Position numbers and translations under genes: made by a program
Source of the DNA: Psilocybe cubensis
Taxonomy: Eukaryota
Length of the DNA: 64,000 bases
Assembly: GCA_017499595.2 (NCBI GenBank)
Contig: CM039000.1
Location: 1,674,001-1,738,000 of the forward strand
Reading direction: 5' to 3'
The notes under the pieces: generated by a model
Told to the model about the DNA's origin: nothing
The model's input: only the letters and a program-made list of their open reading frames with translations
The model's database searches: none
Shown: piece after piece, positions 1 through 64,000 of the stretch
Layout of the letters: each line of letters starts with the position of its first letter
How positions within the stretch are numbered: the first letter of the stretch is position 1

Positions 1-953
1 CTTTCGAGAAGAAAAACAGGGGCATTCTGCCTGCAAGGATCATTGTTTACCGTGATGGTGTCTCCGAGGTTTTTATTCTTTATTTACTCGTCGGCGTATC
101 TCCGTTGACAATTTTGTTAGGGTCAATACGAAACGGTACTGCAGGAAGAACTTCCCCAGATTCTCGATGCCTTCAAAAGGCTGAGTACCAAGGACCGCTC
201 TGCATACAGGCCGAAATTGTCCATAATTATATGCGGGTGTGTTCTTTGCTTCATATTAAAAACTGGTGTTAATTTGCGCTTGCTTTAGGAAGCGACACCA
301 TGCAAGGTAAGGGCTCTGCCACTTTGATTTTTCCACTTGACTAACACTTTATTTTATTTAGATTTTACCCTACCAATTCGCAGTTCGCCGACAGAAACGG
401 GAACACGCGACCAGGAACTGTTGTGGACAAAGGAATCACAGGAGTGTGAGTCGCCATACGAGCATACACAAGCAATAAATACCTCATAGCTATTATTATC
501 TTGCTAGGTTCGACTTTGATTTTTACCTGCAAGCACATGCGGGCCTTCAAGGCAGCGTAAAGTCGACTCACTACGTTGTAGTGTATGACGAAATCGGATT
601 GTCAGCGGACGAGATTCAAGTGGGTACACATGACGTCAGCTACCTTTATGCGAGAGCGACCAAGGCTGTGAGTCTAATCCCGGCGGCTTATTACGCGGAC
701 CTGGCCTGTGAGCGCGGGCGGTGCTATTTGAACGACTTTTTGGTGGACGATAAATCGTCCAGCACGGGCAGGTCTTCTAAAGTGGACAAAGAAGAAGAAA
801 TGAAGCGTGTGTTTGATGCAGCGAAGAGATCTTGGGGTGAAGGGGTGCGTTTTTTTTTCTTTGTTTGGTTCTTCTGCATATGATACTCATATCATTTGCC
901 CTTTTGTTTCATAGCTTCACCCTGATATGAGGGATAGGATGTTTTATATCTAA
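1..953 (+). CDS. Argonaute (QDE-2-like), 3' part with PIWI domain; 5'-truncated by window edge
   Basis: Spliced translation gives IIVYRDGVSE/GQY...KRHHAR/FYPT...GTVVDKGIT/FDFYLQAHAGLQG...HYVVVYDE...LYARATKAVSLIPAAYYADLACERGR...MFYI*, which are canonical PIWI motifs; several GT-AG introns; stop TAA at 951-953. Confidence 0.95.
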
Positions 954-1163
954 TTTTGTCGGATTGCAGGAATCACAGTTGGAACAAAGGAAAATGTTTG
1001 ATACCATGTATAAAATATATCCCTCATCGCTCTATATACATACCGTCATGCAAATAGCACAAAAAGATAGAAGATCAAGTCAGATTTCACCGGTGGTACG
1101 GAGCCAAGTGGGGGTAAGATTATCGTGATAAATAACAGTTATTTATGTGCGTAGGTCCATGGA

Positions 1164-2719
1164 TTACAGCAGCATCCTTCCAGCCCATCTGGGCATGGGT
1201 ATACATTCCCGGATATTGTCAACACCTGACACCCAACTGATGAGACGCTCGAATCCCATTCCAAACCCAGCGTGTGGTGCACCGCCGTATTTTCTCAGGT
1301 CAAGATACCACTCGCTTCCTGGAACGTCTTCCATTTTCTTTGACAATAGCTCGACGCGTTCTTCACGTACGCTACCCCCTATCAGTTCGCCTACATGGGG
1401 AACCAGCAAATCAAAACAGGCTACAGTCCGTTCGTCAGAATTGAGCCGCATGTAGAACGGTTTGAGAGACGCCGGATAGTCAGTGACAAAGACCGGGCCG
1501 CCAACTAGCGTCTCTGCCAACCATCGCTCGTGCTCGCTCTGCAGCGCATGGCCCCATACTGGTGTATGGACAAAGTTCTGGGACGGGTGGATTTTAGACA
1601 GTTCCTCAATGGCTTCCGAGTAGCTCATGCGCGCCCATGGTTTTTCACTATTCACAGCATCAGAAAGGGTTTTTAGCTTGTGCGCGTCACCATCCTTCCA
1701 CAGCACACGGAGGTCAGGGCTGTCCAGAAGTGGTGCTGTAGTCTCTTTGAGTAGGGCTTCAGTGAGATCACAAACGCCGTGTACGCCGTTATCGGCAGGA
1801 AAGGCCCATTCGGCCTCGAGCATCCAAAACTCTGCGAGGTGTCGGCCAGTCATAGATTTCTCGGCGCGGAAACAAGGGGATAGCGTGTATACGCGGGAGA
1901 TAGCCGTGGCAAGAGCCTCGAGGTGCAGCTGGTGAGATACGGTTAGAAAGGCGGGTCTGGAAAAGAACTCTGCTGGTGGGGTCGCGGAGGCAGATGCTGG
2001 ATGCTGGGATTCTACCATGGCGAGACGGAAGGCTTCCCCGGCGCCTTCCGCGTCGTTGCCGGTAATTACGGGAGTGTTTGCGTAGCAGAATCCTTGCTCC
2101 TACAGGGTGATTTAGGATTATAATGGCAATATGAGGGTTGTTGGTGGTACCTCGAACCAAGAGTTGATTTGCCTCTGCAGACGGTCACGAAGCCTGAGCA
2201 TGGCAGCAATGTGTGATGTACGGGCGCGCAAGTGTACATTGTCGCGTAAATGTTCGATGGAGAGCTCTTGTTTTTGTATGGGATAGGTCTGCAACGGCGT
2301 CAGTTGCATGGACACAACTTGGTAAAAAGATATGCACATCGGGATTACACTCGCCGAGAACGGCGACGCGACCGGCGTCGGCCTGGTCGACGAGAAGTTC
2401 ATGAGACTGACCGCTGCCGGGAGACTGAACTAGACGACCTGTGACGCGTACAGAAGCGCCATTTGTCAACCTACACTAATGTCAGACCAACAGCCTGACG
2501 GGTTGGGGAAAGGACAGACTTTTGCAGGTCGAGACCCTTGAGAAAGACGACCTGGAGACCCTGTGGGGCGCTGCCATCTGTGATGACTGCAAAGGCGAGA
2601 TTCTTCTGTTTGCGAATAGACCTGATCCAGCCAGAAACAGTGGTAGAGTGGATTGGAAGGGGCGGGTGTGCGAGGAGATGGCTGATGGTAGGTGGAAGAG
2701 CCAACCTGGGAGGAAACAT
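1164..2719 (-). CDS. SLM5: Asparaginyl-tRNA synthetase, probably mitochondrial
   Basis: OB-fold start (VSGWIRSIRKQK..FAVITDGS), HLRART, motif 2 (FRAEKS..RHLAEFWMLEAE), motif 3 (PHAGFGMGFERL); no N-terminal extension like that of cytosolic AsnRS; several introns. Confidence 0.88.
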
Positions 2720-2922
2720 GAAAGGAAAGAGCACGTGGGAGAGAAGAAGGAGCAAGGATGAAGCGGCTTTGCTTTGTTTGATTCCATTTCATTGGCGTGA
2801 TCGACAGCGACACTCCGAGCATTCGCCACGCTGCTCGGTCCGACTCTCTCCATGTCCTCACAACATCTTGTACAGTAGCTACGCAACTTGATCATCTAGA
2901 TTCATTCTCTACTCATATAAAA

Positions 2923-5900
2923 ATGCCACATCGCCAACTTTCCTTATCGCTGTCGGGTCAGGCCCCCCCTCCATCCTACCAGGGTCAGCACACCGACGAC
3001 CCACACGTCCCTGGCTACGCGTTCGAGCCATACGCCCCTTCGCCCCCGCCATCCACCACCACCCACCACCCGATCTCCACAATGGGTCTTCCACAGCCCA
3101 AGGAAAAGGACAAGCCTCACATCATGATCATCCCAGACACTCCCTACCTCGCCCTCAAAGGCACAGGCCCCGACGTCGAGCCAACCACTCTCAGCGGAAA
3201 TGTCGTTCTCTATCTCACAGAATCCACCACACTCAAGGAGATCACCCTCCAGTTCAGAGGCAAGGCCCGCATACCAATGCCTGCTAATGAATCGTCAGTC
3301 TTTCTCTCCATCTCTTTCTTTTCAATGCCAACAATTTTTTGTCCAGTTTAATTAACAACAGCACCTACATCACATATGTCGTATGCAACCACGACTGGTC
3401 CTTTCTCGAATCCGGCTCCTCGTCCTCTTCTTCTTCTTCGCACAAGCGGCACTCGCGCACTCTCAAAGCCGGCAAACATTACTTTCCCTTCTCCCTCTCC
3501 ATCGGCGGCACTCTTCCCTCATCTATAACCACACCCGCCCTCGGAGGTGCCAGTGTTGCATACAAACTTCGTGCCGTTGCAACCCGTACGGGACTCGCCC
3601 ACAATCTACAGACCATCATCCCCGTCCCCCTCCTCCGCACCTTCACCCCCGAGGCCCTCGAGTACCAGCAAACCCTCGAAATCGAAAACACATGGCCAGA
3701 CAAGATGATGTATGCCATCATGCTCCCACACAAGGCCTGGGCCGCTGGCGATACACTAGGTGCAGTGGTCAAGTTCAGTCCGTTGGGAAAAGGCGTCAGA
3801 GTCGCCAGCGTGGTTAGTACCCTCTGGGAGACTACCAAAATGTATGCCCGGAGCGGCACCCAGGAGGATACCAGGCCTGTGTGCAGCATCCGACACGAAA
3901 TTGTTGATGGCCGCGCGGTGGAGGTCGATTGGAGTTCAAATCCCAGTGGGAGCAAAAGTGCCGGCACAGACAGCGGTGGCCGCTCAAAGCTGGGAGCGTT
4001 CAATTTTGGGATAGGTAACTCCCGCCCGACGTCGGCACAGGGCTATAGAGATTTTGGATATACCGATCCGTCAGCTTCGGGTCCTTCGTCGGCCTCTGGC
4101 TCGGATGGGATGACAGAACAGGCGAGGAGGCGTCTGCAAAGAGAGCAAGACGAAGAGCAAGAGCGACTGTTAGGATACGAGAACCACGACGTCGTGGCGT
4201 GCATTAAAATGCCTATCCCGCTGTCCTCCTTTGACTATTCCGCGTCTGGGAACGCTTCTGCAGTAGGCACGCCCACCCACACCCCATATTCTGCCCCGTC
4301 CTCCGCATCAACTTCAACCTCACACTTCCCCTCCTTATCATTATCCTCCCACTCAAACCACTCGCCAACGTCGCCATTCGCAGGTGTGGCAGGGTCATCC
4401 TCGTCATCGACCCCGCCAGTGCTCGTGACGCCATCACACGCGCTCGAGCCAGTAGTGGTTTCCCATCGATTAAGATGGAGTATTTTCATTCAAAACCGCG
4501 ACGGACACATCTCCGAGCTGAGGTGCAGTCTCCCCGTGACCATTCTTGACGGGCGTCTCAAGGAAGAGGCAAGGGATGCAAGTCTCGTGTCGCGCCGCAT
4601 GATGGTGCGCAGCTGCCCAGGGCTTAGCGATACCCTGGAGAGCGACGACGAGGAGGTGTGGGGTATCAACCGTGATGGCGAGGATGCAGGTGAGGGAGCT
4701 GTCGGTTCCCGGGGTGTCGCAGGCGAAGATGGGCTAGGTAGAGGTGACAGGGAGCTTCCCAGCTACACCGCCCATGTGCGGGACAGAGTGGCGAACATGT
4801 TTCTCCCCGAAGCTGTGACGGTGCGCGTGGGCAATCCATGGGTTGTCGGTGGCGGTAGCGCTGGGGGTAGTGTAGCGAGCATGCCAACGAGTCCAGCAGC
4901 GCTGCTGGTAGACAACGACCCTCTTTCGTTCAGACCGGCCTTGGTGTCTGCATTGAGTGCTGGTGAGAGTGGCGCAAGTGCCTCCACGATAGCATCAACA
5001 CCTGGCAGCGGGAATGAGGCGGCTGACGCTCACGTGATGTCGCATCTCCCACACGCGCCCCCGCCGACAGGCTCGGGCGCAAGCACCCCGCTCGACTGGG
5101 TAAACTCAGAACTGCTGCTAAGCCTAAGCGGTGATGCAGTGAGGCGCTTTGGGGGCGGGGAGGCTAATGTGGGGACGCCGGGAACAGGAACGTTCTCGCC
5201 TGTACCAGGAGGCATGCGTACTCCGCCTTCGGTTCTGCAGTATGTCGCTCCTGTGCCGGGTGCGTATGGAGGAAGTAGGTGGGGAAGCAGGGTGGGTAGC
5301 AGGGCGAACAGTAGAGCTGCGAGTCCGGAGAGAGGTGGAGGCAACGATCACCATCATAGCGGAGAGCATCCAGAACGCGAGGGTCGCTCGCGTCCTAGCT
5401 CCCCTGTCAATGCGCCTGCGTCGCTGGGGTACGTGTATGAACCACTACCATCGGCGCCTATTGGTTCAGGCGCATCCTCGCACAAAAGAGCCACGGGTGA
5501 CGCGTCCTCGTCGTCGCATGAATCGCATGGATCAGGCCATGGCATGCGGAACCTACAGAGTCTGTTCAAAGCTACGATGAAACCATTCACGGCTCTCTCG
5601 CTTGGTGGGAAACATAGGCATGACGATAAGGACCATCATCATCCTCACCACCAACACCGTGAGGGAAGCAGTACATCGCATAGCAGAGAAGGCAGCACGG
5701 CGAACAGTCGTAGTAGCTCACCTGTTCCTGACCAAAGTATACACACGAGCAGCACGTACCCAGCATCCTCTGCAGCATCGACGTACACTTACACAGCAGA
5801 CTCGGTGATGAATTTGCCACTCTCGACATCCCATGATCCCATCGCATCGCCTGTGGCCTCCAGAGTTTCTGAAGATCAGTCAGTGCTCACCACTGCATCG

Positions 5901-6689
5901 TCATCAGCAAGTTTGCATGCAAATACCCAACCACAAGCGCACTCTAGCTCATCGCTAGGTCAGCCATCCATGTCGACATCCGAGCTCACAAGCCTACGCC
6001 GCGCCGCGATCTCCTCTCCATACGCCCAGGCAAACGTCCAGCAGCAGCAGCAGCTCCAGACCCAACAGCAACAGCAGTTGTCAGGACCCGCGTTACTGCA
6101 CCGTGCGCTTACAGAGGTTCCAGATTACTCTATCGCCTCACGAGGGTTCATCGGCGGTGTAGCACCGCTCAGCTCTATGAAAGGACTGCCGAGCTACCAG
6201 GAGGCCGTCGGACACGGAGGCCAGCAGACATATGGATCGTATCAGACTTACCACCAAGGCGGCGGAAGGCGACCGAGTCCATTGTCCGGTAGCGAAAACA
6301 GTGCTGGGGAGGGGAGCTCGCATATACCCACGAACACGGGCACGAACGCGTCGCCCCCACCCCCGCCGAATGGACCACGACGTAGTGCTGCAAGTGTGCC
6401 GAACCTGACGAGCCATTTCGCGCAGTCTTTGACTGTTAGCTCGGGCTCGAATACAACGCCGCCTGTGCCTCCCATTCCTACATATGTGTCAGGTGCGGCG
6501 GAAGACGAAGAAAGAGAAGTTGGGATATTGCAGCGCTTGGAGAGCGCCGGTGCTATTTCGGGTCTCGGAACTGTTGCAGGACCGTACACAGCACCCCAGC
6601 GTCAAAGAGAAGATGACGAAGACGACGACGACGAAGATGGAAATGGCATTGAAATGCGGACACGTTCTCATACAGTCACCCGTCCATGA
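2923..6689 (+). CDS. Alpha-arrestin / arrestin-related trafficking adaptor (Rod1/CreD-like)
   Basis: Arrestin N-fold (LSGNVVLYL..ITLQFRGK; GKHYFPFSL..LPSS; YKLRA; ENTWPDKMMY), VSHRLRW..ISELRCSLPV C-fold, PY-like motifs PPSY, LPSY (twice) and VPDY, long low-complexity tail; one intron at about 3295-3346. Confidence 0.85.
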
Positions 6690-7086
6690 TTTTCCTTTTT
6701 CTTTTATTTCTACTTTAATCATTATTTCTATTCACTGGGATGCTGTCATATTTATCTCGTTTCCGTCATTACCATCCCCTAGACTTCTTTTTCAGGATTT
6801 TGTTTCTTGTGATATCGGGTTTAACGTATTTTGTTCACTTGCTTTTTTATTTCTGCCTCATTCAAGGACCAATCCTTCATATTATATCTCCACTCAGTGC
6901 ACCTATAGACATCATGACCACCATACAAAATGACGATTTACGATACTTTTTCAACTAGATTTATCCAATAGATCAAAGTAAATGAATATCCTTTCAATAT
7001 TGCAGACCTTTGAGTTCCCCGCGAGGCAGTATGGAGTCGAGTCAGGTCGTATCAACTTGACTAGGGCCATCAATGTTCATTAATAG

Positions 7087-8519
<1,433 letters not shown>

Positions 8520-8706
8520 CACGAATCCATCTCAACGGAAATTTTACCCCGTTACAATCCTTGGTCTACTGTACTCCTGGTGTTCATAGGAAAATGTTCC
8601 CGGGGTCATGTTACAAAGTCATTAGCATGGTGCAAAAAACAAAATCCTAGCTATACTACTACTAATAAATACATAGATGCTCCATCTGAACGCGTCTATC
8701 TCATCA

Positions 8707-10152
8707 TTAACGATTCCAGGAAAGCAGCGACATGTCCCCAAGACGTCTATAAAAGATTTGTGAGTCAGGAACCCTTTAACAAGTACAATAAACTAACCTT
8801 GGTTTGATAAGATGACGAGCAGTGCCTAAAATTGCGAGCAGGACGAAAACTGCTGCCGCAGCGACATACGCCCAGCCTAAGAAGGGATTCTTTCCTCCAA
8901 CCCATGATACGGTTGAGATAACAATCGATTTAGTGCCTTTGTAAGGAAGGACAGGGAAATCTGAAAGACATATTAGATGTATGAAGCTGTTTGTTAATGG
9001 AGCATACACACTAAGTCCAACAACTATTTGATATGTACCCTTCTGCATTGTGTCCTTATCATTTCTGCCATAAAGCTTCGTAAATGTAGGAAGACCGGCA
9101 GTTCGCATCCAATTTTGGAAACGCTCATCACTACGCAGATCGGGAGGGGGGTTTTCGTTGGTATAATTATTAGGGAAGCGAAGTTGCCAGTTAGGAGGAG
9201 GGACAATCTCATCAAGGCTAGCATAACCGCCGGGACCAACCGGATTAGTGGTATATTTCTTCGCTTCTCCCGGCCATGCAATACCGCTCGAAGAAAAGTT
9301 ATAGGTTTGCGAAGACTCGGATGAGCCGGAAGGGTTGAGCAACACTGGGTTGGAGAAAGTATCTAATTCAAATATTCTTAGCGTTATATTTGTAATATGT
9401 GTTTAAAACGAGCGAACCGTTGAAGAGAGAGTTTGCAATGAGGCCACACGGGTATATCGCCTTGCCGTCTATAGTAGATAGAGGCTTGCAGTCGCTATTG
9501 TCAAGATCTTTCGGACTGACATATTTGCCCTTCAATTGATTAGAATTGAGGCTCTTCACATATCGACGATGGTTTTGGAAGAAATTGGTGAGTTTATAGT
9601 AAAGCAAAACGGATGGTTCAAGGTCTGCAGGAATTTGGAATTGGATAGCACACTGTTTCTTGTCAGAAAGATCCGTCACGGTGGAGTTGTTGGTATTGTC
9701 AAGAAATGCATAGCGAGGTGCAGCAATATTATTGGATTCCTTGTCATCCTTTGAACGGAGCTGGTAAGAGTATTTATTCGACGGAATATTAACGAAGTTG
9801 AGGGAGTTGTTTGAGGCCGAAGGTGTTTGATTTTCACAGTCGGTGTAGTCAATTGTAATCTCCGTTACAAGGGACGAACCCCAGATGAGAAGGCCGCCAA
9901 TGGGTGCAAATATGATGCCAATAATGAAAAGGGTAGGCAGCACGGTCTTTGGAGTCAAGATAGGTTGCCATGCCTTGAGCCTCTGCTGCTTGAAAGCGGT
10001 GTCTGAACGTGCGTGCGTTGGCAAATAGGTCAGCACAGGTCATAAAGCAACGACGTACTGGCAGGACGTTTCCAGCCGCCTTTTTCCTTCTTGTTCTCCG
10101 AGGAGTCTCCCGAGTCTGAGTCTGGCTTTTTCTTTCTGTTGAAGAGACCCAT
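8707..10152 (-). CDS. CDC50: CDC50/LEM3 family flippase beta-subunit
   Basis: KRPA/NTAFKQQRLKAWQPILTP, TM1, YYKLTNFFQNHRRYVKS, PCGLIANSLFN, FQNWMRTAGLPTFTKLY, GGKNPFLG-TM2, LGDMSLLSWNR*. Confidence 0.93.
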
Positions 10153-11349
10153 TGTGAGGGAGAAGGGGTGAGGAACGGAGTGAAGATGATAAATGCACGG
10201 CAAGCGGCGCGCAGCCGTCACAGTGACTTTTGTTCATCATCCTCATCACGTAAGCCACCGACGACCATGTCTCTCGTCTTCGATGCACTTCAAAGTCCTA
10301 CAGATGCTCTTTGCCAATTGTACGAACAGAATAAATCTCAAGGAATAGACTCCTTTCCTGCCACAGTTACTGCACACTTTAGTTCCATCTTCAAGTCCAA
10401 CGATGCATTCCAGCAGGTGCTTTTGGCATTTAATTATGGCACTCAGCGCGTCTTGTTTTCAATAATTGATAATATCGAAATAGATTCCTATGCTGGATCT
10501 GCATCATCCACCAGAATCTTTTGCGGACAGATCCCTAGTTATTTTCAATGCAATGGTGCAAGATACTTCATTGTCACCCGAGCTTTACCTTGCCACCAGA
10601 AGCAACAACACATGTGGTGGTTGGGGTCTTGTGGACGAAGTTCCATCCAATGATGGTATTCAATACGAAAATCTGAGAGAATGTAGTACATTCTGGGCAG
10701 TCTCTATACCAGGATTAAGCTCGTGGTGCTATGATGAAACCAAGGTACCCCCCTCTTCCCCGTACACCGTAATACAGAAGCACAAGTACCCGGTGCTTGA
10801 TGCACCACATATTGGGGCACAGATCAAGGTTTGGAATACCTGCAATCACTTATATTTGAAAACCTACAACATAATCCATTACTAGGTCTACGATGAGAAG
10901 TTGTCTGCATCATTTCGGGCAACAGACACAGTTTCCTTCATCGGCATTTTAACCTTTGAGCCGTACGTGATTTTCAGAGCAAACCTATGTTAATCGTTGA
11001 TGTACATGAACTAGTCTTTCTGCCAGCATTGACGTACCGAATTCTAAGAATGTCCCGACCATTCATATGTTGTTCTCCCTTCCGATTCCACGCACAATCG
11101 CACCTAGATCTTTTCCCGAAGAGGCCCTCCCTACATCTATTGCAAACTTGCGGAAAGAACTCATTCAATGGATAGCCGATGAAGGACTTGGTGGTGACTA
11201 TGTGGCTGCAGAATGGGTTTTTATATGCGCCATTGCTCGAGTGTAAGCTGACCGTATTTCGGCAATATCTGTTCTAATTCTTCCTACAGGCGGTCGAGGC
11301 GTCCTCCAGTTCTTCCTTTGTCTCTAACAATTGCAGGTTTCCCAGCGCC

Positions 11350-11532
11350 TGTAAGGTTCTCACTGTGGTCTGCAATGCAGCACGAAAGGTAACCTAATAA
11401 CGAAGTTATATAAAGAATGGAGTATGTACCAGTAGTACATACCTAATAACGAAGTGGTCAAAGCTAAAGGATATACTGTATCTACGAAGGAGGATAACAG
11501 CGCGGGATCACGTGTGTGGTCATATCATGACA
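11350..11532 (-). repeat. 3' LTR (183 bp)
   Basis: tgtaaggttct...catatcatgaca, direct repeat of 17183-17365, flanked by TSD GCGCC. Confidence 0.97.
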
Positions 11533-11546
11533 CCACACCCCCTCTT
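11533..11546 (-). other. Polypurine tract (PPT)
   Basis: Minus strand AAGAGGGGGTGTGG lies directly before the 3' LTR. Confidence 0.85.
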
Positions 11547-11686
11547 GAAGACAGAGAAATGAAGAGGAGAAATAGAAAGACAAAAGAAAGCACGAAATAT
11601 CAAAGAAAGAAAGAAACTAAAAATAGATCGAACGGCCGGCACGCCAAAGAAGAGAGGAAGAGAAAAAAAAAGAACCACAGGCCACG

Positions 11687-14600
11687 TCAGCCAACTGTCC
11701 TAGGACGCCCTCGACGACGTCCTTGCAACACCCCTTCCACAGCCCCTCCCTCTGTGTTCACCCGTCGTGAGACTCCCTGTTTGCGCGAAATCTTGACCTT
11801 ACCCCTCGTAGCTTCCTCCCGACGAAACTTTGCCACCAATCTGCGTGCATTTTGCATGCCGTACTCTGGAATCCACTCGTTTTCGCTCTCGTCAAACCCA
11901 AGCCACTTCACCAAAAACTCCACAACACCACCCCTCGTCCGCCGCTCCCTCAGTATGCGCTCAATTTCACGCTCTTCGCCGCCGGGCATTAACACAGGCG
12001 GCGGCGGCAACTGTCGTCTGCCCAGAATGGTGTCCGTACGAGCTGGGATCAAGCACGAGACATGGAAAACATCGTGAATGGCCCAACCAGCAGGCAACTC
12101 CAATCGATATGCAGAATCGGAGACTTTCTGTGCAATACGGAAAGGCCCAAAACGACGAAAATCCAATTTATTGTTAGGGCGCGATGAGCGCAGGTCAGAG
12201 CGTTCCAAGAAGACACGATCACCAGGGATGTAGTCGGGTGCCTCATCCACCCAATCATCGTGAAATTTCTTCATCCTCTCCGCGGTGAGTGTCAGAATTG
12301 CCTGCAGCTCGCCCTGCACCCTGTGGATGCGCTCCAGCCTCTCGTCGGCGCGTGGAACTGATTGCGAATTCACAGGATCCACGGAAAACGATGGGTTATA
12401 GCCGTATTCAGCAAAAAATGGGGACATCCCTATTGCTGTATGGTGTCTGTTGTTGTAGGCAAACTCTGCAAAGGGAAGCCACTGCACCCAGTCGTCCTGG
12501 TAGTAGTCGACGTACGCGCGCAGGTAAATTTCCAATTCCTGATTAACCCTCTCTGTCTGACCATCGGTTTGTGGGTGATTAGCGGATGACATCGCGCGCT
12601 TAATACCCAAACGTTCCCACAAACGTTTTGTGTATTTCGCAATAAATTGTGGCCCCATGTCCGACACAATCTTCTTGGGAGTCCCATGCAAAGACCATAC
12701 CCGGTCTATGAAGGTGTCACACATTTCTACTGCACCATCGGTGGTGTGTGCCGGAAGGAAGTGGGCACGCTTTGTTGACTTGTCACAGACCACCTGAACC
12801 GCGTCGTATCCCTGCGATGGTGGCAGCGGCCCAATGTAATCGGTGGAAATGTGCTGCCAAGGACCTGCAGGCACCTCAAGGGGTTGTAGCTTTCCATAGG
12901 GTTTCTGTCGACGGGGCTTGGTGCGTTGGCAAGTATCACATCCATCAACATACCGAGCAACAAATTCTGACATCCTTGGCCAATAGTAGTTCCGTGACAC
13001 CAGCTCCAGCGTGTTTGAGATACCAGGGTGGCCTGCCGGGATCGCATCGTGATACAGCTGCAAAATCCAACGCTTCAATTCCTCGTCATTGGGCACATAC
13101 ACCAGCCCACGAAACCGCACCACGCCATCATCCACCACAAAGTCCTTCAGCCGACGTTGAACAAGGCCGGGAGCGTTAGGTAAATCCCACATGAGATCCA
13201 ACTTGGGGTCCTTACGAGACACTGTACGTATCCTGTCCATAATCTCCTTGTCGGCACGTATAACTTGCCCCACCCTAGCCACCACCTTGGACATACCACA
13301 ACAACGCAGCTCCAGCACCACACCTCGCTTTCCCAACACCGTACCACCACCACCATCATTGGAATCCTGCCCCAGCCTCTCTGCTGGCAAGATCTCCATA
13401 GCAGCATTGTCACGGGCCATCCCGTGGATGTGGTCAGCACGACGAGACAACTCGTCTGGACCTGCACTCAAACGGCCAGGCCGGTGGTGGATCTTGAAGA
13501 CAAAACGGTTCAAAAAAAGGCTCCACCGCGCCTGTCTGCGATTCAAATCACGAGCTGTCATGAAGAACTCCAGGTTGCGATGATCAGAAAATATATCAAT
13601 ACAGAAGGGGTTGCCCTCCAGGTATGGTCGCCAGACTTCAAGAGCACGCACAACAGCTAACAACTCCTTGTCGTGAACATCATAGTTGCGCTCTGCGGGT
13701 TGCATAGCCTTTGAAAAGTAAGCCACGGGGCGCCAATCACCAGCTGCATCCTTCTGCGACAGGATGGCTCCTACAGCAAAATCTGATGCATCCGTCTCAA
13801 CATGGAATGGCGCCTCCATTTCCGGCAGCATCAATACTGGTGCTTGTATAAATGCTTGCTTCAACTGTGCAAACGCCGCTTGCTCCACATCACCCCACCT
13901 CCAAGCCATGTCTTTCCGCTTCAAATTCTCCAGTGGGCGGGTAATGTTGGCATAGTCTGCAATAAAGCGGCGATAGAAGTTACAGAAGCCAAGGAAGCGA
14001 CTAACATGCCGAACATTGCGTGGCACTGGCCAATCCGTTACCCCGCTGACCTTGACTGGGTCCATGCCAACACAACCAGGTGAGATACGAAATCCCAAAT
14101 AATCCACTTCTGTCGTGCGGAACTGACACTTCTCTGGTTTCAGAAACAGATCTGCTTTCCGAAGGCGACGCAAGACTTCCTTAACCTGTTCGTCGTGTTT
14201 TGAAGGGTCTTGAGAGAAGATAATAATGTCGTCCAGGTAGAGTACCACATTAATGTCGACAAGGTCATGGAATAGATCATTAACCATGCGCTGAAAGGCA
14301 GCCGGAGCATTGCGAAGACCAAACTGCATAACCAAAAATTCAAATTGGCCATAACGGGTCCGGAAAGAAGTCTTCCATTCATCACCTTCCCGTATGCGCA
14401 CATTGTAGTAACCCCATCGCATGTCTAAGGTAGTGAAAACCTTTGCTGCCTTGAGACGGTCTAGGAGTTCAGCGGAGAGAGGAATTGGGTATGCATCGGG
14501 CCGCGTGATGGCATTGAGTGCACGAAAATCCACCACAAGACGGAGAGATCCGTCCTTCTTTTTGACAAAGAAAACAGGAGCTCCACACGGGGCCTTGGAG

Positions 14601-15937
14601 GGCCGTATATAACCCTTCTTGAGGTTGTCATCAATGAATTCCTTCAGTGCCCGAAGCTCTGCTGCTGACATCTGGTATAGCTTGCCAACAGGAGGTGGCA
14701 CATTGCCCTCTAACTCAATCGCCAAATCATGGGGCTTATGGGCCGGAAGCCGTTCGGACCGACCCTTATCAAAGACATCCAAAAATTCGTGAAACTCTGC
14801 AGGCACTAAATCTTCAACTGAGCCAGTAGCTTTTGCAGGAGTTGCAGCCTCTGCCAGGCGCTGTGATACTGAATGACTGGCGGCAGCACGAATACCTGGC
14901 CCCTGGCATCCACGGTGTGATTCTCCATCCCAGCACTGTTCCAAGGACACACCCTCAACCACCCCACCTGCCTCTTCTTGTTGCACTGCATGCTCCAAAG
15001 CTTTTGCAATCTCTGCATGTGCAACACGAAGTGCATCTGCCTGTAGGTCACGTGTCATCTGTGTCCAACTTGCACGCGAACATTTTAAAAAGTGCAGAGA
15101 TTCCCTCCGAATGCGAAGTCGGCCCGTAGCGCCACATGTGTTGGTTTGGCGGCACTGGCTATGCGTGTGAGGTGTCTTACGGCCTGGTTTTTGCCGGACT
15201 GGATGTAACAGCTTCAACCTCTCCACATCATCAGCCTCAACTTCCAACCCAGTACGTCTCGCCTCCCGTGCGTGCTGGCGTGCACGGCGGCGTTGCCTTT
15301 CTAGCAGTCGCTTACGCAGCCTTCCAGGTGAAGGTGAAGCAGCTGCAGCAGTTATGGCCTCCGGCAAAGGTAAGCACCTCTGCCTGCAGTATTCCGAAGT
15401 AAAATCCAAGGTAGAGCGGTCAAAATCTACCACCGGATTGTGTCGCCGTAGCCAGTTAATCCCAAATATAAGGTTGTCATCCCCAATATCAGTAACATCG
15501 CATACTAGCAATTCCGAATGTGAGTCGATGAAAACCTTGAGGTGGACTTCATGAGTGATAAGACCCGACTTGATTTCAGAGTTGTCAATTGTGCGCAAAC
15601 GGAGGCTCCTCTTCTTTGGGATTGAAATTAGGCCATGTTGCTCCACAAAACGTGGATTAATGAAACAGCAGCTAGCGCCCGAATCTAGCATTGCCCTAGT
15701 ATCAATAATGGTAGGCACATTGGGTGTCGCGGTTTTGTGTACATGAATAGTAATTGGAATTTCAAAGGAAGAAAACTGTGATCGAGGAGAACGAGCATGA
15801 ATCACAGCTGCACGGCGGGTCCGACAACGACGGCGGCGAGGCACAGTCTGATTTGGACCAGTCAAAACCAATTTATTTGGAGGCGTAAGTACAGAAAACC
15901 TGTTCTGGGTTGCACTTGCAGCGACAAGGCAAGGCAA
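11687..15937 (-). CDS. pol: Retrotransposon Pol (protease, RT, RNase H, integrase, chromodomain), in the -1 frame relative to gag
   Basis: AMLDSGA protease; PVFFVKKKDGSLRLVVDFRALN and YLDD RT; ETDASD RNase H; H..H/CDTC zinc finger, DDE core and GPF integrase; FLVKWLGF..ENEW chromodomain; 1416 codons without a stop. Confidence 0.97.
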   Translation of the reverse strand: MPCLVAASATQNRFSVLTPPNKLVLTGPNQTVPRRRRCRTRRAAVIHARSPRSQFSSFEIPITIHVHKTATPNVPTIIDTRAMLDSGASCCFINPRFVEQHGLISIPKKRSLRLRTIDNSEIKSGLITHEVHLKVFIDSHSELLVCDVTDIGDDNLIFGINWLRRHNPVVDFDRSTLDFTSEYCRQRCLPLPEAITAAAASPSPGRLRKRLLERQRRRARQHAREARRTGLEVEADDVERLKLLHPVRQKPGRKTPHTHSQCRQTNTCGATGRLRIRRESLHFLKCSRASWTQMTRDLQADALRVAHAEIAKALEHAVQQEEAGGVVEGVSLEQCWDGESHRGCQGPGIRAAASHSVSQRLAEAATPAKATGSVEDLVPAEFHEFLDVFDKGRSERLPAHKPHDLAIELEGNVPPPVGKLYQMSAAELRALKEFIDDNLKKGYIRPSKAPCGAPVFFVKKKDGSLRLVVDFRALNAITRPDAYPIPLSAELLDRLKAAKVFTTLDMRWGYYNVRIREGDEWKTSFRTRYGQFEFLVMQFGLRNAPAAFQRMVNDLFHDLVDINVVLYLDDIIIFSQDPSKHDEQVKEVLRRLRKADLFLKPEKCQFRTTEVDYLGFRISPGCVGMDPVKVSGVTDWPVPRNVRHVSRFLGFCNFYRRFIADYANITRPLENLKRKDMAWRWGDVEQAAFAQLKQAFIQAPVLMLPEMEAPFHVETDASDFAVGAILSQKDAAGDWRPVAYFSKAMQPAERNYDVHDKELLAVVRALEVWRPYLEGNPFCIDIFSDHRNLEFFMTARDLNRRQARWSLFLNRFVFKIHHRPGRLSAGPDELSRRADHIHGMARDNAAMEILPAERLGQDSNDGGGGTVLGKRGVVLELRCCGMSKVVARVGQVIRADKEIMDRIRTVSRKDPKLDLMWDLPNAPGLVQRRLKDFVVDDGVVRFRGLVYVPNDEELKRWILQLYHDAIPAGHPGISNTLELVSRNYYWPRMSEFVARYVDGCDTCQRTKPRRQKPYGKLQPLEVPAGPWQHISTDYIGPLPPSQGYDAVQVVCDKSTKRAHFLPAHTTDGAVEMCDTFIDRVWSLHGTPKKIVSDMGPQFIAKYTKRLWERLGIKRAMSSANHPQTDGQTERVNQELEIYLRAYVDYYQDDWVQWLPFAEFAYNNRHHTAIGMSPFFAEYGYNPSFSVDPVNSQSVPRADERLERIHRVQGELQAILTLTAERMKKFHDDWVDEAPDYIPGDRVFLERSDLRSSRPNNKLDFRRFGPFRIAQKVSDSAYRLELPAGWAIHDVFHVSCLIPARTDTILGRRQLPPPPVLMPGGEEREIERILRERRTRGGVVEFLVKWLGFDESENEWIPEYGMQNARRLVAKFRREEATRGKVKISRKQGVSRRVNTEGGAVEGVLQGRRRGRPRTVG

Positions 15938-15952
15938 CCCTACACAAAACCC
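15907..15952 (-). promoter_or_regulatory. Programmed -1 ribosomal frameshift signal (G GGU UUU + stem-loop)
   Basis: In the gag frame CCG GGT TTT GTG TAG contains an X XXY YYZ heptamer (15946-15952), a 5-nt spacer and a hairpin GGGTTGC-CTTGC...GCAAG-T-GCAACCC; a -1 slip enters the open pol frame. Confidence 0.8.
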
Positions 15953-17094
15953 GGCTCGGGGGCTGCAGGTTCCGCTATGGGTGGCTCGGAGGAAACTGTT
16001 CCCAATCCATGTGCTTCAAGCACCTTTGTGACCTCCTCTAAAAGCCCTGCCCGCAGCCGAGCAACAGTAGATGGACAGTTGGCACGAACATGACCACTCT
16101 CTCCACATCGATAGCATTTCCGAGGTAAGTGCCGGGCCGCATCAACATCCATAGCATTAGGATCACGTGGAGCAGGAGGAAGGGATGCCTGAGCAGGGCG
16201 GGGTTGAACAGCATGAGTTCCTGAAGGTAAAGCTGACCGTGCAATAGCAGGTGTAGGCACTGCAGGACTGCGGTGTGGGTGAGGAGCGTGACGTCGTAGT
16301 TCTGCTGCAATGTCTGCATGTCGTGTTTCGCGACGCAAAAGAATTGCCTGGGCTTCCTCTGCCCCCTTGAAGTCTGAGTGAGCCAGAAGCTGCTTGGTTT
16401 GTAAAGACAAACCAGCCCAGAAACACGCATCCACAAATGTCCCAGTCCTATCTGCTACTGGCAACCGAGCAACCAACTCGCGGAACTCAGTAATGTACTG
16501 GGTATCGGATTTCTGGCCCTGCTTGAAGCCCAAGAGGCGCTGTGTAGCATCGCGTGCCGAGTCACGAGAGCAGAATGTGGCCTTGAATGCTGCCAGATAT
16601 GCATCCCAATTTTCACGGAGTTCGGAATTTCCACCCTCTGCGTCGCCGAGTGTAATGACTGCCGACCACGAGTATGCCTGCCCAGATAGATAAGACTGCG
16701 CCCATAGAATACACTGCGCATCATTGGAAAACTCCTCAAAGTGGCGGTTAACCGATATCTGCTGAACCCACTCCTCCGCTTTCTGTTTGCTTGTCCCATC
16801 AAACACCGTGGCAGGATTAACTTTCGGCATCCGAGAGGGACGAGCACGAGCGGCGCTCACGGCATCAAGTCGTTGCTCGGTTGCCGCCAACGCAGCGCGG
16901 AGTTCCTGGTTCTGCACCTCTAGACGAGAAAAACCCTCTGCCGCCTCCTCCAGGCCTCGCTCCAACTCGGACAACCTGGGTGCAAGCAACACCTCCAAGG
17001 CCGTATAAACCTCCTGCGCAATAGGATTGGTGATCGTGGGGGGTGGCGGCGGATGCTCGCCCTCTCCTATCGTAGTGGAATTCCCATCCGGCAT
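15940..17094 (-). CDS. gag: Retrotransposon Gag
   Basis: Coiled-coil N-terminus, capsid-like region (PATVFDG..W..SYLSGQAYSW..FKATF..QGQKSDTQYITEF), PNAMDVD motif and CCHC knuckle CYRCGESGHVRANC; likely ATG at 17094, TAG at 15940. Confidence 0.92.
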   Translation of the reverse strand: MPDGNSTTIGEGEHPPPPPTITNPIAQEVYTALEVLLAPRLSELERGLEEAAEGFSRLEVQNQELRAALAATEQRLDAVSAARARPSRMPKVNPATVFDGTSKQKAEEWVQQISVNRHFEEFSNDAQCILWAQSYLSGQAYSWSAVITLGDAEGGNSELRENWDAYLAAFKATFCSRDSARDATQRLLGFKQGQKSDTQYITEFRELVARLPVADRTGTFVDACFWAGLSLQTKQLLAHSDFKGAEEAQAILLRRETRHADIAAELRRHAPHPHRSPAVPTPAIARSALPSGTHAVQPRPAQASLPPAPRDPNAMDVDAARHLPRKCYRCGESGHVRANCPSTVARLRAGLLEEVTKVLEAHGLGTVSSEPPIAEPAAPEPGFV

Positions 17095-17169
17095 GCTGGA
17101 AAGAAGCCCCAAAGGCGCAAATGCCGAAAAAAAAAATTTCTCCGGAAGGAAACGGGTTGAACGTATAAG

Positions 17170-17180
17170 AGCTTTGACCA
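17170..17180 (-). other. Primer-binding site, self-priming type
   Basis: Minus strand TGGTCAAAGCT starts 2 nt after the 5' LTR and is exactly complementary to AGCTTTGACCA within the LTR (minus strand of 17288-17298). Confidence 0.8.
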
Positions 17181-17182
17181 AG

Positions 17183-17365
17183 TGTAAGGTTCTCACTGTG
17201 GTCTGCAATGCAGCACGAAAGGTAACCTAATAACGAAGTTATATAAAGAATGGAGTATGTACCAGTAGTACATACCTAATAACGAAGTGGTCAAAGCTAA
17301 AGGATATACTGTATCTACGAAGGAGGATAACAGCGCGGGATCACGTGTGTGGTCATATCATGACA
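17183..17365 (-). repeat. 5' LTR (183 bp)
   Basis: Identical copy of 11350-11532, followed by TSD GCGCC at 17366-17370. Confidence 0.97.
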
Positions 17366-18512
17366 GCGCCCCCAGACAATTTAGAAGCAAAACCGACTTT
17401 ATATCATGTTCTATCGCATATATTTCCTCTCGTGTCCATCCTGCCGCTCACTCTCAATACATTAAATAACACTCCCTTTTATCCTGAGTCCATAGATGAA
17501 GATTTGCACAGTGGTCATCTACAATTACCGAAAGGGACTGTTCTTGTCCTTGCCGAAGGTGCAGTCACTGAAGGAGACATTTTCAATAAAGGCATGTATC
17601 TTTTTTTATTGAAAACCGAATATGGAGTAATATATTTCTTACTCAGGTGTGATGAACATACGCGCAACTCAAGACATGATGTCGGAACAAAATCTGCAAT
17701 ACGTCTTTCCATTCAGTAGCTTCCAATTTGAAACAGAAGTAAACTTTCTCGTTACAACAGAGGGGAGAAAAAGTACATTTTTCAAGGTAATCTTTGAATT
17801 TATCGGAACGTCTTGAATCGAAACATGAATTCCCGCTTTCAGACGGATATTGTTGTTCCTCTTCGGCCTATGGTTTCCGAAGCCAATGATATCAAACATA
17901 GGCTTTACAATGCAGCAGACACTATACGACTTCCGCCTGCTGATAAACTCTTACAATTCCGCCAATTGGCAGGAGGTTCAATGATTGGAAATGTCGCTGT
18001 TGCCGACGTGTTAGGAAAGGCACGTCTTTCTCTGAATAGAACTGAAGACATACATTGTTGAGCGCAGACTTTAGCATGTCGAAGAAGATTTCATTCGAGA
18101 ACGGTCCTCCGAGGGAAACAATGGAGCGAAGACAAATAAAACCACCTTTTCCCCCGATGATCTCATATCGCGAATGCTAATTGCAAGGTAAGTTTCTAAT
18201 ATTGAATAGACTTGCGTTAAGACATTTGTGCTTTAGATTAATTGCTTTGTCATTGCACCAAACTGAAGTCAATCTAGAAAGTTGGGAAAGCGCAAAGACT
18301 CTCGAAGCGCAGACAAGAAGTAGAGTTTAAATCAGCAGGTGTACGCAAAAGAGTCAAGTACAATAAAATTGGCAGGCATTTAGTAAAGTACAAAATATGT
18401 TTTGATAAGAATAATATGTGCATCATATAAAGAATAGAGCTGAGTACTGAGTTAGCGTCACGTTGAAGACAAAAGGCAGGACAACTTTAGTGCAGAGTAT
18501 ATGTGTGGAATA

Positions 18513-21500
18513 TCAAACTGCCGGCTTGAACTTTGATTTGCTTCTCTGCAAGGGCAAGGCCGGTGCTGCCACATTGGAACTTGGGCCAGCTGGTGGTCGA
18601 TATTCATATTTGGATGTAAGGGATGCAGGGCTATCCACAGGCTTGAATTTACTATGTGGTAAAAAGGTTTTTTCCGTTAGCTACGTCCGACAATAAAGGG
18701 ATTAACTGATTCGATACCTATGCAACATCTTGTTCTGATTGATACACAATTCAAGGAATCGTTGGCCGTGGCTATACCATTTATTCTCAATATATTGGGA
18801 AAGTCTAGGTTCAGGCAAGTCCACGCAATTGGCTAACTCGATTTTGAATGAATGATAATCTAGAGATATAATTAGCCTGGAAGATCTTTTTGAATGAAGA
18901 AGGAACACTTTTACCAGATGGACAAACAGCACTCAGGTTTTGTAAAACGTGGTCAGGGAACACTTCGTCTGGAAGCTGAAGATTCTCTGACAGCATGATC
19001 TGCGGCGGAGAAGTATAAAACAAACACTCAAATGATCGAACAATTGTATGCAAACGTACCTCTTTCCGTAGGTCCAACATTTTGGTGTACAAGACTTCCA
19101 CTGGGTCAGTAGTGGAGCGTCTCAGAGGCTTGGTTATTACAGAAGTGTTCACTGTGATGTCAGAGACAACAGGGAGAGAGGTACATGATTTAATGGGGCC
19201 AGCAGAATACGGAGAGTGTGCTTCAGTGACAGGATCATCCATATCGTACATGTCATCCGAAAGCTCAATTGGATCGTCTTCAACTTCGGCCTTCTTCTTT
19301 CCTCTACGTGACTTTGGCGCAGTGCTCACAGAGTCGCCACCCCCCACCGCTTTCTTCCGCTGCTTCGGCTCCTTTTCCGGTTTGGGATGCCAATCCAGAA
19401 CAATTTTTATTTGGCCGTTAAGCAGAGATGATGCTTGTGGTCCTAACTGTATACATAATCCATTTAGAACAGGCTTCAGGGGTGTAAAACAAACTTACCT
19501 CAAGGTAATCAACGTGGAACCCATGATTCTTGAGCACAGAGTTGTAGGAGATCATTTCCAGGAAAATGAGTCGATTGAACATAAGTTCAATCAGTTCGAT
19601 TGGAACTTTGGATAGCGATCCATAATAGGGATTTTTTTCGAACCGCATCTTGACATCAGAAGCACCCGAACCACGCATAACCTGCAGGAGTTGAGGCTGA
19701 GTTATTTGGTCACCGTGGTTAAGAACATGTTGAATGAGGTTAAGTGCAGCCTGAGCATGTTTAGTGACATCCTCTTTTACTAATCTCCCTGAATCTGATT
19801 GACAGTTGTCGCAACCACGATTGCAATTTCTTGGGGCGAATTTTTCGTCGAAATGCTGCAGAATTTGAACTCTGCGACATTCAGAGATGTTTGCACAGAA
19901 TTTATAGACTTCCCTGACCCCTTCAATTTGCCGCCGCTTACTGTCAGGTGTTGAGTCTTCGGTTTTTCTAATCTGGTCGATGAGCCTGCACAAATCTTTG
20001 CCGGAATAGACTAGCATCAGATTAATGATCAATGTGTGTAACTGAGGCTTCATGTATTGCAACCTACGCGTCAGACAATCAGCGGCTTTGCCATCCCGAC
20101 CCGCCCGTCCAGTTTCTTGATAATATCTAGGTAAACATTAGAATTGTCTCTGGAGTCAAAAATCACTATCCTTCTGGATTCTTACCCTGACAAAGATTTG
20201 GGCATATCATGATGGATAACAAAGCGAACTGCATCAGGACTTGATTAGTAGCAGACACAATGAAAAATAAATTGACAATACCATCAGCTTTATCGATGCC
20301 CATGCCAAAAGCAATCTTAACTAAGTTAGCGGGTGAAGCAAATTACAGTAGTAATAACACTTACTGTTGCAACAATGACTAATGTTCTATCATTCTGCCA
20401 ATCTTGGGCTGCCTGCTCTTTGTTCTGAGGGGACATCCCTGCGTGAAAATACGATGCTTTGATGCCTTTCTCACATAGTTTGGCTGCAACTTTCTCGCAA
20501 CTATTTCGAGACAGGCAGTAAATAACACCGGTGTGCCCTTTGTGGTATGTATTAATGAACGTGATAATGTCGGTTAAAGGATTCTTCTTCAGTCGCACAG
20601 TGTAGGTAAGATTTGGTCTGTTAAAAGATTGAATAAATGTAGCCTCATTTTTCATGCCGAGTTGTGCAACGATGTCCTTGACGGTCCGCTTGTTAGCTGT
20701 AGCAGTGAGAGCCATGATGGGCACATTGCTGTATTCCTTGCGCAACTTTCCTAGACGGGTATACTGGGGGAAAGTTCAGCAACAGTATTAAGGACAACAT
20801 TTTGCACTAACCGCTTCCCGGAAGTCTTGACCCCATGTTGAAATACAATGAGCTTCGTCGATAACAAATCTTGCCAAGTTACCCTGGTTATAAAGCGCTG
20901 TAAGAATCTTGTCTACAGAACTGCTTGCATCCAGTTTTTCCGGAGTGATATACCATAGGTTAGGTTTCGACTCGGCCCTAACCAGATGCTGCCAGTCATC
21001 ACCTGAATTGTCGGAACTCGATAAACGTGCGTCTATCCTTTTCTTGGACAAACTATCCACTTGATCCTTCATCAACGCCACCAATGGGGATATAACGACT
21101 GTGACACCTTTTGTCCTTCCGTTTGTGCACACAGCTGGCAATTGAAAGCAAAGACTTTTCCCTCCGCCAGTTGGCATTAGGACGAAAACATCTCTCCCCT
21201 CGAGGGCTGCCGTAATAGCCTCAAGTTGATTATTTCGAAAATTTGTGAGTTTGAAAACGTGTCTGAGTTTGTGCATGATTTCCGCATAGAAAGGACTCGA
21301 CGAGATTTCGTCGTTACTCGTGTTAGCAGAATGTGAGAAATCTGGTATGATGTGCGAGAGGTCGTCCATTCCTTTCCAGAGTTCATCATCCTCATCCTCT
21401 ACCTGTCTTCCTTTAGGAGGAGAAACACGGGAAACGACGTCCATGACGGCATGTGGGGTAGTATGCTGGTTAGATGAGTTAATGAGATTCCCTGTGGATG

Positions 21501-22293
21501 CATTCGGAAAAGTTGCGGTTGGGATTGGCGTATTACCTCCCGGTGTTGGTATAGTCGACAGATGTCGATCTCCGTAGGTTTTCGCTGTGATAGCTGTTTG
21601 AATAGCTTGCAACCGGCAATCTATCAACCGCCTAATTGCAAGTTATCAGTTAGGCTCATGCAACTATAGCGAATTAACTGACTTAATATCTTCAAGAAGG
21701 ACCAAGTCCTTCGTTGCATCCCCTTTATGGTACTCGATACACTGCGCAGAGATATACCTTTCAAGCAAAAGAACTGACAATTGTTTCTTCTCCAGCATGG
21801 CTGGCGGTTCCTAAAAGGGTGTGAGGTGCGAAAATAGAAGACACTCTATAAGCATTATGCGTACTGCGTCAAGATCACAGTGTCCTGTATCCCGAGGGGC
21901 TTGGGGAAGGGTACAATTAATTTTTGAAGATGCGACCAACACGTTTTCCTTTTCCTCAGAAACCATTTTCTGTCTTTTGGGAGGATGGGGGGAAACTTCT
22001 TCAACGAGAGAGTTAACAGAGGAATTCCTCTTTACAGGGCCTGGTGTTGACGGGGCCGAATCGCTAGAGACATACACCACATCCTTCGATGGGTTTGGTA
22101 GTATCTTTGTCACTTGGAACCCAGGGGTGGAAAACGTTCCTAAGACCGGCCTGTTAGCTGAGACCGAAGGCTTAAATTTCGAAGTCTATGTATAACAATT
22201 AATTGAGCCAATTCAAAAAACTTTGGCTGGAATCACATAACCACCTACCTTGAGTGTTCCTGCACTTGAACCGACATTGCTTGAACTTTGCAT
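18513..22293 (-). CDS. SGS1: RecQ helicase (Sgs1/BLM-like); start approximate
   Basis: FRNNQLEAI, MPTGGGKSLCFQLPA, VIDEAHCISTWG, ALTATA, SFNRPNL, IYCLSR, AFGMGIDK, YYQETGRAGRDG, RQC zinc site CRRVQILQHF..C..GCDNC, HRDC-like C-terminus. Confidence 0.93.
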
Positions 22294-22633
22294 GCCGAAC
22301 GGGGATTCTAATTGATGGATAAGGAGAGCCTCTTAAATCGATCTTGTCGATCTTGGATATAGCTATCGACGCCAGAATTGTTGACAAGCTAGGTCCGGTC
22401 TGGCTTGGGTCTGGCGGGTAACGGATTCTGGACAGAAATAGCTAACTGGGGAGCCACATGAAAGGTGAATTACAAGTAACGTCCAACGACTGGTGTGACG
22501 GTACGCGCATCTCACGTGATCGTCGCGTCCTAAACGAACGATTTCAACATGTAACGGCGCTTGGTAAATCTACTCATCTATTCCCTCACAGGATAACCAA
22601 TAAAGCGTAATCATTAGCGACAGGGCAGCAATT

Positions 22634-24393
22634 ATGAATAAAGGCATATTTCCGGAAATGTCGATACCGGAGGTCATTAATGCCTTCGCTGGCTGGAACA
22701 TTACAGTCACTCCGGAGCAACTGAAAAATCCCTCACCGGATTTCGTCGAGGGCCTCTATTGCGCCTGTCTGCAGCAGGCCACTGATTTGACCCACGAATC
22801 CCTGAGAGAGCCATCTCAAATAGCTTTGAATGCATCCCAAGTTGACGAAAAGGTATATTTACTGTTGCTGTCTACTACGTGCTGGTACCTGACACTTTGA
22901 CATACGAACCATTAGGACCTGTACGAGACTGCATTAGCTAGCAACATCCTACTATATCATCTGTAAGCCGTATCTTGGTATTTATGTTCTTTCCGCTAAA
23001 ACGCGCTCCAGAACACGATTCGCCAAAGCCGCAAGAGTCGATGATTTCAATGCACAAGATGTGTTCGCTCCTCAACAGACTCGAACTATGATCTTGTTAT
23101 CGGCTTTTATCAACTTTATCAGGTTCACCGAACAATTTTGTGATACATTTTTAAAAGACTTGAGGGATCGCTCGGATGCCATTATCATCCAGCGAAATAA
23201 TGCTGCAGTTCAACTTCGTGATATTCAAGGGCAATACGACGAACTAAGGTGTGTGGAGGAGATCAACTGTCTCATTTGGGTACTGACTACCACTTCAGTG
23301 CTCGGATAGCTAAGGACAAACCAATGTGTGAAAAGTTGAATGCAGAAAACACCACATTATCCAGCACTATGCTCATGACGAAGGACGCGCAGACTAAGGC
23401 AGTTAGGGACGTGGAGCAGTATAGAGCAGACAGAAACGAGCTTATTAATCGAAAGGTACCATTTAGTACTCGTAGCCTGTAAGCCACTAACTATATGCGA
23501 CCAGGAAATTCTCAACTCAGAAATCAAGACACTCGAAGATTCGATCCAAAGAACGCGTTCGCGAATTGTACAATCTCCTGAAAGGATTAAAAAGACTATT
23601 TCAATTATGTCCAACACCGCAATGGAAGATAAAAAGACTGTGGCCATGCAAGAAGCTAAGTCTCGCGATCTACAGGCAAAGATCAATGCACTTCATAACA
23701 TTGAAAAGGTGATTTGGCATCAATGCGCGACTATCTTCATTTATTAAGATTTATATATAGGACGTTCGCGGCTGCATTGAACAAATCCAAAGCATTGAAC
23801 GAGAGGTCCAATCCCTAGAACTTTCTCAAAAAGCTCTAGGTGAACTTCGATATCACTTGGAAGAAAAGGTCATCGAAAGAAACGAACTTCGATCTAGACA
23901 GGAGGTAAAAGCTATGTCCTTCCACTTTCCATATCTTACCTGTCATCCAGCGCGTCAACGATCAACTTGCCAATGCTAATCTTAAACTGGAACGTGCTAA
24001 AAAGCACGCAGAAGAAAAGAAAACGTCAACTCAAAAGACCATTGTGCGTCTACAGCAGGAATACAGTCAGATGGTTATTGAAAGAAGAGAAAACGACAAA
24101 CAAATTGAAGAAGTTCGTGATGAAGCAAATCAGGTGGAGGCATCCGTATGTCCTTGTAATCCCTCAATGATTTGCAGAGAACTTAATTTTCTTATAGATG
24201 CACAAACACTTGAAGCAAAGTGAAGTAGAACTAAATGAGCTCCTTGCTGAATATTGGAGACTTCGCCATGAAACTGGTACGCCGTATTTTTTTGATCCTT
24301 CTCAATCTTTCGAACGCCTCTTAAATGGCTGTAACAGACGTTTACATGGAAACACTTGCTAATAAATTAAACATGCGAGTCGTTTCAGAGTGA
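22634..24393 (+). CDS. NUF2: Kinetochore Ndc80-complex subunit Nuf2
   Basis: N-terminal FP...EQLKNPSPDFV CH domain, LLSAFINFIRF, RSRIVQSPERIK, long coiled coil; about 8 introns. Confidence 0.88.
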
Positions 24394-24518
24394 TGAAGAT
24401 GGAGAACGAGTATGCGTATTTATTGGAATAATTTAATCGCATGTGTAAAATCATCTCGACAATCATAGTGTATTATACGGAATGTAGTGATTATACCCAG
24501 TTTATTTTAATATAACCA

Positions 24519-25911
24519 CTACAGATCATCGGTGTTGCAATTCTCACAATACCATTTCCCCTCTGGAACTTCAGTTAAACCAACACAACCAAGGTGAAAC
24601 TACATTATATATATCTTGAGATAAAGATTAGCTCTTTGGCGAATGAATCGCACTCACCCATTCACCCTCACAGGATTCACCATCACAAGCAATCATCTAA
24701 AATTGTGAAGTAGTAACGAAGATGCATGACACAAAATACGTGACATACCTCTCCAAAAGAGACCCGATTGCAATAACAATATACCTCTTCGTTCGGATTT
24801 GTTGCGGGTAATGTTATTGTAAGCGACGTAGAATTCTTCCCTCCCTGCCCTACATCGATACCGTTATCCATATATGAACTTTGACCATAGTCATCATATC
24901 CAGCGTTGGTATAAATTCCTGCATCATCATCTTCATAATCCTCTGAGAGATTAGAAACTTTGCGAGACTTTCGAGGGTATTTCGGAGCGTCCACTTCAGG
25001 AAGGTGCAAAGTGACTCCGTTAGACGAACGAGATGCTTCAGCAGTTAATGTAGCTTCTTGTTCCTTGATAGCTTGATCGAGAAGCCGTATATGTCTTTCC
25101 ACCTAAAAGTGAATTAGGCCAGAAAGATTTAAATTGCGATTTTTGGTTTATTATCATACCGATTCGTGGTTAGCTTGAGCAATGTTTACTTTCTCTTGCG
25201 AGGCTCGAAGCAGTTCTTCCGCCATTGAAGCGACATGAGTAATAAGATCTCTGGTGGTTGTCATTTTCTTGTTTTTATCAGGCCCAACAGATCTCCTAAT
25301 TTCAAGAACAGATCCGCTTCGTGTTGGTGTTTGTGACGGAGAGGAAGTAGACTTCCCATTGTTCTCCGGCTTCTTCGTAGGACCTGTAGAGAAACCATTC
25401 AGGGATAACGATGTGTTTGTGGACGGTGTATTTATCACAAGTTGTTCTTCATGCGTTGAGACATTAGTAGATCCATTTTCTGATGCAGTTTCCGTGGTAT
25501 CATCCACGATTCCTGCCATGGCTCGGCGTTGTTTAATATATTTCTGTAATGCAGGGCGTATACTAGCAGCACATGCTATAGTTCGTTTGTTCATGGATTG
25601 TAAAAACTGTAGCAACAGCAAGATCTAACCTAGTGTGTGCTCGTCGAGCTGACGCATGAGAGAAAGTTGACGGTGCAACGTTAGCGGTAATTGTTCGATG
25701 GCTGCAAATACATGTAGGTCAAATGGACCCAAAGCATGCTATAAAGATCCATACCTTCATAATGGGCCTCCCTGATAGCATCCCAGACCTCTTGTTCTTT
25801 TTCTGCTCTCTGTTGTTCGGTTGAATTGGTGATTTCTGGAATAGGGTCCGTTGAAACATCTATATCTTCTTCTGGGAAAGCAGCATCACGTCTCCTTTTT
25901 CGAGGCGACAT
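24519..25911 (-). CDS. ING-family PHD-finger chromatin reader (Yng2/Pho23-like)
   Basis: IEQLPLTLHRQLSLMRQLD ING N-domain, EKVNIAQ...ERHIRLLD, C-terminal PHD YCYCNRVSFGE/MIACD..C..EW/FHLGCVGL..P.GKWYC..C. Confidence 0.9.
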
Positions 25912-26199
25912 CGGATTTTCGGATTAACATACAAAGTCCCAGAGAGACGAATTTGGGAGTAGAGTCAAAGCTGCTTGTCAGTGAAGTCTTCGTTGAACGC
26001 GTACTAATTGAAGAAAGGATCACATGCTACTTCCGTCAATGGTCATTGAACCCAATGATCACACATCTTCACACGGACCTCATCATCATCATGGTTATCG
26101 TTGGAAGCCCCTTGAAATATTACCGTGCTGGCCTCAAGGCCGCTGTTTTCCTGATATATTGCAGCATTCCCTTTCAGTGATCTCTATCTGTGTTTTCTG

Positions 26200-28515
26200 A
26201 TGTTGAAAGTTCTCGACGTCTCTAACGGAGCGTTGAATATCGCTGCAGTCTGCGGCGTACCTTTCATCGGTGCTGCAGCTACAGTCGTAGATGGAATAGT
26301 CCGTACTTGTGAGGATGTAAAAGTTCACAAGGTATGACTATATCGATTCATTCTTCCACTTCCTACTACTAACATTTCTCTCAGAGAAGGACAAGGCAAC
26401 TGTCAACTAGATGCTTACAAGTTCTCGGCATGCTAAGTGACCAAGCTTCGAAGTTGGAGGGCTCTGAGTTACAGAATATTGTGGACCAACTTGTCCCGTG
26501 AGTATTTCAAGCCGGATCAGATTGTTGGTGTTCATAAACACCTCTTCTTAAGAATACTAGAGAGAATTCAGAAAAGGACTTTACGTTGGTCGAGCTATAA
26601 CTCTGTGATGACTTTCAGTGATTACCGCAAGAAAATATGCTCTTTACACCCCAGTTCTTACGTCCTCGTTTGGCAGTTAAGAATGGCGACATAAAAGAAG
26701 GAATAGAATTATGTGATTCTGAACTTGATACCGCAATGACATTGTTTTCGGTATGTGCAAACCCCCCTCCTTCGCGATATGATTTGGACCCACGAGATTC
26801 TTCTTCAGATCAAGTGAGTGCGCAGTTAGTAAGGTTTGTGATTTGTCTCTGATGTTCCATAGCTCTACTATCACATTGCACTCGTCACAACGCGAAATGC
26901 ACGATATCATGAGGAGTCAAACAGAAGAAATGCGTGAAATGCGTGAACTTTTACATCGCGCTCTCAGTTCCAACGAGTTGCAAAATGCCAGTGTCGATAT
27001 TGCTGAGCAATTGATGGCTGGTGGCCAAAATGTTAGCGCCTCGTTTTTATTTGCGTTGCGTATCTGAACAACCAGTCTTGCAGGATTTGCGGCAACTAAG
27101 AAAAGTCCAAGAAAGACAGTTTGGAGATGACATAGTTCGCTCTACGTCCCCGCTCCCTCAAGTTTCGGATAGTCAACTTTACTTAGAACTTCAACGAGAT
27201 CTTATTACTCTCCATCGCGAAACTGGGATTCCCCCGACTATCAAAATTCTAGACGGGGAGGTTAAACGGTTGGACACAATACCCATTGCAGGTGGGACCT
27301 ATAGCGATGTTTGGCTAGGCCTGTGGCTTGGGGAGAAAAAGGTGAAGAAATTGCTGAAGGTTGAAATGCCGCTTATATACATCATAAGGTCGCTTTAAAG
27401 GCTCTCAGAAATATTAGGGCAGCCGACCCAAAAGCTAAGAAGGTCAGGAAATGAAACATGGCACGGAAAGATCGTTTTAACCTTACTGGTCGTTGTAGCG
27501 TTTTGAAAACGAGATTAACATGTGGGCTGGCTTGAAGAATGATCACATACTCCCATTTTATGGAATTGTTACTGACATGGGTCAGCATATTCATATGGTG
27601 AATGAATCTGTCTTTGAACATCTCCCGCACACTTACGCTGCTTTGAACCCTTAGGTGTCACCCTGGCAAGAGAATGGAAACGTACTTGAGTATGGAATTC
27701 TTTCGTTTACTATATCCAACTAAATCATCTTCCATTTACAGATACGTCAAAACTCACGGAGATAGTAACACCCGCATTCGTCTGGTTAGTATATCCGGTA
27801 GCGTTCCTTCAAACTGCACTCTGATTACCTGCCAGATACGCGGTGCCGCTCAAGGGCTAGCATATCTACACTCACGCAAAATCATCCACGGAAACAGTGA
27901 GTGAAATCGGTATTACTCTTTTGGAAAGATAACGAGCCTTAATGTTACTCCCAGTGAAATGTGTGCGTCTCTGTCTAACTTTCGATTCACTTCCTTCTAA
28001 CTGCACACTAAACTCAAACAGGCTAACATCCTGGTGACTGGAGAGGTACACATTTGTATCGTCGATAACCTACCAAGCTAACGAAGCTATTGCTCGGACG
28101 TCAGGGCGAAGCATGCATTTGTGACTTCGGGATGTCGAAAGTTATCGAGGAAGTCACGGAGAAGAGCGCTTCTGCCACGTTGACTGCTGGTGGGAATGCG
28201 CGCTGGATGGCTCCTGAACTGATCGAAGGCAGCACACCAACCGTAGAGGCGGATACGTATTCGTACGCCATGGCTATACTTGAATTGGTGACCGGGAAGC
28301 ACCCATTTGCAGACTGTAAAACGACAGCTGCGGTTATATATGAGATTGTAGTACACAAAAGGATGCCTTCCCGGCCTGAAGCCTTGCAGTATTGGTTGTC
28401 AGATGGTCTATGGGAGCTTTTATGTGCATGTTGGCAAACAGATGCTGCATCACGGCCCTCAATGGCCCAGGTGACCTCATATATACAGGCAATGGAGGAA
28501 ATGGCCTTTGCTTAA
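26200..28515 (+). CDS. MLKL-like protein: N-terminal helical (4HB/MLKL_NTD-like) domain + TKL-type kinase domain, probable pseudokinase; start approximate
   Basis: Spliced N-terminus GVPFIGAAATVVDGIVRTCEDVKVHK/RRTRQLSTRCLQVL.../ILERIQKRTLRW...DIKEGIELCDSELDTAMTLFS; kinase AGGTYSDVW, VALK, FENE, HGNMKCANIL, DFG, RWMAPE, DTYSYAM; about 13 introns including an 8-nt exon. Confidence 0.75.
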
Positions 28516-28767
28516 GCAACAGTTGGATAGGTATATATATAGTATGAGTTGTACAATAATCATATATTGGATTAATACTATCTGTGATATACCACAATGC
28601 AGAGGAACAGACAGACTGTTACCTTGGCTGGTAAAGAAATTTATGAGACAAAGTGAAGAAAAGCATAGGCCATAGCACAAAAAGAAACAAAGAGATTTAC
28701 AAAATATCAAAGCAGTTGAAGAATCTGGTCAGAAAACATGTACAGTGGCTTATAAGACTGGAAGAAA

Positions 28768-29633
28768 TTAATCATGACGAGAACCAACTGCTTTGCCAGT
28801 TCCTCCCTCTTCTTCAAGCCTTGCATTACTATCAACGATCAACTGTGGGGACAGTTTGGGATACACTGATGCTGAGTAGACAGGGTATTGATGGTTTAGA
28901 TCTGCCCCGTCATGAAGACCGACAGTTGGGTATTGTGGATGAAATTGTGATGGAACACCTGCCAGTTGATAAAGGCCATGAGTTGCATAGGGCTGATGTG
29001 GAGATGTTTGAGCCAAAAAGGTATGCGTAGGGATTGTGGGGCCCATGATGTAGTGAGGAGTAGAGTACATAGAGGGCACATTGCTGGGTTTGGAAGACGC
29101 CGGAGGATAAGAGGTATAAATGCCCGGAAAGCCAGGGATTTGAACATAGGAACCAGTGTTCGGTGACATTCCAGGCGGAATGCTGGTGTGTGAAGCACCG
29201 ATGATTTCAGGGGGCAGGTCATTCAGGTTAATATTCCTCCCTGTCAGACAACACATATACTCAGAACGAGAGGCAAAAGAACATTAATAGGCACAGGCAT
29301 AGACGCACCCCTTCCATCGCGCTTCTTGTAAGGCCCTCTCTTCACGCCCTTCTTGCGCTCTTTCCTTTGGGAATCGACGCATTCATCGGAGCAACCGTAC
29401 TTTATACAGCGAAGGCAAGGGCGTGCGTCGTCGCACTTCTTGCACGCCTTTTGGCAATGAGTACAAGCGTTCTTGACCTGCCTACGTTTGGGACGCAGCT
29501 GCTGGGCGGGCAGGAGAGCGCTTGGGAAGGAGTAAACATGCATGGTTACAGCAGAGATTGGTTGGGAAGAAGTCAAAGGTAGTGGTTCAAGAGAATCTTC
29601 GCCATCGATGCTTTTGTCGACGGCGGACGGCAT
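28768..29633 (-). CDS. Zn(II)2Cys6 binuclear-cluster transcription factor
   Basis: KRRQVKNACTHCQKACKKCDDARPCLRCIKYGCSDECVDSQRKERKKGVKRGPYKKR followed, after one intron, by a Pro/Tyr-rich region. Confidence 0.9.
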
Positions 29634-29925
29634 GGGACAAGAAGCAGGGTGAGCCTGAACTTTGCGTTTCTCGGCTTAGTGGGCATCGCTGACATAAACT
29701 TGCCCTTCTTTGTCCAGCCGATCTGCTGTTGCACCCTTGCTATTTTTTAGAGAGTGCCCTGTTCATCTGAACTGAGTTCGATCCCCAACGCCTCGCTGTC
29801 GACTCGTTACAGCCTACGACGAGCACATCGGGACCTGTCTTCACCATCACGCCCTGAAAACTCCGCGCATATACCAACGCGCGTCTGTCACGCCCGGCTC
29901 TTTTTATTAAGTAACCTCGAGTAGC

Positions 29926-32739
29926 ATGGCGCTCAGGCCAGAGGTCCTCCAAGCTTTCACTCTTCTAGGCATCGACCCAGACGCGGATATCCAGGTAGCC
30001 ACCAAAGCTTATAAGCGACAAGCTCTCCTCCATCATCCGGACCGCAACCACGGCGACCCAAAGGCTACACAGCGGTTTCAAGAAGTTTGTGGGGGTATAA
30101 ATATATTATGCACCGCTTTCTCACAAGCCAACCCCGCAGATCGGCGCAGCGTGGAACATCTGTCAAAGACATTTGGACAACCCTGCATGGGGACTCTCTG
30201 AATTCCAAGCGTCTTATACAAGTACGAAGAATACTTACAGATTCGCTGCCGACGATGATATTCCTTTGGACGAAGATGAGCTTCATCAATTCTATATGTA
30301 CTCTATTTTCCCGTGTGTCGGTTCGATCACCTTGACCTAACGAATTTTACATAGGTTCATGTTCGCTGAAACGCTGTTTGGACGTTATACGCGTTCAAAA
30401 GGCCAACGTTAGTTCATTCTAAAAGGAAAGAGTTTTTAAGTTCTAATATGGCATAAAGGCTATCGTTATGAACGCTCTGGACGAACCGGAGGAGGCATTT
30501 ATAGCTTTTCGGGGGGCCTCGCTAAGTCACAAGAACGTCAAGCGAGGAACACCGAGCGCCAAAGGAGGGAAAACGAAGAGTACGAAAAAAGAAAGCGCGA
30601 ACTAGGTAATCCTTTCAAACAGTGCATCTGTCAGAAGAGTTAATACTACGTGATTCAGAGCTGGAAATTGAACAGGAACAGCGCGAGCACTCCTTGTTAG
30701 AAAAGAGAAATAAAGCAGATGAGGACCGCAGGGCAAAAGCCCTTGCAAATGCCTTCCGAGTTCGTTACTTTCCGTCTTTCTTCGCTCATCGATTAATATA
30801 AGAGTTCTTCTTTTGTTTTTATTAGGCGGCTAGTTCAGGTGATTCTGCTTCCGTGAAAAACGCTATAATTGAGTATGATCTCGATGTCAATGCACCCCAA
30901 AAACGATCCAAAGGGCCCAAGAAACAGGATACTGTACCACATTCTGATTCATTACTACATGTGGTAGCAGGCCATTGTGATGAAAAGTTATTTATGTTTC
31001 TAATCGAGCGAGGTAAACGCGTTGATTTAATTTTTTTTTCATAATTCTGACTCATAAAATAGGAGCCAATCCTGTCGCTCTGAACAAAGCTCAGCTCACT
31101 CCTTTCCATGTGGCGATTAGAGCTGGGAATACAAGTATTGTTCAATATATCATGGAACACCGCGGGAGGGCTTTTGACGTATACCATCCATCTAAGGCAT
31201 CCCTTTCAGGCCTCACCCCTTTGCAGTTAGCTATCGAAAGTGGAGTTCCGTCCGTCGTGGAACTTTTAGTAAAGCATGCCACTACACATGATGTCGAAAG
31301 GTGTTGGAAGAGTAAAGATTGTTCCGAGGAGATCAAAGAGATTTTGCTGAAAAAGGTGATTAGCTCATAGTTTTTTACCCTCTCAGGCCCCTGATACCCC
31401 TTATCTCATAATATAGAAAGGATTCGTACCGCCGGAGATCCATTCATCTCCACTAGAGCCTGCACCATCAAAAAAATTGCAACGCCAAAAAGAACTAGCC
31501 CTAGAAAAGCAGGCAAGATTAACTCTCGAACTTGAACGAGCTACCATCAATCGTAGGAGGCGGGAGGAACGCGCCCGGAAGCGAGAAGAAAAGGATCGAG
31601 AAGAAGCTGCAATCACATTAGCGCAAGAACATGCACGTCTCAAGGAAGAGATGGAAGAACGCCAGCGATTGGAGGACAATCGCCGGGAACAAGAACAAGT
31701 ACGGCTCCAGGCGGAGATGAAAGAAAGGCAACAACTGGAAACCATCCATAGAGCTCAGGAGCAGTCTCGGCTCAAAGCTGAGATGGAAAGAAAAAGACTG
31801 GAAGATGATTGTAGACTTCAAGGACGACCTCGAACAAAAGTAGAGGGAGAAAGTCCGTTAAGAGTAGAAGTGGAGAAGCGTGCCCTAGTAACTTCAAGAC
31901 CAATGGTAAAGAGAAAAGAGAGAAGTGGTAAAGATCAATCAGAGAAAGAGGAACCGGCGATGGAAACATCTGAGCGGCCCAGACATCGTAGTAAGGAATC
32001 GCACTCACGCACATCTTCATTGACGACTTCCGTGGACGCACCCGTTGAGATTGAGAAAGTTGTCCCGCCACCAAACGTAGTGAACGTAGATGAACGCACA
32101 GCAGACCGATCTTTGAAAATAAAAGAGAAACGCAAAGAGGTCATGGCTAAAAGGAGACGAGAGAAGAAAAACGAACAAGCAGGGAAGCCGACGTTGGCAA
32201 TAGCCAATAACATTAGCTCGATGCCAAAGGCAGAATCTTCGAAAAAACACCATTATATGGTAATTTTCACTTTATTTAAAAACATGGGTGGCTCAAAGAA
32301 CTCCAAATTAAAAGATGACTGCTAAAGATGGGCAAAATACAGTGGATGAGGTTGACAGGAAAAGGGTAAGCCATCTACAATGCAAATTACACTATGAGAG
32401 TGACCCTGGGGACAGAATGAAGAAATACTGCGTCGCCGAGCAGAGCAAAGCGCCAGAGACAAGGAGAGGCACCGCCGGCTAGTCGAAGAACGAGCCAAAG
32501 CAGCCGAAATTAATCGTAGATCAGACGCCGGTACTGACTCAAGTTTACTCCTGGCGCATGTATCGACTGGTAGACGCCCGGAGCAAGAGATAGCTCGAGC
32601 AGAAAATAAGTGGGTATAAAATGGTCACTGCTGGGAGTATTTTATTGGGTAACTGATACATTTCCCGTAGCCGCATTCCGAGTCAAGCTCCATTGCTCGT
32701 ACCACAAGCAACAATCCCTCTCTCTGGGGCAGATTTTGA
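29926..32739 (+). CDS. DnaJ-domain + ankyrin-repeat + coiled-coil protein; 3' end uncertain (32619 or 32739)
   Basis: J-domain with HPD (YKRQALLHHPDRNHGDPKATQRFQE); ankyrin repeats (DSLLHVVA, LTPFHVAIRAGNTSIVQYI, LTPLQLAIESGVPSVVELLV); E/R-rich coiled coil. Confidence 0.8.
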
Positions 32740-33088
32740 GAATTACATAGAGGATATCCAGACATGCATAGTTCCAGAGGATCTGTTTGGAGAGGAGCGC
32801 GAGCCTGGCTTCGTATCAAGTAGAGGTCGAGGCCGACGAAGGCCCAGATATTTTGGTAGCAGATAGAGATCTGCCACTTTGTACAAATAGTAACAAACAC
32901 TGACATGAGGTGAATTCGGCCAACAAACATCGCGCCAGACATCCTCCTGCGCCAGACTGCTTGTCCTTCTGGCAGTACTCGAAGCTACATAGAACCGCTT
33001 TCACATTTTCCTTCCTTTTCTATATCATTTCCAGGGTCTCTTTTTCTTTTCTTTCTTCTTTCTATTAACGCCTTTCACGGCAATTCTA

Positions 33089-36000
33089 ATGTCTGCGCCC
33101 CCATCTCCCCGAATCGGACATTCACCTAAACGTAATTCCTCAACCAAGAAAAGAGATCGACCTGAGGCCCTCGAAATTCCGGGCGAGGATAGGAAGGCTG
33201 TATCAGACGGCGAAATCCGTTATGAACGCGAATATCTTGTTCCTGAGGACAAGAATACAGAAGAGGTAATATATAATTCTGCTTTCAGTGAAGGCACTTC
33301 GTTGATCGTGGCACAGCGCCAGCAATTCACCTTGAATGTCACCATACCCGACGGTACACCGATGGAACGAGAACAAACCCTTTCACGCCCCACGTCTTCA
33401 ACTTCCTCACTTGATCCATACTATTTTGGAATTCAGTCAGAATCCGAATCACCTTCAGCACCCCTACCGTCAGCCAACACGTATCTTACTGCCACTACGC
33501 CCGATCATCAGCGACCTATTGAGCCTACCACTCCAGCGCGCAATCCAGCTGCAATCGATAGACGTGGCCTCGTTGGTGTTGGAGAATTAGCTACCCCTCG
33601 CTGGGCTCGAGAGGGAAGCACTGATCGTGATGATACTGTTCTGGATGCTGAAGCTGAAGGGTATGATGTCGTGCCGAACGATGGCGAGGAAGAGGATCAC
33701 CCGGATAGTCCTTGGACCATTGAAGCCATTGATGGCGAAAGCTCAGAAAGAGAGGAGGTACGTGAATATGTTAGACCCTTTCTTTGCATCGATATTAAAC
33801 CTTTCCAAGGTTTCCAATTTGCAACCACATTTGCAACCACCACCGCGGACACTTCGCACACGACCTTCCATTGCAGATGAGAGTGGAGGAGAAGAAATTT
33901 TATATCCACGCAACATCCATTCGAGTGTACAGGCAAAGGAAGACATAGGCTCGACTCTTGCTGACGATACACCTAAATTCTCTCATCCTCCTGAGTATTC
34001 CTCTCCTGATGTCAATACGGTGGGATTGTCGCCACCCAGCGCCTTTAATCCAAGCGCACGGAAAACCAGGAAGCGGACATCGGGGGAATTTGAATTGGAT
34101 CAAACCGGCACATTGACTACCAAGTCACCTATATCAAGCTCGTCAACCAGAGATAAGCCTAAGGATGACAGATCGGCTCGAAAGCATCGTAGCCTTAATA
34201 TCTCCACAGTCTCGCCTAGAGAATCCAAAACCAAAGAACGACGCAGAGATAGCAGCGGTTTAACAATAACCAGCAGCATCAAGACTGCGCCGTTACCAGG
34301 GAAAACACCAGAACGACATATCAGGCAAAGTTCTGCGAGCTCAACTACTTCCAATGCTCCCGAAAGCCATCATTCGCGACGCGTCCACACTACTGACTTT
34401 TCTCATCTTCCTCCATCTCCCTCCTCTTCGTCAATTCAACAATTCCTACGCACGACAGCAGGGGCTACCGCATCGCAGCCCTCATCTTTGCATCGTTCTT
34501 CAAAGGACAATCTTCAGGCGCATTCATCTCCTAACGTAGCACATGCACTTCTTCGTGGTAATCATGAAGGTTGGAATCTGGATGATGAGGCAACTGCGGA
34601 AGCTTTTCGTAAATTGGATGGCATGGTTGGGAAGGGTGCTCGTGCTCGTGCCAGTGTTGGTAGCTTCGGGAGGCCCTCCAGTTCGAGTCGTCCAGGAACC
34701 CCCGCCAGTAAATCCGGCAGTCAATGGGAAGGTATCAGCACATCCGATTCTGGAAAGTCTAAGCGTGGCAGTGGTAACGTCAAGGATGGTGCATCATCAA
34801 AAGACAAAGGTGAATTCAGCTTGCAGGACCTTGTGGAGCCGTCTGTTGCGGCGGTTAGCAGCGACGAACAACCTCAGAGTCAACCACCTCTTGATAAAAC
34901 ACCCAAAAAAGCTAATGCCAGCGCAAGGTTGAGCTTTACACCAAAACGCGGTTCTACTTCCTCCACTACGTATGCGAGTACCCCAAGTTCGCGGGATTCG
35001 GCGTCCATGTCGGCAGCCACCAGTGTTACTTCTGTATCAGCCGCTTCAGGACGTCATTCTTCCAATAAAGGCCGAAGAAATAGTGCAAGCAGCGATGTTT
35101 CAAGTATTCACTCAACTGACGCTTCACATTCAGCTCTCAATGGGGATTCAACTGAAGTAAAGGTCGTTCCTCCTGTTCCTCCTCTTCCCAAAGATTTGTC
35201 GACCTATCGTTCTCCTCCATCCACATCTTCGGGCCTCACTTTCCCAGTCTTACCTACAGATGATAAAATCTACACAAGCGAGATTCAGTTACAACCACAT
35301 CGAAACGCATCCCTTGAAGCTCCCCCATCTTATACCAGTCCCGTCGTTTCTCCTGCTGCATCCTCGTCTACCCGGCGAGAAAGCCAGCACTATTCTTCGA
35401 CTAACGAAAGTTCTCCTGCTGTTCCCAAGACTCCTTCAAAGAAATGGAGCTTCAGTGCTCTTAATCTCAAGCTCTCTGGTTCTCCGTCAAACCAAAAGAC
35501 CTCGTCTTTCCCACTGAGTCCTCGCTCGGTTACATTCGGACAGCAAGGTCGCAAATCTTTATCAAAGGAACAGCCAACCTCTTCGTCGTCTGCAAGTGCA
35601 CCTTGGTCTCCGAATCACCCCGATGCTATGACGTCTGCAGGTTCACTGACGTCTCTTTCATCTGTCGGATCTGTGAGAACACCTGCTCAGATGCCTTCCC
35701 TTTCCAAGACTCCCGACCGCGCGCCTCAGACCAGTCGTCCAGGTACTGGATCAAGTACGCATACTACTTCAGGTCTTACTGCTCCTCCACCTGGTCCTCT
35801 TAGTCCATCCTCTTCCATCCGCCGTGGTCAAAACAAGCGTTTGACTCCATCTTCTATACCATTTTTCCGACGATCCTCATCTCAATCTATGCAAGTTCCT
35901 CCTCCAACTGGGCCGAATCCATCGTCTTCCCCTCCCGTTCCTGGCCTGTTGTCCGCAAATCAGTCCTACATGAAGCAGAGTACCTCTCCTTCTCAGGATT

Positions 36001-39000
36001 ACAGTTCTATTTCTACCTCGACGCCAGGCGCTGCTCATAAGAAATCCTCTATGCTTAGTTTGGGTCTGCCTTCACTGTTAAAGTCGAGTTCTCGTAGAAG
36101 CTTGCATTCAGATGCCAAGGATGCTGCCAAGGAACAACAAAGAGTAAAGGATGCTGCTCGTGAATCGGAGAAGGAAAGAATTAAGCTTGAAAAGGAACGT
36201 CAAAAAAAGGAAGACAAAGATAGAAGTGAAAGTAGGATATCAGTCATTATGAATAGGAAAAGGGGCAAGGTATGTCTGAAAAATTCATCCCCAGATGAAC
36301 GGGCTATTTACATTCTAAATTTTTAGACTCTATCTTCAGCTGATCCAAGGAAGCCCAAATCACCAGTCAATCTACCTCCGATGCAAATCGCTGCTTTGGA
36401 GCCTGTCACCGCGCAAAGAGTTGCGAAGCTCAAGTCCAATGCCATTCCTGTCTCTTCTACCTCCAGTCGAACCTCTACCTCTTCTTCATCTTCCCGATTA
36501 ACAAATCAAACTGTCAGTTCCATGCAAAAGCAGTCGGACACTTCTCTTCGCAGTCGCAATCAGTTACCGACCATTGCTGGCTCTCCGTCAGTAGGAACGA
36601 CAGGAACCAGCAGTTCTCAAACGCTGAAGGAGGGTCGAGAGCCTCCATCGACTTTAATGAATTCTACATCTGGCCTCCCCAAAGAAACACCCACCAAGAT
36701 CCCTCGCATTTCTAGTCGGACATCCGCAGTGGCCTCCCCGCCTTTGAAGAATTCTACTTCCACTCCGGCGGCCAGGAGGGCAAGCAATCTTGCTGTCGCA
36801 TCCTCGAACAACGCTTCTCCTGTCAGTTTGTCAACGAATGAATTTGGTGTTATCGAGAATGAGGATGGGGCAACACCCAAAGTGCGGCAGAGCACTGTGC
36901 GTGCTTCTCCATCTGCTTCCAACGCCTCGATATCTCGCGTTCCTCGTCAGTCCACTATCAGTGGTTCAATCAATGCACCGCAGTCATCTGCTACCACGCC
37001 GCGCAAGCCTAATAGAGACTCGATGTCTTTCATTGGACTTCGCAAATCTTCGACGAATTCAGTCGCCTCGCTTTCTGGAACAGGTAATGTAAGCGAGACG
37101 TCCACGACCCATCATCGATTTTCTGTTCTTTCCCCTTCAAAGGGACTAAAGCTGTTGGCACCCAAAAGTTCCACCAGGGCATCAACATCAGGGCTTAATC
37201 AAAGCATTCATCAGCCGTCGGCCTCGCCTTCTTCGTCTCGGCAATCTCTTTCAACCCCATCTCCAGCTCCCAGTTCGCCAGATGAAGAGGAACTTATTGG
37301 CGACGAAGAAATGCTACACTACATAAAGCGACAACATGCTAAAAAGTTGGCAGCGGGTGCTAGTCAGGAAGAACTGGACGAAATGCTTAAATTCCCTGAA
37401 CCAGTTCCTCCTGGTACTCCATCTTCACCAGCCAGTAAGTTATCACCGTCTCTTCTATGGGTATGTATCCTAACAATAAATAGGTATTCTGAAAAGTTCG
37501 CAGGCACAATCTCTTTCAGAATTTGAGCGGAAGGAAATTTTGGATTACCCCTCGGTCTATTGCATTGGCGCTAATAGCAGGAAGAAGCTGGCGGTTCTGG
37601 ACAACCCCACCAATAATTATGGCTACGACGATGAACGAGGAGATTACCTCGTTGTAAATCATGACCATCTTGCATACCGTTACGAAATTATAGATACCCT
37701 CGGAAAAGGTTCCTTTGGTCAGGTTTTGCATTGCAGGGACCACTGCACGGGTGAATCAATGGCTGTCAAGATCATTCGGAACAAAAAACGATTCCATCAT
37801 CAAGCATTGGTTGAGATTAAGATTCTTGACAACCTTCGCAAATGGGTTAGTCATTTCATTCACGAATTTTAAACAGACACTCATTTATTTCTTAGGATGC
37901 GGACGAGAAACATCATGTCATCAAGATGACGGAACATTTTTACTTCCGAAATCACCTGTGCATTGCCATGGAATTGCTTAGTATCAATTTGTATGAGTTG
38001 ATCAAGGCAAATGGCTTCGTAGGGTTCACTACTGCTCTTATCCGTCGATTCACAAGTCAGATGTTACTTTCTCTATCTTTAATGCGACATCATCGCATTG
38101 TTCATTGCGATCTTAAACCAGAGGTAATTTCATCTCATCATGTTTCAATGTTTCACTCGACGAATCTTTCTCTAGAACGTCCTCCTTCGTCATCCAGCCA
38201 AGAGTGGGATCAAAGTGATTGATTTTGGGAGTAGTTGTTTCGAGCATGAAAAAAGTAAGTTTACTTATAATTATATTCTCTTTCCAGTATACTCATTCTA
38301 CTGTTAGTATATACATACATCCAAAGTCGCTTCTATCGCTCACCTGAAGTCATCCTTGGAATGAATTATCATATGGCCATCGATATGTGGAGTTTGGGAT
38401 GCATACTAGCTGAGCTCTATACGGGATTTCCTATATTCCCCGGGGAGAACGAGCAGGAGCAATTGGCATGCATCATGGAAGTGCTCGGGGTTCCAGATAA
38501 GGAATTTATTAACCGTAGTTCACGCCGGAAACTTTTTTTCGGTGAGGATCTGATGTTTGACACCTGTTCATAATGCTAACCAACGATAGATACCAATGGA
38601 GCCCCTCGAATTGTCCAAAATTCAAAAGGTCGGAAGCGTAAGCCAGGAACGAAAACATTGGCATCAGTTTTAAGGTGCAATGACGAAGAATTCGTTGATT
38701 TTGTTGCCAAATGCCTCATTTGGGACCCGGAGAGGCGAATGAAACCTCAGACTGCTATGCGCCACCCCTTCATTCTAGCAGGACGGAAACCAAAACCTGT
38801 AACGACTACAACCAGACCTTCTGCGTCTTCCTCTAATTTAAGTACCCGGGGAAAATCCACAGTTACGGAAACCCCAAAGAAGTCTCTCATCAGTGCCCCA
38901 ACCCCTCTTACCGCTCGAACAACCAGAACAACCACTACTAATGGCGGACCAACAACTCCAAGTAATTCTCATTCTCAGGCTGTAGGATCGAGTTCGTTGC

Positions 39001-39158
39001 AGACGTCAAGGTCATATCGTACTTCTCAGTCTCACAGTCTATCTGGCTTCCATTCTAGTCGGACTCTGACTGGTTACGCAGTAAGTTTTCTATGAGAGTT
39101 ATATGTTTCTGTCATACTTACTCGAGGGAACACGTAGTCCAGCTCGACAAACAAGTAA
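33089..39158 (+). CDS. DYRK-family (class 2, Pom1-like) dual-specificity kinase with a very long Ser/Pro-rich N-terminus
   Basis: DH box [56 protein letters not shown] activation loop. Confidence 0.93.
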
Positions 39159-39363
39159 CAGCATGACTGCCTTCCTGGTTCCCCTTTGTTGATTGTTGTA
39201 GTTCTTGTTGCTGTATTTCATTTCCTTCTCCTTCACGCAATCTCGTTTTTCTGCATGGTGTTCAATTTACATATAATTCGCATTACTTATTAAACAACAA
39301 CGTTGTGCAGTGGATATACCTTTCGTTTCAAATATAAAGGGTGCAGTTTAGGTATATATTCCA

Positions 39364-40909
39364 TTAAATGGTGGAATCTCCCGCCTCGTCTAAGCATCTT
39401 AATTTCAGGTATACATCACTCCCTAAGTTTCAAGGATAGTCAACGAACTGATCGAAGCATTAAATAAAGTATAATCCTTACCCCAACCTTCCAATGAGAA
39501 AAAGTCAAGTGAACCTCCAAAGTATCTTGGTGGCGATGTCAGTGTATTATGGGAGGAAAAGGAAAGGTCCTTCACTTAGCGTATAAGCGACTCATAGGCA
39601 AACCATAGCCAAGTCCCGCTATTGTCCCCAATCCCGTTTGTAGGCCTTTCCCTGTGATTTCACCGAAAATGTTTGAATTTGCGTCGTCGTCTTCCCCACC
39701 GATTGAAGCACTTCCACCAATGTGTTGGGCAGCGTATGGTCCACCTCCATCCCCAGACATTGATCCTGAACCTCGTCCAGCCGTAGTAAATGCGTAAGAA
39801 AATATTCGGGCCATATTAGAAGGTAAAACCCCTCCTCCTTGATCACGTATACGCATAGACAAGTACGTCGCTCCTTTTGTACTGTTCGCAGTTGGTGGGG
39901 ATATTGTTATGGTGACAGGAGGATAAGTTATCAAAGATGCACTCTGGTTGTGAAGCTTGGCCTGATGTTCAACAGTTGCTCGAAACGAATTTTTTAGGAT
40001 TTCGGTCAGCATGTATTCGAGATGTACAGGAACATAACTACAGACAGGTACCGTTAACATACTCCAAGCTAATGAAGAACTGAACTCACGGAAATGTGGC
40101 ATCTGTATAACCATCTATCATAATTGCAGGACTTCCCCCGAGTGTGGCCTCACATAATTCAGTGACATACGAGCCACACATGTTTATCATGGATTTGGGG
40201 GAGCATCTCATGTCTACAACACCCACATAAGCGGTAGGGTCGCTTGGAAAATCTAATGACTGCGACACCGCAATGTGCTGCTCGGCAATTAGACGGATAG
40301 ATATTCTGTTACGAATGGCGCCGTCCAAAAAGTCGCTTATTTGAGTTGGCGACATGTATCGAGAGCATTCTTGGAACCTAAGCAAACAAAAATGAGCAGT
40401 ACTTGTAAACAACGGGCAAAGTGAGTTTACCCTTTCGCCATGGTGGGTATATCATTGGCATGTCGCTGAACCAGAGCTGCTAACTGCTCTACAAACTCAC
40501 CATTTTCTCGAAGATTTGTCACTGGAGGGTGGGTTGCCAACCATTGAAAACCTTCCTTAAACGCGTTCAATGTCTTTGTGACGTAAGGGTTCGTGCCTAC
40601 AATAAAGGGAAGCGCCTCCAAAGCGCGAATCCGTGTAGCGAGCCTTCTAGGCAATTCCGCCAACGCGTATGACCCAGATGACAAGACAGACTCTGGGGTA
40701 GTCGGATGTCCGTAGGATAGTAGTTGAGCTAAGTTCAGTGGTCGCGGTGGTGTGGATTCATATCTTGCCAACAATTCCCTCATTTCTGCAGAGGATGGCG
40801 CTGGTGCTCGGCGATGATAGTTTCGACTGTATGATAGGCACTGATTGATACTTCCACGACATTTTATGGACCATGAAGAATGTTTTCGAGCACATAACGA
40901 TAAAGTCAT
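39364..40909 (-). CDS. Mitochondrial alpha-ketoacid dehydrogenase kinase (BCKDK/PDK family)
   Basis: ELPRRLATRI..LPFIVGTNP, RISIRLIAEQH, EILKNSFRAT (N box), IRDQGGG (G1 box), AGLGYGLPMSRLYA/YFGG (G2 box). Confidence 0.9.
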
Positions 40910-41207
40910 GGTATAATATCCAATGAACTGCGTTTTTTGTCCAGGAAAGCAATCTGTTGATAGGCGCTAGTGTAGTGGATGGTGGTAGGTTTACACACAA
41001 GCCATTCATCGTAATTTGTGGACAACCGTATTTAACAACGCGGATCATTCATCCGGACGGTGCAAGTAATTGGTTATGGATTAGGTAATTCATTAGATAT
41101 GTGTTGAGACTTCATCGGGAGGTCGTGCGGAGATACGTATGCTAACTTAGATGCAAGAGAATTATATTACAGAATGGACGAAAAAATATACATGAAGAAA
41201 ACTGCCC

Positions 41208-43148
<1,941 letters not shown>

Positions 43149-43372
43149 AGTGTGCTGTATTCAAGTTATGGACGTGGAGGGAGGGGATTGTAGGAAACAA
43201 AGTAAGTAGATCTCAGAAAGTGACGAATACCCCCTCTGAATGAATACGCGTCCTCCACGTGATGTTGTCGGGCATTGCCGAATAGCCGATAAGGGTGATT
43301 TTGGCTGAGTGTCATAGTGCAGCCCGTGCTCAACTGCGCCATTGCTCTTACCACCACTTCTTACATCAGATC

Positions 43373-45759
43373 ATGGCTGGTGCACTTCAAAACGCGAAGA
43401 AAGATCTCCCGAAAATTAAAGATGAGGAAAGGGAGAGCAGGTTCGGACAGGTCTTTGGTGTATCAGGACCTGTCGTCATTGCGGAAAACATGATCGGCGC
43501 TGCTATGTATGAGCTTGTTCGTGTCGGCCACGATGAGCTTGTTGGAGGTTGATCAACTTTATTACGAATATAAAGGCCGTATTAACTGGTTCCTTCAGAG
43601 GTTATCAGGATCGAAGCAGATAAAGCAACCATCCAGGTTTACGAAGAGACATCTGGGGTCACTGTTGGTGATCCAGTACTGCGGACGGGCAAGCCCTTGA
43701 GTGTGGAACTTGGTCCAGGCAAGTATCGTACATTTTCACTTTATGTATAAGCTTACATGAATGAAAGGTCTTATGGGAAACATTGTTGACGGTATTCAGC
43801 GACCGTTACGCGTTTGTAATTTGTTCGCCATTTTTTGCTCCTATCCTGACGCTTTACACAGAGCATCCAAGAACTATCCCAATCCATTTATATTCCTCGC
43901 GGAATAAATACAGATGCACTTGACCGAAGCATTCAATGGGATTTTACACCCACCACCTTCAAGGTGTGTTCTTCTCCAACTTACCGCGACGTGGCTGTTC
44001 ATGGTGTTAATGATTGTTAGGTGGGCGACCACATCACAGGAGGTGATATCTTTGGTCGCGTTTATGAGAATTCTCTGGTGGACAACCATAAAATTATGCT
44101 ATCCCCCAGGGCGCTTGGAACAATCACCAGCATCGCGCCTAAAGGCAGTTATGCCGTGGATGTAAGTATTTTGTTGTGTGTTTCACTAAAAAGAGTATTA
44201 ATTTTTTTGCAGGACATAGTCTTGGAGACAGAATTCAACGGAAAAATCACAAAGCATACAATGATGCAGCTTTGGCCTGTGCGAGCACCCCGACCAGTAA
44301 CCGAGAAACAGACTGCCGACTATCCCCTCTTAACTGGTCAACGTATTCTAGACGCTCTATTCCCGTGAGTCGCAAATATATTAGTTGTCCAATCGTTGAC
44401 TAAAAACCTGATAGGTGTGTCCAAGGAGGGACAACCGCAATTCCAGGTGCTTTCGGTTGTGGAAAAACCGTCATTTCACAAGCTCTATCAAAGTTCTCCA
44501 ACAGTGATATTATCGTCTACGTTGGTTGCGGAGAACGAGGAAACGAGGTACTTTTTATCTTCCGTTGAAATTCTGCCTTCAAATTAACTTGGTCATATTC
44601 AAGATGGCAGAGGTCTTGATGGAGGTAAGATTGGTTCCTCTCGCCTTTCTTCAAAACCCCGATCCTTAACGGATGACCATAGTTCCCTGAATTGACTATG
44701 GATGTCGGAGACCGTCAAGAACCTATCATGAAGCGTACGACACTGGTGGCTAATACCTCCAATATGCCTGTAGCCGCTCGTGAGGCCTCTATATATACTG
44801 GAATTACCCTTTCGGAATACTTCCGTGATCAAGGCTCAAATGTTGCCATGATGGCCGATTCCACTTCTCGATGGGCAGAAGCTCTGCGTGAAATTTCTGG
44901 ACGTTTGGCAGAGATGCCCGCTGATTCTGGGTATCCTGCTTATCTTAGCACAAAATTGGCGAGCTTCTACGAACGTGCGGGCAAGGTTATCTGTTTGGGT
45001 AATCCGTCTCGTCAAGGAACAGTCTCAATTGTTGGAGCGTTAGTCTTTTGGTCAATTTCTCGCCTTTACATGCTCATATCATTTGGTCCAGTGTATCTCC
45101 TCCTGGAGGTGATTTCTCTGATCCTGTTACCGCTGCTACCTTGGGCATTGTTCAGGTCTTCTGGGGTCTCGACAAGAAATTGGCGCAGCGCAAGCATTTC
45201 CCGTCAGTCAATTGGTCTTTATCTTACTCCAAGTACACCAAAGTTTTGGAGTCGTACTATGAAGCAAACGAACCTGGCTTTGTTGAGCTACGCACCAAGA
45301 CAAAAGAAATCCTTCAGAAAGAAGAGGATCTTGCCGAAATCGTGCAACTCGTTGGGAAGAGCGCTCTGGGTGAAGGCGACAAAATCACTCTAGAAGTTGC
45401 ACGCATGCTCAAAGATGACTTCTTGCAACAAAATGGTATCAGCGAGTACGATCGATTCTGCCCATTCTACAAGACCAGTGCGATGTTAAGAAACTTCGTC
45501 GGATTCCATGATGCTGCCGTAAGAGCCGTTGCACAGAATGACCTCACTTTCGCCAAAATCAAGGATTCGGCGAGCGATATCATGTTCAAGTTGTCTCAGA
45601 TGAAGTTCGAGGTATGTTTTTTTTACAACGAGTACAACTATCTTCTAAGAAGCACGTTCGTATTTGTAGTCACCTTCTCAAGGCAAAGAACCCATAAAGC
45701 AGAAACTGGATGCTCTTTATGGTGAAATTCAAGACAAATTCCGACAGTTGGCAGAATAG
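43373..45759 (+). CDS. VMA1: V-ATPase catalytic subunit A (no intein)
   Basis: [20 protein letters not shown] Walker [44 protein letters not shown]. Confidence 0.97.
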
Positions 45760-46035
45760 ATCTCCTCTTTCACATGATTCCACACGGATATCTGGAACTC
45801 GTACATATGGACTACTGGTCTTCCATCCAGCAGCAGTACACTCGTTATCATTACGAACTACCTTTATTTATAGAACTCACAGTGTAATCAATTAAAGTTA
45901 CCCATTTTTGGCGGTAATGCGGTCCGAAAATCGATAACGTCATATCATCGGACTTTCTGGTCGTCCCTATTTGATTTCCCTAAATCCATAAATACCACAG
46001 AATTTTCGAAAAATAATAGTGTGTAGCCTTCTGCC

Positions 46036-47449
<1,414 letters not shown>

Positions 47450-47481
47450 GACTCGAGGAAAGCATGTAAATAATGAAACGA

Positions 47482-49372
47482 TCATTTCCCGTCAATCTGA
47501 AGCCACATTAACCAGTGTTTCTTTTCTTCTTCAGTCCCTTCAAAGACCCAGTTGACTTTTTTGATCTCAGAGAAACCTTCAGCCAATGTAGGCTCTTCGA
47601 GGTTATCGCGAAACCCAGAAAACGCGATGTAAGGCAACAAAGCACGCTCGGGCTGACGAGACATATTTTTAGAAACTGGCTGCAGAAGAGGAAAAATAAC
47701 TTACTTCCTTTGCTGCAGCAGAAGGAGGCATGTTAAAGGCTCTGTAAAGGTTATTGTGCCACGCTAGTTCTATTGATCCGGTGAAGTAGAAACATCTGAG
47801 CATGATGTGTTAGAAATAATAAATAACACAGAGGTTGGTAGTACCTGGCCTTGATATTATTGGCTTTACAAATGTCAAGATAGGTTTTCCGTGTAGGAGA
47901 ATTTCGATTGGTGTTGTCTATTACATGAAACGTTAGTCGACATGGCCTGTTGAAGAGGTAAAATGCAAATGCACCGATGACACAACTCTTTCCTTCCTTG
48001 ATGGCTTCCTGAAGAACCTTTGCACATTTCTGACTGGTTTTGAGGGTATCTTGGTTGATATGCACGTAGCCTTCAGGCTGAAAATATCGGCGGTAAAAAG
48101 TTGACTTTCCTAAACATGGATATCCTACGAACAGGACTGCCTCCTGTTGACGCGGGGTGGGTATTATAGGGGACGAAGTCGGTGTTACGAGAGGCACTGT
48201 GGTTTAGATATGAATATAATTGCAAGTAAGCGAGGGATGCCACTAACAGTTGGGTAAAGATGATGCTCGGAAGCCAGGCATAGTATAATTATCATGGGGT
48301 GGCAATTTGAGGAAGTATTCCTGGGTGAAGTAGTATTAGGTGCACAGTTGATCTAAATTGGATTGACGAACACACCTCGGGCGTAAAGAATGGCAGTTCG
48401 ATATTTTCTGCCCATTTGCGGTCTGTACTCGAGAAATCGCCTTTCGCTTTAACGTACTGGCGACCAGCAGCATCTCCAACAAAAAAGGATGCGGATTTAT
48501 CTTTGCAGTGTATGTCAATACACGCGCTTCCTGAAAGCATGATGATTTGAAAGCGTACCGATTTCCACGCCTTCTTCCTTGAATATCCTTTCTATCTCCC
48601 GCCACATTCCAGGCATGGGTTTCCGGTATTGATCCTTCTGCGAAGCTGCCAATATTCGAAACGGGATATCGCTCAACTAGAGTCTATCAGAATGGCAAGC
48701 GTCTCCATGATTGAGTAACGAACGTACAGCTTGTCCGATTAGAGGTATCTTTTCCTTCCACGTATTCAACGCTACAGGCTTAAGCGCCTGATTGGAAATA
48801 AAAACGATGGCGAAGCTGTTGCGCAGGTCAACAAGACAATGCGAGTGGCACATATAGCAAGCTTACCCGGATTCATACAGCTCTTTCAATTTATCCGGCA
48901 CAATCGACCTCCACCAGCTCCACGACGGAGGTTTCCCAGCAGCCGCACTCTTCGTCGCAAACTCGGACTTGATAACCGTGCCGTCCAAATCGAGCGCCGC
49001 GACTTTGGCAGACGCCGTTGGGTGCAGATTGATGCCGTGCAAGCATGAGCCTGTCGGGCCCAAAGGCTTTAACCACTGAAAAGACCCTTCCGGCTTCTTT
49101 TCGGTTCGTTTGGAGAAGAATGGGTGGACTGGAAAAAGACACGGTTCATTTCATTCGGTCGTTCGGATTAAAGAAAGTAAGAAAGGTTGTTTTTTACTTT
49201 TAGGCGCCTTTGGTGCGACGGCTGAGTCTGATTGTTCTTCGGAGCTTTTTCGCTTTTTTGAGGTACCTTGACAAAGTTTGATAGAGTTATGAGGAGAGAC
49301 GATTATGTTGAACGTACCTGCTTCAAGAGCCGAGCTGGATGGTTGGGGATCGCTGGGTGCGGACGATTGCAT
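47482..49372 (-). CDS. Polynucleotide kinase 3'-phosphatase (PNKP/Pnk1); start approximate
   Basis: HAD motif AALDLDGTVI, FISNQ, RKPMPGMW, FFVGDAAGR..DFSSTDRKWA; kinase P-loop VGYPCLGKST, HINQDTL, DNTN, EPTLAEGF. Confidence 0.92.
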
Positions 49373-49673
49373 AGCCACGGAGGTACTAAAACGGATTCGT
49401 AAAAGTGAGATAGCAAGAGACGTGCGTCTCGCACAGAGTAAAGGGAACAGTTTGGTCAGAGTGCCAGTCCGGCGCGTCGTCGTCAAAGTTCAAGAGAGCT
49501 TAAATTGACGCGTTGCACGCAAGTACGTAAAGTCACATGACGTTGATTCACGGTGGATGATGAACGTAACGCTGGTTGTTGTAAGGAATTTGGATTGGAC
49601 CAACTTGCTAGTTGCTAGGTACTTGAACGCTACGACATCTACTGTACCAACCTGTTTGCTTCATCAACCTTCT

Positions 49674-52093
49674 ATGGCACCAGCAAAGCGCCGCGCATCA
49701 AATCGCAACTCACTCAAGCCAGCCGTGGGGACAGCAGCAGAACCCAACTCTCCCTCAACAACAACACCCATCCGCACCCCAGAAGCGACACCATCCAACG
49801 GCACGTTGAACGGTGACGGTGCGCCGTCGATTTATCAGGGGAAGGAGAAGGAGCCCGCGAACGAGGACGAGTCGGACCAGCGGTGTCCCGCATGCACGGA
49901 GGAGACGCTGGGTCTGATCAACGGCTCGCGCAGGGAGAACTGGATCGAGTGCGATAATTGCAACACCTGGTACCACTGGCGCTGTGCCGGGAACGGTGAG
50001 GACGTCAACAACATCGCGAAATGGTGAGCACCCTATGATAATGCTACGTTTCGGGATTTGGAATTTTGCCAGTTAAAAAGTTAAAAATGACATCACAAAA
50101 CCAATTTTTTTACTCGGAAAATTTATCTTTTTGTTTTTTTTCTTTCTGAATACTCATGTTTTTCCGAGCGAAATGCCGGGGTTGTTTCAAAAATTGCAAA
50201 AAAAATGATTTCTGGCTGAATTGAACCGCTCATTTCTCCCGTTGCCAGGTATTGCGAAGCATGCACCAAGGCAGATCCATCTCGCATCATGACACTCAAA
50301 CCACCCGCCCGCAAGTCCTCCCGCAAACGCACGCAGCGCGATTACGCCTCTCTCGATTCCGGCATGGGCTCCGATCCTAATCGCTTCTTCCGCATGCTCG
50401 AGACAAAGGACATCAAGCCTGACCCGTTCAGGCGGATGAAAGGCAGCGAGCTCGATACTTGGTTGGAAGAAGACGACAGCGCTATGCGCGAGCCTATCGT
50501 CATCGAGCAGCCAGATGGACTCGGCATGAAAATGCCACCTCGCGACCTCACTGTGGAGCATGTAGCAGAGTATATTGGCGAGGATGTGCCGTTGGAGGTC
50601 ATGGGTGAGTCATTCATTTTTTTGCCCTTTGTTCTTTCATGATTAACATTGGAAATCAGATGTGGCCTCGCAATCAACAGCACCTGGCTGGAACTTGGGC
50701 AAATGGGCAGATTATGTCGAGTTGGAACCCTCGAAACGCGAAAAAGTGTTGAACGTTATTTCATTAGAGATTTCTGGCACCGAGCTTGCAGATATGGTTC
50801 TCCCTCCCAAAATAGTAAGAGACTTGGATTGGGTGGAGAACTTTTGGCCAAGCACGAGGAAGGGAAAGAATAACGCGTATCCCAAAGTGCAATTGTACTG
50901 TTTAATGGGAGTGGCAGGTGCCTGGACGGTATGTTTTACGGTTGTGGCATTGAACTGAAACTTATCCATGTTCAGGACTGGCATATTGATTTTGCGGGGT
51001 CATCTGTATATTATCATATTCTTCATGGATCAAAAGTTAGTGAACAAGTTTTGAGTGTGTGGACATGGTATTCATGATGCATAGGTATTTTACTTTATAC
51101 GACCAACGGCAGCTAATTTGGCTGCGTATGAAAAGTGGTCTGGGAGCGAGTTGCAGTACCAGACATGGTTGGGGGATATGGTGGACGAGGTGTACAAGGT
51201 TGAGCTGGTAGAGGGAAACACGATGATTATCCCGTCTGGATGGATTCATGCAGTAGTGAGTGTCATGAACAGCAAGAATGAAAAGTTTTACTGATGGGAT
51301 GCAGCACACGCCTGTTGACACACTTGTGTTTGGAGGCAACTTTTTGCATTCGTATGATGTAGCAACGCGTAAGTTGAAATGACATTCAGAGAAAAGACAT
51401 ATTGACAGGTGATGCAGAGCTGCGTGTGCGGGAGATTGAGATGGCGACACAGGTGCCGAAAAAGTTTACGTTCCCAATGTTTACCAAGTAAGTTTTTTCA
51501 CGATCAGGGGTGTGAGTCACTGATAGACTGGCGGCAGACTGTGCTGGTACGTAGGGGACAAGTACCTGCGGGATCTCAAGTCTGCCTCAGGGGCGTCGTA
51601 TCCGCCACGGGTGCTTGATGGGATGCTGAGGCTGGCAGAGTTTCTGGTGTCAGAGGCACGAGTGCTTGAGACGGGGAGCGACGCTGCAAAGAAAGAGGCG
51701 AAAGAGAGCATACCAGCAGACCGAGTGAAGGACGGACCAGCTGTTGCGCGGGAGCTGCGATGGCGGGTGAAGCAGGCGATGGGGTACGCGAGCGACGAGG
51801 AAGGGAGCAAGACGAAGCGACAGCGGGTGGGATCTGGACACTTTCGACATTTCCGACCCAAGATATGGGATCTGAACGCGAGCTACGAGGATGGGGAGAC
51901 GGAGGAGGTTGTGGCGGCCAAGAGACCGGAGAGCGGGACAGGACTGGAGGAGAGCTGGCTAGGGGGAGTTGTAGCAGGAGAGGACAAGGCAGTTGTGCGT
52001 CGGCGGGTGGAGAGAGTGAGCAAGGTGCGACGGACAGGGACAGGGCTGGAGCGGCATGTAATAGAGAGACGCATAGAAGAGTGGAGTTGGTAG
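49674..52093 (+). CDS. JHD1: PHD + JmjC histone demethylase (Jhd1/KDM2-like)
   Basis: [22 protein letters not shown]../WYCEAC; Jmj[31 protein letters not shown] (HxD), [25 protein letters not shown]. Confidence 0.92.
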
Positions 52094-52157
52094 GCTAGTA
52101 GACTAATAGAGTAATTGTCACATGGATCACATATTCACACTTCTCACTCTGACTTCC

Positions 52158-54125
52158 ATGTCGACCGCGAATCCGTCTGGCTACGATGTGCGCCCACAGA
52201 GACAGCCGGAGCTGCCCCACTGTATTTCTTGTCTCTTTTCTCCCGTCTTCTCCTCTTGACTCCTCCCACAGCAGACCCGCCCCAGTACGATGATCACCTG
52301 CCAGACTCTTTCAGCACCCTCTCTCTCGCCGACCCCATTCCCCGTGCTGCCTCTGCCATGTCCCATGCCTCCGCTCCCCCGCGCACACACCCACCCCCCA
52401 GGCACGCCATGACCCTTCCTCCCAACCAGCAGTACCCCCACTCCGCCTACAGCGACTCTGCCGCACCCCCGCCCCAGCACTACCACATCAACGGCCCTCC
52501 GCCTCCACATCACAACGAGTACGACGACTACCACTCGGCTTATCGCTCTCCAGACAGCTTCGCCCCCCATCCCCAGTATCCACCGCCCCAGCAGCATCTC
52601 CATCCCCATCACCACCAGCCATGGCAGCCCCCGCCTCCCCCTCAGAACTACCACAACCCCCTCTTTGCTGCCGCGTCTAATGTCCTCGGCATGGCTCCTC
52701 CCCCGCACCCACAGGGTCCTCCTATCCAGCGAAATCCTGCCCATGCTCCTCCCATGTCCTCCGATCGCAGTGTCTACGCTGCCTCTGTCTCCTCGGGTCA
52801 TTCTGGGAGCTCTGGCCAGCCTTCCTTCCAGTCCAACGATCAGTATTCCGTCCAGCAGCATCACGATTTCGACCCTCGTCCCCCCTACGAGCGCGCTGCT
52901 ACCTCTGCCTCTCTCGCTCCCTCCTCTACAAAAAGCAAGGCCGTCGATCTCAGCTCGCCCCCTTTTACCAAAGAATACATAGATCAGTATCGCCAGAGAA
53001 TCAAGGCGGATCCAGACCCCGAGGCTCACTTTCTCTACGCCAAATACCTCATCGATGCTGCCAAACATATCCGTACCTCAAATACAGACGCACGTGGCGC
53101 GAAAAAGTACAGCGAAGTTCTCATCGGCGAATCTCTCAAGGTCATCCGCAGACTCGCTACACAGGGCGAAGCATATGACGAGGCTCAGTTTTTCCTCGCC
53201 AACTGCTACGGCACTGGCGCCCTCGGTCTCCAGGTCGACCACGAGCGCGCCTACCACCTCTATCTCCAGGCCGCGAAGCAGAACCATGCCGCCGCGTCCT
53301 ATCGCGTCGCCGTCTGCAATGAGATTGGCGCAGGCACCAAAAAGGAGCCGTCGCGCGCAGCCGCGTTCTACCGCAAGGCCGCCTCGCTCGGTGACACCCC
53401 TGGCATGTTCAAGCTCGGTATGGTGCTCCTGAACGGTGCACTCGGCGAGCAGAAAAACCCCCGCGAAGCTATCAGCTGGCTCAAGCGTGCCGCGGAGCAG
53501 GCAGACGAGGATAACCCCCACGCGCTCCATGAGCTCGCGCTGCTGTACGAAAACCAGACGGGCGCGCTCGTGCCGTACGACCCTGCATACGCCAAAAGTC
53601 TGCTCACGCAGGCTGCCCAGTTGGGCTATACCCCGTCGCAGTACAAGCTTGGCCAGTGCTATGAGTACGGCTCGCTCACTTGTCCTGTTGACCCCCGTCG
53701 ATCAATAGCCTGGTACACCAAGGCTGCGGAAAAGGGAGACGCCGAGGCAGAGCTCGCGCTCAGTGGATGGTATCTCACGGGAAGTGAAGGTGTTCTCAAG
53801 CAAAGCGATTCAGAAGCTTACCTCTGGGCACGACGCGCCGCGAACAAGGGGCTCAGCAAGGCAGAGTATGCCGTCGGGTACTATGCTGAAGTGGGCATAG
53901 GTATCAAGCAAGACATTGAATTCGCCAAGCGATGGTACATGCGTGCTGCTGGTGAGTGTAAAAAGCAACACTTTTTGCATTTCGAATGACTGACTCGTTA
54001 TTCTAGCACAAGGCAACAAACGTGCCATGAATCGATTAACAGAAATGAAGCGCATGGGCAACAAGCGTGGAAATGTCGCCCGACCAACGCGACAACAGGC
54101 CAAAGACGAGTGCGTCATCAGTTGA
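52158..54125 (+). CDS. Sel1-repeat chitin synthase activator (Chs4/Skt5-like) with C-terminal CaaX
   Basis: Pro/His-rich N-terminus, multiple SEL1 repeats (AQFFLANCYGTG, ELALSGWYLTG, AEYAVGYYAEVGIG), ending KDECVIS*; start inferred by splicing a short first exon. Confidence 0.87.
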
Positions 54126-54329
54126 CCGACCCGTCTGCACCCCCTTTCTTCTTTGATATATATGCTATCAATCATCATCGGGTTTTCTACTTGTTCAACG
54201 ACGCCTCTTCGTTTATTTATTCATCTCTCTAGTTTGTTGGTACAATCGGGCTCGTTTTCTACATAGTTCATAATTTTTTTTGTTAAGCAATAACTTTAAT
54301 GTTAGGTATGGTCATAGCATGCCAGCTAG

Positions 54330-55943
54330 TCATTTTTCGCTCAATTCCGCAACACCAGGCAAAGTCTGCAACGCGACCCATGAGTACTCTGTCAATGTAT
54401 GAATGTCTACGATGCTTACCTTGCCCTCGAGAAGCTCCAGGCTGGCTCCTCCTCCAGTGCTGACATGGCTGAGCTCGTCTTCTTTGCCGTGGTTGGCAAC
54501 AACTGTCGCAGTATCTCCTCCTCCAACAATCACAGTGGCTCCCTTCTTGACCGCTTCAATTGTAGCATCCAGGAGCTCCTTGGATCCCTCAGCAAAAGCA
54601 GGGAACTCAAACACACCAGCAGGACTAGACCCAAGTAAATAAACTAGCCGAATCTCTAAAAATTGTCACTTACCCGTTCCAGAGAATGGTCTTTGCTTCT
54701 AGCACAGTTTGCTTGAAGAGCTCACGGCTCTTCGGACCAGCGTCGAGTCCCATCCAACCGTCGGGAATTCCTCCCTCATCGGTAGCAACTCCGGTCTAAA
54801 TCAATGATCGTTACCATCTTCATCTCTCTCGGTATGCTTTTACACTCACCTGAGCATTCTTGTCAAACTTGTCGGCCGTGATGTAGTCCACTGGGAACAC
54901 AAGCTTGACGTTGTTCTTCTTCGCTTTCTCCACTAGACCAGCGACTTTTTCAGAGCCAGCTTGGTCGAACAGGGAGGTACCGATCTACTATGACGTCATT
55001 ATTACGAATGTCCGAGACCAAGATAAGTGCGTACGGGAACTTTGTCCAGAGTCTTTTTGAAGGTGAAAGACATTCCACCGCAGATGATCAAAGAGTTGAC
55101 CTGCGACGCATGAGCAAGGGCATTAATCATTGAAAAAATGTGAATTACCTTGTCCAACATGTTGTCAATAAGCTGGATCTTATCAGAGACTTTGGCACCA
55201 CCGAGGATAGCGAGGAAAGGGCGTTCAGGGTTTTCGAGTGCTTTGGCAAAGTATTCCAATTCCTTCTTCATAAGGAATCCGGCGGCCCTTTGGGGGAGCT
55301 TAACGCCGACCATACTCGAGTGGGCGCGGTGAGCGGTACCAAAGGCGTCGTTGACGTAGACATCACCGAGTTTGGTGAGCTGCTCGCGGAACGCAGTGAC
55401 GCTAGCGGGATCAGCCTTGGTCTTGCTGCCGTCCTTGTTCTTGACGGAGCCCTCCTCCTCAATGTGGAAACGCAAGTTCTCGAGGAGGATAACGGAACCT
55501 TCTGGAGCAGAGTTGACGGCCTGTTCCACCTCAGCTCCGACACAGTCGTTCAAGAAGATGACTTTCTTTCCGAGGAGTTTTTCAACTTCTGCGGCGACGG
55601 GTTTCAAAGAGTATTTCTCGACGACTTTGCCATCGGGGCGTCCGAGATGGGACATCAGGACAACGGCGCGAGCGCCTGTAGTCGAGCGATTTAAATAAGT
55701 AGAGATTCATAGATATGTAAGACGCGTACCATTCTCGAGAGCGTACTTGACGGTGGGCAGAGCCGCTACGATTCTCTACGAAAAAAGATGAAACATATTG
55801 ATAGGAGACGCAATCTTTGACGGACATACCGCAGGGTTAGTGATGTGTCCGTCCTGGATGGGGACGTTAAAATCAACGCGAATGAGAACGCGCTTTCCCT
55901 TGAGGTCGAGATCAGTAATAGAGAGCTTGTTAGAGAGGGACAT
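54330..55943 (-). CDS. PGK1: Phosphoglycerate kinase
   Basis: [86 protein letters not shown]. Confidence 0.98.
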
Positions 55944-56118
55944 GGTAGATGGAGAGACGATGGAGGGAGATGGGTAATCTCGCCGACTCGATATTTATGG
56001 TACCACAGATTTTCCTTTCTGGGATAGTCTGGACCCCTCATCGTGAGGTTAGGGTTTCTCGTCTATTAATTCTCCAGAGTCGCTCTTGATCTTCCTTCGC
56101 ATCGCCTCCCATTGACCA

Positions 56119-56954
56119 ATGGCCGAAAACACATCCAACGCTCTAGGCCTCGACTTTTCACAGGAAACCGTCGAAGAGAAGCCAGAATATCAGGAACCAG
56201 AACAATCCTCGCAGACTGTCGCTCCCGATTCTTCTAGTCGGAAGGAACAAAAGGAAAAACCTTATGTCAATCCAGAACGTGTAAAGACAGGTGGCAGCCA
56301 AAGAGTATGGATCCTACCGTATTCTCTCTAAACTATCCCTTACATTCGTCCGTCAAGGATAAATTAAGCGATGAAGCTCTTGAAGAACGAATGGCTCGCA
56401 TCCGGCAACAAAACGAAAAAATCAAACAGAGAAGAATAGTCAGTCTATATAATCATCATGCTGATAACGCGATTGACAAACGTTACATTTTACCTCAGGA
56501 TGTGCAAGCTGATGAAGCTGCCTTCCGTCAGACACAGGAACGAGAGCGGGAAAGGCAGATGCAGAACCGCAAAATACAATCAGAGATCGACCGTGCTCGC
56601 GACCAAAACGCACAACGAAAAATGGCAAAGGTCCAAAGCCGTGAATGGGACTCTGGAAAGCCTTCGAGAAATATCAATCCTCCTTCATCTTCTCAAACAG
56701 ATGCTGCACCTCAACAAGGCTCCGTGGAAGACGAAACTGCGCCATCGCCTACAATTGCACAAGAACCAAGTGCTGATTCTGGCAACTGGGTTCGTGGAGG
56801 GCCACATCAAAGAGGTCGTGGTAGAGGCAGGGGCAGAGGATCGGGCCGCGGTGGTGGTAACTTTAATAATCGTCGTGATACACCGCAATCAGCTACATCT
56901 GCACATGAAGAGCCTAAACAAGAGGCCGATGACCAAGTTGCTCCTACCGAATGA
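56119..56954 (+). CDS. Hypothetical protein with coiled coil and RG/RGG box
   Basis: Two introns join KPYVNPERVKTGG/DKLSDEALEERMARIRQQNEKIKQRR/DVQADE...SREWDSGK...RGRGRGRGRGSGRGG; divergent from PGK1. Confidence 0.7.
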
Positions 56955-57061
56955 TTCCCATCGTTTCTTTCATTTATTATACCCGTATCCATGATACTTA
57001 CATGAAACTATTCAAACCCTGCATCTGCCAAATTTTACGTTTGTTATACATCCTATGATAT

Positions 57062-58849
57062 CTACACACAAGGATTTCGCTCATTTAACGCCCGACTTGG
57101 GACTGGTAATCGAGAACTCCTTTTGAATGCAGGAATCGACATTGAAAATCCGCTATTTTCCTTCCCTTCAGCTGCTTGTAGCGCGCCTGTTTCCCTAGAA
57201 CTTGGTGGCTGATCTTCTACACTTCTTCTTTTCTGTGGAGAGGACTTGGCCATGTACCTATGCCATGACCGTCGCGATGTACATTCCTTGCTGGCAGTCT
57301 TGATTGAATGAGGAGGTGCGTCATTTTTTCGGCGAGAGTCACCTAGTGGCCTTGTGTTCGTCTTTATATTGGTTGAATCTACGTTCACCCAAACCTGGGA
57401 ATTAGTTGAGACGAGGGGTGGTATAGGGAGACATGTGGACGAAGCCGATGCTATGAGTTTCTTGTTTGACATTGAAACTGGTAAGCGGATATCCGCTGAA
57501 GCTGAGTCACTAGCCTTGGTAGATTGACCCGCCGATTCACACTTGGAGCTACTGGTATCCACACCAAACGCTCTCTAATTTGGTCAGTTTCGTCTGATAA
57601 ATTAAAGAGACTTTCAGCGTACCTGGAATATCATGCTAATGTCTTGAAACGATTCTATGCTGAGACTATGGCTTGCATGTCGAGACAATCCTGCAGTATA
57701 ACTTATAGATCCAGAGGCTTCCAACGAACTATTTCGCCGAGAGCTGGACGACGCCAAACTCCTCGAAACACTACCAGAACCGAAAAGAACACTGATCTCC
57801 TGCTTCATTGACTCGCTTGCCAAAGGTTCAAGCCGGGAGAATACTGACTCTTTAGAAGCAGATGTATCAAGAGTATAGGCAGCCCCCGTGGGTGTTTGTC
57901 GGTCGGTTAGTAATTTCAATCCAGCACTATCAATGGTCCTGGAAGTATTTTCCACGGCAAGTTTCGCAGACAAGGCCCTGCGCGACATCAAGGCTTGAAC
58001 GGCGGCCTGTCGATCTGCAGGTATAACCTCACGAATTGACGAGATTGTTGAAACAGAAGGTGTAATCGTGTCCTGGTGCTCCTCAATGGCAACAGCCAAT
58101 CTCTTCCAAAACTTGCTGATTTTCTTTTGGTCTCGGAGCTCTTTCCGAGCCGCGAGTGTCATTCTAAGAGCAGAAGAATATTCGTCCAGGGTCCTTGGTT
58201 TCTTTGACTCTCCTAAGGAATCCGAACCACTGGCGGAAGACGTGCTTGGTAACCCTGTTCTTGGGTACAAAAGGACCTGGCTCTTTTGCGACTGCAGTGT
58301 ACTCGTATCTCCAGAAAATCTAGTGAAACTTGTGTCGCCAGATTGATCTGCACTCAGATCCAAAGATACACCAAAGCTCGCTTTTTCGTGCCTTAATTCT
58401 TCAATAATTCGCTCAAGTTTAGCGGATTTCAGTCTTTCAGCTACCAATTCCTCGTGGCAGTCCCTTAACAAAATCTGGAGTTTTCCATATTCCGAGATCC
58501 AAAAATTGACAGCTTCAGAAAGTCGTGCAAGTTCCTTGTTTACTGAAGATTGGATATTGGCTAATGAGCTTTTGTCGCTGTTTCGACGAGAGCGCCAGAT
58601 GCCTAGCACGCGATCCGACGGCGTGTCATATAGGTGATTGAAGTTGACGGGGATCGGTGGTGGATTAGAGGTGACCAAGTCAAAGAGCGATAACGGAGCA
58701 GTACTACGGTGACAGTCCCCTATGGTGAACGATGAGCTTCTGATATTTGTAGTTGCTGGGAAGTCCAGACTTGGTGCTGAGAGACCTGGCACAAAAGTAG
58801 CTGATTTAGTCCGGCGATGGAGGAGATTGAAAGACTTGAAAAATCTCAT
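57062..58849 (-). CDS. Hypothetical Ser-rich / coiled-coil protein
   Basis: 414-codon ORF plus a downstream 166-codon ORF joinable through a short intron near 57570-57620; no family motif recognised. Confidence 0.6.
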
Positions 58850-59028
58850 TTTGGTCAATAAGAAACTGCAGGCTGAGAAGAATAGAATGTGTGGACGACA
58901 TAGTATTTATGGTTTTAGTAGATAGTGGCTGACAAAAGAGCTGTGTCCATTCTGCGCATTGGAGACACTGGTACATCAAATTAGGAAGGCATGATCGGAG
59001 TCACTCTATTGCGACCCTATAGATATCG

Positions 59029-59047
59029 ACTACTACTACTACTACTA
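59029..59047. repeat. (ACT)n microsatellite, about 6 units, upstream of SCY1
   Basis: actactactactactacta read directly from the sequence. Confidence 0.7.
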
Positions 59048-59080
59048 GGACGCCAGTTCCTTGAACACGTCGTGGCCAAT

Positions 59081-62000
59081 ATGTTCGCTGCAGCCACTTC
59101 TTTCTTTGCCCGGACCAATATCAGTCAGTCGTATAGCATTGGCTCGCCGTCACAAGGACTGGGATTAGGGACTAGCAGGCCATCTACTCCAGGAGGTACC
59201 TCAACAGGGACCTCACTGTCTGCACCACCTGCTGCAACTCCTACTTTCTACATAGGATTATGGAAAGTGCAATCTGCCTGGCATAAGGTCACCAATAAAC
59301 GCGTGTCCGTATGGACTTTCGATAAAAGAGGACAAGATATGGAAAGATTGGGCCCTCAGTCCAAGGAAAGAGTAGTTGAAGTTATGAAATCTGAGGTGTG
59401 TTATCAACTATGCATGGCATGTAGTAAAATTAACAACATCTCCTTTTTCTGCTCGAAAATTAGGCTTCAGCTCTAGGAAGACTGCGGCACCCTTCTATCC
59501 TAGGTGACTTGTTTGACAATGTTCAAAAACACATCAGGAAACTCACGCGTTTCGTTGAAGAAATGGTGGAACCTTTAGAAGAAACACGGAATGAGCTTGT
59601 GTTTGCCACAGAACCAGTGCTGGCGTCGCTGCAATTAGCCATCCCAGATTCCGGAAGACAGACTTCTCTTGTTGAACTTGATGAAATCGAGGTATCCTGA
59701 TCGTTATTTCTGAATATCTTATGGATCAAATCTAACGGGCACCACGTTAAGATACAAAAAGGTGTGCTTCAAATGTGCAAAGGGCTCTCATTCCTCCACA
59801 CGTCAGCAAAATTAATTCATTCACATCTGTCTCCCGAAACTGTGGTGATCAATGGTGCCGTGAGTCGTTCGCCCTTTCTTTCCTGCCACGCGTTTGACCT
59901 TTTGCTACAAAGGGTGATTGGAAAATTTCAGGTCTAGGTTTGACCATTCCTCTGTACGCTCCTGGAGGAGGTGCAACCCGGTGGGAGTTTCCGACCTTCG
60001 ATGGGAGAGTACCGCCATACATTCAAAGATCATTTGACTACATGGGTGGGCCCCTACATTTAATACCCAGATTATAAGCTCAGTTCTTTCTCTCACCCTA
60101 GCTCCGGAGTATGCTTTGGATGAACAACTCGTAACTGCCTCAGATATGTATTCCCTTGGGTGTATATTGTATGCAGTCCATTGCAAGGGAATCCCTCCTT
60201 TCAGGAATCACGGTAGTCTTGGTGGATTGCGTGAAAACGCTTCAAAACCTGTGCCTGGTATTGATAGGCTTGACGGTGATCTTCAAGGTGATATTGTATC
60301 ATTACTCCAGTTTTCCTTCAACTTACCAAAACTATTCGATTGTCAGTCCTTCTCAGGTCTCTAATCACGCGACACTATGGATCGAGACCTACCCCTGAAT
60401 CATTACCCTCCCATGCTTTTTTCTCATCGTTACCTATCTCTACTTTGAATTTCTTGGATCGCTCGAATTTCACTGCCAAGACGCGAGAAGAGAAGATATC
60501 TTTTATGAAAGGCCTTACCACTGTCTTGGATCGGTTTTCAGAAGGATTACGAACAAGGAAAATTCTCCCTTCATTATTGGAAGAAGTGGGTAACGAACAT
60601 TTGTTGTCTCCTGTTCACTTCTCAATGTGTTTTCTGCAGATGAAAGATACTCAACTCTTGCCTTACATTTTACCCAATGTCTTTGTAATATCCCAAAATT
60701 TATCTGCATCCCAATTTGCTTCCATCGTATTGCCAAGCTTGAAACCCTTGTTTGCGATTCGAGAACCACCTCAAAACATGTTGACCCTTCTGGACAATCT
60801 TACAATGCTTCAAGACAAAACAGACAAAAACGTTTTCAGAGAACGTCAGTTAGCAAATTGTCTCTCCCTCCTCGTGCACTAACTCTTCTTATACTGGTAG
60901 ATGTCCTCCCTCTTGTTTACAATGCGCTTGAATCTGAACATGCCGTGGTATGATACTGCGTTTGCTGTTATTTTATTCACATTTGCTAAAAGTTCTACTA
61001 GGTGCAAGAGAGGGCTTTGAAAGTCGTTCCTGGATTATGTGATACGATTGATTATGCTGAAGTTCAAGAAGTTCTTTTCCCCAGAGTAGCCGTGGGTATA
61101 TTTCATATCGCTCATTGATAAAATCTTGACTACTAGTTCACATTAGTTTGTGTTCACCAAAACTCGCATATTGACTGTGAAAGTTGCTACTCTGGTTACT
61201 CTACTTGCAATGGTGAAAACCTTGGATCAGGTATAAATATCCCACTTATGTCACAGCATCATTTTTTAACACTACTTCTTTAAAAGACAACGTTAACCCA
61301 GAAGCTTGTACCATTGCTGTCAAAGATCCGCACGAAAGAACCCGCTGTGATGGTAAGCTATTAGTCTCTCGCTTAGCAATGACCTGCTGTGAAATACAAT
61401 TAGATGGCAACATTATCTGTGCAAGAAGCCATGGGATTGAAAGTAGATCGAGAGGCGGTCGCAACTTTGGTTTTACCTCAACTATGGGCAATGTCAATAG
61501 GACCATGTACGTTTCCCAAACGGTATCTATCACCTTATCTGATCTGCTTCAGTATTAAGCGTTGGTCAATTCCAGCGTTTTATGCAGGTCATCAAAAAAC
61601 TTGCAGAGCGCGTTGAAAAAGAGCATGATCAATTTCTGCGCGATTCTCAACGTCTGGAAGATCGGTCGGGCATAGCAACTGATGGAAATCAAGTTGCAAA
61701 TGGAATCACTCAGAATGTCGATTTTGAAAGTCTGGTTGGTGGAAAGGCAAATGGCCAAACAATCAAAGCAGACACTGCCGTCGACAATAATGCTTCTTGG
61801 GATGATGATGTATGGGGAAGTATATTTAATAACAATCTGGTAATATTCTGCAGCCTTTATGGTGGGTCATTGATATTAATAATTGGTTCTCAGAGCGCAA
61901 CGTCATCTACGACAACTTCACCCTCACCACCTCATCAATCGAGCTCTTTTGCTTCTCCCGCATCATCCTCTCTAGTCGCAACTCTGCCCTCCAGGAATAC

Positions 62001-62463
62001 TTCTTATCAATCTCGTCCATCTAACTTAAACCCGATTCCTTTGTCGTCAACTTCTACTGCGAGCCCTCTATCCAGACGTCAAGAAAGAATGGCCCCAGAT
62101 GTGCAAAAATCCGTCAATACTGGCTCGCAGGCACGAATGTCTTATTCCCAAAACCTCCTGCCCACTCCTCCTAGAGTAACCCCACAGGCGCTTTCACAAC
62201 CTCTGCAACCGACATACTCCGCCCCCAACTATAATATCTATGCATCCCCTGCGGGTACAGCTACTAGTGGCTCAGCTTTCGCTCCAACGATTAATGCATC
62301 CTTGCCTTTGATGCCACAGCAATCAAGCATGGCTTCGCTTACACAACCGATTCAACCTCAAATGGGTGGTCTACTGACACCATCAAGACCAGTTCAATCA
62401 TCAACAGGGACATCCAATGTGCTTTCGAAAGATGACTGGGGGGATTTCGACCCGTTATCATAG
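59081..62463 (+). CDS. SCY1: SCY1-like pseudokinase with HEAT repeats (Scy1/SCYL2/Ppk32)
   Basis: IGLWKVQSA..VSVWTFDK, LGRLRHPSIL, FATEPV, GLSFLH, GDWKISG, FDYM/APEY, HEAT region (KILPSLLEE, VLFPRV), C-terminal DDWGDFDPL. Confidence 0.88.
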
Positions 62464-62554
62464 CAAAATTCTGATCATAATAGTCTAATATTGAATGTAT
62501 ACCTCTTGACATTGGTTTAAATAAACCCAAGATCCCTATTTGCTGATTACTTAG

Positions 62555-64000
62555 CTAGGTCCTAGGTGTATCATCTTTACAATCAATCTGCGTCCCCGTT
62601 AAGTAGTCAAGAATAATCTTAGCACCAGACTTTGAAGATATCAAGTTTGCATCCTTGCAGGCTTGACTTTGCACGCCTTTTTGTTCGCCATTAGAGTGTG
62701 TTGTTAAATATGTATGGTTTAACGCACACAAAGAACATCCATCAACACATTTACAGTTGCTGACGATTAACCGAGCTCGGTCAAAAAGAACCTGCACTAA
62801 TTATTTGTTGAAAGCGATTCCGAAGACATTCGTATATCATAACACAAAACCACTCACCGTTGTCAAATGCTCGAGAAATTACACCGCCCGTTTTTCCAAC
62901 AGCATCGTAGAATACTAATCTATATACCAAACTTAAATATGCGCAACCATATTTTGAACTTTAGTACCTGGGGGCCCGTTTAGCTGAGGTATTACCATCG
63001 GCGTATCCTTCCTTTGCGACCCTGCAATCGGTTTTAACGTCTTGGGATAAGGCGTACTGGTTAAGGACAGCGTGTTCGGCAGCGTGTATGGCGGCCGCTC
63101 CGTCGATTTCCTCGGCGTATAGTCGTTCCAATATGACATTGGGCAGGTCGATCCAGAACCCAATAGTTTCTCGTTCCCAGGGTGGAGTAATCAGTTCAAC
63201 CGCGTCTAATATGTTGCTGCCTCTAATAAAGAGCGTTAAGAGCACAAAGTAACCATCATAGGTTGATTAGACTAACCTAATCTTGAAGAAACCTTTTCCA
63301 GGTGGGTCAATACAATTTGAGATGATGCTAGAAGGCCTTCACGCACCGAAGACTTTGACGCAGACATTTAACCCTGGTAAAGTCGATGATAAACCACCGA
63401 GGATGTAGAATGATAGAAACATACTTCCGAATTCAACGACAGTATTTTCGAATTTTAGCGCGCGAAAAGTTTGAAGAGGTAAGATCCGACTATGACCATG
63501 TGGTATCAGCCAGCTGGAACCCCTGGGACCCGAGAAAAAATATCCTACGTTACATCCCTGCAAGAAATTTGATAACCAGGTAAGAATTATACCGTAATGA
63601 TAACACTGGTGTCGGATTTATACCTTGGAGATGTTATATAGTTGACGTCCGCTCGAACGACTTTGGCCACTTTGGAATCATGGCTGACCTCTTTGACCTA
63701 CAAGGTGATCAAGGTTTCAGCGTAATCCGTACTAGTCCGACCACTCACTATGAAAGTTTCTCCTTGATGCATAAACTGTACCAAATTTTCTAAGTCAATC
63801 AACCAGCTTCCAGAAGAAACATACCACGCCTCCTTCATATAGCTCAAAAAGGGCTCTCGAAAATTCTACTTCCTCCAACTTGTTCAAACTTGTGCTGTTG
63901 GTCATATCCACGACCATGTATGTTTCTTCCTGGGTCCCGCCTAGTGTTTGAATGCTTAGCATAAAGAATTATTCCAAGGATCGCAACTCACGTATAGCAA
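62555..64000 (-). CDS. HRQ1: Hrq1/RECQL4-like helicase C-terminus with DUF1998 zinc domain; 5'-truncated by window edge
   Basis: EEVEFSRALFELYEGG/FMHQGETF, VFG/FFK, AAAIHAAEHAVL, TDCR, LVFYDAVGKTGG, CKCVDGCSLC/VQSQAC...SKSGAKIIL*. Confidence 0.85.

Follow-up and report, generated by a model that had tools for sequence, protein, structure and literature searches.

How did an intact retrotransposon come to lie within a coding exon of MCMBP in Psilocybe cubensis, and does the broken allele represent the species or a single haplotype? We addressed this question in the window, i.e., the whole analysed stretch of 64,000 nucleotides, in which a Ty3/gypsy chromovirus of 6,016 bp (11350-17365, minus strand) lies antisense to MCMBP. 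The MCMBP gene runs from its ATG at 10267 to its stop codon at 18330 on the plus strand, and its exon 5 is split by the element. A preliminary description of this DNA had given 10267-18330 for the insertion and its host gene together; these coordinates hold for the host gene from ATG to stop, whereas the element occupies only the interval given above. The parts of the host gene are as follows.

10267-11349, plus strand: MCMBP 5' half, codons 1-287, comprising exons 1-4 plus 60 nt at the start of exon 5; collinear with P0004
10267-10414, 10482-10826, 10884-10962, 11015-11242 and 11290-11349, plus strand: 5' exons, the introns being GT..AG joints in an RNA contig of run X8
17371-18330, plus strand: MCMBP 3' half, codons 288-534, comprising the remainder of exon 5 and exons 6-9; best fit to P0004
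17371-17591, 17647-17786, 17843-18019, 18075-18187 and 18237-18330, plus strand: 3' exons

P0004 is the P. cyanescens orthologue, named by its source as mini-chromosome maintenance complex-binding protein, and the 3' exon model was picked by best fit to it. Two introns have GC donors (17592 and 18020), and the X8 RNA contig picks up again at 18235, at the 3' end of the gene. When 11350-17370 was deleted in silico, the reading frame was restored as ...GFPAP/PDNLEAKPTL (the slash marks the insertion point), where the P. cyanescens protein reads ...GFPPPPDNLETQPAL. The resulting empty gene encodes 534 aa, as compared with 532 aa in P0004, and the two proteins are collinear with one 2-aa indel and 392/534 identical residues. 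Pieces of the MCM_bind profile (PF09739) were matched in order (profile positions 14-111, 249-322, 352-420, 418-459 and 547-577), and two exon pieces scored 43.5 and 27.8 bits, over the 25.6-bit cut-off of the profile. Apart from the insertion, no stop or frameshift was found across all ten exon intervals. The preliminary description had claimed that removal of the element restores the frame and that both halves look undecayed, and both points were reproduced; the gene was not dead before the insertion.

In the occupied allele, in-silico translation reads 287 MCMBP codons and 13 LTR codons before a stop. Since the element is antisense to MCMBP, the transcript would pass into the LTR after codon 287; with the C-terminal 247 residues thereby lost, the allele is likely null. 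In human MCMBP, the binding of MCM3 is described as requiring the middle and C-terminal regions of the protein (PMC9018068), and a role in MCM binding and replication licensing is documented only for the human and Schizosaccharomyces pombe proteins (PMC9018068, PMC3335088). P0003, a publicly available protein model that ends one residue beyond exon 4, is identical to the 5' part of the gene at 267/267 residues. This P. cubensis MCMBP model is a stump of 267 aa, probably due to the insertion, so that absence or truncation in the annotation would describe one allele and not the species. Note that the occupied allele is represented by the window and P0003, and P0003 may derive from the same assembly and is therefore not independent support.

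The element itself, with the host duplication on either side, contains the following features.

11345-11349, no strand: target-site duplication, left copy, GCGCC
11350-11532, minus strand: 3' LTR (element orientation), 183 bp with TG..CA ends, 183/183 identical to the other LTR
11533-11546, minus strand: putative polypurine tract AAGAGGGGGTGTGG, adjoining the 3' LTR
11687-16015, minus strand: pol open frame, 1,442 codons with one terminal stop, from the ORF and Pfam
15940-17226, minus strand: gag open frame, one terminal stop
15940-17094, minus strand: gag, 384 aa from the ATG at 17094, with Pfam matches to Ty3 capsid / Retrotrans_gag and a CCHC zinc knuckle
15946-15952, minus strand: slippery heptamer GGGTTTT, 3 nt ahead of the gag stop codon
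17169-17180, minus strand: primer-binding-site-like TGGTCAAAGCTC, a TGG-initiated 12-mer 2 nt inside of the 5' LTR
17183-17365, minus strand: 5' LTR (element orientation), 183 bp, identical to the 3' LTR
17366-17370, no strand: target-site duplication, right copy, GCGCC

The two LTRs are thus direct repeats, and it is, judged from the sequence, no product of chance that a complete gag-pol lies between identical TG...CA repeats with a 5-bp duplication exactly at their outer ends. The identical LTRs, the GCGCC duplication and the stop-free gag and pol named in the preliminary description were all found, and its placing of the intact element, a chromovirus, within a coding exon was likewise reproduced. 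No tRNA gene was found within the window. The pol frame is -1 relative to the gag frame by ORF comparison, and gag-pol expression would presumably involve -1 frameshifting at GGGTTTT; a 12-bp hairpin is predicted to begin 5 nt downstream of the heptamer, with a whole-stretch z of -1.2, which is not significant. The separate gag and pol frames set the element apart from Tf1, in which there is one frame only and priming is by the element itself.

The gag protein matched Ty3_capsid (8e-9), Retrotrans_gag (8e-9) and zf-CCHC (9e-6). The pol protein showed the Pfam order PR-RT-RNaseH-IN (residues 106-206, 484-644, 707-838 and 977-1324), with the protease DSG at residue 111, the RT YLDD at 593 and the integrase zinc-binding motif. 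The integrase parts comprise the zinc-binding domain, the core, SH3_Tf2-1 and then a C-terminal chromodomain (PF00385, residues 1350-1399, 4e-10), which also matched solved chromodomains of CDY1, CDYL, HP1 and Chp1 (best E = 3e-9). In the CDY1/CDYL alignments, it has Arg, W and F at what we take to be the three positions of the aromatic cage for methyl-lysine, Arg standing at the first (F/Y) and W and F at the other two.

Fungal chromoviruses, which include the Tcn1-like clades and MAGGY, share with the element the TG..CA ends, CCHC gag, PR-RT-RH-IN order and C-terminal integrase chromodomain. The closest database proteins were Agaricomycete Ty3/gypsy polyproteins; no protein more than 79% identical to the element was found in 5.8 billion clusters, and the element therefore constitutes its own low-copy family. 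Some relatives carry the source name 'Tf2 155 kDa protein'. One match, P0032, is named by its source after S. pombe Tf2 and shows 42% identity across 83% of the query; the element also contains an SH3_Tf2-1 domain. The position of the present copy is different from what is described for these relatives. Tf1 and Tf2 are reported from the promoters of genes transcribed by RNA polymerase II (PMC4600332), not from exons, and chromodomains are reported as steering integration into heterochromatin (PMC2864245, citing Gao et al. 2008), whereas this copy lies in a coding exon within gene-dense housekeeping DNA.

The window was compared with four of the 14 listed public runs (X1, X8, X10 and X13), all from the same species; the share of sampled window words in the listed runs was 0.99 at best, and none reached 100%. 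What is new is that the empty-site joint 11342>17364, which skips 6,021 bp, was present in all four runs, exactly as the preliminary description had predicted its sequence, and that the occupied host-LTR junction was absent from all four, including X1, a possible source of the window DNA. Specifically, the empty site lay on one DNA contig of 100,794 nt in X1 and on one contig of 73,720 nt in X10, was crossed by 19 raw reads in X13 (flank depth about 22-38), and was spanned in X8 (RNA) by one spliced MCMBP contig. Given the empty site in all four of these read sets, the insertion is rare and new; it belongs to the assembled haplotype alone and does not characterise the species.

The element was found elsewhere in three of these runs. 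An X1 copy showed 0 differences from the window copy over 5,863 bp and lay beside another flank; just four X1 contigs fell on the stretch and none joined MCMBP to the LTR. The word depth of the element in X1 (50) is already equalled by that of the other-locus junction (56), word depths not being copy numbers. No difference was found in the listed X8 pieces of element RNA either, and the LTR was joined to yet another flank in a fourth contig of that run. X13 has diverged copies beside a minimum of two other flanks, and a 5-bp duplication, CAACG, is seen at one pair. X10 lacked the element, with a depth of 0 in 17 of 18 bins from 11606 to 17023 and a 32-nt match (13965-13996) as the exception. 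In all, the window and runs X1, X8 and X13 show five different element flanks, two of them in X13, and the presence of identical (X1, X8) or diverged (X13) copies beside other flanks points to a low-copy family that is polymorphic and has recently been mobile. Other isolates express normally spliced MCMBP mRNA, and in them the element either sits elsewhere or is missing.

These comparisons could also be read as an assembly artefact, in which the element belongs at another locus and was misplaced into MCMBP by the assembler or a chimeric read. The occupied junction is missing from all four runs, X1 has a contig of 100.8 kb with the empty site as well as an identical element beside another flank, and the word share stays below 1.00 in all listed runs. 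We nevertheless consider such a misplacement very unlikely, since a misjoin would not give a perfect 5-bp host duplication at the TG/CA ends of two complete LTRs, and the habit of 5-bp duplication recurs at the other locus in X13. Furthermore, X1 is not the window haplotype: it differs from the window at 9807 and 10220, the window T at 9807 was seen in none of the four runs, and the flank of the X1 element has no match within the window.

Host flanks vary between strains at 2-4 sites per about 3 kb, whereas the element is identical in the window, X1 and X8, and the element therefore spread after the host haplotypes diverged. The earlier statement that the element is very recent is borne out by the identical LTRs, the identity with the X1 copy at another locus and the absence of the insertion from all four runs. 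This is sequence-level evidence of very recent autonomous LTR retrotransposon movement within P. cubensis lineages, and it bears on strain stability in a species that is nowadays cultivated to supply clinical material. The event is of an ordinary kind. An autonomous Ty3/gypsy chromovirus would lately have integrated into exon 5 in the canonical manner, a 5-bp staggered cut giving the GCGCC duplication around LTR ends TG..CA. In a long-read reference of P. cubensis, an insertion of 4.6 kb is described at the gene for the psilocybin N-methyltransferase (PMC8220353), likewise kilobase-scale, strain-specific and at a gene, and likened here by size and setting only.

We regard as probable the reading that this is a private, recent chromovirus insertion in exon 5 of the sole MCMBP gene seen within the window, the broken allele being either sheltered or culture-born. 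The allele may be kept because the other nucleus of a dikaryon supplies an intact copy, or it may have arisen in a vegetatively propagated culture. Sheltering in a dikaryon is plausible: for the long-read reference, 15,674 heterozygous variants are given among 15,963 self-mapped ones, 'in a diploid organism' (PMC8220353). As with known sheltered recessive alleles in dikaryons and heterokaryons, we have here a likely null of a conserved replication gene and two haplotypes reported in cultivated material (PMC8220353), but in this case sheltering is an inference. If the source is dikaryotic, the locus would be a ready test of MCMBP essentiality in a mushroom-forming fungus. A more specific version, in which the insertion is real but subclonal, born in vegetative culture, present in part of the nuclei and kept by the assembler by chance, would fit its restriction to the window, the private base at 9807, and the identity of copies over the stretches covered in X1 and X8, as expected from transposition in recent cultivation history; assemblers, however, usually retain the majority path, and we judge this version unlikely.

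It is more doubtful still that the insertion persists with no intact partner, whether MCMBP is dispensable, as the preliminary description had suggested for this lineage, the N-terminal fragment of 287 residues is enough, or splicing of the pre-mRNA takes the element out. MCMBP is described as missing from budding yeast, with loss phenotypes that differ among species (PMC9018068). On the other hand, mcb1 is reported as essential in S. pombe (PMC3335088), as stated in the preliminary description, and a database search matched MCMBP in nine Agaricales species, in eight of which it is full length (521-550 aa). X8 expresses and splices MCMBP, and the two coding differences among strains (P230 and Y324) are both synonymous; dispensability is thus weakened. 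As for removal, a purely hypothetical plus-strand GT at 11337 and an AG ending at 17366 would excise 6,030 nt in frame with the loss of three codons. However, every intron seen is 47-91 nt as against the 6 kb required, and the obvious donor GTAAGG at 11351, at the LTR edge, is out of frame with either nearby AG.

The preliminary description had called the element probably active; its differing sites with identical copies agree with this. The sole element RNA seen was an antisense, non-coding RNA (no long ORF) in X8, from which nine canonical introns are spliced out; the sense genomic RNA on which an active element depends was therefore not directly observed. Sense full-length RNA was absent from X8, weak evidence from one run whose contigs drop rare forms. 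A tentative and rather unlikely idea is that the family is transposing now in cultivated P. cubensis, that full-length antisense spliced RNA makes up most of its RNA output and brakes the element by pairing or by spliceosome-linked small-RNA silencing, and that the MCMBP insertion is one of the rare escapes when this control lapses. Projected on the window, the antisense RNA, which stems from an element copy at another locus, has these parts.

11454-17212, plus strand: antisense spliced RNA of X8, 5,190 nt without its nine introns
12284-12374, 12522-12580, 12928-12985, 13224-13278 and 13620-13683, plus strand: introns 1-5, canonical X8 joints
14077-14140, 14235-14295, 15520-15579 and 15710-15766, plus strand: introns 6-9, canonical X8 joints

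In the intron bins of this RNA, the depth was exactly as expected from zero unspliced cover.

A direct-repeat search of the window found a single pair of repeats, at 11350 and 17183, which are the LTRs of a Ty3/gypsy chromovirus that splits exon 5 of the plus-strand MCMBP gene (10267-18330) and is itself coded on the minus strand.

Structural features of the element (window positions)
11350-11532 and 17183-17365: LTRs, 183 bp each, identical at 183/183 positions by script comparison, TG at the start and CA at the end
11345-11349 and 17366-17370: target-site duplication (TSD) GCGCC, directly outside the LTRs
17226 to 15940, minus strand: open gag frame, ATG at 17094, 384 aa
16015 to 11687, minus strand: open pol frame, 1,442 codons

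The identical LTRs, the TSD and the open gag and pol, on which the preliminary description of an intact chromovirus in an MCMBP coding exon was based, were thus reproduced. Pfam searches identified Ty3_capsid/Retrotrans_gag and a CCHC knuckle in gag and, in pol, aspartic protease, RVT_1, RNase H, the integrase zinc-binding domain, the integrase core, SH3_Tf2-1 and Chromo in that order, and the motifs DSG and YLDD and the zinc-binding motif were found. The pol frame is shifted by -1 with respect to gag and overlaps it by 76 nt, and a GGGTTTT heptamer 3 nt upstream of the gag stop is followed 5 nt further on by a 12-bp hairpin, from which we infer possible -1 gag-pol frameshifting at the heptamer; despite the hairpin, the whole stretch folded no better than its shuffles (z = -1.2). 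A polypurine tract directly adjoins the 3' LTR, and a TGG-initiated 12-mer located 2 nt inside the 5' LTR is a candidate primer-binding site; no tRNA gene was found in the window. With both LTRs and the gag and pol domains present, the 6,016-bp element has the structure that defines a chromovirus and is complete and apparently autonomous.

We next characterized the interrupted gene. Matches to the Pfam profile MCM_bind were collinear on both sides of the element (profile positions 14-111 and 249-322 before it, and 352-420, 418-459 and 547-577 after it), with two exon pieces scoring over the curated cut-off, and tblastn of P0004, the 532-aa P. cyanescens orthologue, against the window matched residues 1-532 consecutively, part of them before and the rest after the element. 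An empty-allele model was built from the RNA joints of X8, a public RNA run, for the first four introns, from deletion of 11350-17370, and from the downstream introns that best fitted P0004. The model has ten exons and 534 aa. Relative to P0004 there are 392/534 identities and a single 2-aa indel, and neither a stop nor a frameshift was found in the model, in agreement with the earlier reading that removal of the element restores the frame of an undecayed gene. Two of its nine introns appear to have GC donors, with boundaries implied by the P. cyanescens protein.

GC-donor introns of MCMBP (window positions)
17592-17646, plus strand: intron starting GCATGT
18020-18074, plus strand: intron starting GCACGT

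To compare the site among samples, we used 14 public runs, comprising 12 runs with part of the stretch (four studies) and two raw-read runs with the same species label. None of the 12 runs reached a word share of 1.00, and the share of X10 and X11 (0.24) equals the host-only fraction of the query. Four of the 14 runs (X1, X8, X10 and X13) were compared over 9800-18800. All four carried the joint 11342>17364; the 6,021 bp in between are skipped, and the resulting sequence is the empty site that had been predicted. Seven letters are ambiguous at the joint, namely the TSD plus CA common to the LTR end and the host. The occupied junction was seen in 0/4 runs, so that it was found nowhere outside the window. 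A 100,794-nt contig of X1 contains the empty site, and none of the only four contigs of this run on the stretch contains an MCMBP-LTR junction. In X10, it lies on a 73,720-nt contig; between 11606 and 17023, depth was zero in 17 of 18 bins, and the remaining bin had a 32-nt match at 13965-13996. In the raw reads of X13, 19 reads cross the empty site where flank depth is about 22-38, which is the count expected of an all-empty sample. X8, which was not recorded as an RNA run, proved to be RNA by its spliced contigs. One of them lacks four host introns, all GT..AG, and reads across the empty site as far as the 3' end, indicating that uninterrupted MCMBP is transcribed and spliced as modelled.

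Host flanks differed among samples at 2-4 sites per about 3 kb, and the MCMBP coding differences were two, both synonymous. The window has T at 9807, in a minus-strand CDC50-family exon, where all four runs have C, and this private base indicates that the window haplotype matches none of the four. X1 was flagged as a possible source of the window DNA, yet it does not have the window's haplotype.

The element itself was present at other loci in X1, X8 and X13. The X1 copy shows 0 differences from that of the window over 5,863 bp but its flank differs from the window's, and the window, X1 and X8 elements did not differ over the stretches covered. The X13 copies differ from the window's by many fixed differences and two 1-nt indels, and adjoin at least two other left and at least two other right flanks. 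One X13 left/right flank pair has CAACG in common, which together with GCGCC indicates that a 5-bp duplication is habitual for the family. The element flanks of X1, X8 and X13 were sought in the window and were absent, and neither additional copies nor solo LTRs were found there. Note that in X13 the LTR bins were deeper than the internal bins, and that loose ends at 11532/11533 and 17181/17182 show this run to have, at two or more further loci, either solo LTRs or diverged copies.

An assembly misjoin that placed the element in MCMBP would also be consistent with the occupied junction being confined to the window; we regard this as very improbable because of the TSD, and the insertion bears every mark of a real integration, unlike an assembler product. 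The insertion is recent because the LTRs are identical, a weak clock by itself at 183 bp, because an identical 5.9-kb copy occupies another locus in another sample, and because the site is empty in 4/4 other samples, with the element elsewhere in each carrier. The insertion is private and very recent, and it has put a mobile chromovirus into a gene that is conserved, expressed and otherwise sound. The earlier observation was confirmed and its interpretation partly supported; the event, a private polymorphism, is ordinary in kind. A pol protein search gave 3,024 matches, none of them a near-identical annotated copy, and the family appears low-copy because one or two flanks were found per sample and no database protein exceeded 79% identity. 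No description of the element or of a transposon insertion in MCMBP was present in the titles and abstract openings of the literature searched. The insertion is useful as evidence for current transposon activity in P. cubensis.

The element chromodomain (11798-11947, minus strand, pol residues 1350-1399) matches the solved H3K9me-reader chromodomains of CDY1, CDYL, HP1 and Chp1 with E down to 3e-9. In alignments to CDY1/CDYL, it has Arg at the presumed first aromatic-cage position, and W and F at what are presumably the other two; the Arg might loosen targeting. The neighbourhood is gene-dense housekeeping DNA (class II tRNA synthetase, RNA 3'-phosphate cyclase, CDC50, RecQ, ATP synthase, GalT and PGK), and further retroelement frames were not seen in the window. 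Chromodomains are reported to steer integration into heterochromatin, in a passage of PMC2864245 citing Gao et al. 2008, and S. pombe Tf elements are described in PMC4600332 as sitting in promoters; relative to these statements, an exon insertion in gene-dense DNA is off-pattern. However, one unselected new insertion is no basis for an integration preference.

The insertion point follows MCMBP coding nucleotide 860, in codon 287, and the occupied allele would continue for 13 LTR-encoded residues and then stop. Very probably this allele is null: according to PMC9018068, human MCMBP requires its middle and C-terminal parts for MCM3 binding, and PMC3335088 gives S. pombe mcb1 as essential. The absence of the gene from budding yeast, also mentioned in PMC9018068, counts against this reading. 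Removal of the element by splicing was considered; GT 11351 does not keep the frame with AG 17366 or with AG 17375 and was rejected, and the pair 11337/17366 is a hypothetical in-frame candidate. Sheltering by a second nucleus would be the most economical reason for survival of the occupied allele, and it fits the heterozygosity reported in a passage of PMC8220353, where 98.2% of self-mapped variants of a long-read P. cubensis reference are heterozygous, "in a diploid organism".

A protein search with exon 2 gave nine matches, the top one being P0003, a public 267-aa P. cubensis MCMBP model that is identical to the window at 267/267 residues and terminates one residue beyond exon 4. Full-length orthologues from eight other Agaricales, 521-550 aa long, make up the rest and include P0004. 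The truncation of P0003 most likely results from the element insertion, and caution is needed with this gene model. The C-terminal half of MCMBP searched against longer proteins gave four matches and none from P. cubensis, so that neither a full-length nor a C-terminal model of this species turned up, a weak result as P0004 was missed too. P0003 (10267-11246) runs one codon into intron 4 before stopping.

X8 also yielded element RNA, from a copy at another locus than the window's. A single contig, of 5,190 nt and with a word depth of 97.9, covers the element (11454-17212, plus strand). It lacks nine short segments of 55-91 nt with the signals of canonical introns: on the plus strand, eight are bounded by GT..AG and the ninth by GC..AG if shifted by one base. 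Several contain CTRAY-like branch motifs. These plus-strand splice signals indicate that the RNA is antisense to gag-pol. Depth in the intron bins is exactly that without unspliced cover (e.g., 68.3 = 97.9 x 210/301), and no such cover was seen in them, although contigs cannot demonstrate the absence of rare sense RNA. An antisense gene was rejected because the 5,190-nt RNA has no long frame: the longest, which is open where the contig starts, has 207 codons, and the next has 135. A loose intron pattern occurred 14 times on the plus and 9 times on the minus strand, compared with 10.8±2.7 and 13.5±3.0 in shuffles, of which 49/300 reached 14 (plus) and 25/300 fell to 9 or fewer (minus). Intron-like motifs were therefore not enriched over shuffles and no selection need be invoked, the test being crude in that the pattern recovers only 3/9 real introns. 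Another X8 contig leads from a host flank into the 3' LTR, which it enters at the outer end, consistent with read-in transcription driven by a nearby promoter at the X8 locus. The titles and abstract openings searched contained no description of spliced antisense RNAs from mushroom LTR elements.

The source of the Flammula and Gymnopilus MCMBP orthologues calls them "alanine racemase-domain-containing", although MCM_bind is the only domain present in them. The CDC50-family gene (minus) and MCMBP (plus) are divergent neighbours (10040-10266), and since their RNA contigs end at 10229 (CDC50) and start at 10277 (MCMBP), any common promoter region must be very short.

What the first reader, a model, noticed from the sequence alone, without database searches (positions are those of the whole stretch)
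26200..28515. MLKL-like 4HB-pseudokinase: candidate fungal necroptosis-type effector
Seen: the spliced N-terminus is a run of amphipathic helices (VPFIGAAATVVDGIVRTCEDVKVHK...QLSTRCLQVL...ILERIQKRTLRW...DIKEGIELCDSELDTAMTLF), then a helical brace-like linker, then a TKL kinase with a degenerate Gly loop (AGGTYS), intact VALK and DFG, and HGN in place of HxD. Known: animal MLKL is 4HB + brace + pseudokinase lacking the catalytic Asp, and 4HB/HeLo-like domains act in fungal and plant cell death. Inference: this is an MLKL-architecture death or immune switch that is invisible in the unspliced ORF track. The 4HB assignment is by eye.
Basis: partly seen in the sequence, partly recalled or inferred. 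Interest (0 to 1): 0.75.

Follow-up and report, generated by a model that had tools for sequence, protein, structure and literature searches.

The report
MLKL-like pseudokinase gene in Psilocybe
This is a real, expressed mushroom gene whose protein has the same layout as the animal cell-death executioner MLKL (a helical membrane-type head, a helical linker and a kinase lacking its catalytic aspartate); the layout is already known in fungi and its function is untested.

Summary
Window 26200..28515 (+) holds a 15-exon, 516-aa gene of Psilocybe cubensis. All 14 GT-AG introns (47-59 nt), a 5-nt micro-exon and an 8-nt micro-exon are confirmed by spliced contigs of two public runs. The public protein model (P0001) misses the 5-nt micro-exon and so lacks the whole N-domain.

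- **N-domain:** it is homologous to the MLKL four-helix bundle. Pfam MLKL_N matches 14 of 15 ortholog N-domains. A PDB profile search gives MLKL chains as the top 7 hits (E 2e-4). An AF2 model (pLDDT 88) aligns to mouse and human MLKL at Z 11.6.
- **Kinase:** it carries H-G-N in place of H-R-D. This is kept in 52 of 57 aligned rows and marks one well-supported lineage across Agaricomycetes. VALK, the αC Glu, DFG and APE are intact.
- **Against a dedicated death or immune role:** the nearest paralogs are HGD kinases fused to RasGEF. No NLR lies nearby. The kinase domain is not specifically MLKL-like, and it is better conserved than the head.

Fungal MLKL homologs and HELL-kinase fusions are already in print. 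I rate this a new member of a known kind with untested function. My best guess is a pseudokinase-gated membrane-targeting switch.

The parts
26112..26199 (+). 5' untranslated region (minimum extent)
   Evidence: Spliced contig of X1 starts at 26112 and that of X2 at 26161. There is no ATG between 26112 and 26200 and an in-frame stop at 26152-54.
26200..26331 (+). Exon 1, aa 1-44: hydrophobic Gly/Ala-rich N-terminal segment and first bundle helix
   Evidence: Residues 12-30 are the most hydrophobic 19-residue window of the whole protein (Kyte-Doolittle mean 1.96). A15, G20 and P22 are invariant in 15 orthologs.
26385..26750 (+). Exons 2-4 (26385-26497, 26553-26617, 26677-26750), aa 45-128: remaining helices of the MLKL_N-type four-helix bundle
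   Evidence: Joints. Pfam MLKL_N and PDB MLKL profile matches of orthologs cover residues 32-128. Model helices are 45-64, 73-96, 100-105 and 107 onward.
26809..26813 (+). 5-nt micro-exon (exon 5)
   Evidence: It is needed to keep the frame. Its 5 letters stand between joints 26750 and 26863 in X1 and X2 (table 5c). The public model P0001 starts inside intron 4 and reads through to this exon, which costs it the N-domain.
26863..27031 (+). Exon 6, aa 131-186: brace-like helices
   Evidence: Helices 107-163, 165-176 and 181-197 in the ortholog model. The profile alignment to mouse MLKL 4btf reaches chain residue 169.
27084..27341 (+). Exon 7, aa 187-272: linker and start of the kinase N-lobe, with the Gly loop AGGTYS at 27288-27305
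   Evidence: Pfam PK_Tyr_Ser-Thr match on P0001.
27389..27784 (+). Exons 8-11 (27389-27442, 27499-27597, 27655-27689, 27742-27784): VALK (27389-27400), αC Glu, hinge
27836..27896 (+). Exon 12: catalytic loop start, H-G-N at 27887-27895 (Asn in place of the catalytic Asp)
   Evidence: The contigs of X1 and X2 cover it without variants.
27955..27962 (+). 8-nt micro-exon (exon 13), which completes the catalytic loop
   Evidence: Its 8 letters stand between joints 27896 and 28022 in X2 and appear as a loose end in X1. Orthologs have the same spacing.
28022..28045 (+). Exon 14: ...ANILV... end of the catalytic loop (the second catalytic-loop Asn is kept)
28105..28515 (+). Exon 15: DFG (28123-28131), Ser/Thr-rich activation loop to APE (to 28218), C-lobe, stop at 28513-15
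   Evidence: Activation-loop identity to 39 orthologs averages 83%.

Best explanation
The gene encodes a fungal protein with MLKL architecture, belonging to an old lineage conserved across Agaricomycetes.

**Shown.**
- It is transcribed and spliced as modelled.
- Its first ~135 residues are a hydrophobic N-terminal segment followed by a four-helix bundle homologous to the MLKL N-terminal domain.
- Helical brace-like segments follow the bundle.
- The C-terminal half is a TKL-type kinase domain. Its catalytic Asp has been Asn since the origin of the lineage, while the ATP-binding motifs (VALK, αC Glu, DFG) and a Ser/Thr-rich activation loop stay highly conserved.

**Inferred.**
- The kinase-like domain acts as a nucleotide-binding or phospho-accepting switch rather than as an efficient enzyme.
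- In the resting state it restrains the N-terminal bundle through the brace.
- On an upstream signal the bundle and its hydrophobic N-terminal helix are released. They then oligomerise on and disturb a membrane. The likely signal is phosphorylation of the conserved activation loop by an active kinase, possibly an HGD paralog.
- Whether the outcome is cell death or a sub-lethal ion or stress signal is open.
For: - **Gene model and expression:**
- **Pfam:** MLKL_N matches 13 of 14 full-length orthologs at E<=0.1 and 14 of 15 N-domains at E<=1. The best E is 1.9e-7, and the Galerina N-domain scores 27.5 bits against a cut-off of 27. The window's N-domain is 65% identical to that ortholog.
- **PDB profile search:** the top 7 of 13 hits are all MLKL; six human MLKL sequences score E 1.9e-4 to 1e-3 and mouse 4btf scores 0.013.
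- **Structure:** the AF2 model has pLDDT 88.1 and pTM 0.75, with MLKL-like helix order. Foldseek's top 10 are all MLKL N-domains or plant NRG1/Rx CC domains; 2msv has probability 1.00 and TM 0.54/0.57.
- **VIA-align:** 4btf scores Z 11.6 (rmsd 2.1, 96 aa) and 6ux8 scores Z 11.6 (rmsd 2.5, 112 aa). AtMLKL3 6ka4 scores Z 9.5.
- **N-terminus:** residues 12-30 are the most hydrophobic stretch of the protein (1.96).
- **HGN:** present in 52 of 57 aligned rows. It marks one side of a branch with SH-aLRT 99, holding 54 HGN rows and 1 HGD row.
- **Activation loop:** 83% conserved.
- **Literature:** HGN is a catalytic-loop state of listed animal pseudokinases (PMC2754085, tables read as passages).
Against: - No functional data of any kind exist.
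- Foldseek E-values are not significant (best 0.066).
- Three designed helical bundles outrank MLKL in VIA-align (Z 13.8-12.1), so the fold alone is weak evidence.
- Most Pfam scores lie below the curated cut-off.
- The kinase domain is not specifically related to MLKL's. The 60 best solved relatives shown are EGFR, Lck, Src, Fyn, Lyn, EphA7 and MLT.
- DFG, VALK and APE are intact, so residual catalysis is possible.
- The kinase domain (65% identity) is better conserved than the bundle (41%) and the brace (38%). That fits a core signalling role.
- The closest paralogs carry the same head on active-looking HGD kinases fused to RasGEF (28 of 62 scanned) or RhoGAP (1), and none of the 62 has an NLR domain.
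- The neighbours are housekeeping genes.
Confidence: 0.5

Rival explanations
1. It is a signalling scaffold or weakly active kinase of a small-GTPase-type pathway. The helical head is a regulatory or dimerisation module, perhaps lipid-binding, with no lethal membrane activity. The protein acts with, or as a regulator of, the HGD-kinase-RasGEF paralogs.
For: - Of 62 N-domain relatives scanned, 28 are kinase-RasGEF fusions and 1 is a RhoGAP fusion, all with HGD where the motif was found.
- Both types occur in the same species. Hohenbuehelia grisea has P0044 and P0077 on one contig. Crepidotus variabilis has P0024 and P0074.
- The kinase domain and the activation loop are the most conserved parts.
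- The context is housekeeping genes.
- The ATP-binding motifs are intact.
Against: - The HGN lineage has a longer and more hydrophobic N-terminus than the RasGEF paralogs: 1.9-2.0 in close orthologs (1.3-1.4 in three more distant HGN members) against 0.8-1.2 in the three RasGEF/RhoGAP paralogs tested. That feature is typical of membrane-inserting HeLo/MLKL heads.
- The catalytic Asp has been lost and stayed lost across the lineage.
- The head is homologous to a domain whose known members act on membranes.
Confidence: 0.35
2. It is an ordinary TKL kinase with an unrelated coiled-coil or helical N-terminus, and the resemblance to MLKL is chance similarity among helical bundles.
For: - Helical bundles give middling structural scores to many folds, and designed bundles outrank MLKL.
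- The first, shallow model found no MLKL match.
- Pfam scores are mostly below the cut-off.
Against: Three independent sequence-based results point to the same family and no other: Pfam MLKL_N in 14 of 15 N-domains, MLKL as all top 7 PDB profile hits, and MLKL_N hits in paralogs up to 40.9 bits. Foldseek's top 10 are all from the MLKL/CC superfamily.
Confidence: 0.07
3. It is an allorecognition or NLR-controlled immune effector of the HET-S/HELLP type, triggered by amyloid templating from a neighbouring NLR.
For: The head belongs to the same superfamily as HeLo/HELL. Basidiomycete MLKL-like heads are common on NLRs (PMC9815663, passages read).
Against: - No NLR or STAND gene was found in the 64-kb window; the only nSTAND3 Pfam hit is a sub-threshold secondary match on the AAA ATPase ORF at 41725-42132.
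- The C-terminus is a kinase, so there is no amyloid motif tail.
- There are no Pfam HeLo, Helo_like_N, SesA or Goodbye hits at E<=1 in 15 N-domains.
- Conserved orthologs, about one per species, run across Agaricomycetes. That is unlike polymorphic het genes.
Confidence: 0.05

Closest known systems
Animal MLKL (necroptosis executioner; PDB 4btf, 2msv, 6ux8)
   Same: - The order of parts is the same: N-terminal four-helix bundle, helical brace, C-terminal kinase-like domain without the catalytic Asp.
- The head is detectably homologous and superposes (Z 11.6).
- A basic cluster at the helix 1/2 turn aligns with MLKL's (alignment printed).
   Different: - It has an extra hydrophobic ~20-residue N-terminal segment.
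- The catalytic loop is HGN, not HGK, and DFG is kept rather than GFE. The MLKL motifs are taken from the table row NP_689862.1 in PMC2754085; that this accession is MLKL is my recollection.
- The kinase domain is not MLKL's closest relative.
- No RIPK3/RHIM partner is known in fungi.
Plant MLKLs (AtMLKL1-3; PDB 6ka4)
   Same: They are non-animal MLKL-architecture proteins conserved across a large clade. The head aligns at Z 9.5 over 123 residues.
   Different: The plant proteins have an extra C-terminal region and a shown role in immunity (abstract of bioRxiv 10.1101/681015 seen). No function is known here.
Basidiomycete MLKL-like (BaMLKL) heads and fungal HeLo/HELL domains (HET-S, HELLP)
   Same: They belong to the same superfamily. 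The extra N-terminal helix reported for BaMLKL (PMC9815663, passages) matches residues 8-16 of the model. The hydrophobic N-terminus is as described for HeLo/HELL (PMC10197012, passages).
   Different: Those heads sit on NLRs or on amyloid-tailed effectors, whereas this one is fused to a kinase-like domain. Pfam HeLo and Helo_like_N do not match. The review PMC12881547 (figure legend) already notes that some HELL domains are fused to kinase or pseudokinase domains.
Agaricomycete head-HGD kinase-RasGEF proteins (e.g. P0074, P0077, P0087)
   Same: They are the nearest paralogs. The head, the brace and the TKL kinase are all shared.
   Different: They keep the catalytic Asp, carry RasGEF_N and RasGEF (one carries RhoGAP) and have a shorter, less hydrophobic N-terminus.
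Asn-type pseudokinases (HGN or HRN catalytic loops in animal proteins)
   Same: Asp is replaced by Asn in the catalytic loop while the ATP-site motifs are retained (tables of PMC2754085). From memory, these include JAK JH2 domains and HER3, which bind ATP and have at most weak activity.
   Different: They are unrelated in the rest of the protein.

Membership tests
MLKL-architecture proteins (animal/plant MLKL) | N-terminal four-helix bundle of the MLKL_N type | tested here: met
   Tested on orthologs, because the spliced window protein cannot be handed to the tools; it is 65% identical to P0002 over the domain. Pfam MLKL_N matches 14 of 15 N-domains, with P0002 at 27.5 bits against a cut-off of 27. 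The top 7 PDB profile hits are all MLKL: six human sequences at E 1.9e-4 to 1e-3 and mouse 4btf at 0.013. Model to 4btf and 6ux8: Z 11.6.
MLKL-architecture proteins (animal/plant MLKL) | Helical brace between bundle and kinase-like domain | tested here: inconclusive
   The region is predicted helical, and the profile alignment to 4btf runs to chain residue 169 at E 0.013. Its packing on the kinase domain was not modelled.
MLKL-architecture proteins (animal/plant MLKL) | Kinase-like domain lacking the catalytic Asp | tested here: met
   HGN at 27887-95 in the genome and in spliced contigs. It is kept in 52 of 57 aligned rows.
Animal MLKL orthologs | MLKL-type degenerate motifs (HGK, GFE) and a kinase domain closest to MLKL's | tested here: not met
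   DFG and VALK are intact. The 60 best solved relatives shown for the kinase domain are Tyr kinases and MLT, and none is MLKL.
Animal MLKL orthologs | Activation by RIPK3 through RHIM signalling; a cytotoxic N-domain | not testable with these tools
   This needs experiments.
Fungal HeLo/HELL effectors (HET-S, HELLP) | Match to Pfam HeLo or Helo_like_N | tested here: not met
   None of 15 N-domains matches at E<=1.
Fungal HeLo/HELL effectors (HET-S, HELLP) | Hydrophobic N-terminal helix | tested here: met
   Residues 12-30 give a Kyte-Doolittle 19-residue mean of 1.96, the maximum of the protein.
Fungal HeLo/HELL effectors (HET-S, HELLP) | C-terminal amyloid motif and an adjacent NLR | tested here: not met
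   The C-terminus is the kinase domain. The ORFs of the 64-kb window give no NLR gene; the only STAND-type Pfam row is a sub-threshold nSTAND3 hit secondary to AAA on the ORF at 41725-42132.
TKL / 'TKL-ccin' kinases | Kinase domain of the Tyr/TKL type, named so in annotated orthologs | tested here: met
   PK_Tyr_Ser-Thr is the best Pfam family (E 5e-44 on P0001). Many orthologs are named 'TKL/TKL-ccin protein kinase' by NCBI. That is a source name, not a test.

The most novel reading that the evidence does not exclude
The HGN lineage is the agaric counterpart of MLKL: a near single-copy executioner found across Agaricomycetes. Its head, with its own membrane-inserting N-terminal helix, is released when an active HGD paralog phosphorylates the conserved Ser/Thr-rich activation loop. 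The RasGEF-fused kinases that share the same head are candidate activators. That would tie Ras-type signalling directly to regulated membrane permeabilisation and hyphal compartment death in mushrooms.
Probability: 0.12. Interest if true: 0.8.

Novelty: new member of a known kind. Interest (0 to 1): 0.5.

Why it matters
Whether fungi have a true MLKL-type death switch, rather than only the isolated HeLo/HELL head, is an open question in comparative cell-death biology. This gene offers a concrete candidate. It is conserved, expressed and present in about one copy per species among the hits. It has all three MLKL parts plus a hydrophobic N-terminal helix, and it has orthologs in tractable agarics such as Coprinopsis relatives.

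Two other points have practical value:
- A 5-nt micro-exon made the public gene model lose the whole head domain, so domain censuses based on such models will under-count this architecture.
- The same head sits on active kinases fused to RasGEF. That warns against reading every MLKL_N-like head as a death domain.

Tried and rejected
- **Exon-by-exon Pfam scan of the window's N-terminal exons:** no hits, because the pieces are too short.
- **Whole genome of the window:** none is held, so copy number in P. cubensis could not be counted.
- **First AF2 model from a 15-row alignment** (pLDDT 78, pTM 0.51): it fused bundle helices 1 and 2.
  - Foldseek found nothing relevant (best E 0.63, BAR domains).
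  - VIA-align put the ZAR1 CC first at Z 10.0, without standing out.
  - I replaced it with the 84-row model.
- **Word-index search with the N-domain of P0002:** it returned only 11 orthologs and no full-length Psilocybe protein.
- **Run search:** no listed holder is on record as RNA. X1 and X2 are 'RNA?' by the tool's guess. I count them as transcript evidence only because they lack the introns while X3 keeps them.
There is no verdict, and I did not try it any other way.
- **Earlier-findings index:** nothing found.
- **Literature searches for a description of this lineage:**
  - MLKL + fungi + pseudokinase + basidiomycete.
  - TKL-ccin: 5 papers, expression lists only by title and abstract.
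  - HeLo-like + kinase domain + MLKL + Agaricomycetes.
  - pseudokinases + tree of life + TKL + fungi.
  - RasGEF + protein kinase domain + Agaricomycetes: 0 papers.
  - fungal MLKL / MLKL-like / HELL domain.
  - None describes the HGN clade or the RasGEF fusions. Supplements were not opened.
- **NLR-linked reading:** rejected for lack of any NLR domain in 62 relatives and in the window.
Full report
**1. What is in the sequence**

The + strand from 26200 to 28515 does not give one long ORF. It gives a chain of short open pieces in changing frames. Joining them at GT..AG sites gives a 15-exon coding sequence of 1551 nt, or 516 aa. All 14 introns are 47-59 nt long.

Two exons are tiny. One has 5 nt (26809-26813), between the last bundle exon and the brace exon. 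The other has 8 nt (27955-27962), inside the catalytic loop.

- AGGTYS at 27288-27305
- VALK at 27389-27400
- HGN at 27887-27895
- DFG at 28123-28131

The ATG at 26200 follows an in-frame stop at 26152-54.

**2. Independent support for the gene model**

The last exon is 100% identical to a UniRef protein of Psilocybe cubensis (P0001, 398 aa). It is 58-77% identical to most of the ~520-aa proteins it hits across Agaricomycetes, which NCBI names 'TKL/TKL-ccin protein kinase'. These orthologs have the same residues across both micro-exon junctions.

I laid contigs of three public runs on the locus.
- X1 and X2 come from one study, and the tool guesses they are RNA. X2 skips all 14 introns at the predicted borders, and X1 skips the first 11 before its contig ends.
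- Both carry the 5 letters of the first micro-exon between 26750 and 26863. X2 carries the 8 letters of the second between 27896 and 28022, and X1 shows them as a loose end.
- X3 is collinear with the genome and has no joints.
- The only differences are a synonymous T>C at 26726 and an intronic A>C at 28011. The Asn codon of HGN is therefore in the processed transcript.

This is one study, and these are contigs. They say nothing about expression level.

P0001 begins at an ATG inside intron 4 and reads through to the 5-nt micro-exon. The public model therefore lacks residues 1-128. No full-length Psilocybe protein turned up in the protein searches.

**3. The N-terminal domain**

The spliced protein cannot be handed to the external tools, so I tested orthologs. 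The window's residues 1-193 are 65% identical to Galerina P0002.

*Sequence evidence.*
- Pfam MLKL_N (PF22215) is the only recurrent family on this region.
- It matches 13 of 14 full-length orthologs at E<=0.1, with one (P0020, 31.0 bits) above the cut-off of 27.
- It matches 14 of 15 isolated N-domains at E<=1. The best E is 1.9e-7, and P0002 scores 27.5 bits.
- No HeLo, Helo_like_N, SesA or Goodbye match appeared.
- A profile of the 15 N-domains searched against all PDB sequences returned 13 hits. The top 7 are all MLKL. Six human MLKL sequences score E 1.9e-4 to 1e-3, with profile positions 32-109 aligned to residues 15-96 in the best hit. Mouse 4btf scores E 0.013, with positions 33-170 aligned to 18-169.

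*Structural evidence.*
- The first AF2 model used a 15-row alignment and was mediocre (pLDDT 78, pTM 0.51). It found nothing convincing.
- With 84 rows, the model of P0002 1-164 reached pLDDT 88.1 and pTM 0.75. Its helices are 8-16, 22-40, 45-64, 73-96, 100-105 and 107-163. That is the MLKL helix order, preceded by an extra low-confidence N-terminal helix.
- Foldseek's top 10 are all MLKL N-domains (2msv, 6zvo, 6ux8, 6zz1, 6d74) or plant CC domains (NRG1.1, Rx). None reaches E 1e-3; the best is 2msv at E 0.066, probability 1.00 and TM 0.54/0.57.
- VIA-align against 48,161 chains ranks three designed bundles first (Z 13.8-12.1).
- Mouse MLKL 4btf follows at Z 11.6 (rmsd 2.1, 96 aa), and human MLKL 6ux8 at Z 11.6 (rmsd 2.5, 112 aa).
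- Further down are NRG1.1 (10.2), MLA13 and Rx (9.6) and AtMLKL3 (9.5).

The fold evidence alone would be weak for a helical bundle. Together with three sequence-profile results that all point to one family, I take the 4HB assignment as established.

*The N-terminal segment.* The first ~30 residues are Gly/Ala-rich and hydrophobic. Residues 12-30 are the most hydrophobic 19-residue window of the whole protein (1.96). A15, G20 and P22 are invariant among 15 orthologs. An extra N-terminal helix in basidiomycete MLKL-like heads, and a membrane-active N-terminal helix in HeLo/HELL, are described in PMC9815663 and PMC10197012 (passages read).

**4. The kinase-like domain**

Pfam gives PK_Tyr_Ser-Thr at E 5e-44.

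*The catalytic loop.* In a 57-row alignment (56 database proteins plus my model), H-G-N stands in 52 rows. The exceptions are P0039 and P0056 (HGD), P0054 (HQN), P0030 (gap) and P0051 (misaligned). VALK, the αC Glu, DFG and APE are near-invariant. The Gly loop keeps its middle Gly; the first Gly is Ala and the third is Ser.

*Conservation by region,* as identity to 39 full-length orthologs:

| Region | Mean identity |
|---|---|
| N-segment (1-31) | 46% |
| Four-helix bundle (32-130) | 41% |
| Brace (131-235) | 38% |
| Kinase domain (236-516) | 65% |
| Activation loop (Ser/Thr-rich) | 83% |

*Nearest solved relatives.* The closest solved kinases by sequence are EGFR, Lck, Src, Fyn, Lyn, EphA7 and MLT. 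MLKL is not among the 60 shown. So the kinase half is not specifically MLKL-derived. The shared architecture may be ancient or convergent.

*HGN elsewhere.* HGN is a recorded catalytic-loop state of animal non-catalytic kinase homologs (tables of PMC2754085). That these include JAK JH2 domains is my recollection.

**5. The wider family**

An exhaustive profile search with the head found 610 cluster representatives at E<=1e-3 and 158 at E<=1e-10. I scanned 62 of the best 150 against Pfam.
- 28 are head-TKL kinase-RasGEF fusions. Two of these show no kinase match, and one has RasGEF_N only.
- 1 carries RhoGAP.
- The ~500-aa ones are head plus kinase.
- A few look like merged gene models (MFS, thioredoxin/PITH, aldehyde dehydrogenase).
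- None has NACHT, NB-ARC or another NLR domain.

Nine of the ten representatives I looked up carry a source name, and all nine are from Agaricomycetes; the tenth (P0103) has none. The protein atlas adds Mucoromycota clusters with MLKL_N and kinase as look-alikes (a lead only).

All RasGEF fusions with a recognisable catalytic loop have HGD.

I built a quick maximum-likelihood tree of 87 rows.
- Rows were chosen by a regex for the catalytic loop lying at residues 300-450. They were cut 160 residues past the motif.
- Proteins without a match, proteins with N-terminal extensions and ids from P0205 on were left out.
- A branch with SH-aLRT 99 separates 54 HGN rows plus P0039 (HGD) from 32 rows. 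Those 32 hold the 19 long RasGEF/RhoGAP HGD proteins, short HGD proteins and a few other degenerate forms.
- One further HGN row (P0124) lies among the HGD rows.

The root is not known. Even so, the Asn state is old and has been kept in orders from Trechisporales and Polyporales to Agaricales (names).

The three RasGEF/RhoGAP paralogs tested have shorter, less hydrophobic N-termini (0.8-1.2). The two closest HGN orthologs score 1.9-2.0, and three more distant HGN members score 1.3-1.4.

**6. Surroundings**

ORFs of at least 110 aa across the 64 kb give housekeeping families: Piwi, a class II tRNA synthetase, arrestin, RNA cyclase, CDC50, RecQ helicase, Nuf2, a branched-chain ketoacid dehydrogenase kinase, proteasome Rpt, the V-ATPase A subunit, galactose-1-P uridylyltransferase, a Sel1-repeat protein and PGK.

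There is no NLR gene (the only nSTAND3 row is a sub-threshold secondary hit on the proteasome-type AAA ATPase ORF), no second head-kinase gene and no tandem paralog. The flanking genes on the minus strand (24686-25923 and 28771-29675) have no Pfam match.

**7. Interpretation**

The anatomy is that of MLKL with a HeLo-like hydrophobic N-terminus. I judge it most likely (0.5) that the kinase-like domain is a switch that gates a membrane-directed head.

The main rival (0.35) is a non-lethal signalling or scaffold role linked to the RasGEF paralogs. Three things support it: the context, the conservation pattern and the intact ATP-site motifs.

No experiment bears on either reading. The attempt to model head-kinase docking was not carried out by the tool.

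**8. Novelty**

Fungal MLKL homologs are mentioned in PMC11476962 (passages). Basidiomycete MLKL-like heads are described in PMC9815663. [quoted passage not shown] Pfam and NCBI already tag several orthologs.

My six searches found no description of three things:
- the conserved HGN lineage;
- its hydrophobic N-terminus;
- the RasGEF-fused sister group.

I therefore rate the finding a new member of a known kind, with moderate interest as a testable candidate.

Noticed in passing
window 11350-17373: A Ty3/Gypsy-type retrotransposon lies on the minus strand. It has long open gag (15943-17226) and pol (11690-16015) frames. It is flanked by 191-nt direct repeats that are 98% identical (11350-11540 and 17183-17373). 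It lies between two pieces matching the MCM-binding protein family (10484-10882 at profile positions 14-111, and 17234-17716 at profile positions 348-420). It appears to be inserted in that gene.
   Followed up: partly
window 26780-26813 and protein P0001: The public P. cubensis protein model starts at an ATG inside intron 4 because the 5-nt micro-exon was not recognised. The model therefore lacks the whole MLKL_N-like head. Orthologs P0003, P0007, P0026 and P0043 show local oddities at exon borders that look like similar prediction errors.
   Followed up: partly
proteins P0073-P0193 (relatives, not in the window): There is a family of ~1000-1200-aa Agaricomycete proteins with the same helical head. 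Each has an HGD TKL kinase and C-terminal RasGEF_N plus RasGEF; one (P0103) has RhoGAP instead. I found no paper describing them.
   Followed up: partly
window 33591-39092 (+): Very long open frames (911 and 399 aa) have no Pfam match. A protein-kinase N-lobe match follows at 37480-37869. This is probably one large kinase gene with a long non-globular N-terminus, and it shows no head-domain match.
   Followed up: no
window 28700 onward: The spliced contig of run X2 continues 1323 nt past 28700, into the convergent minus-strand gene (28771-29675). The two genes' 3' ends probably overlap or abut, although a contig across two genes shows no single transcript.
   Followed up: no
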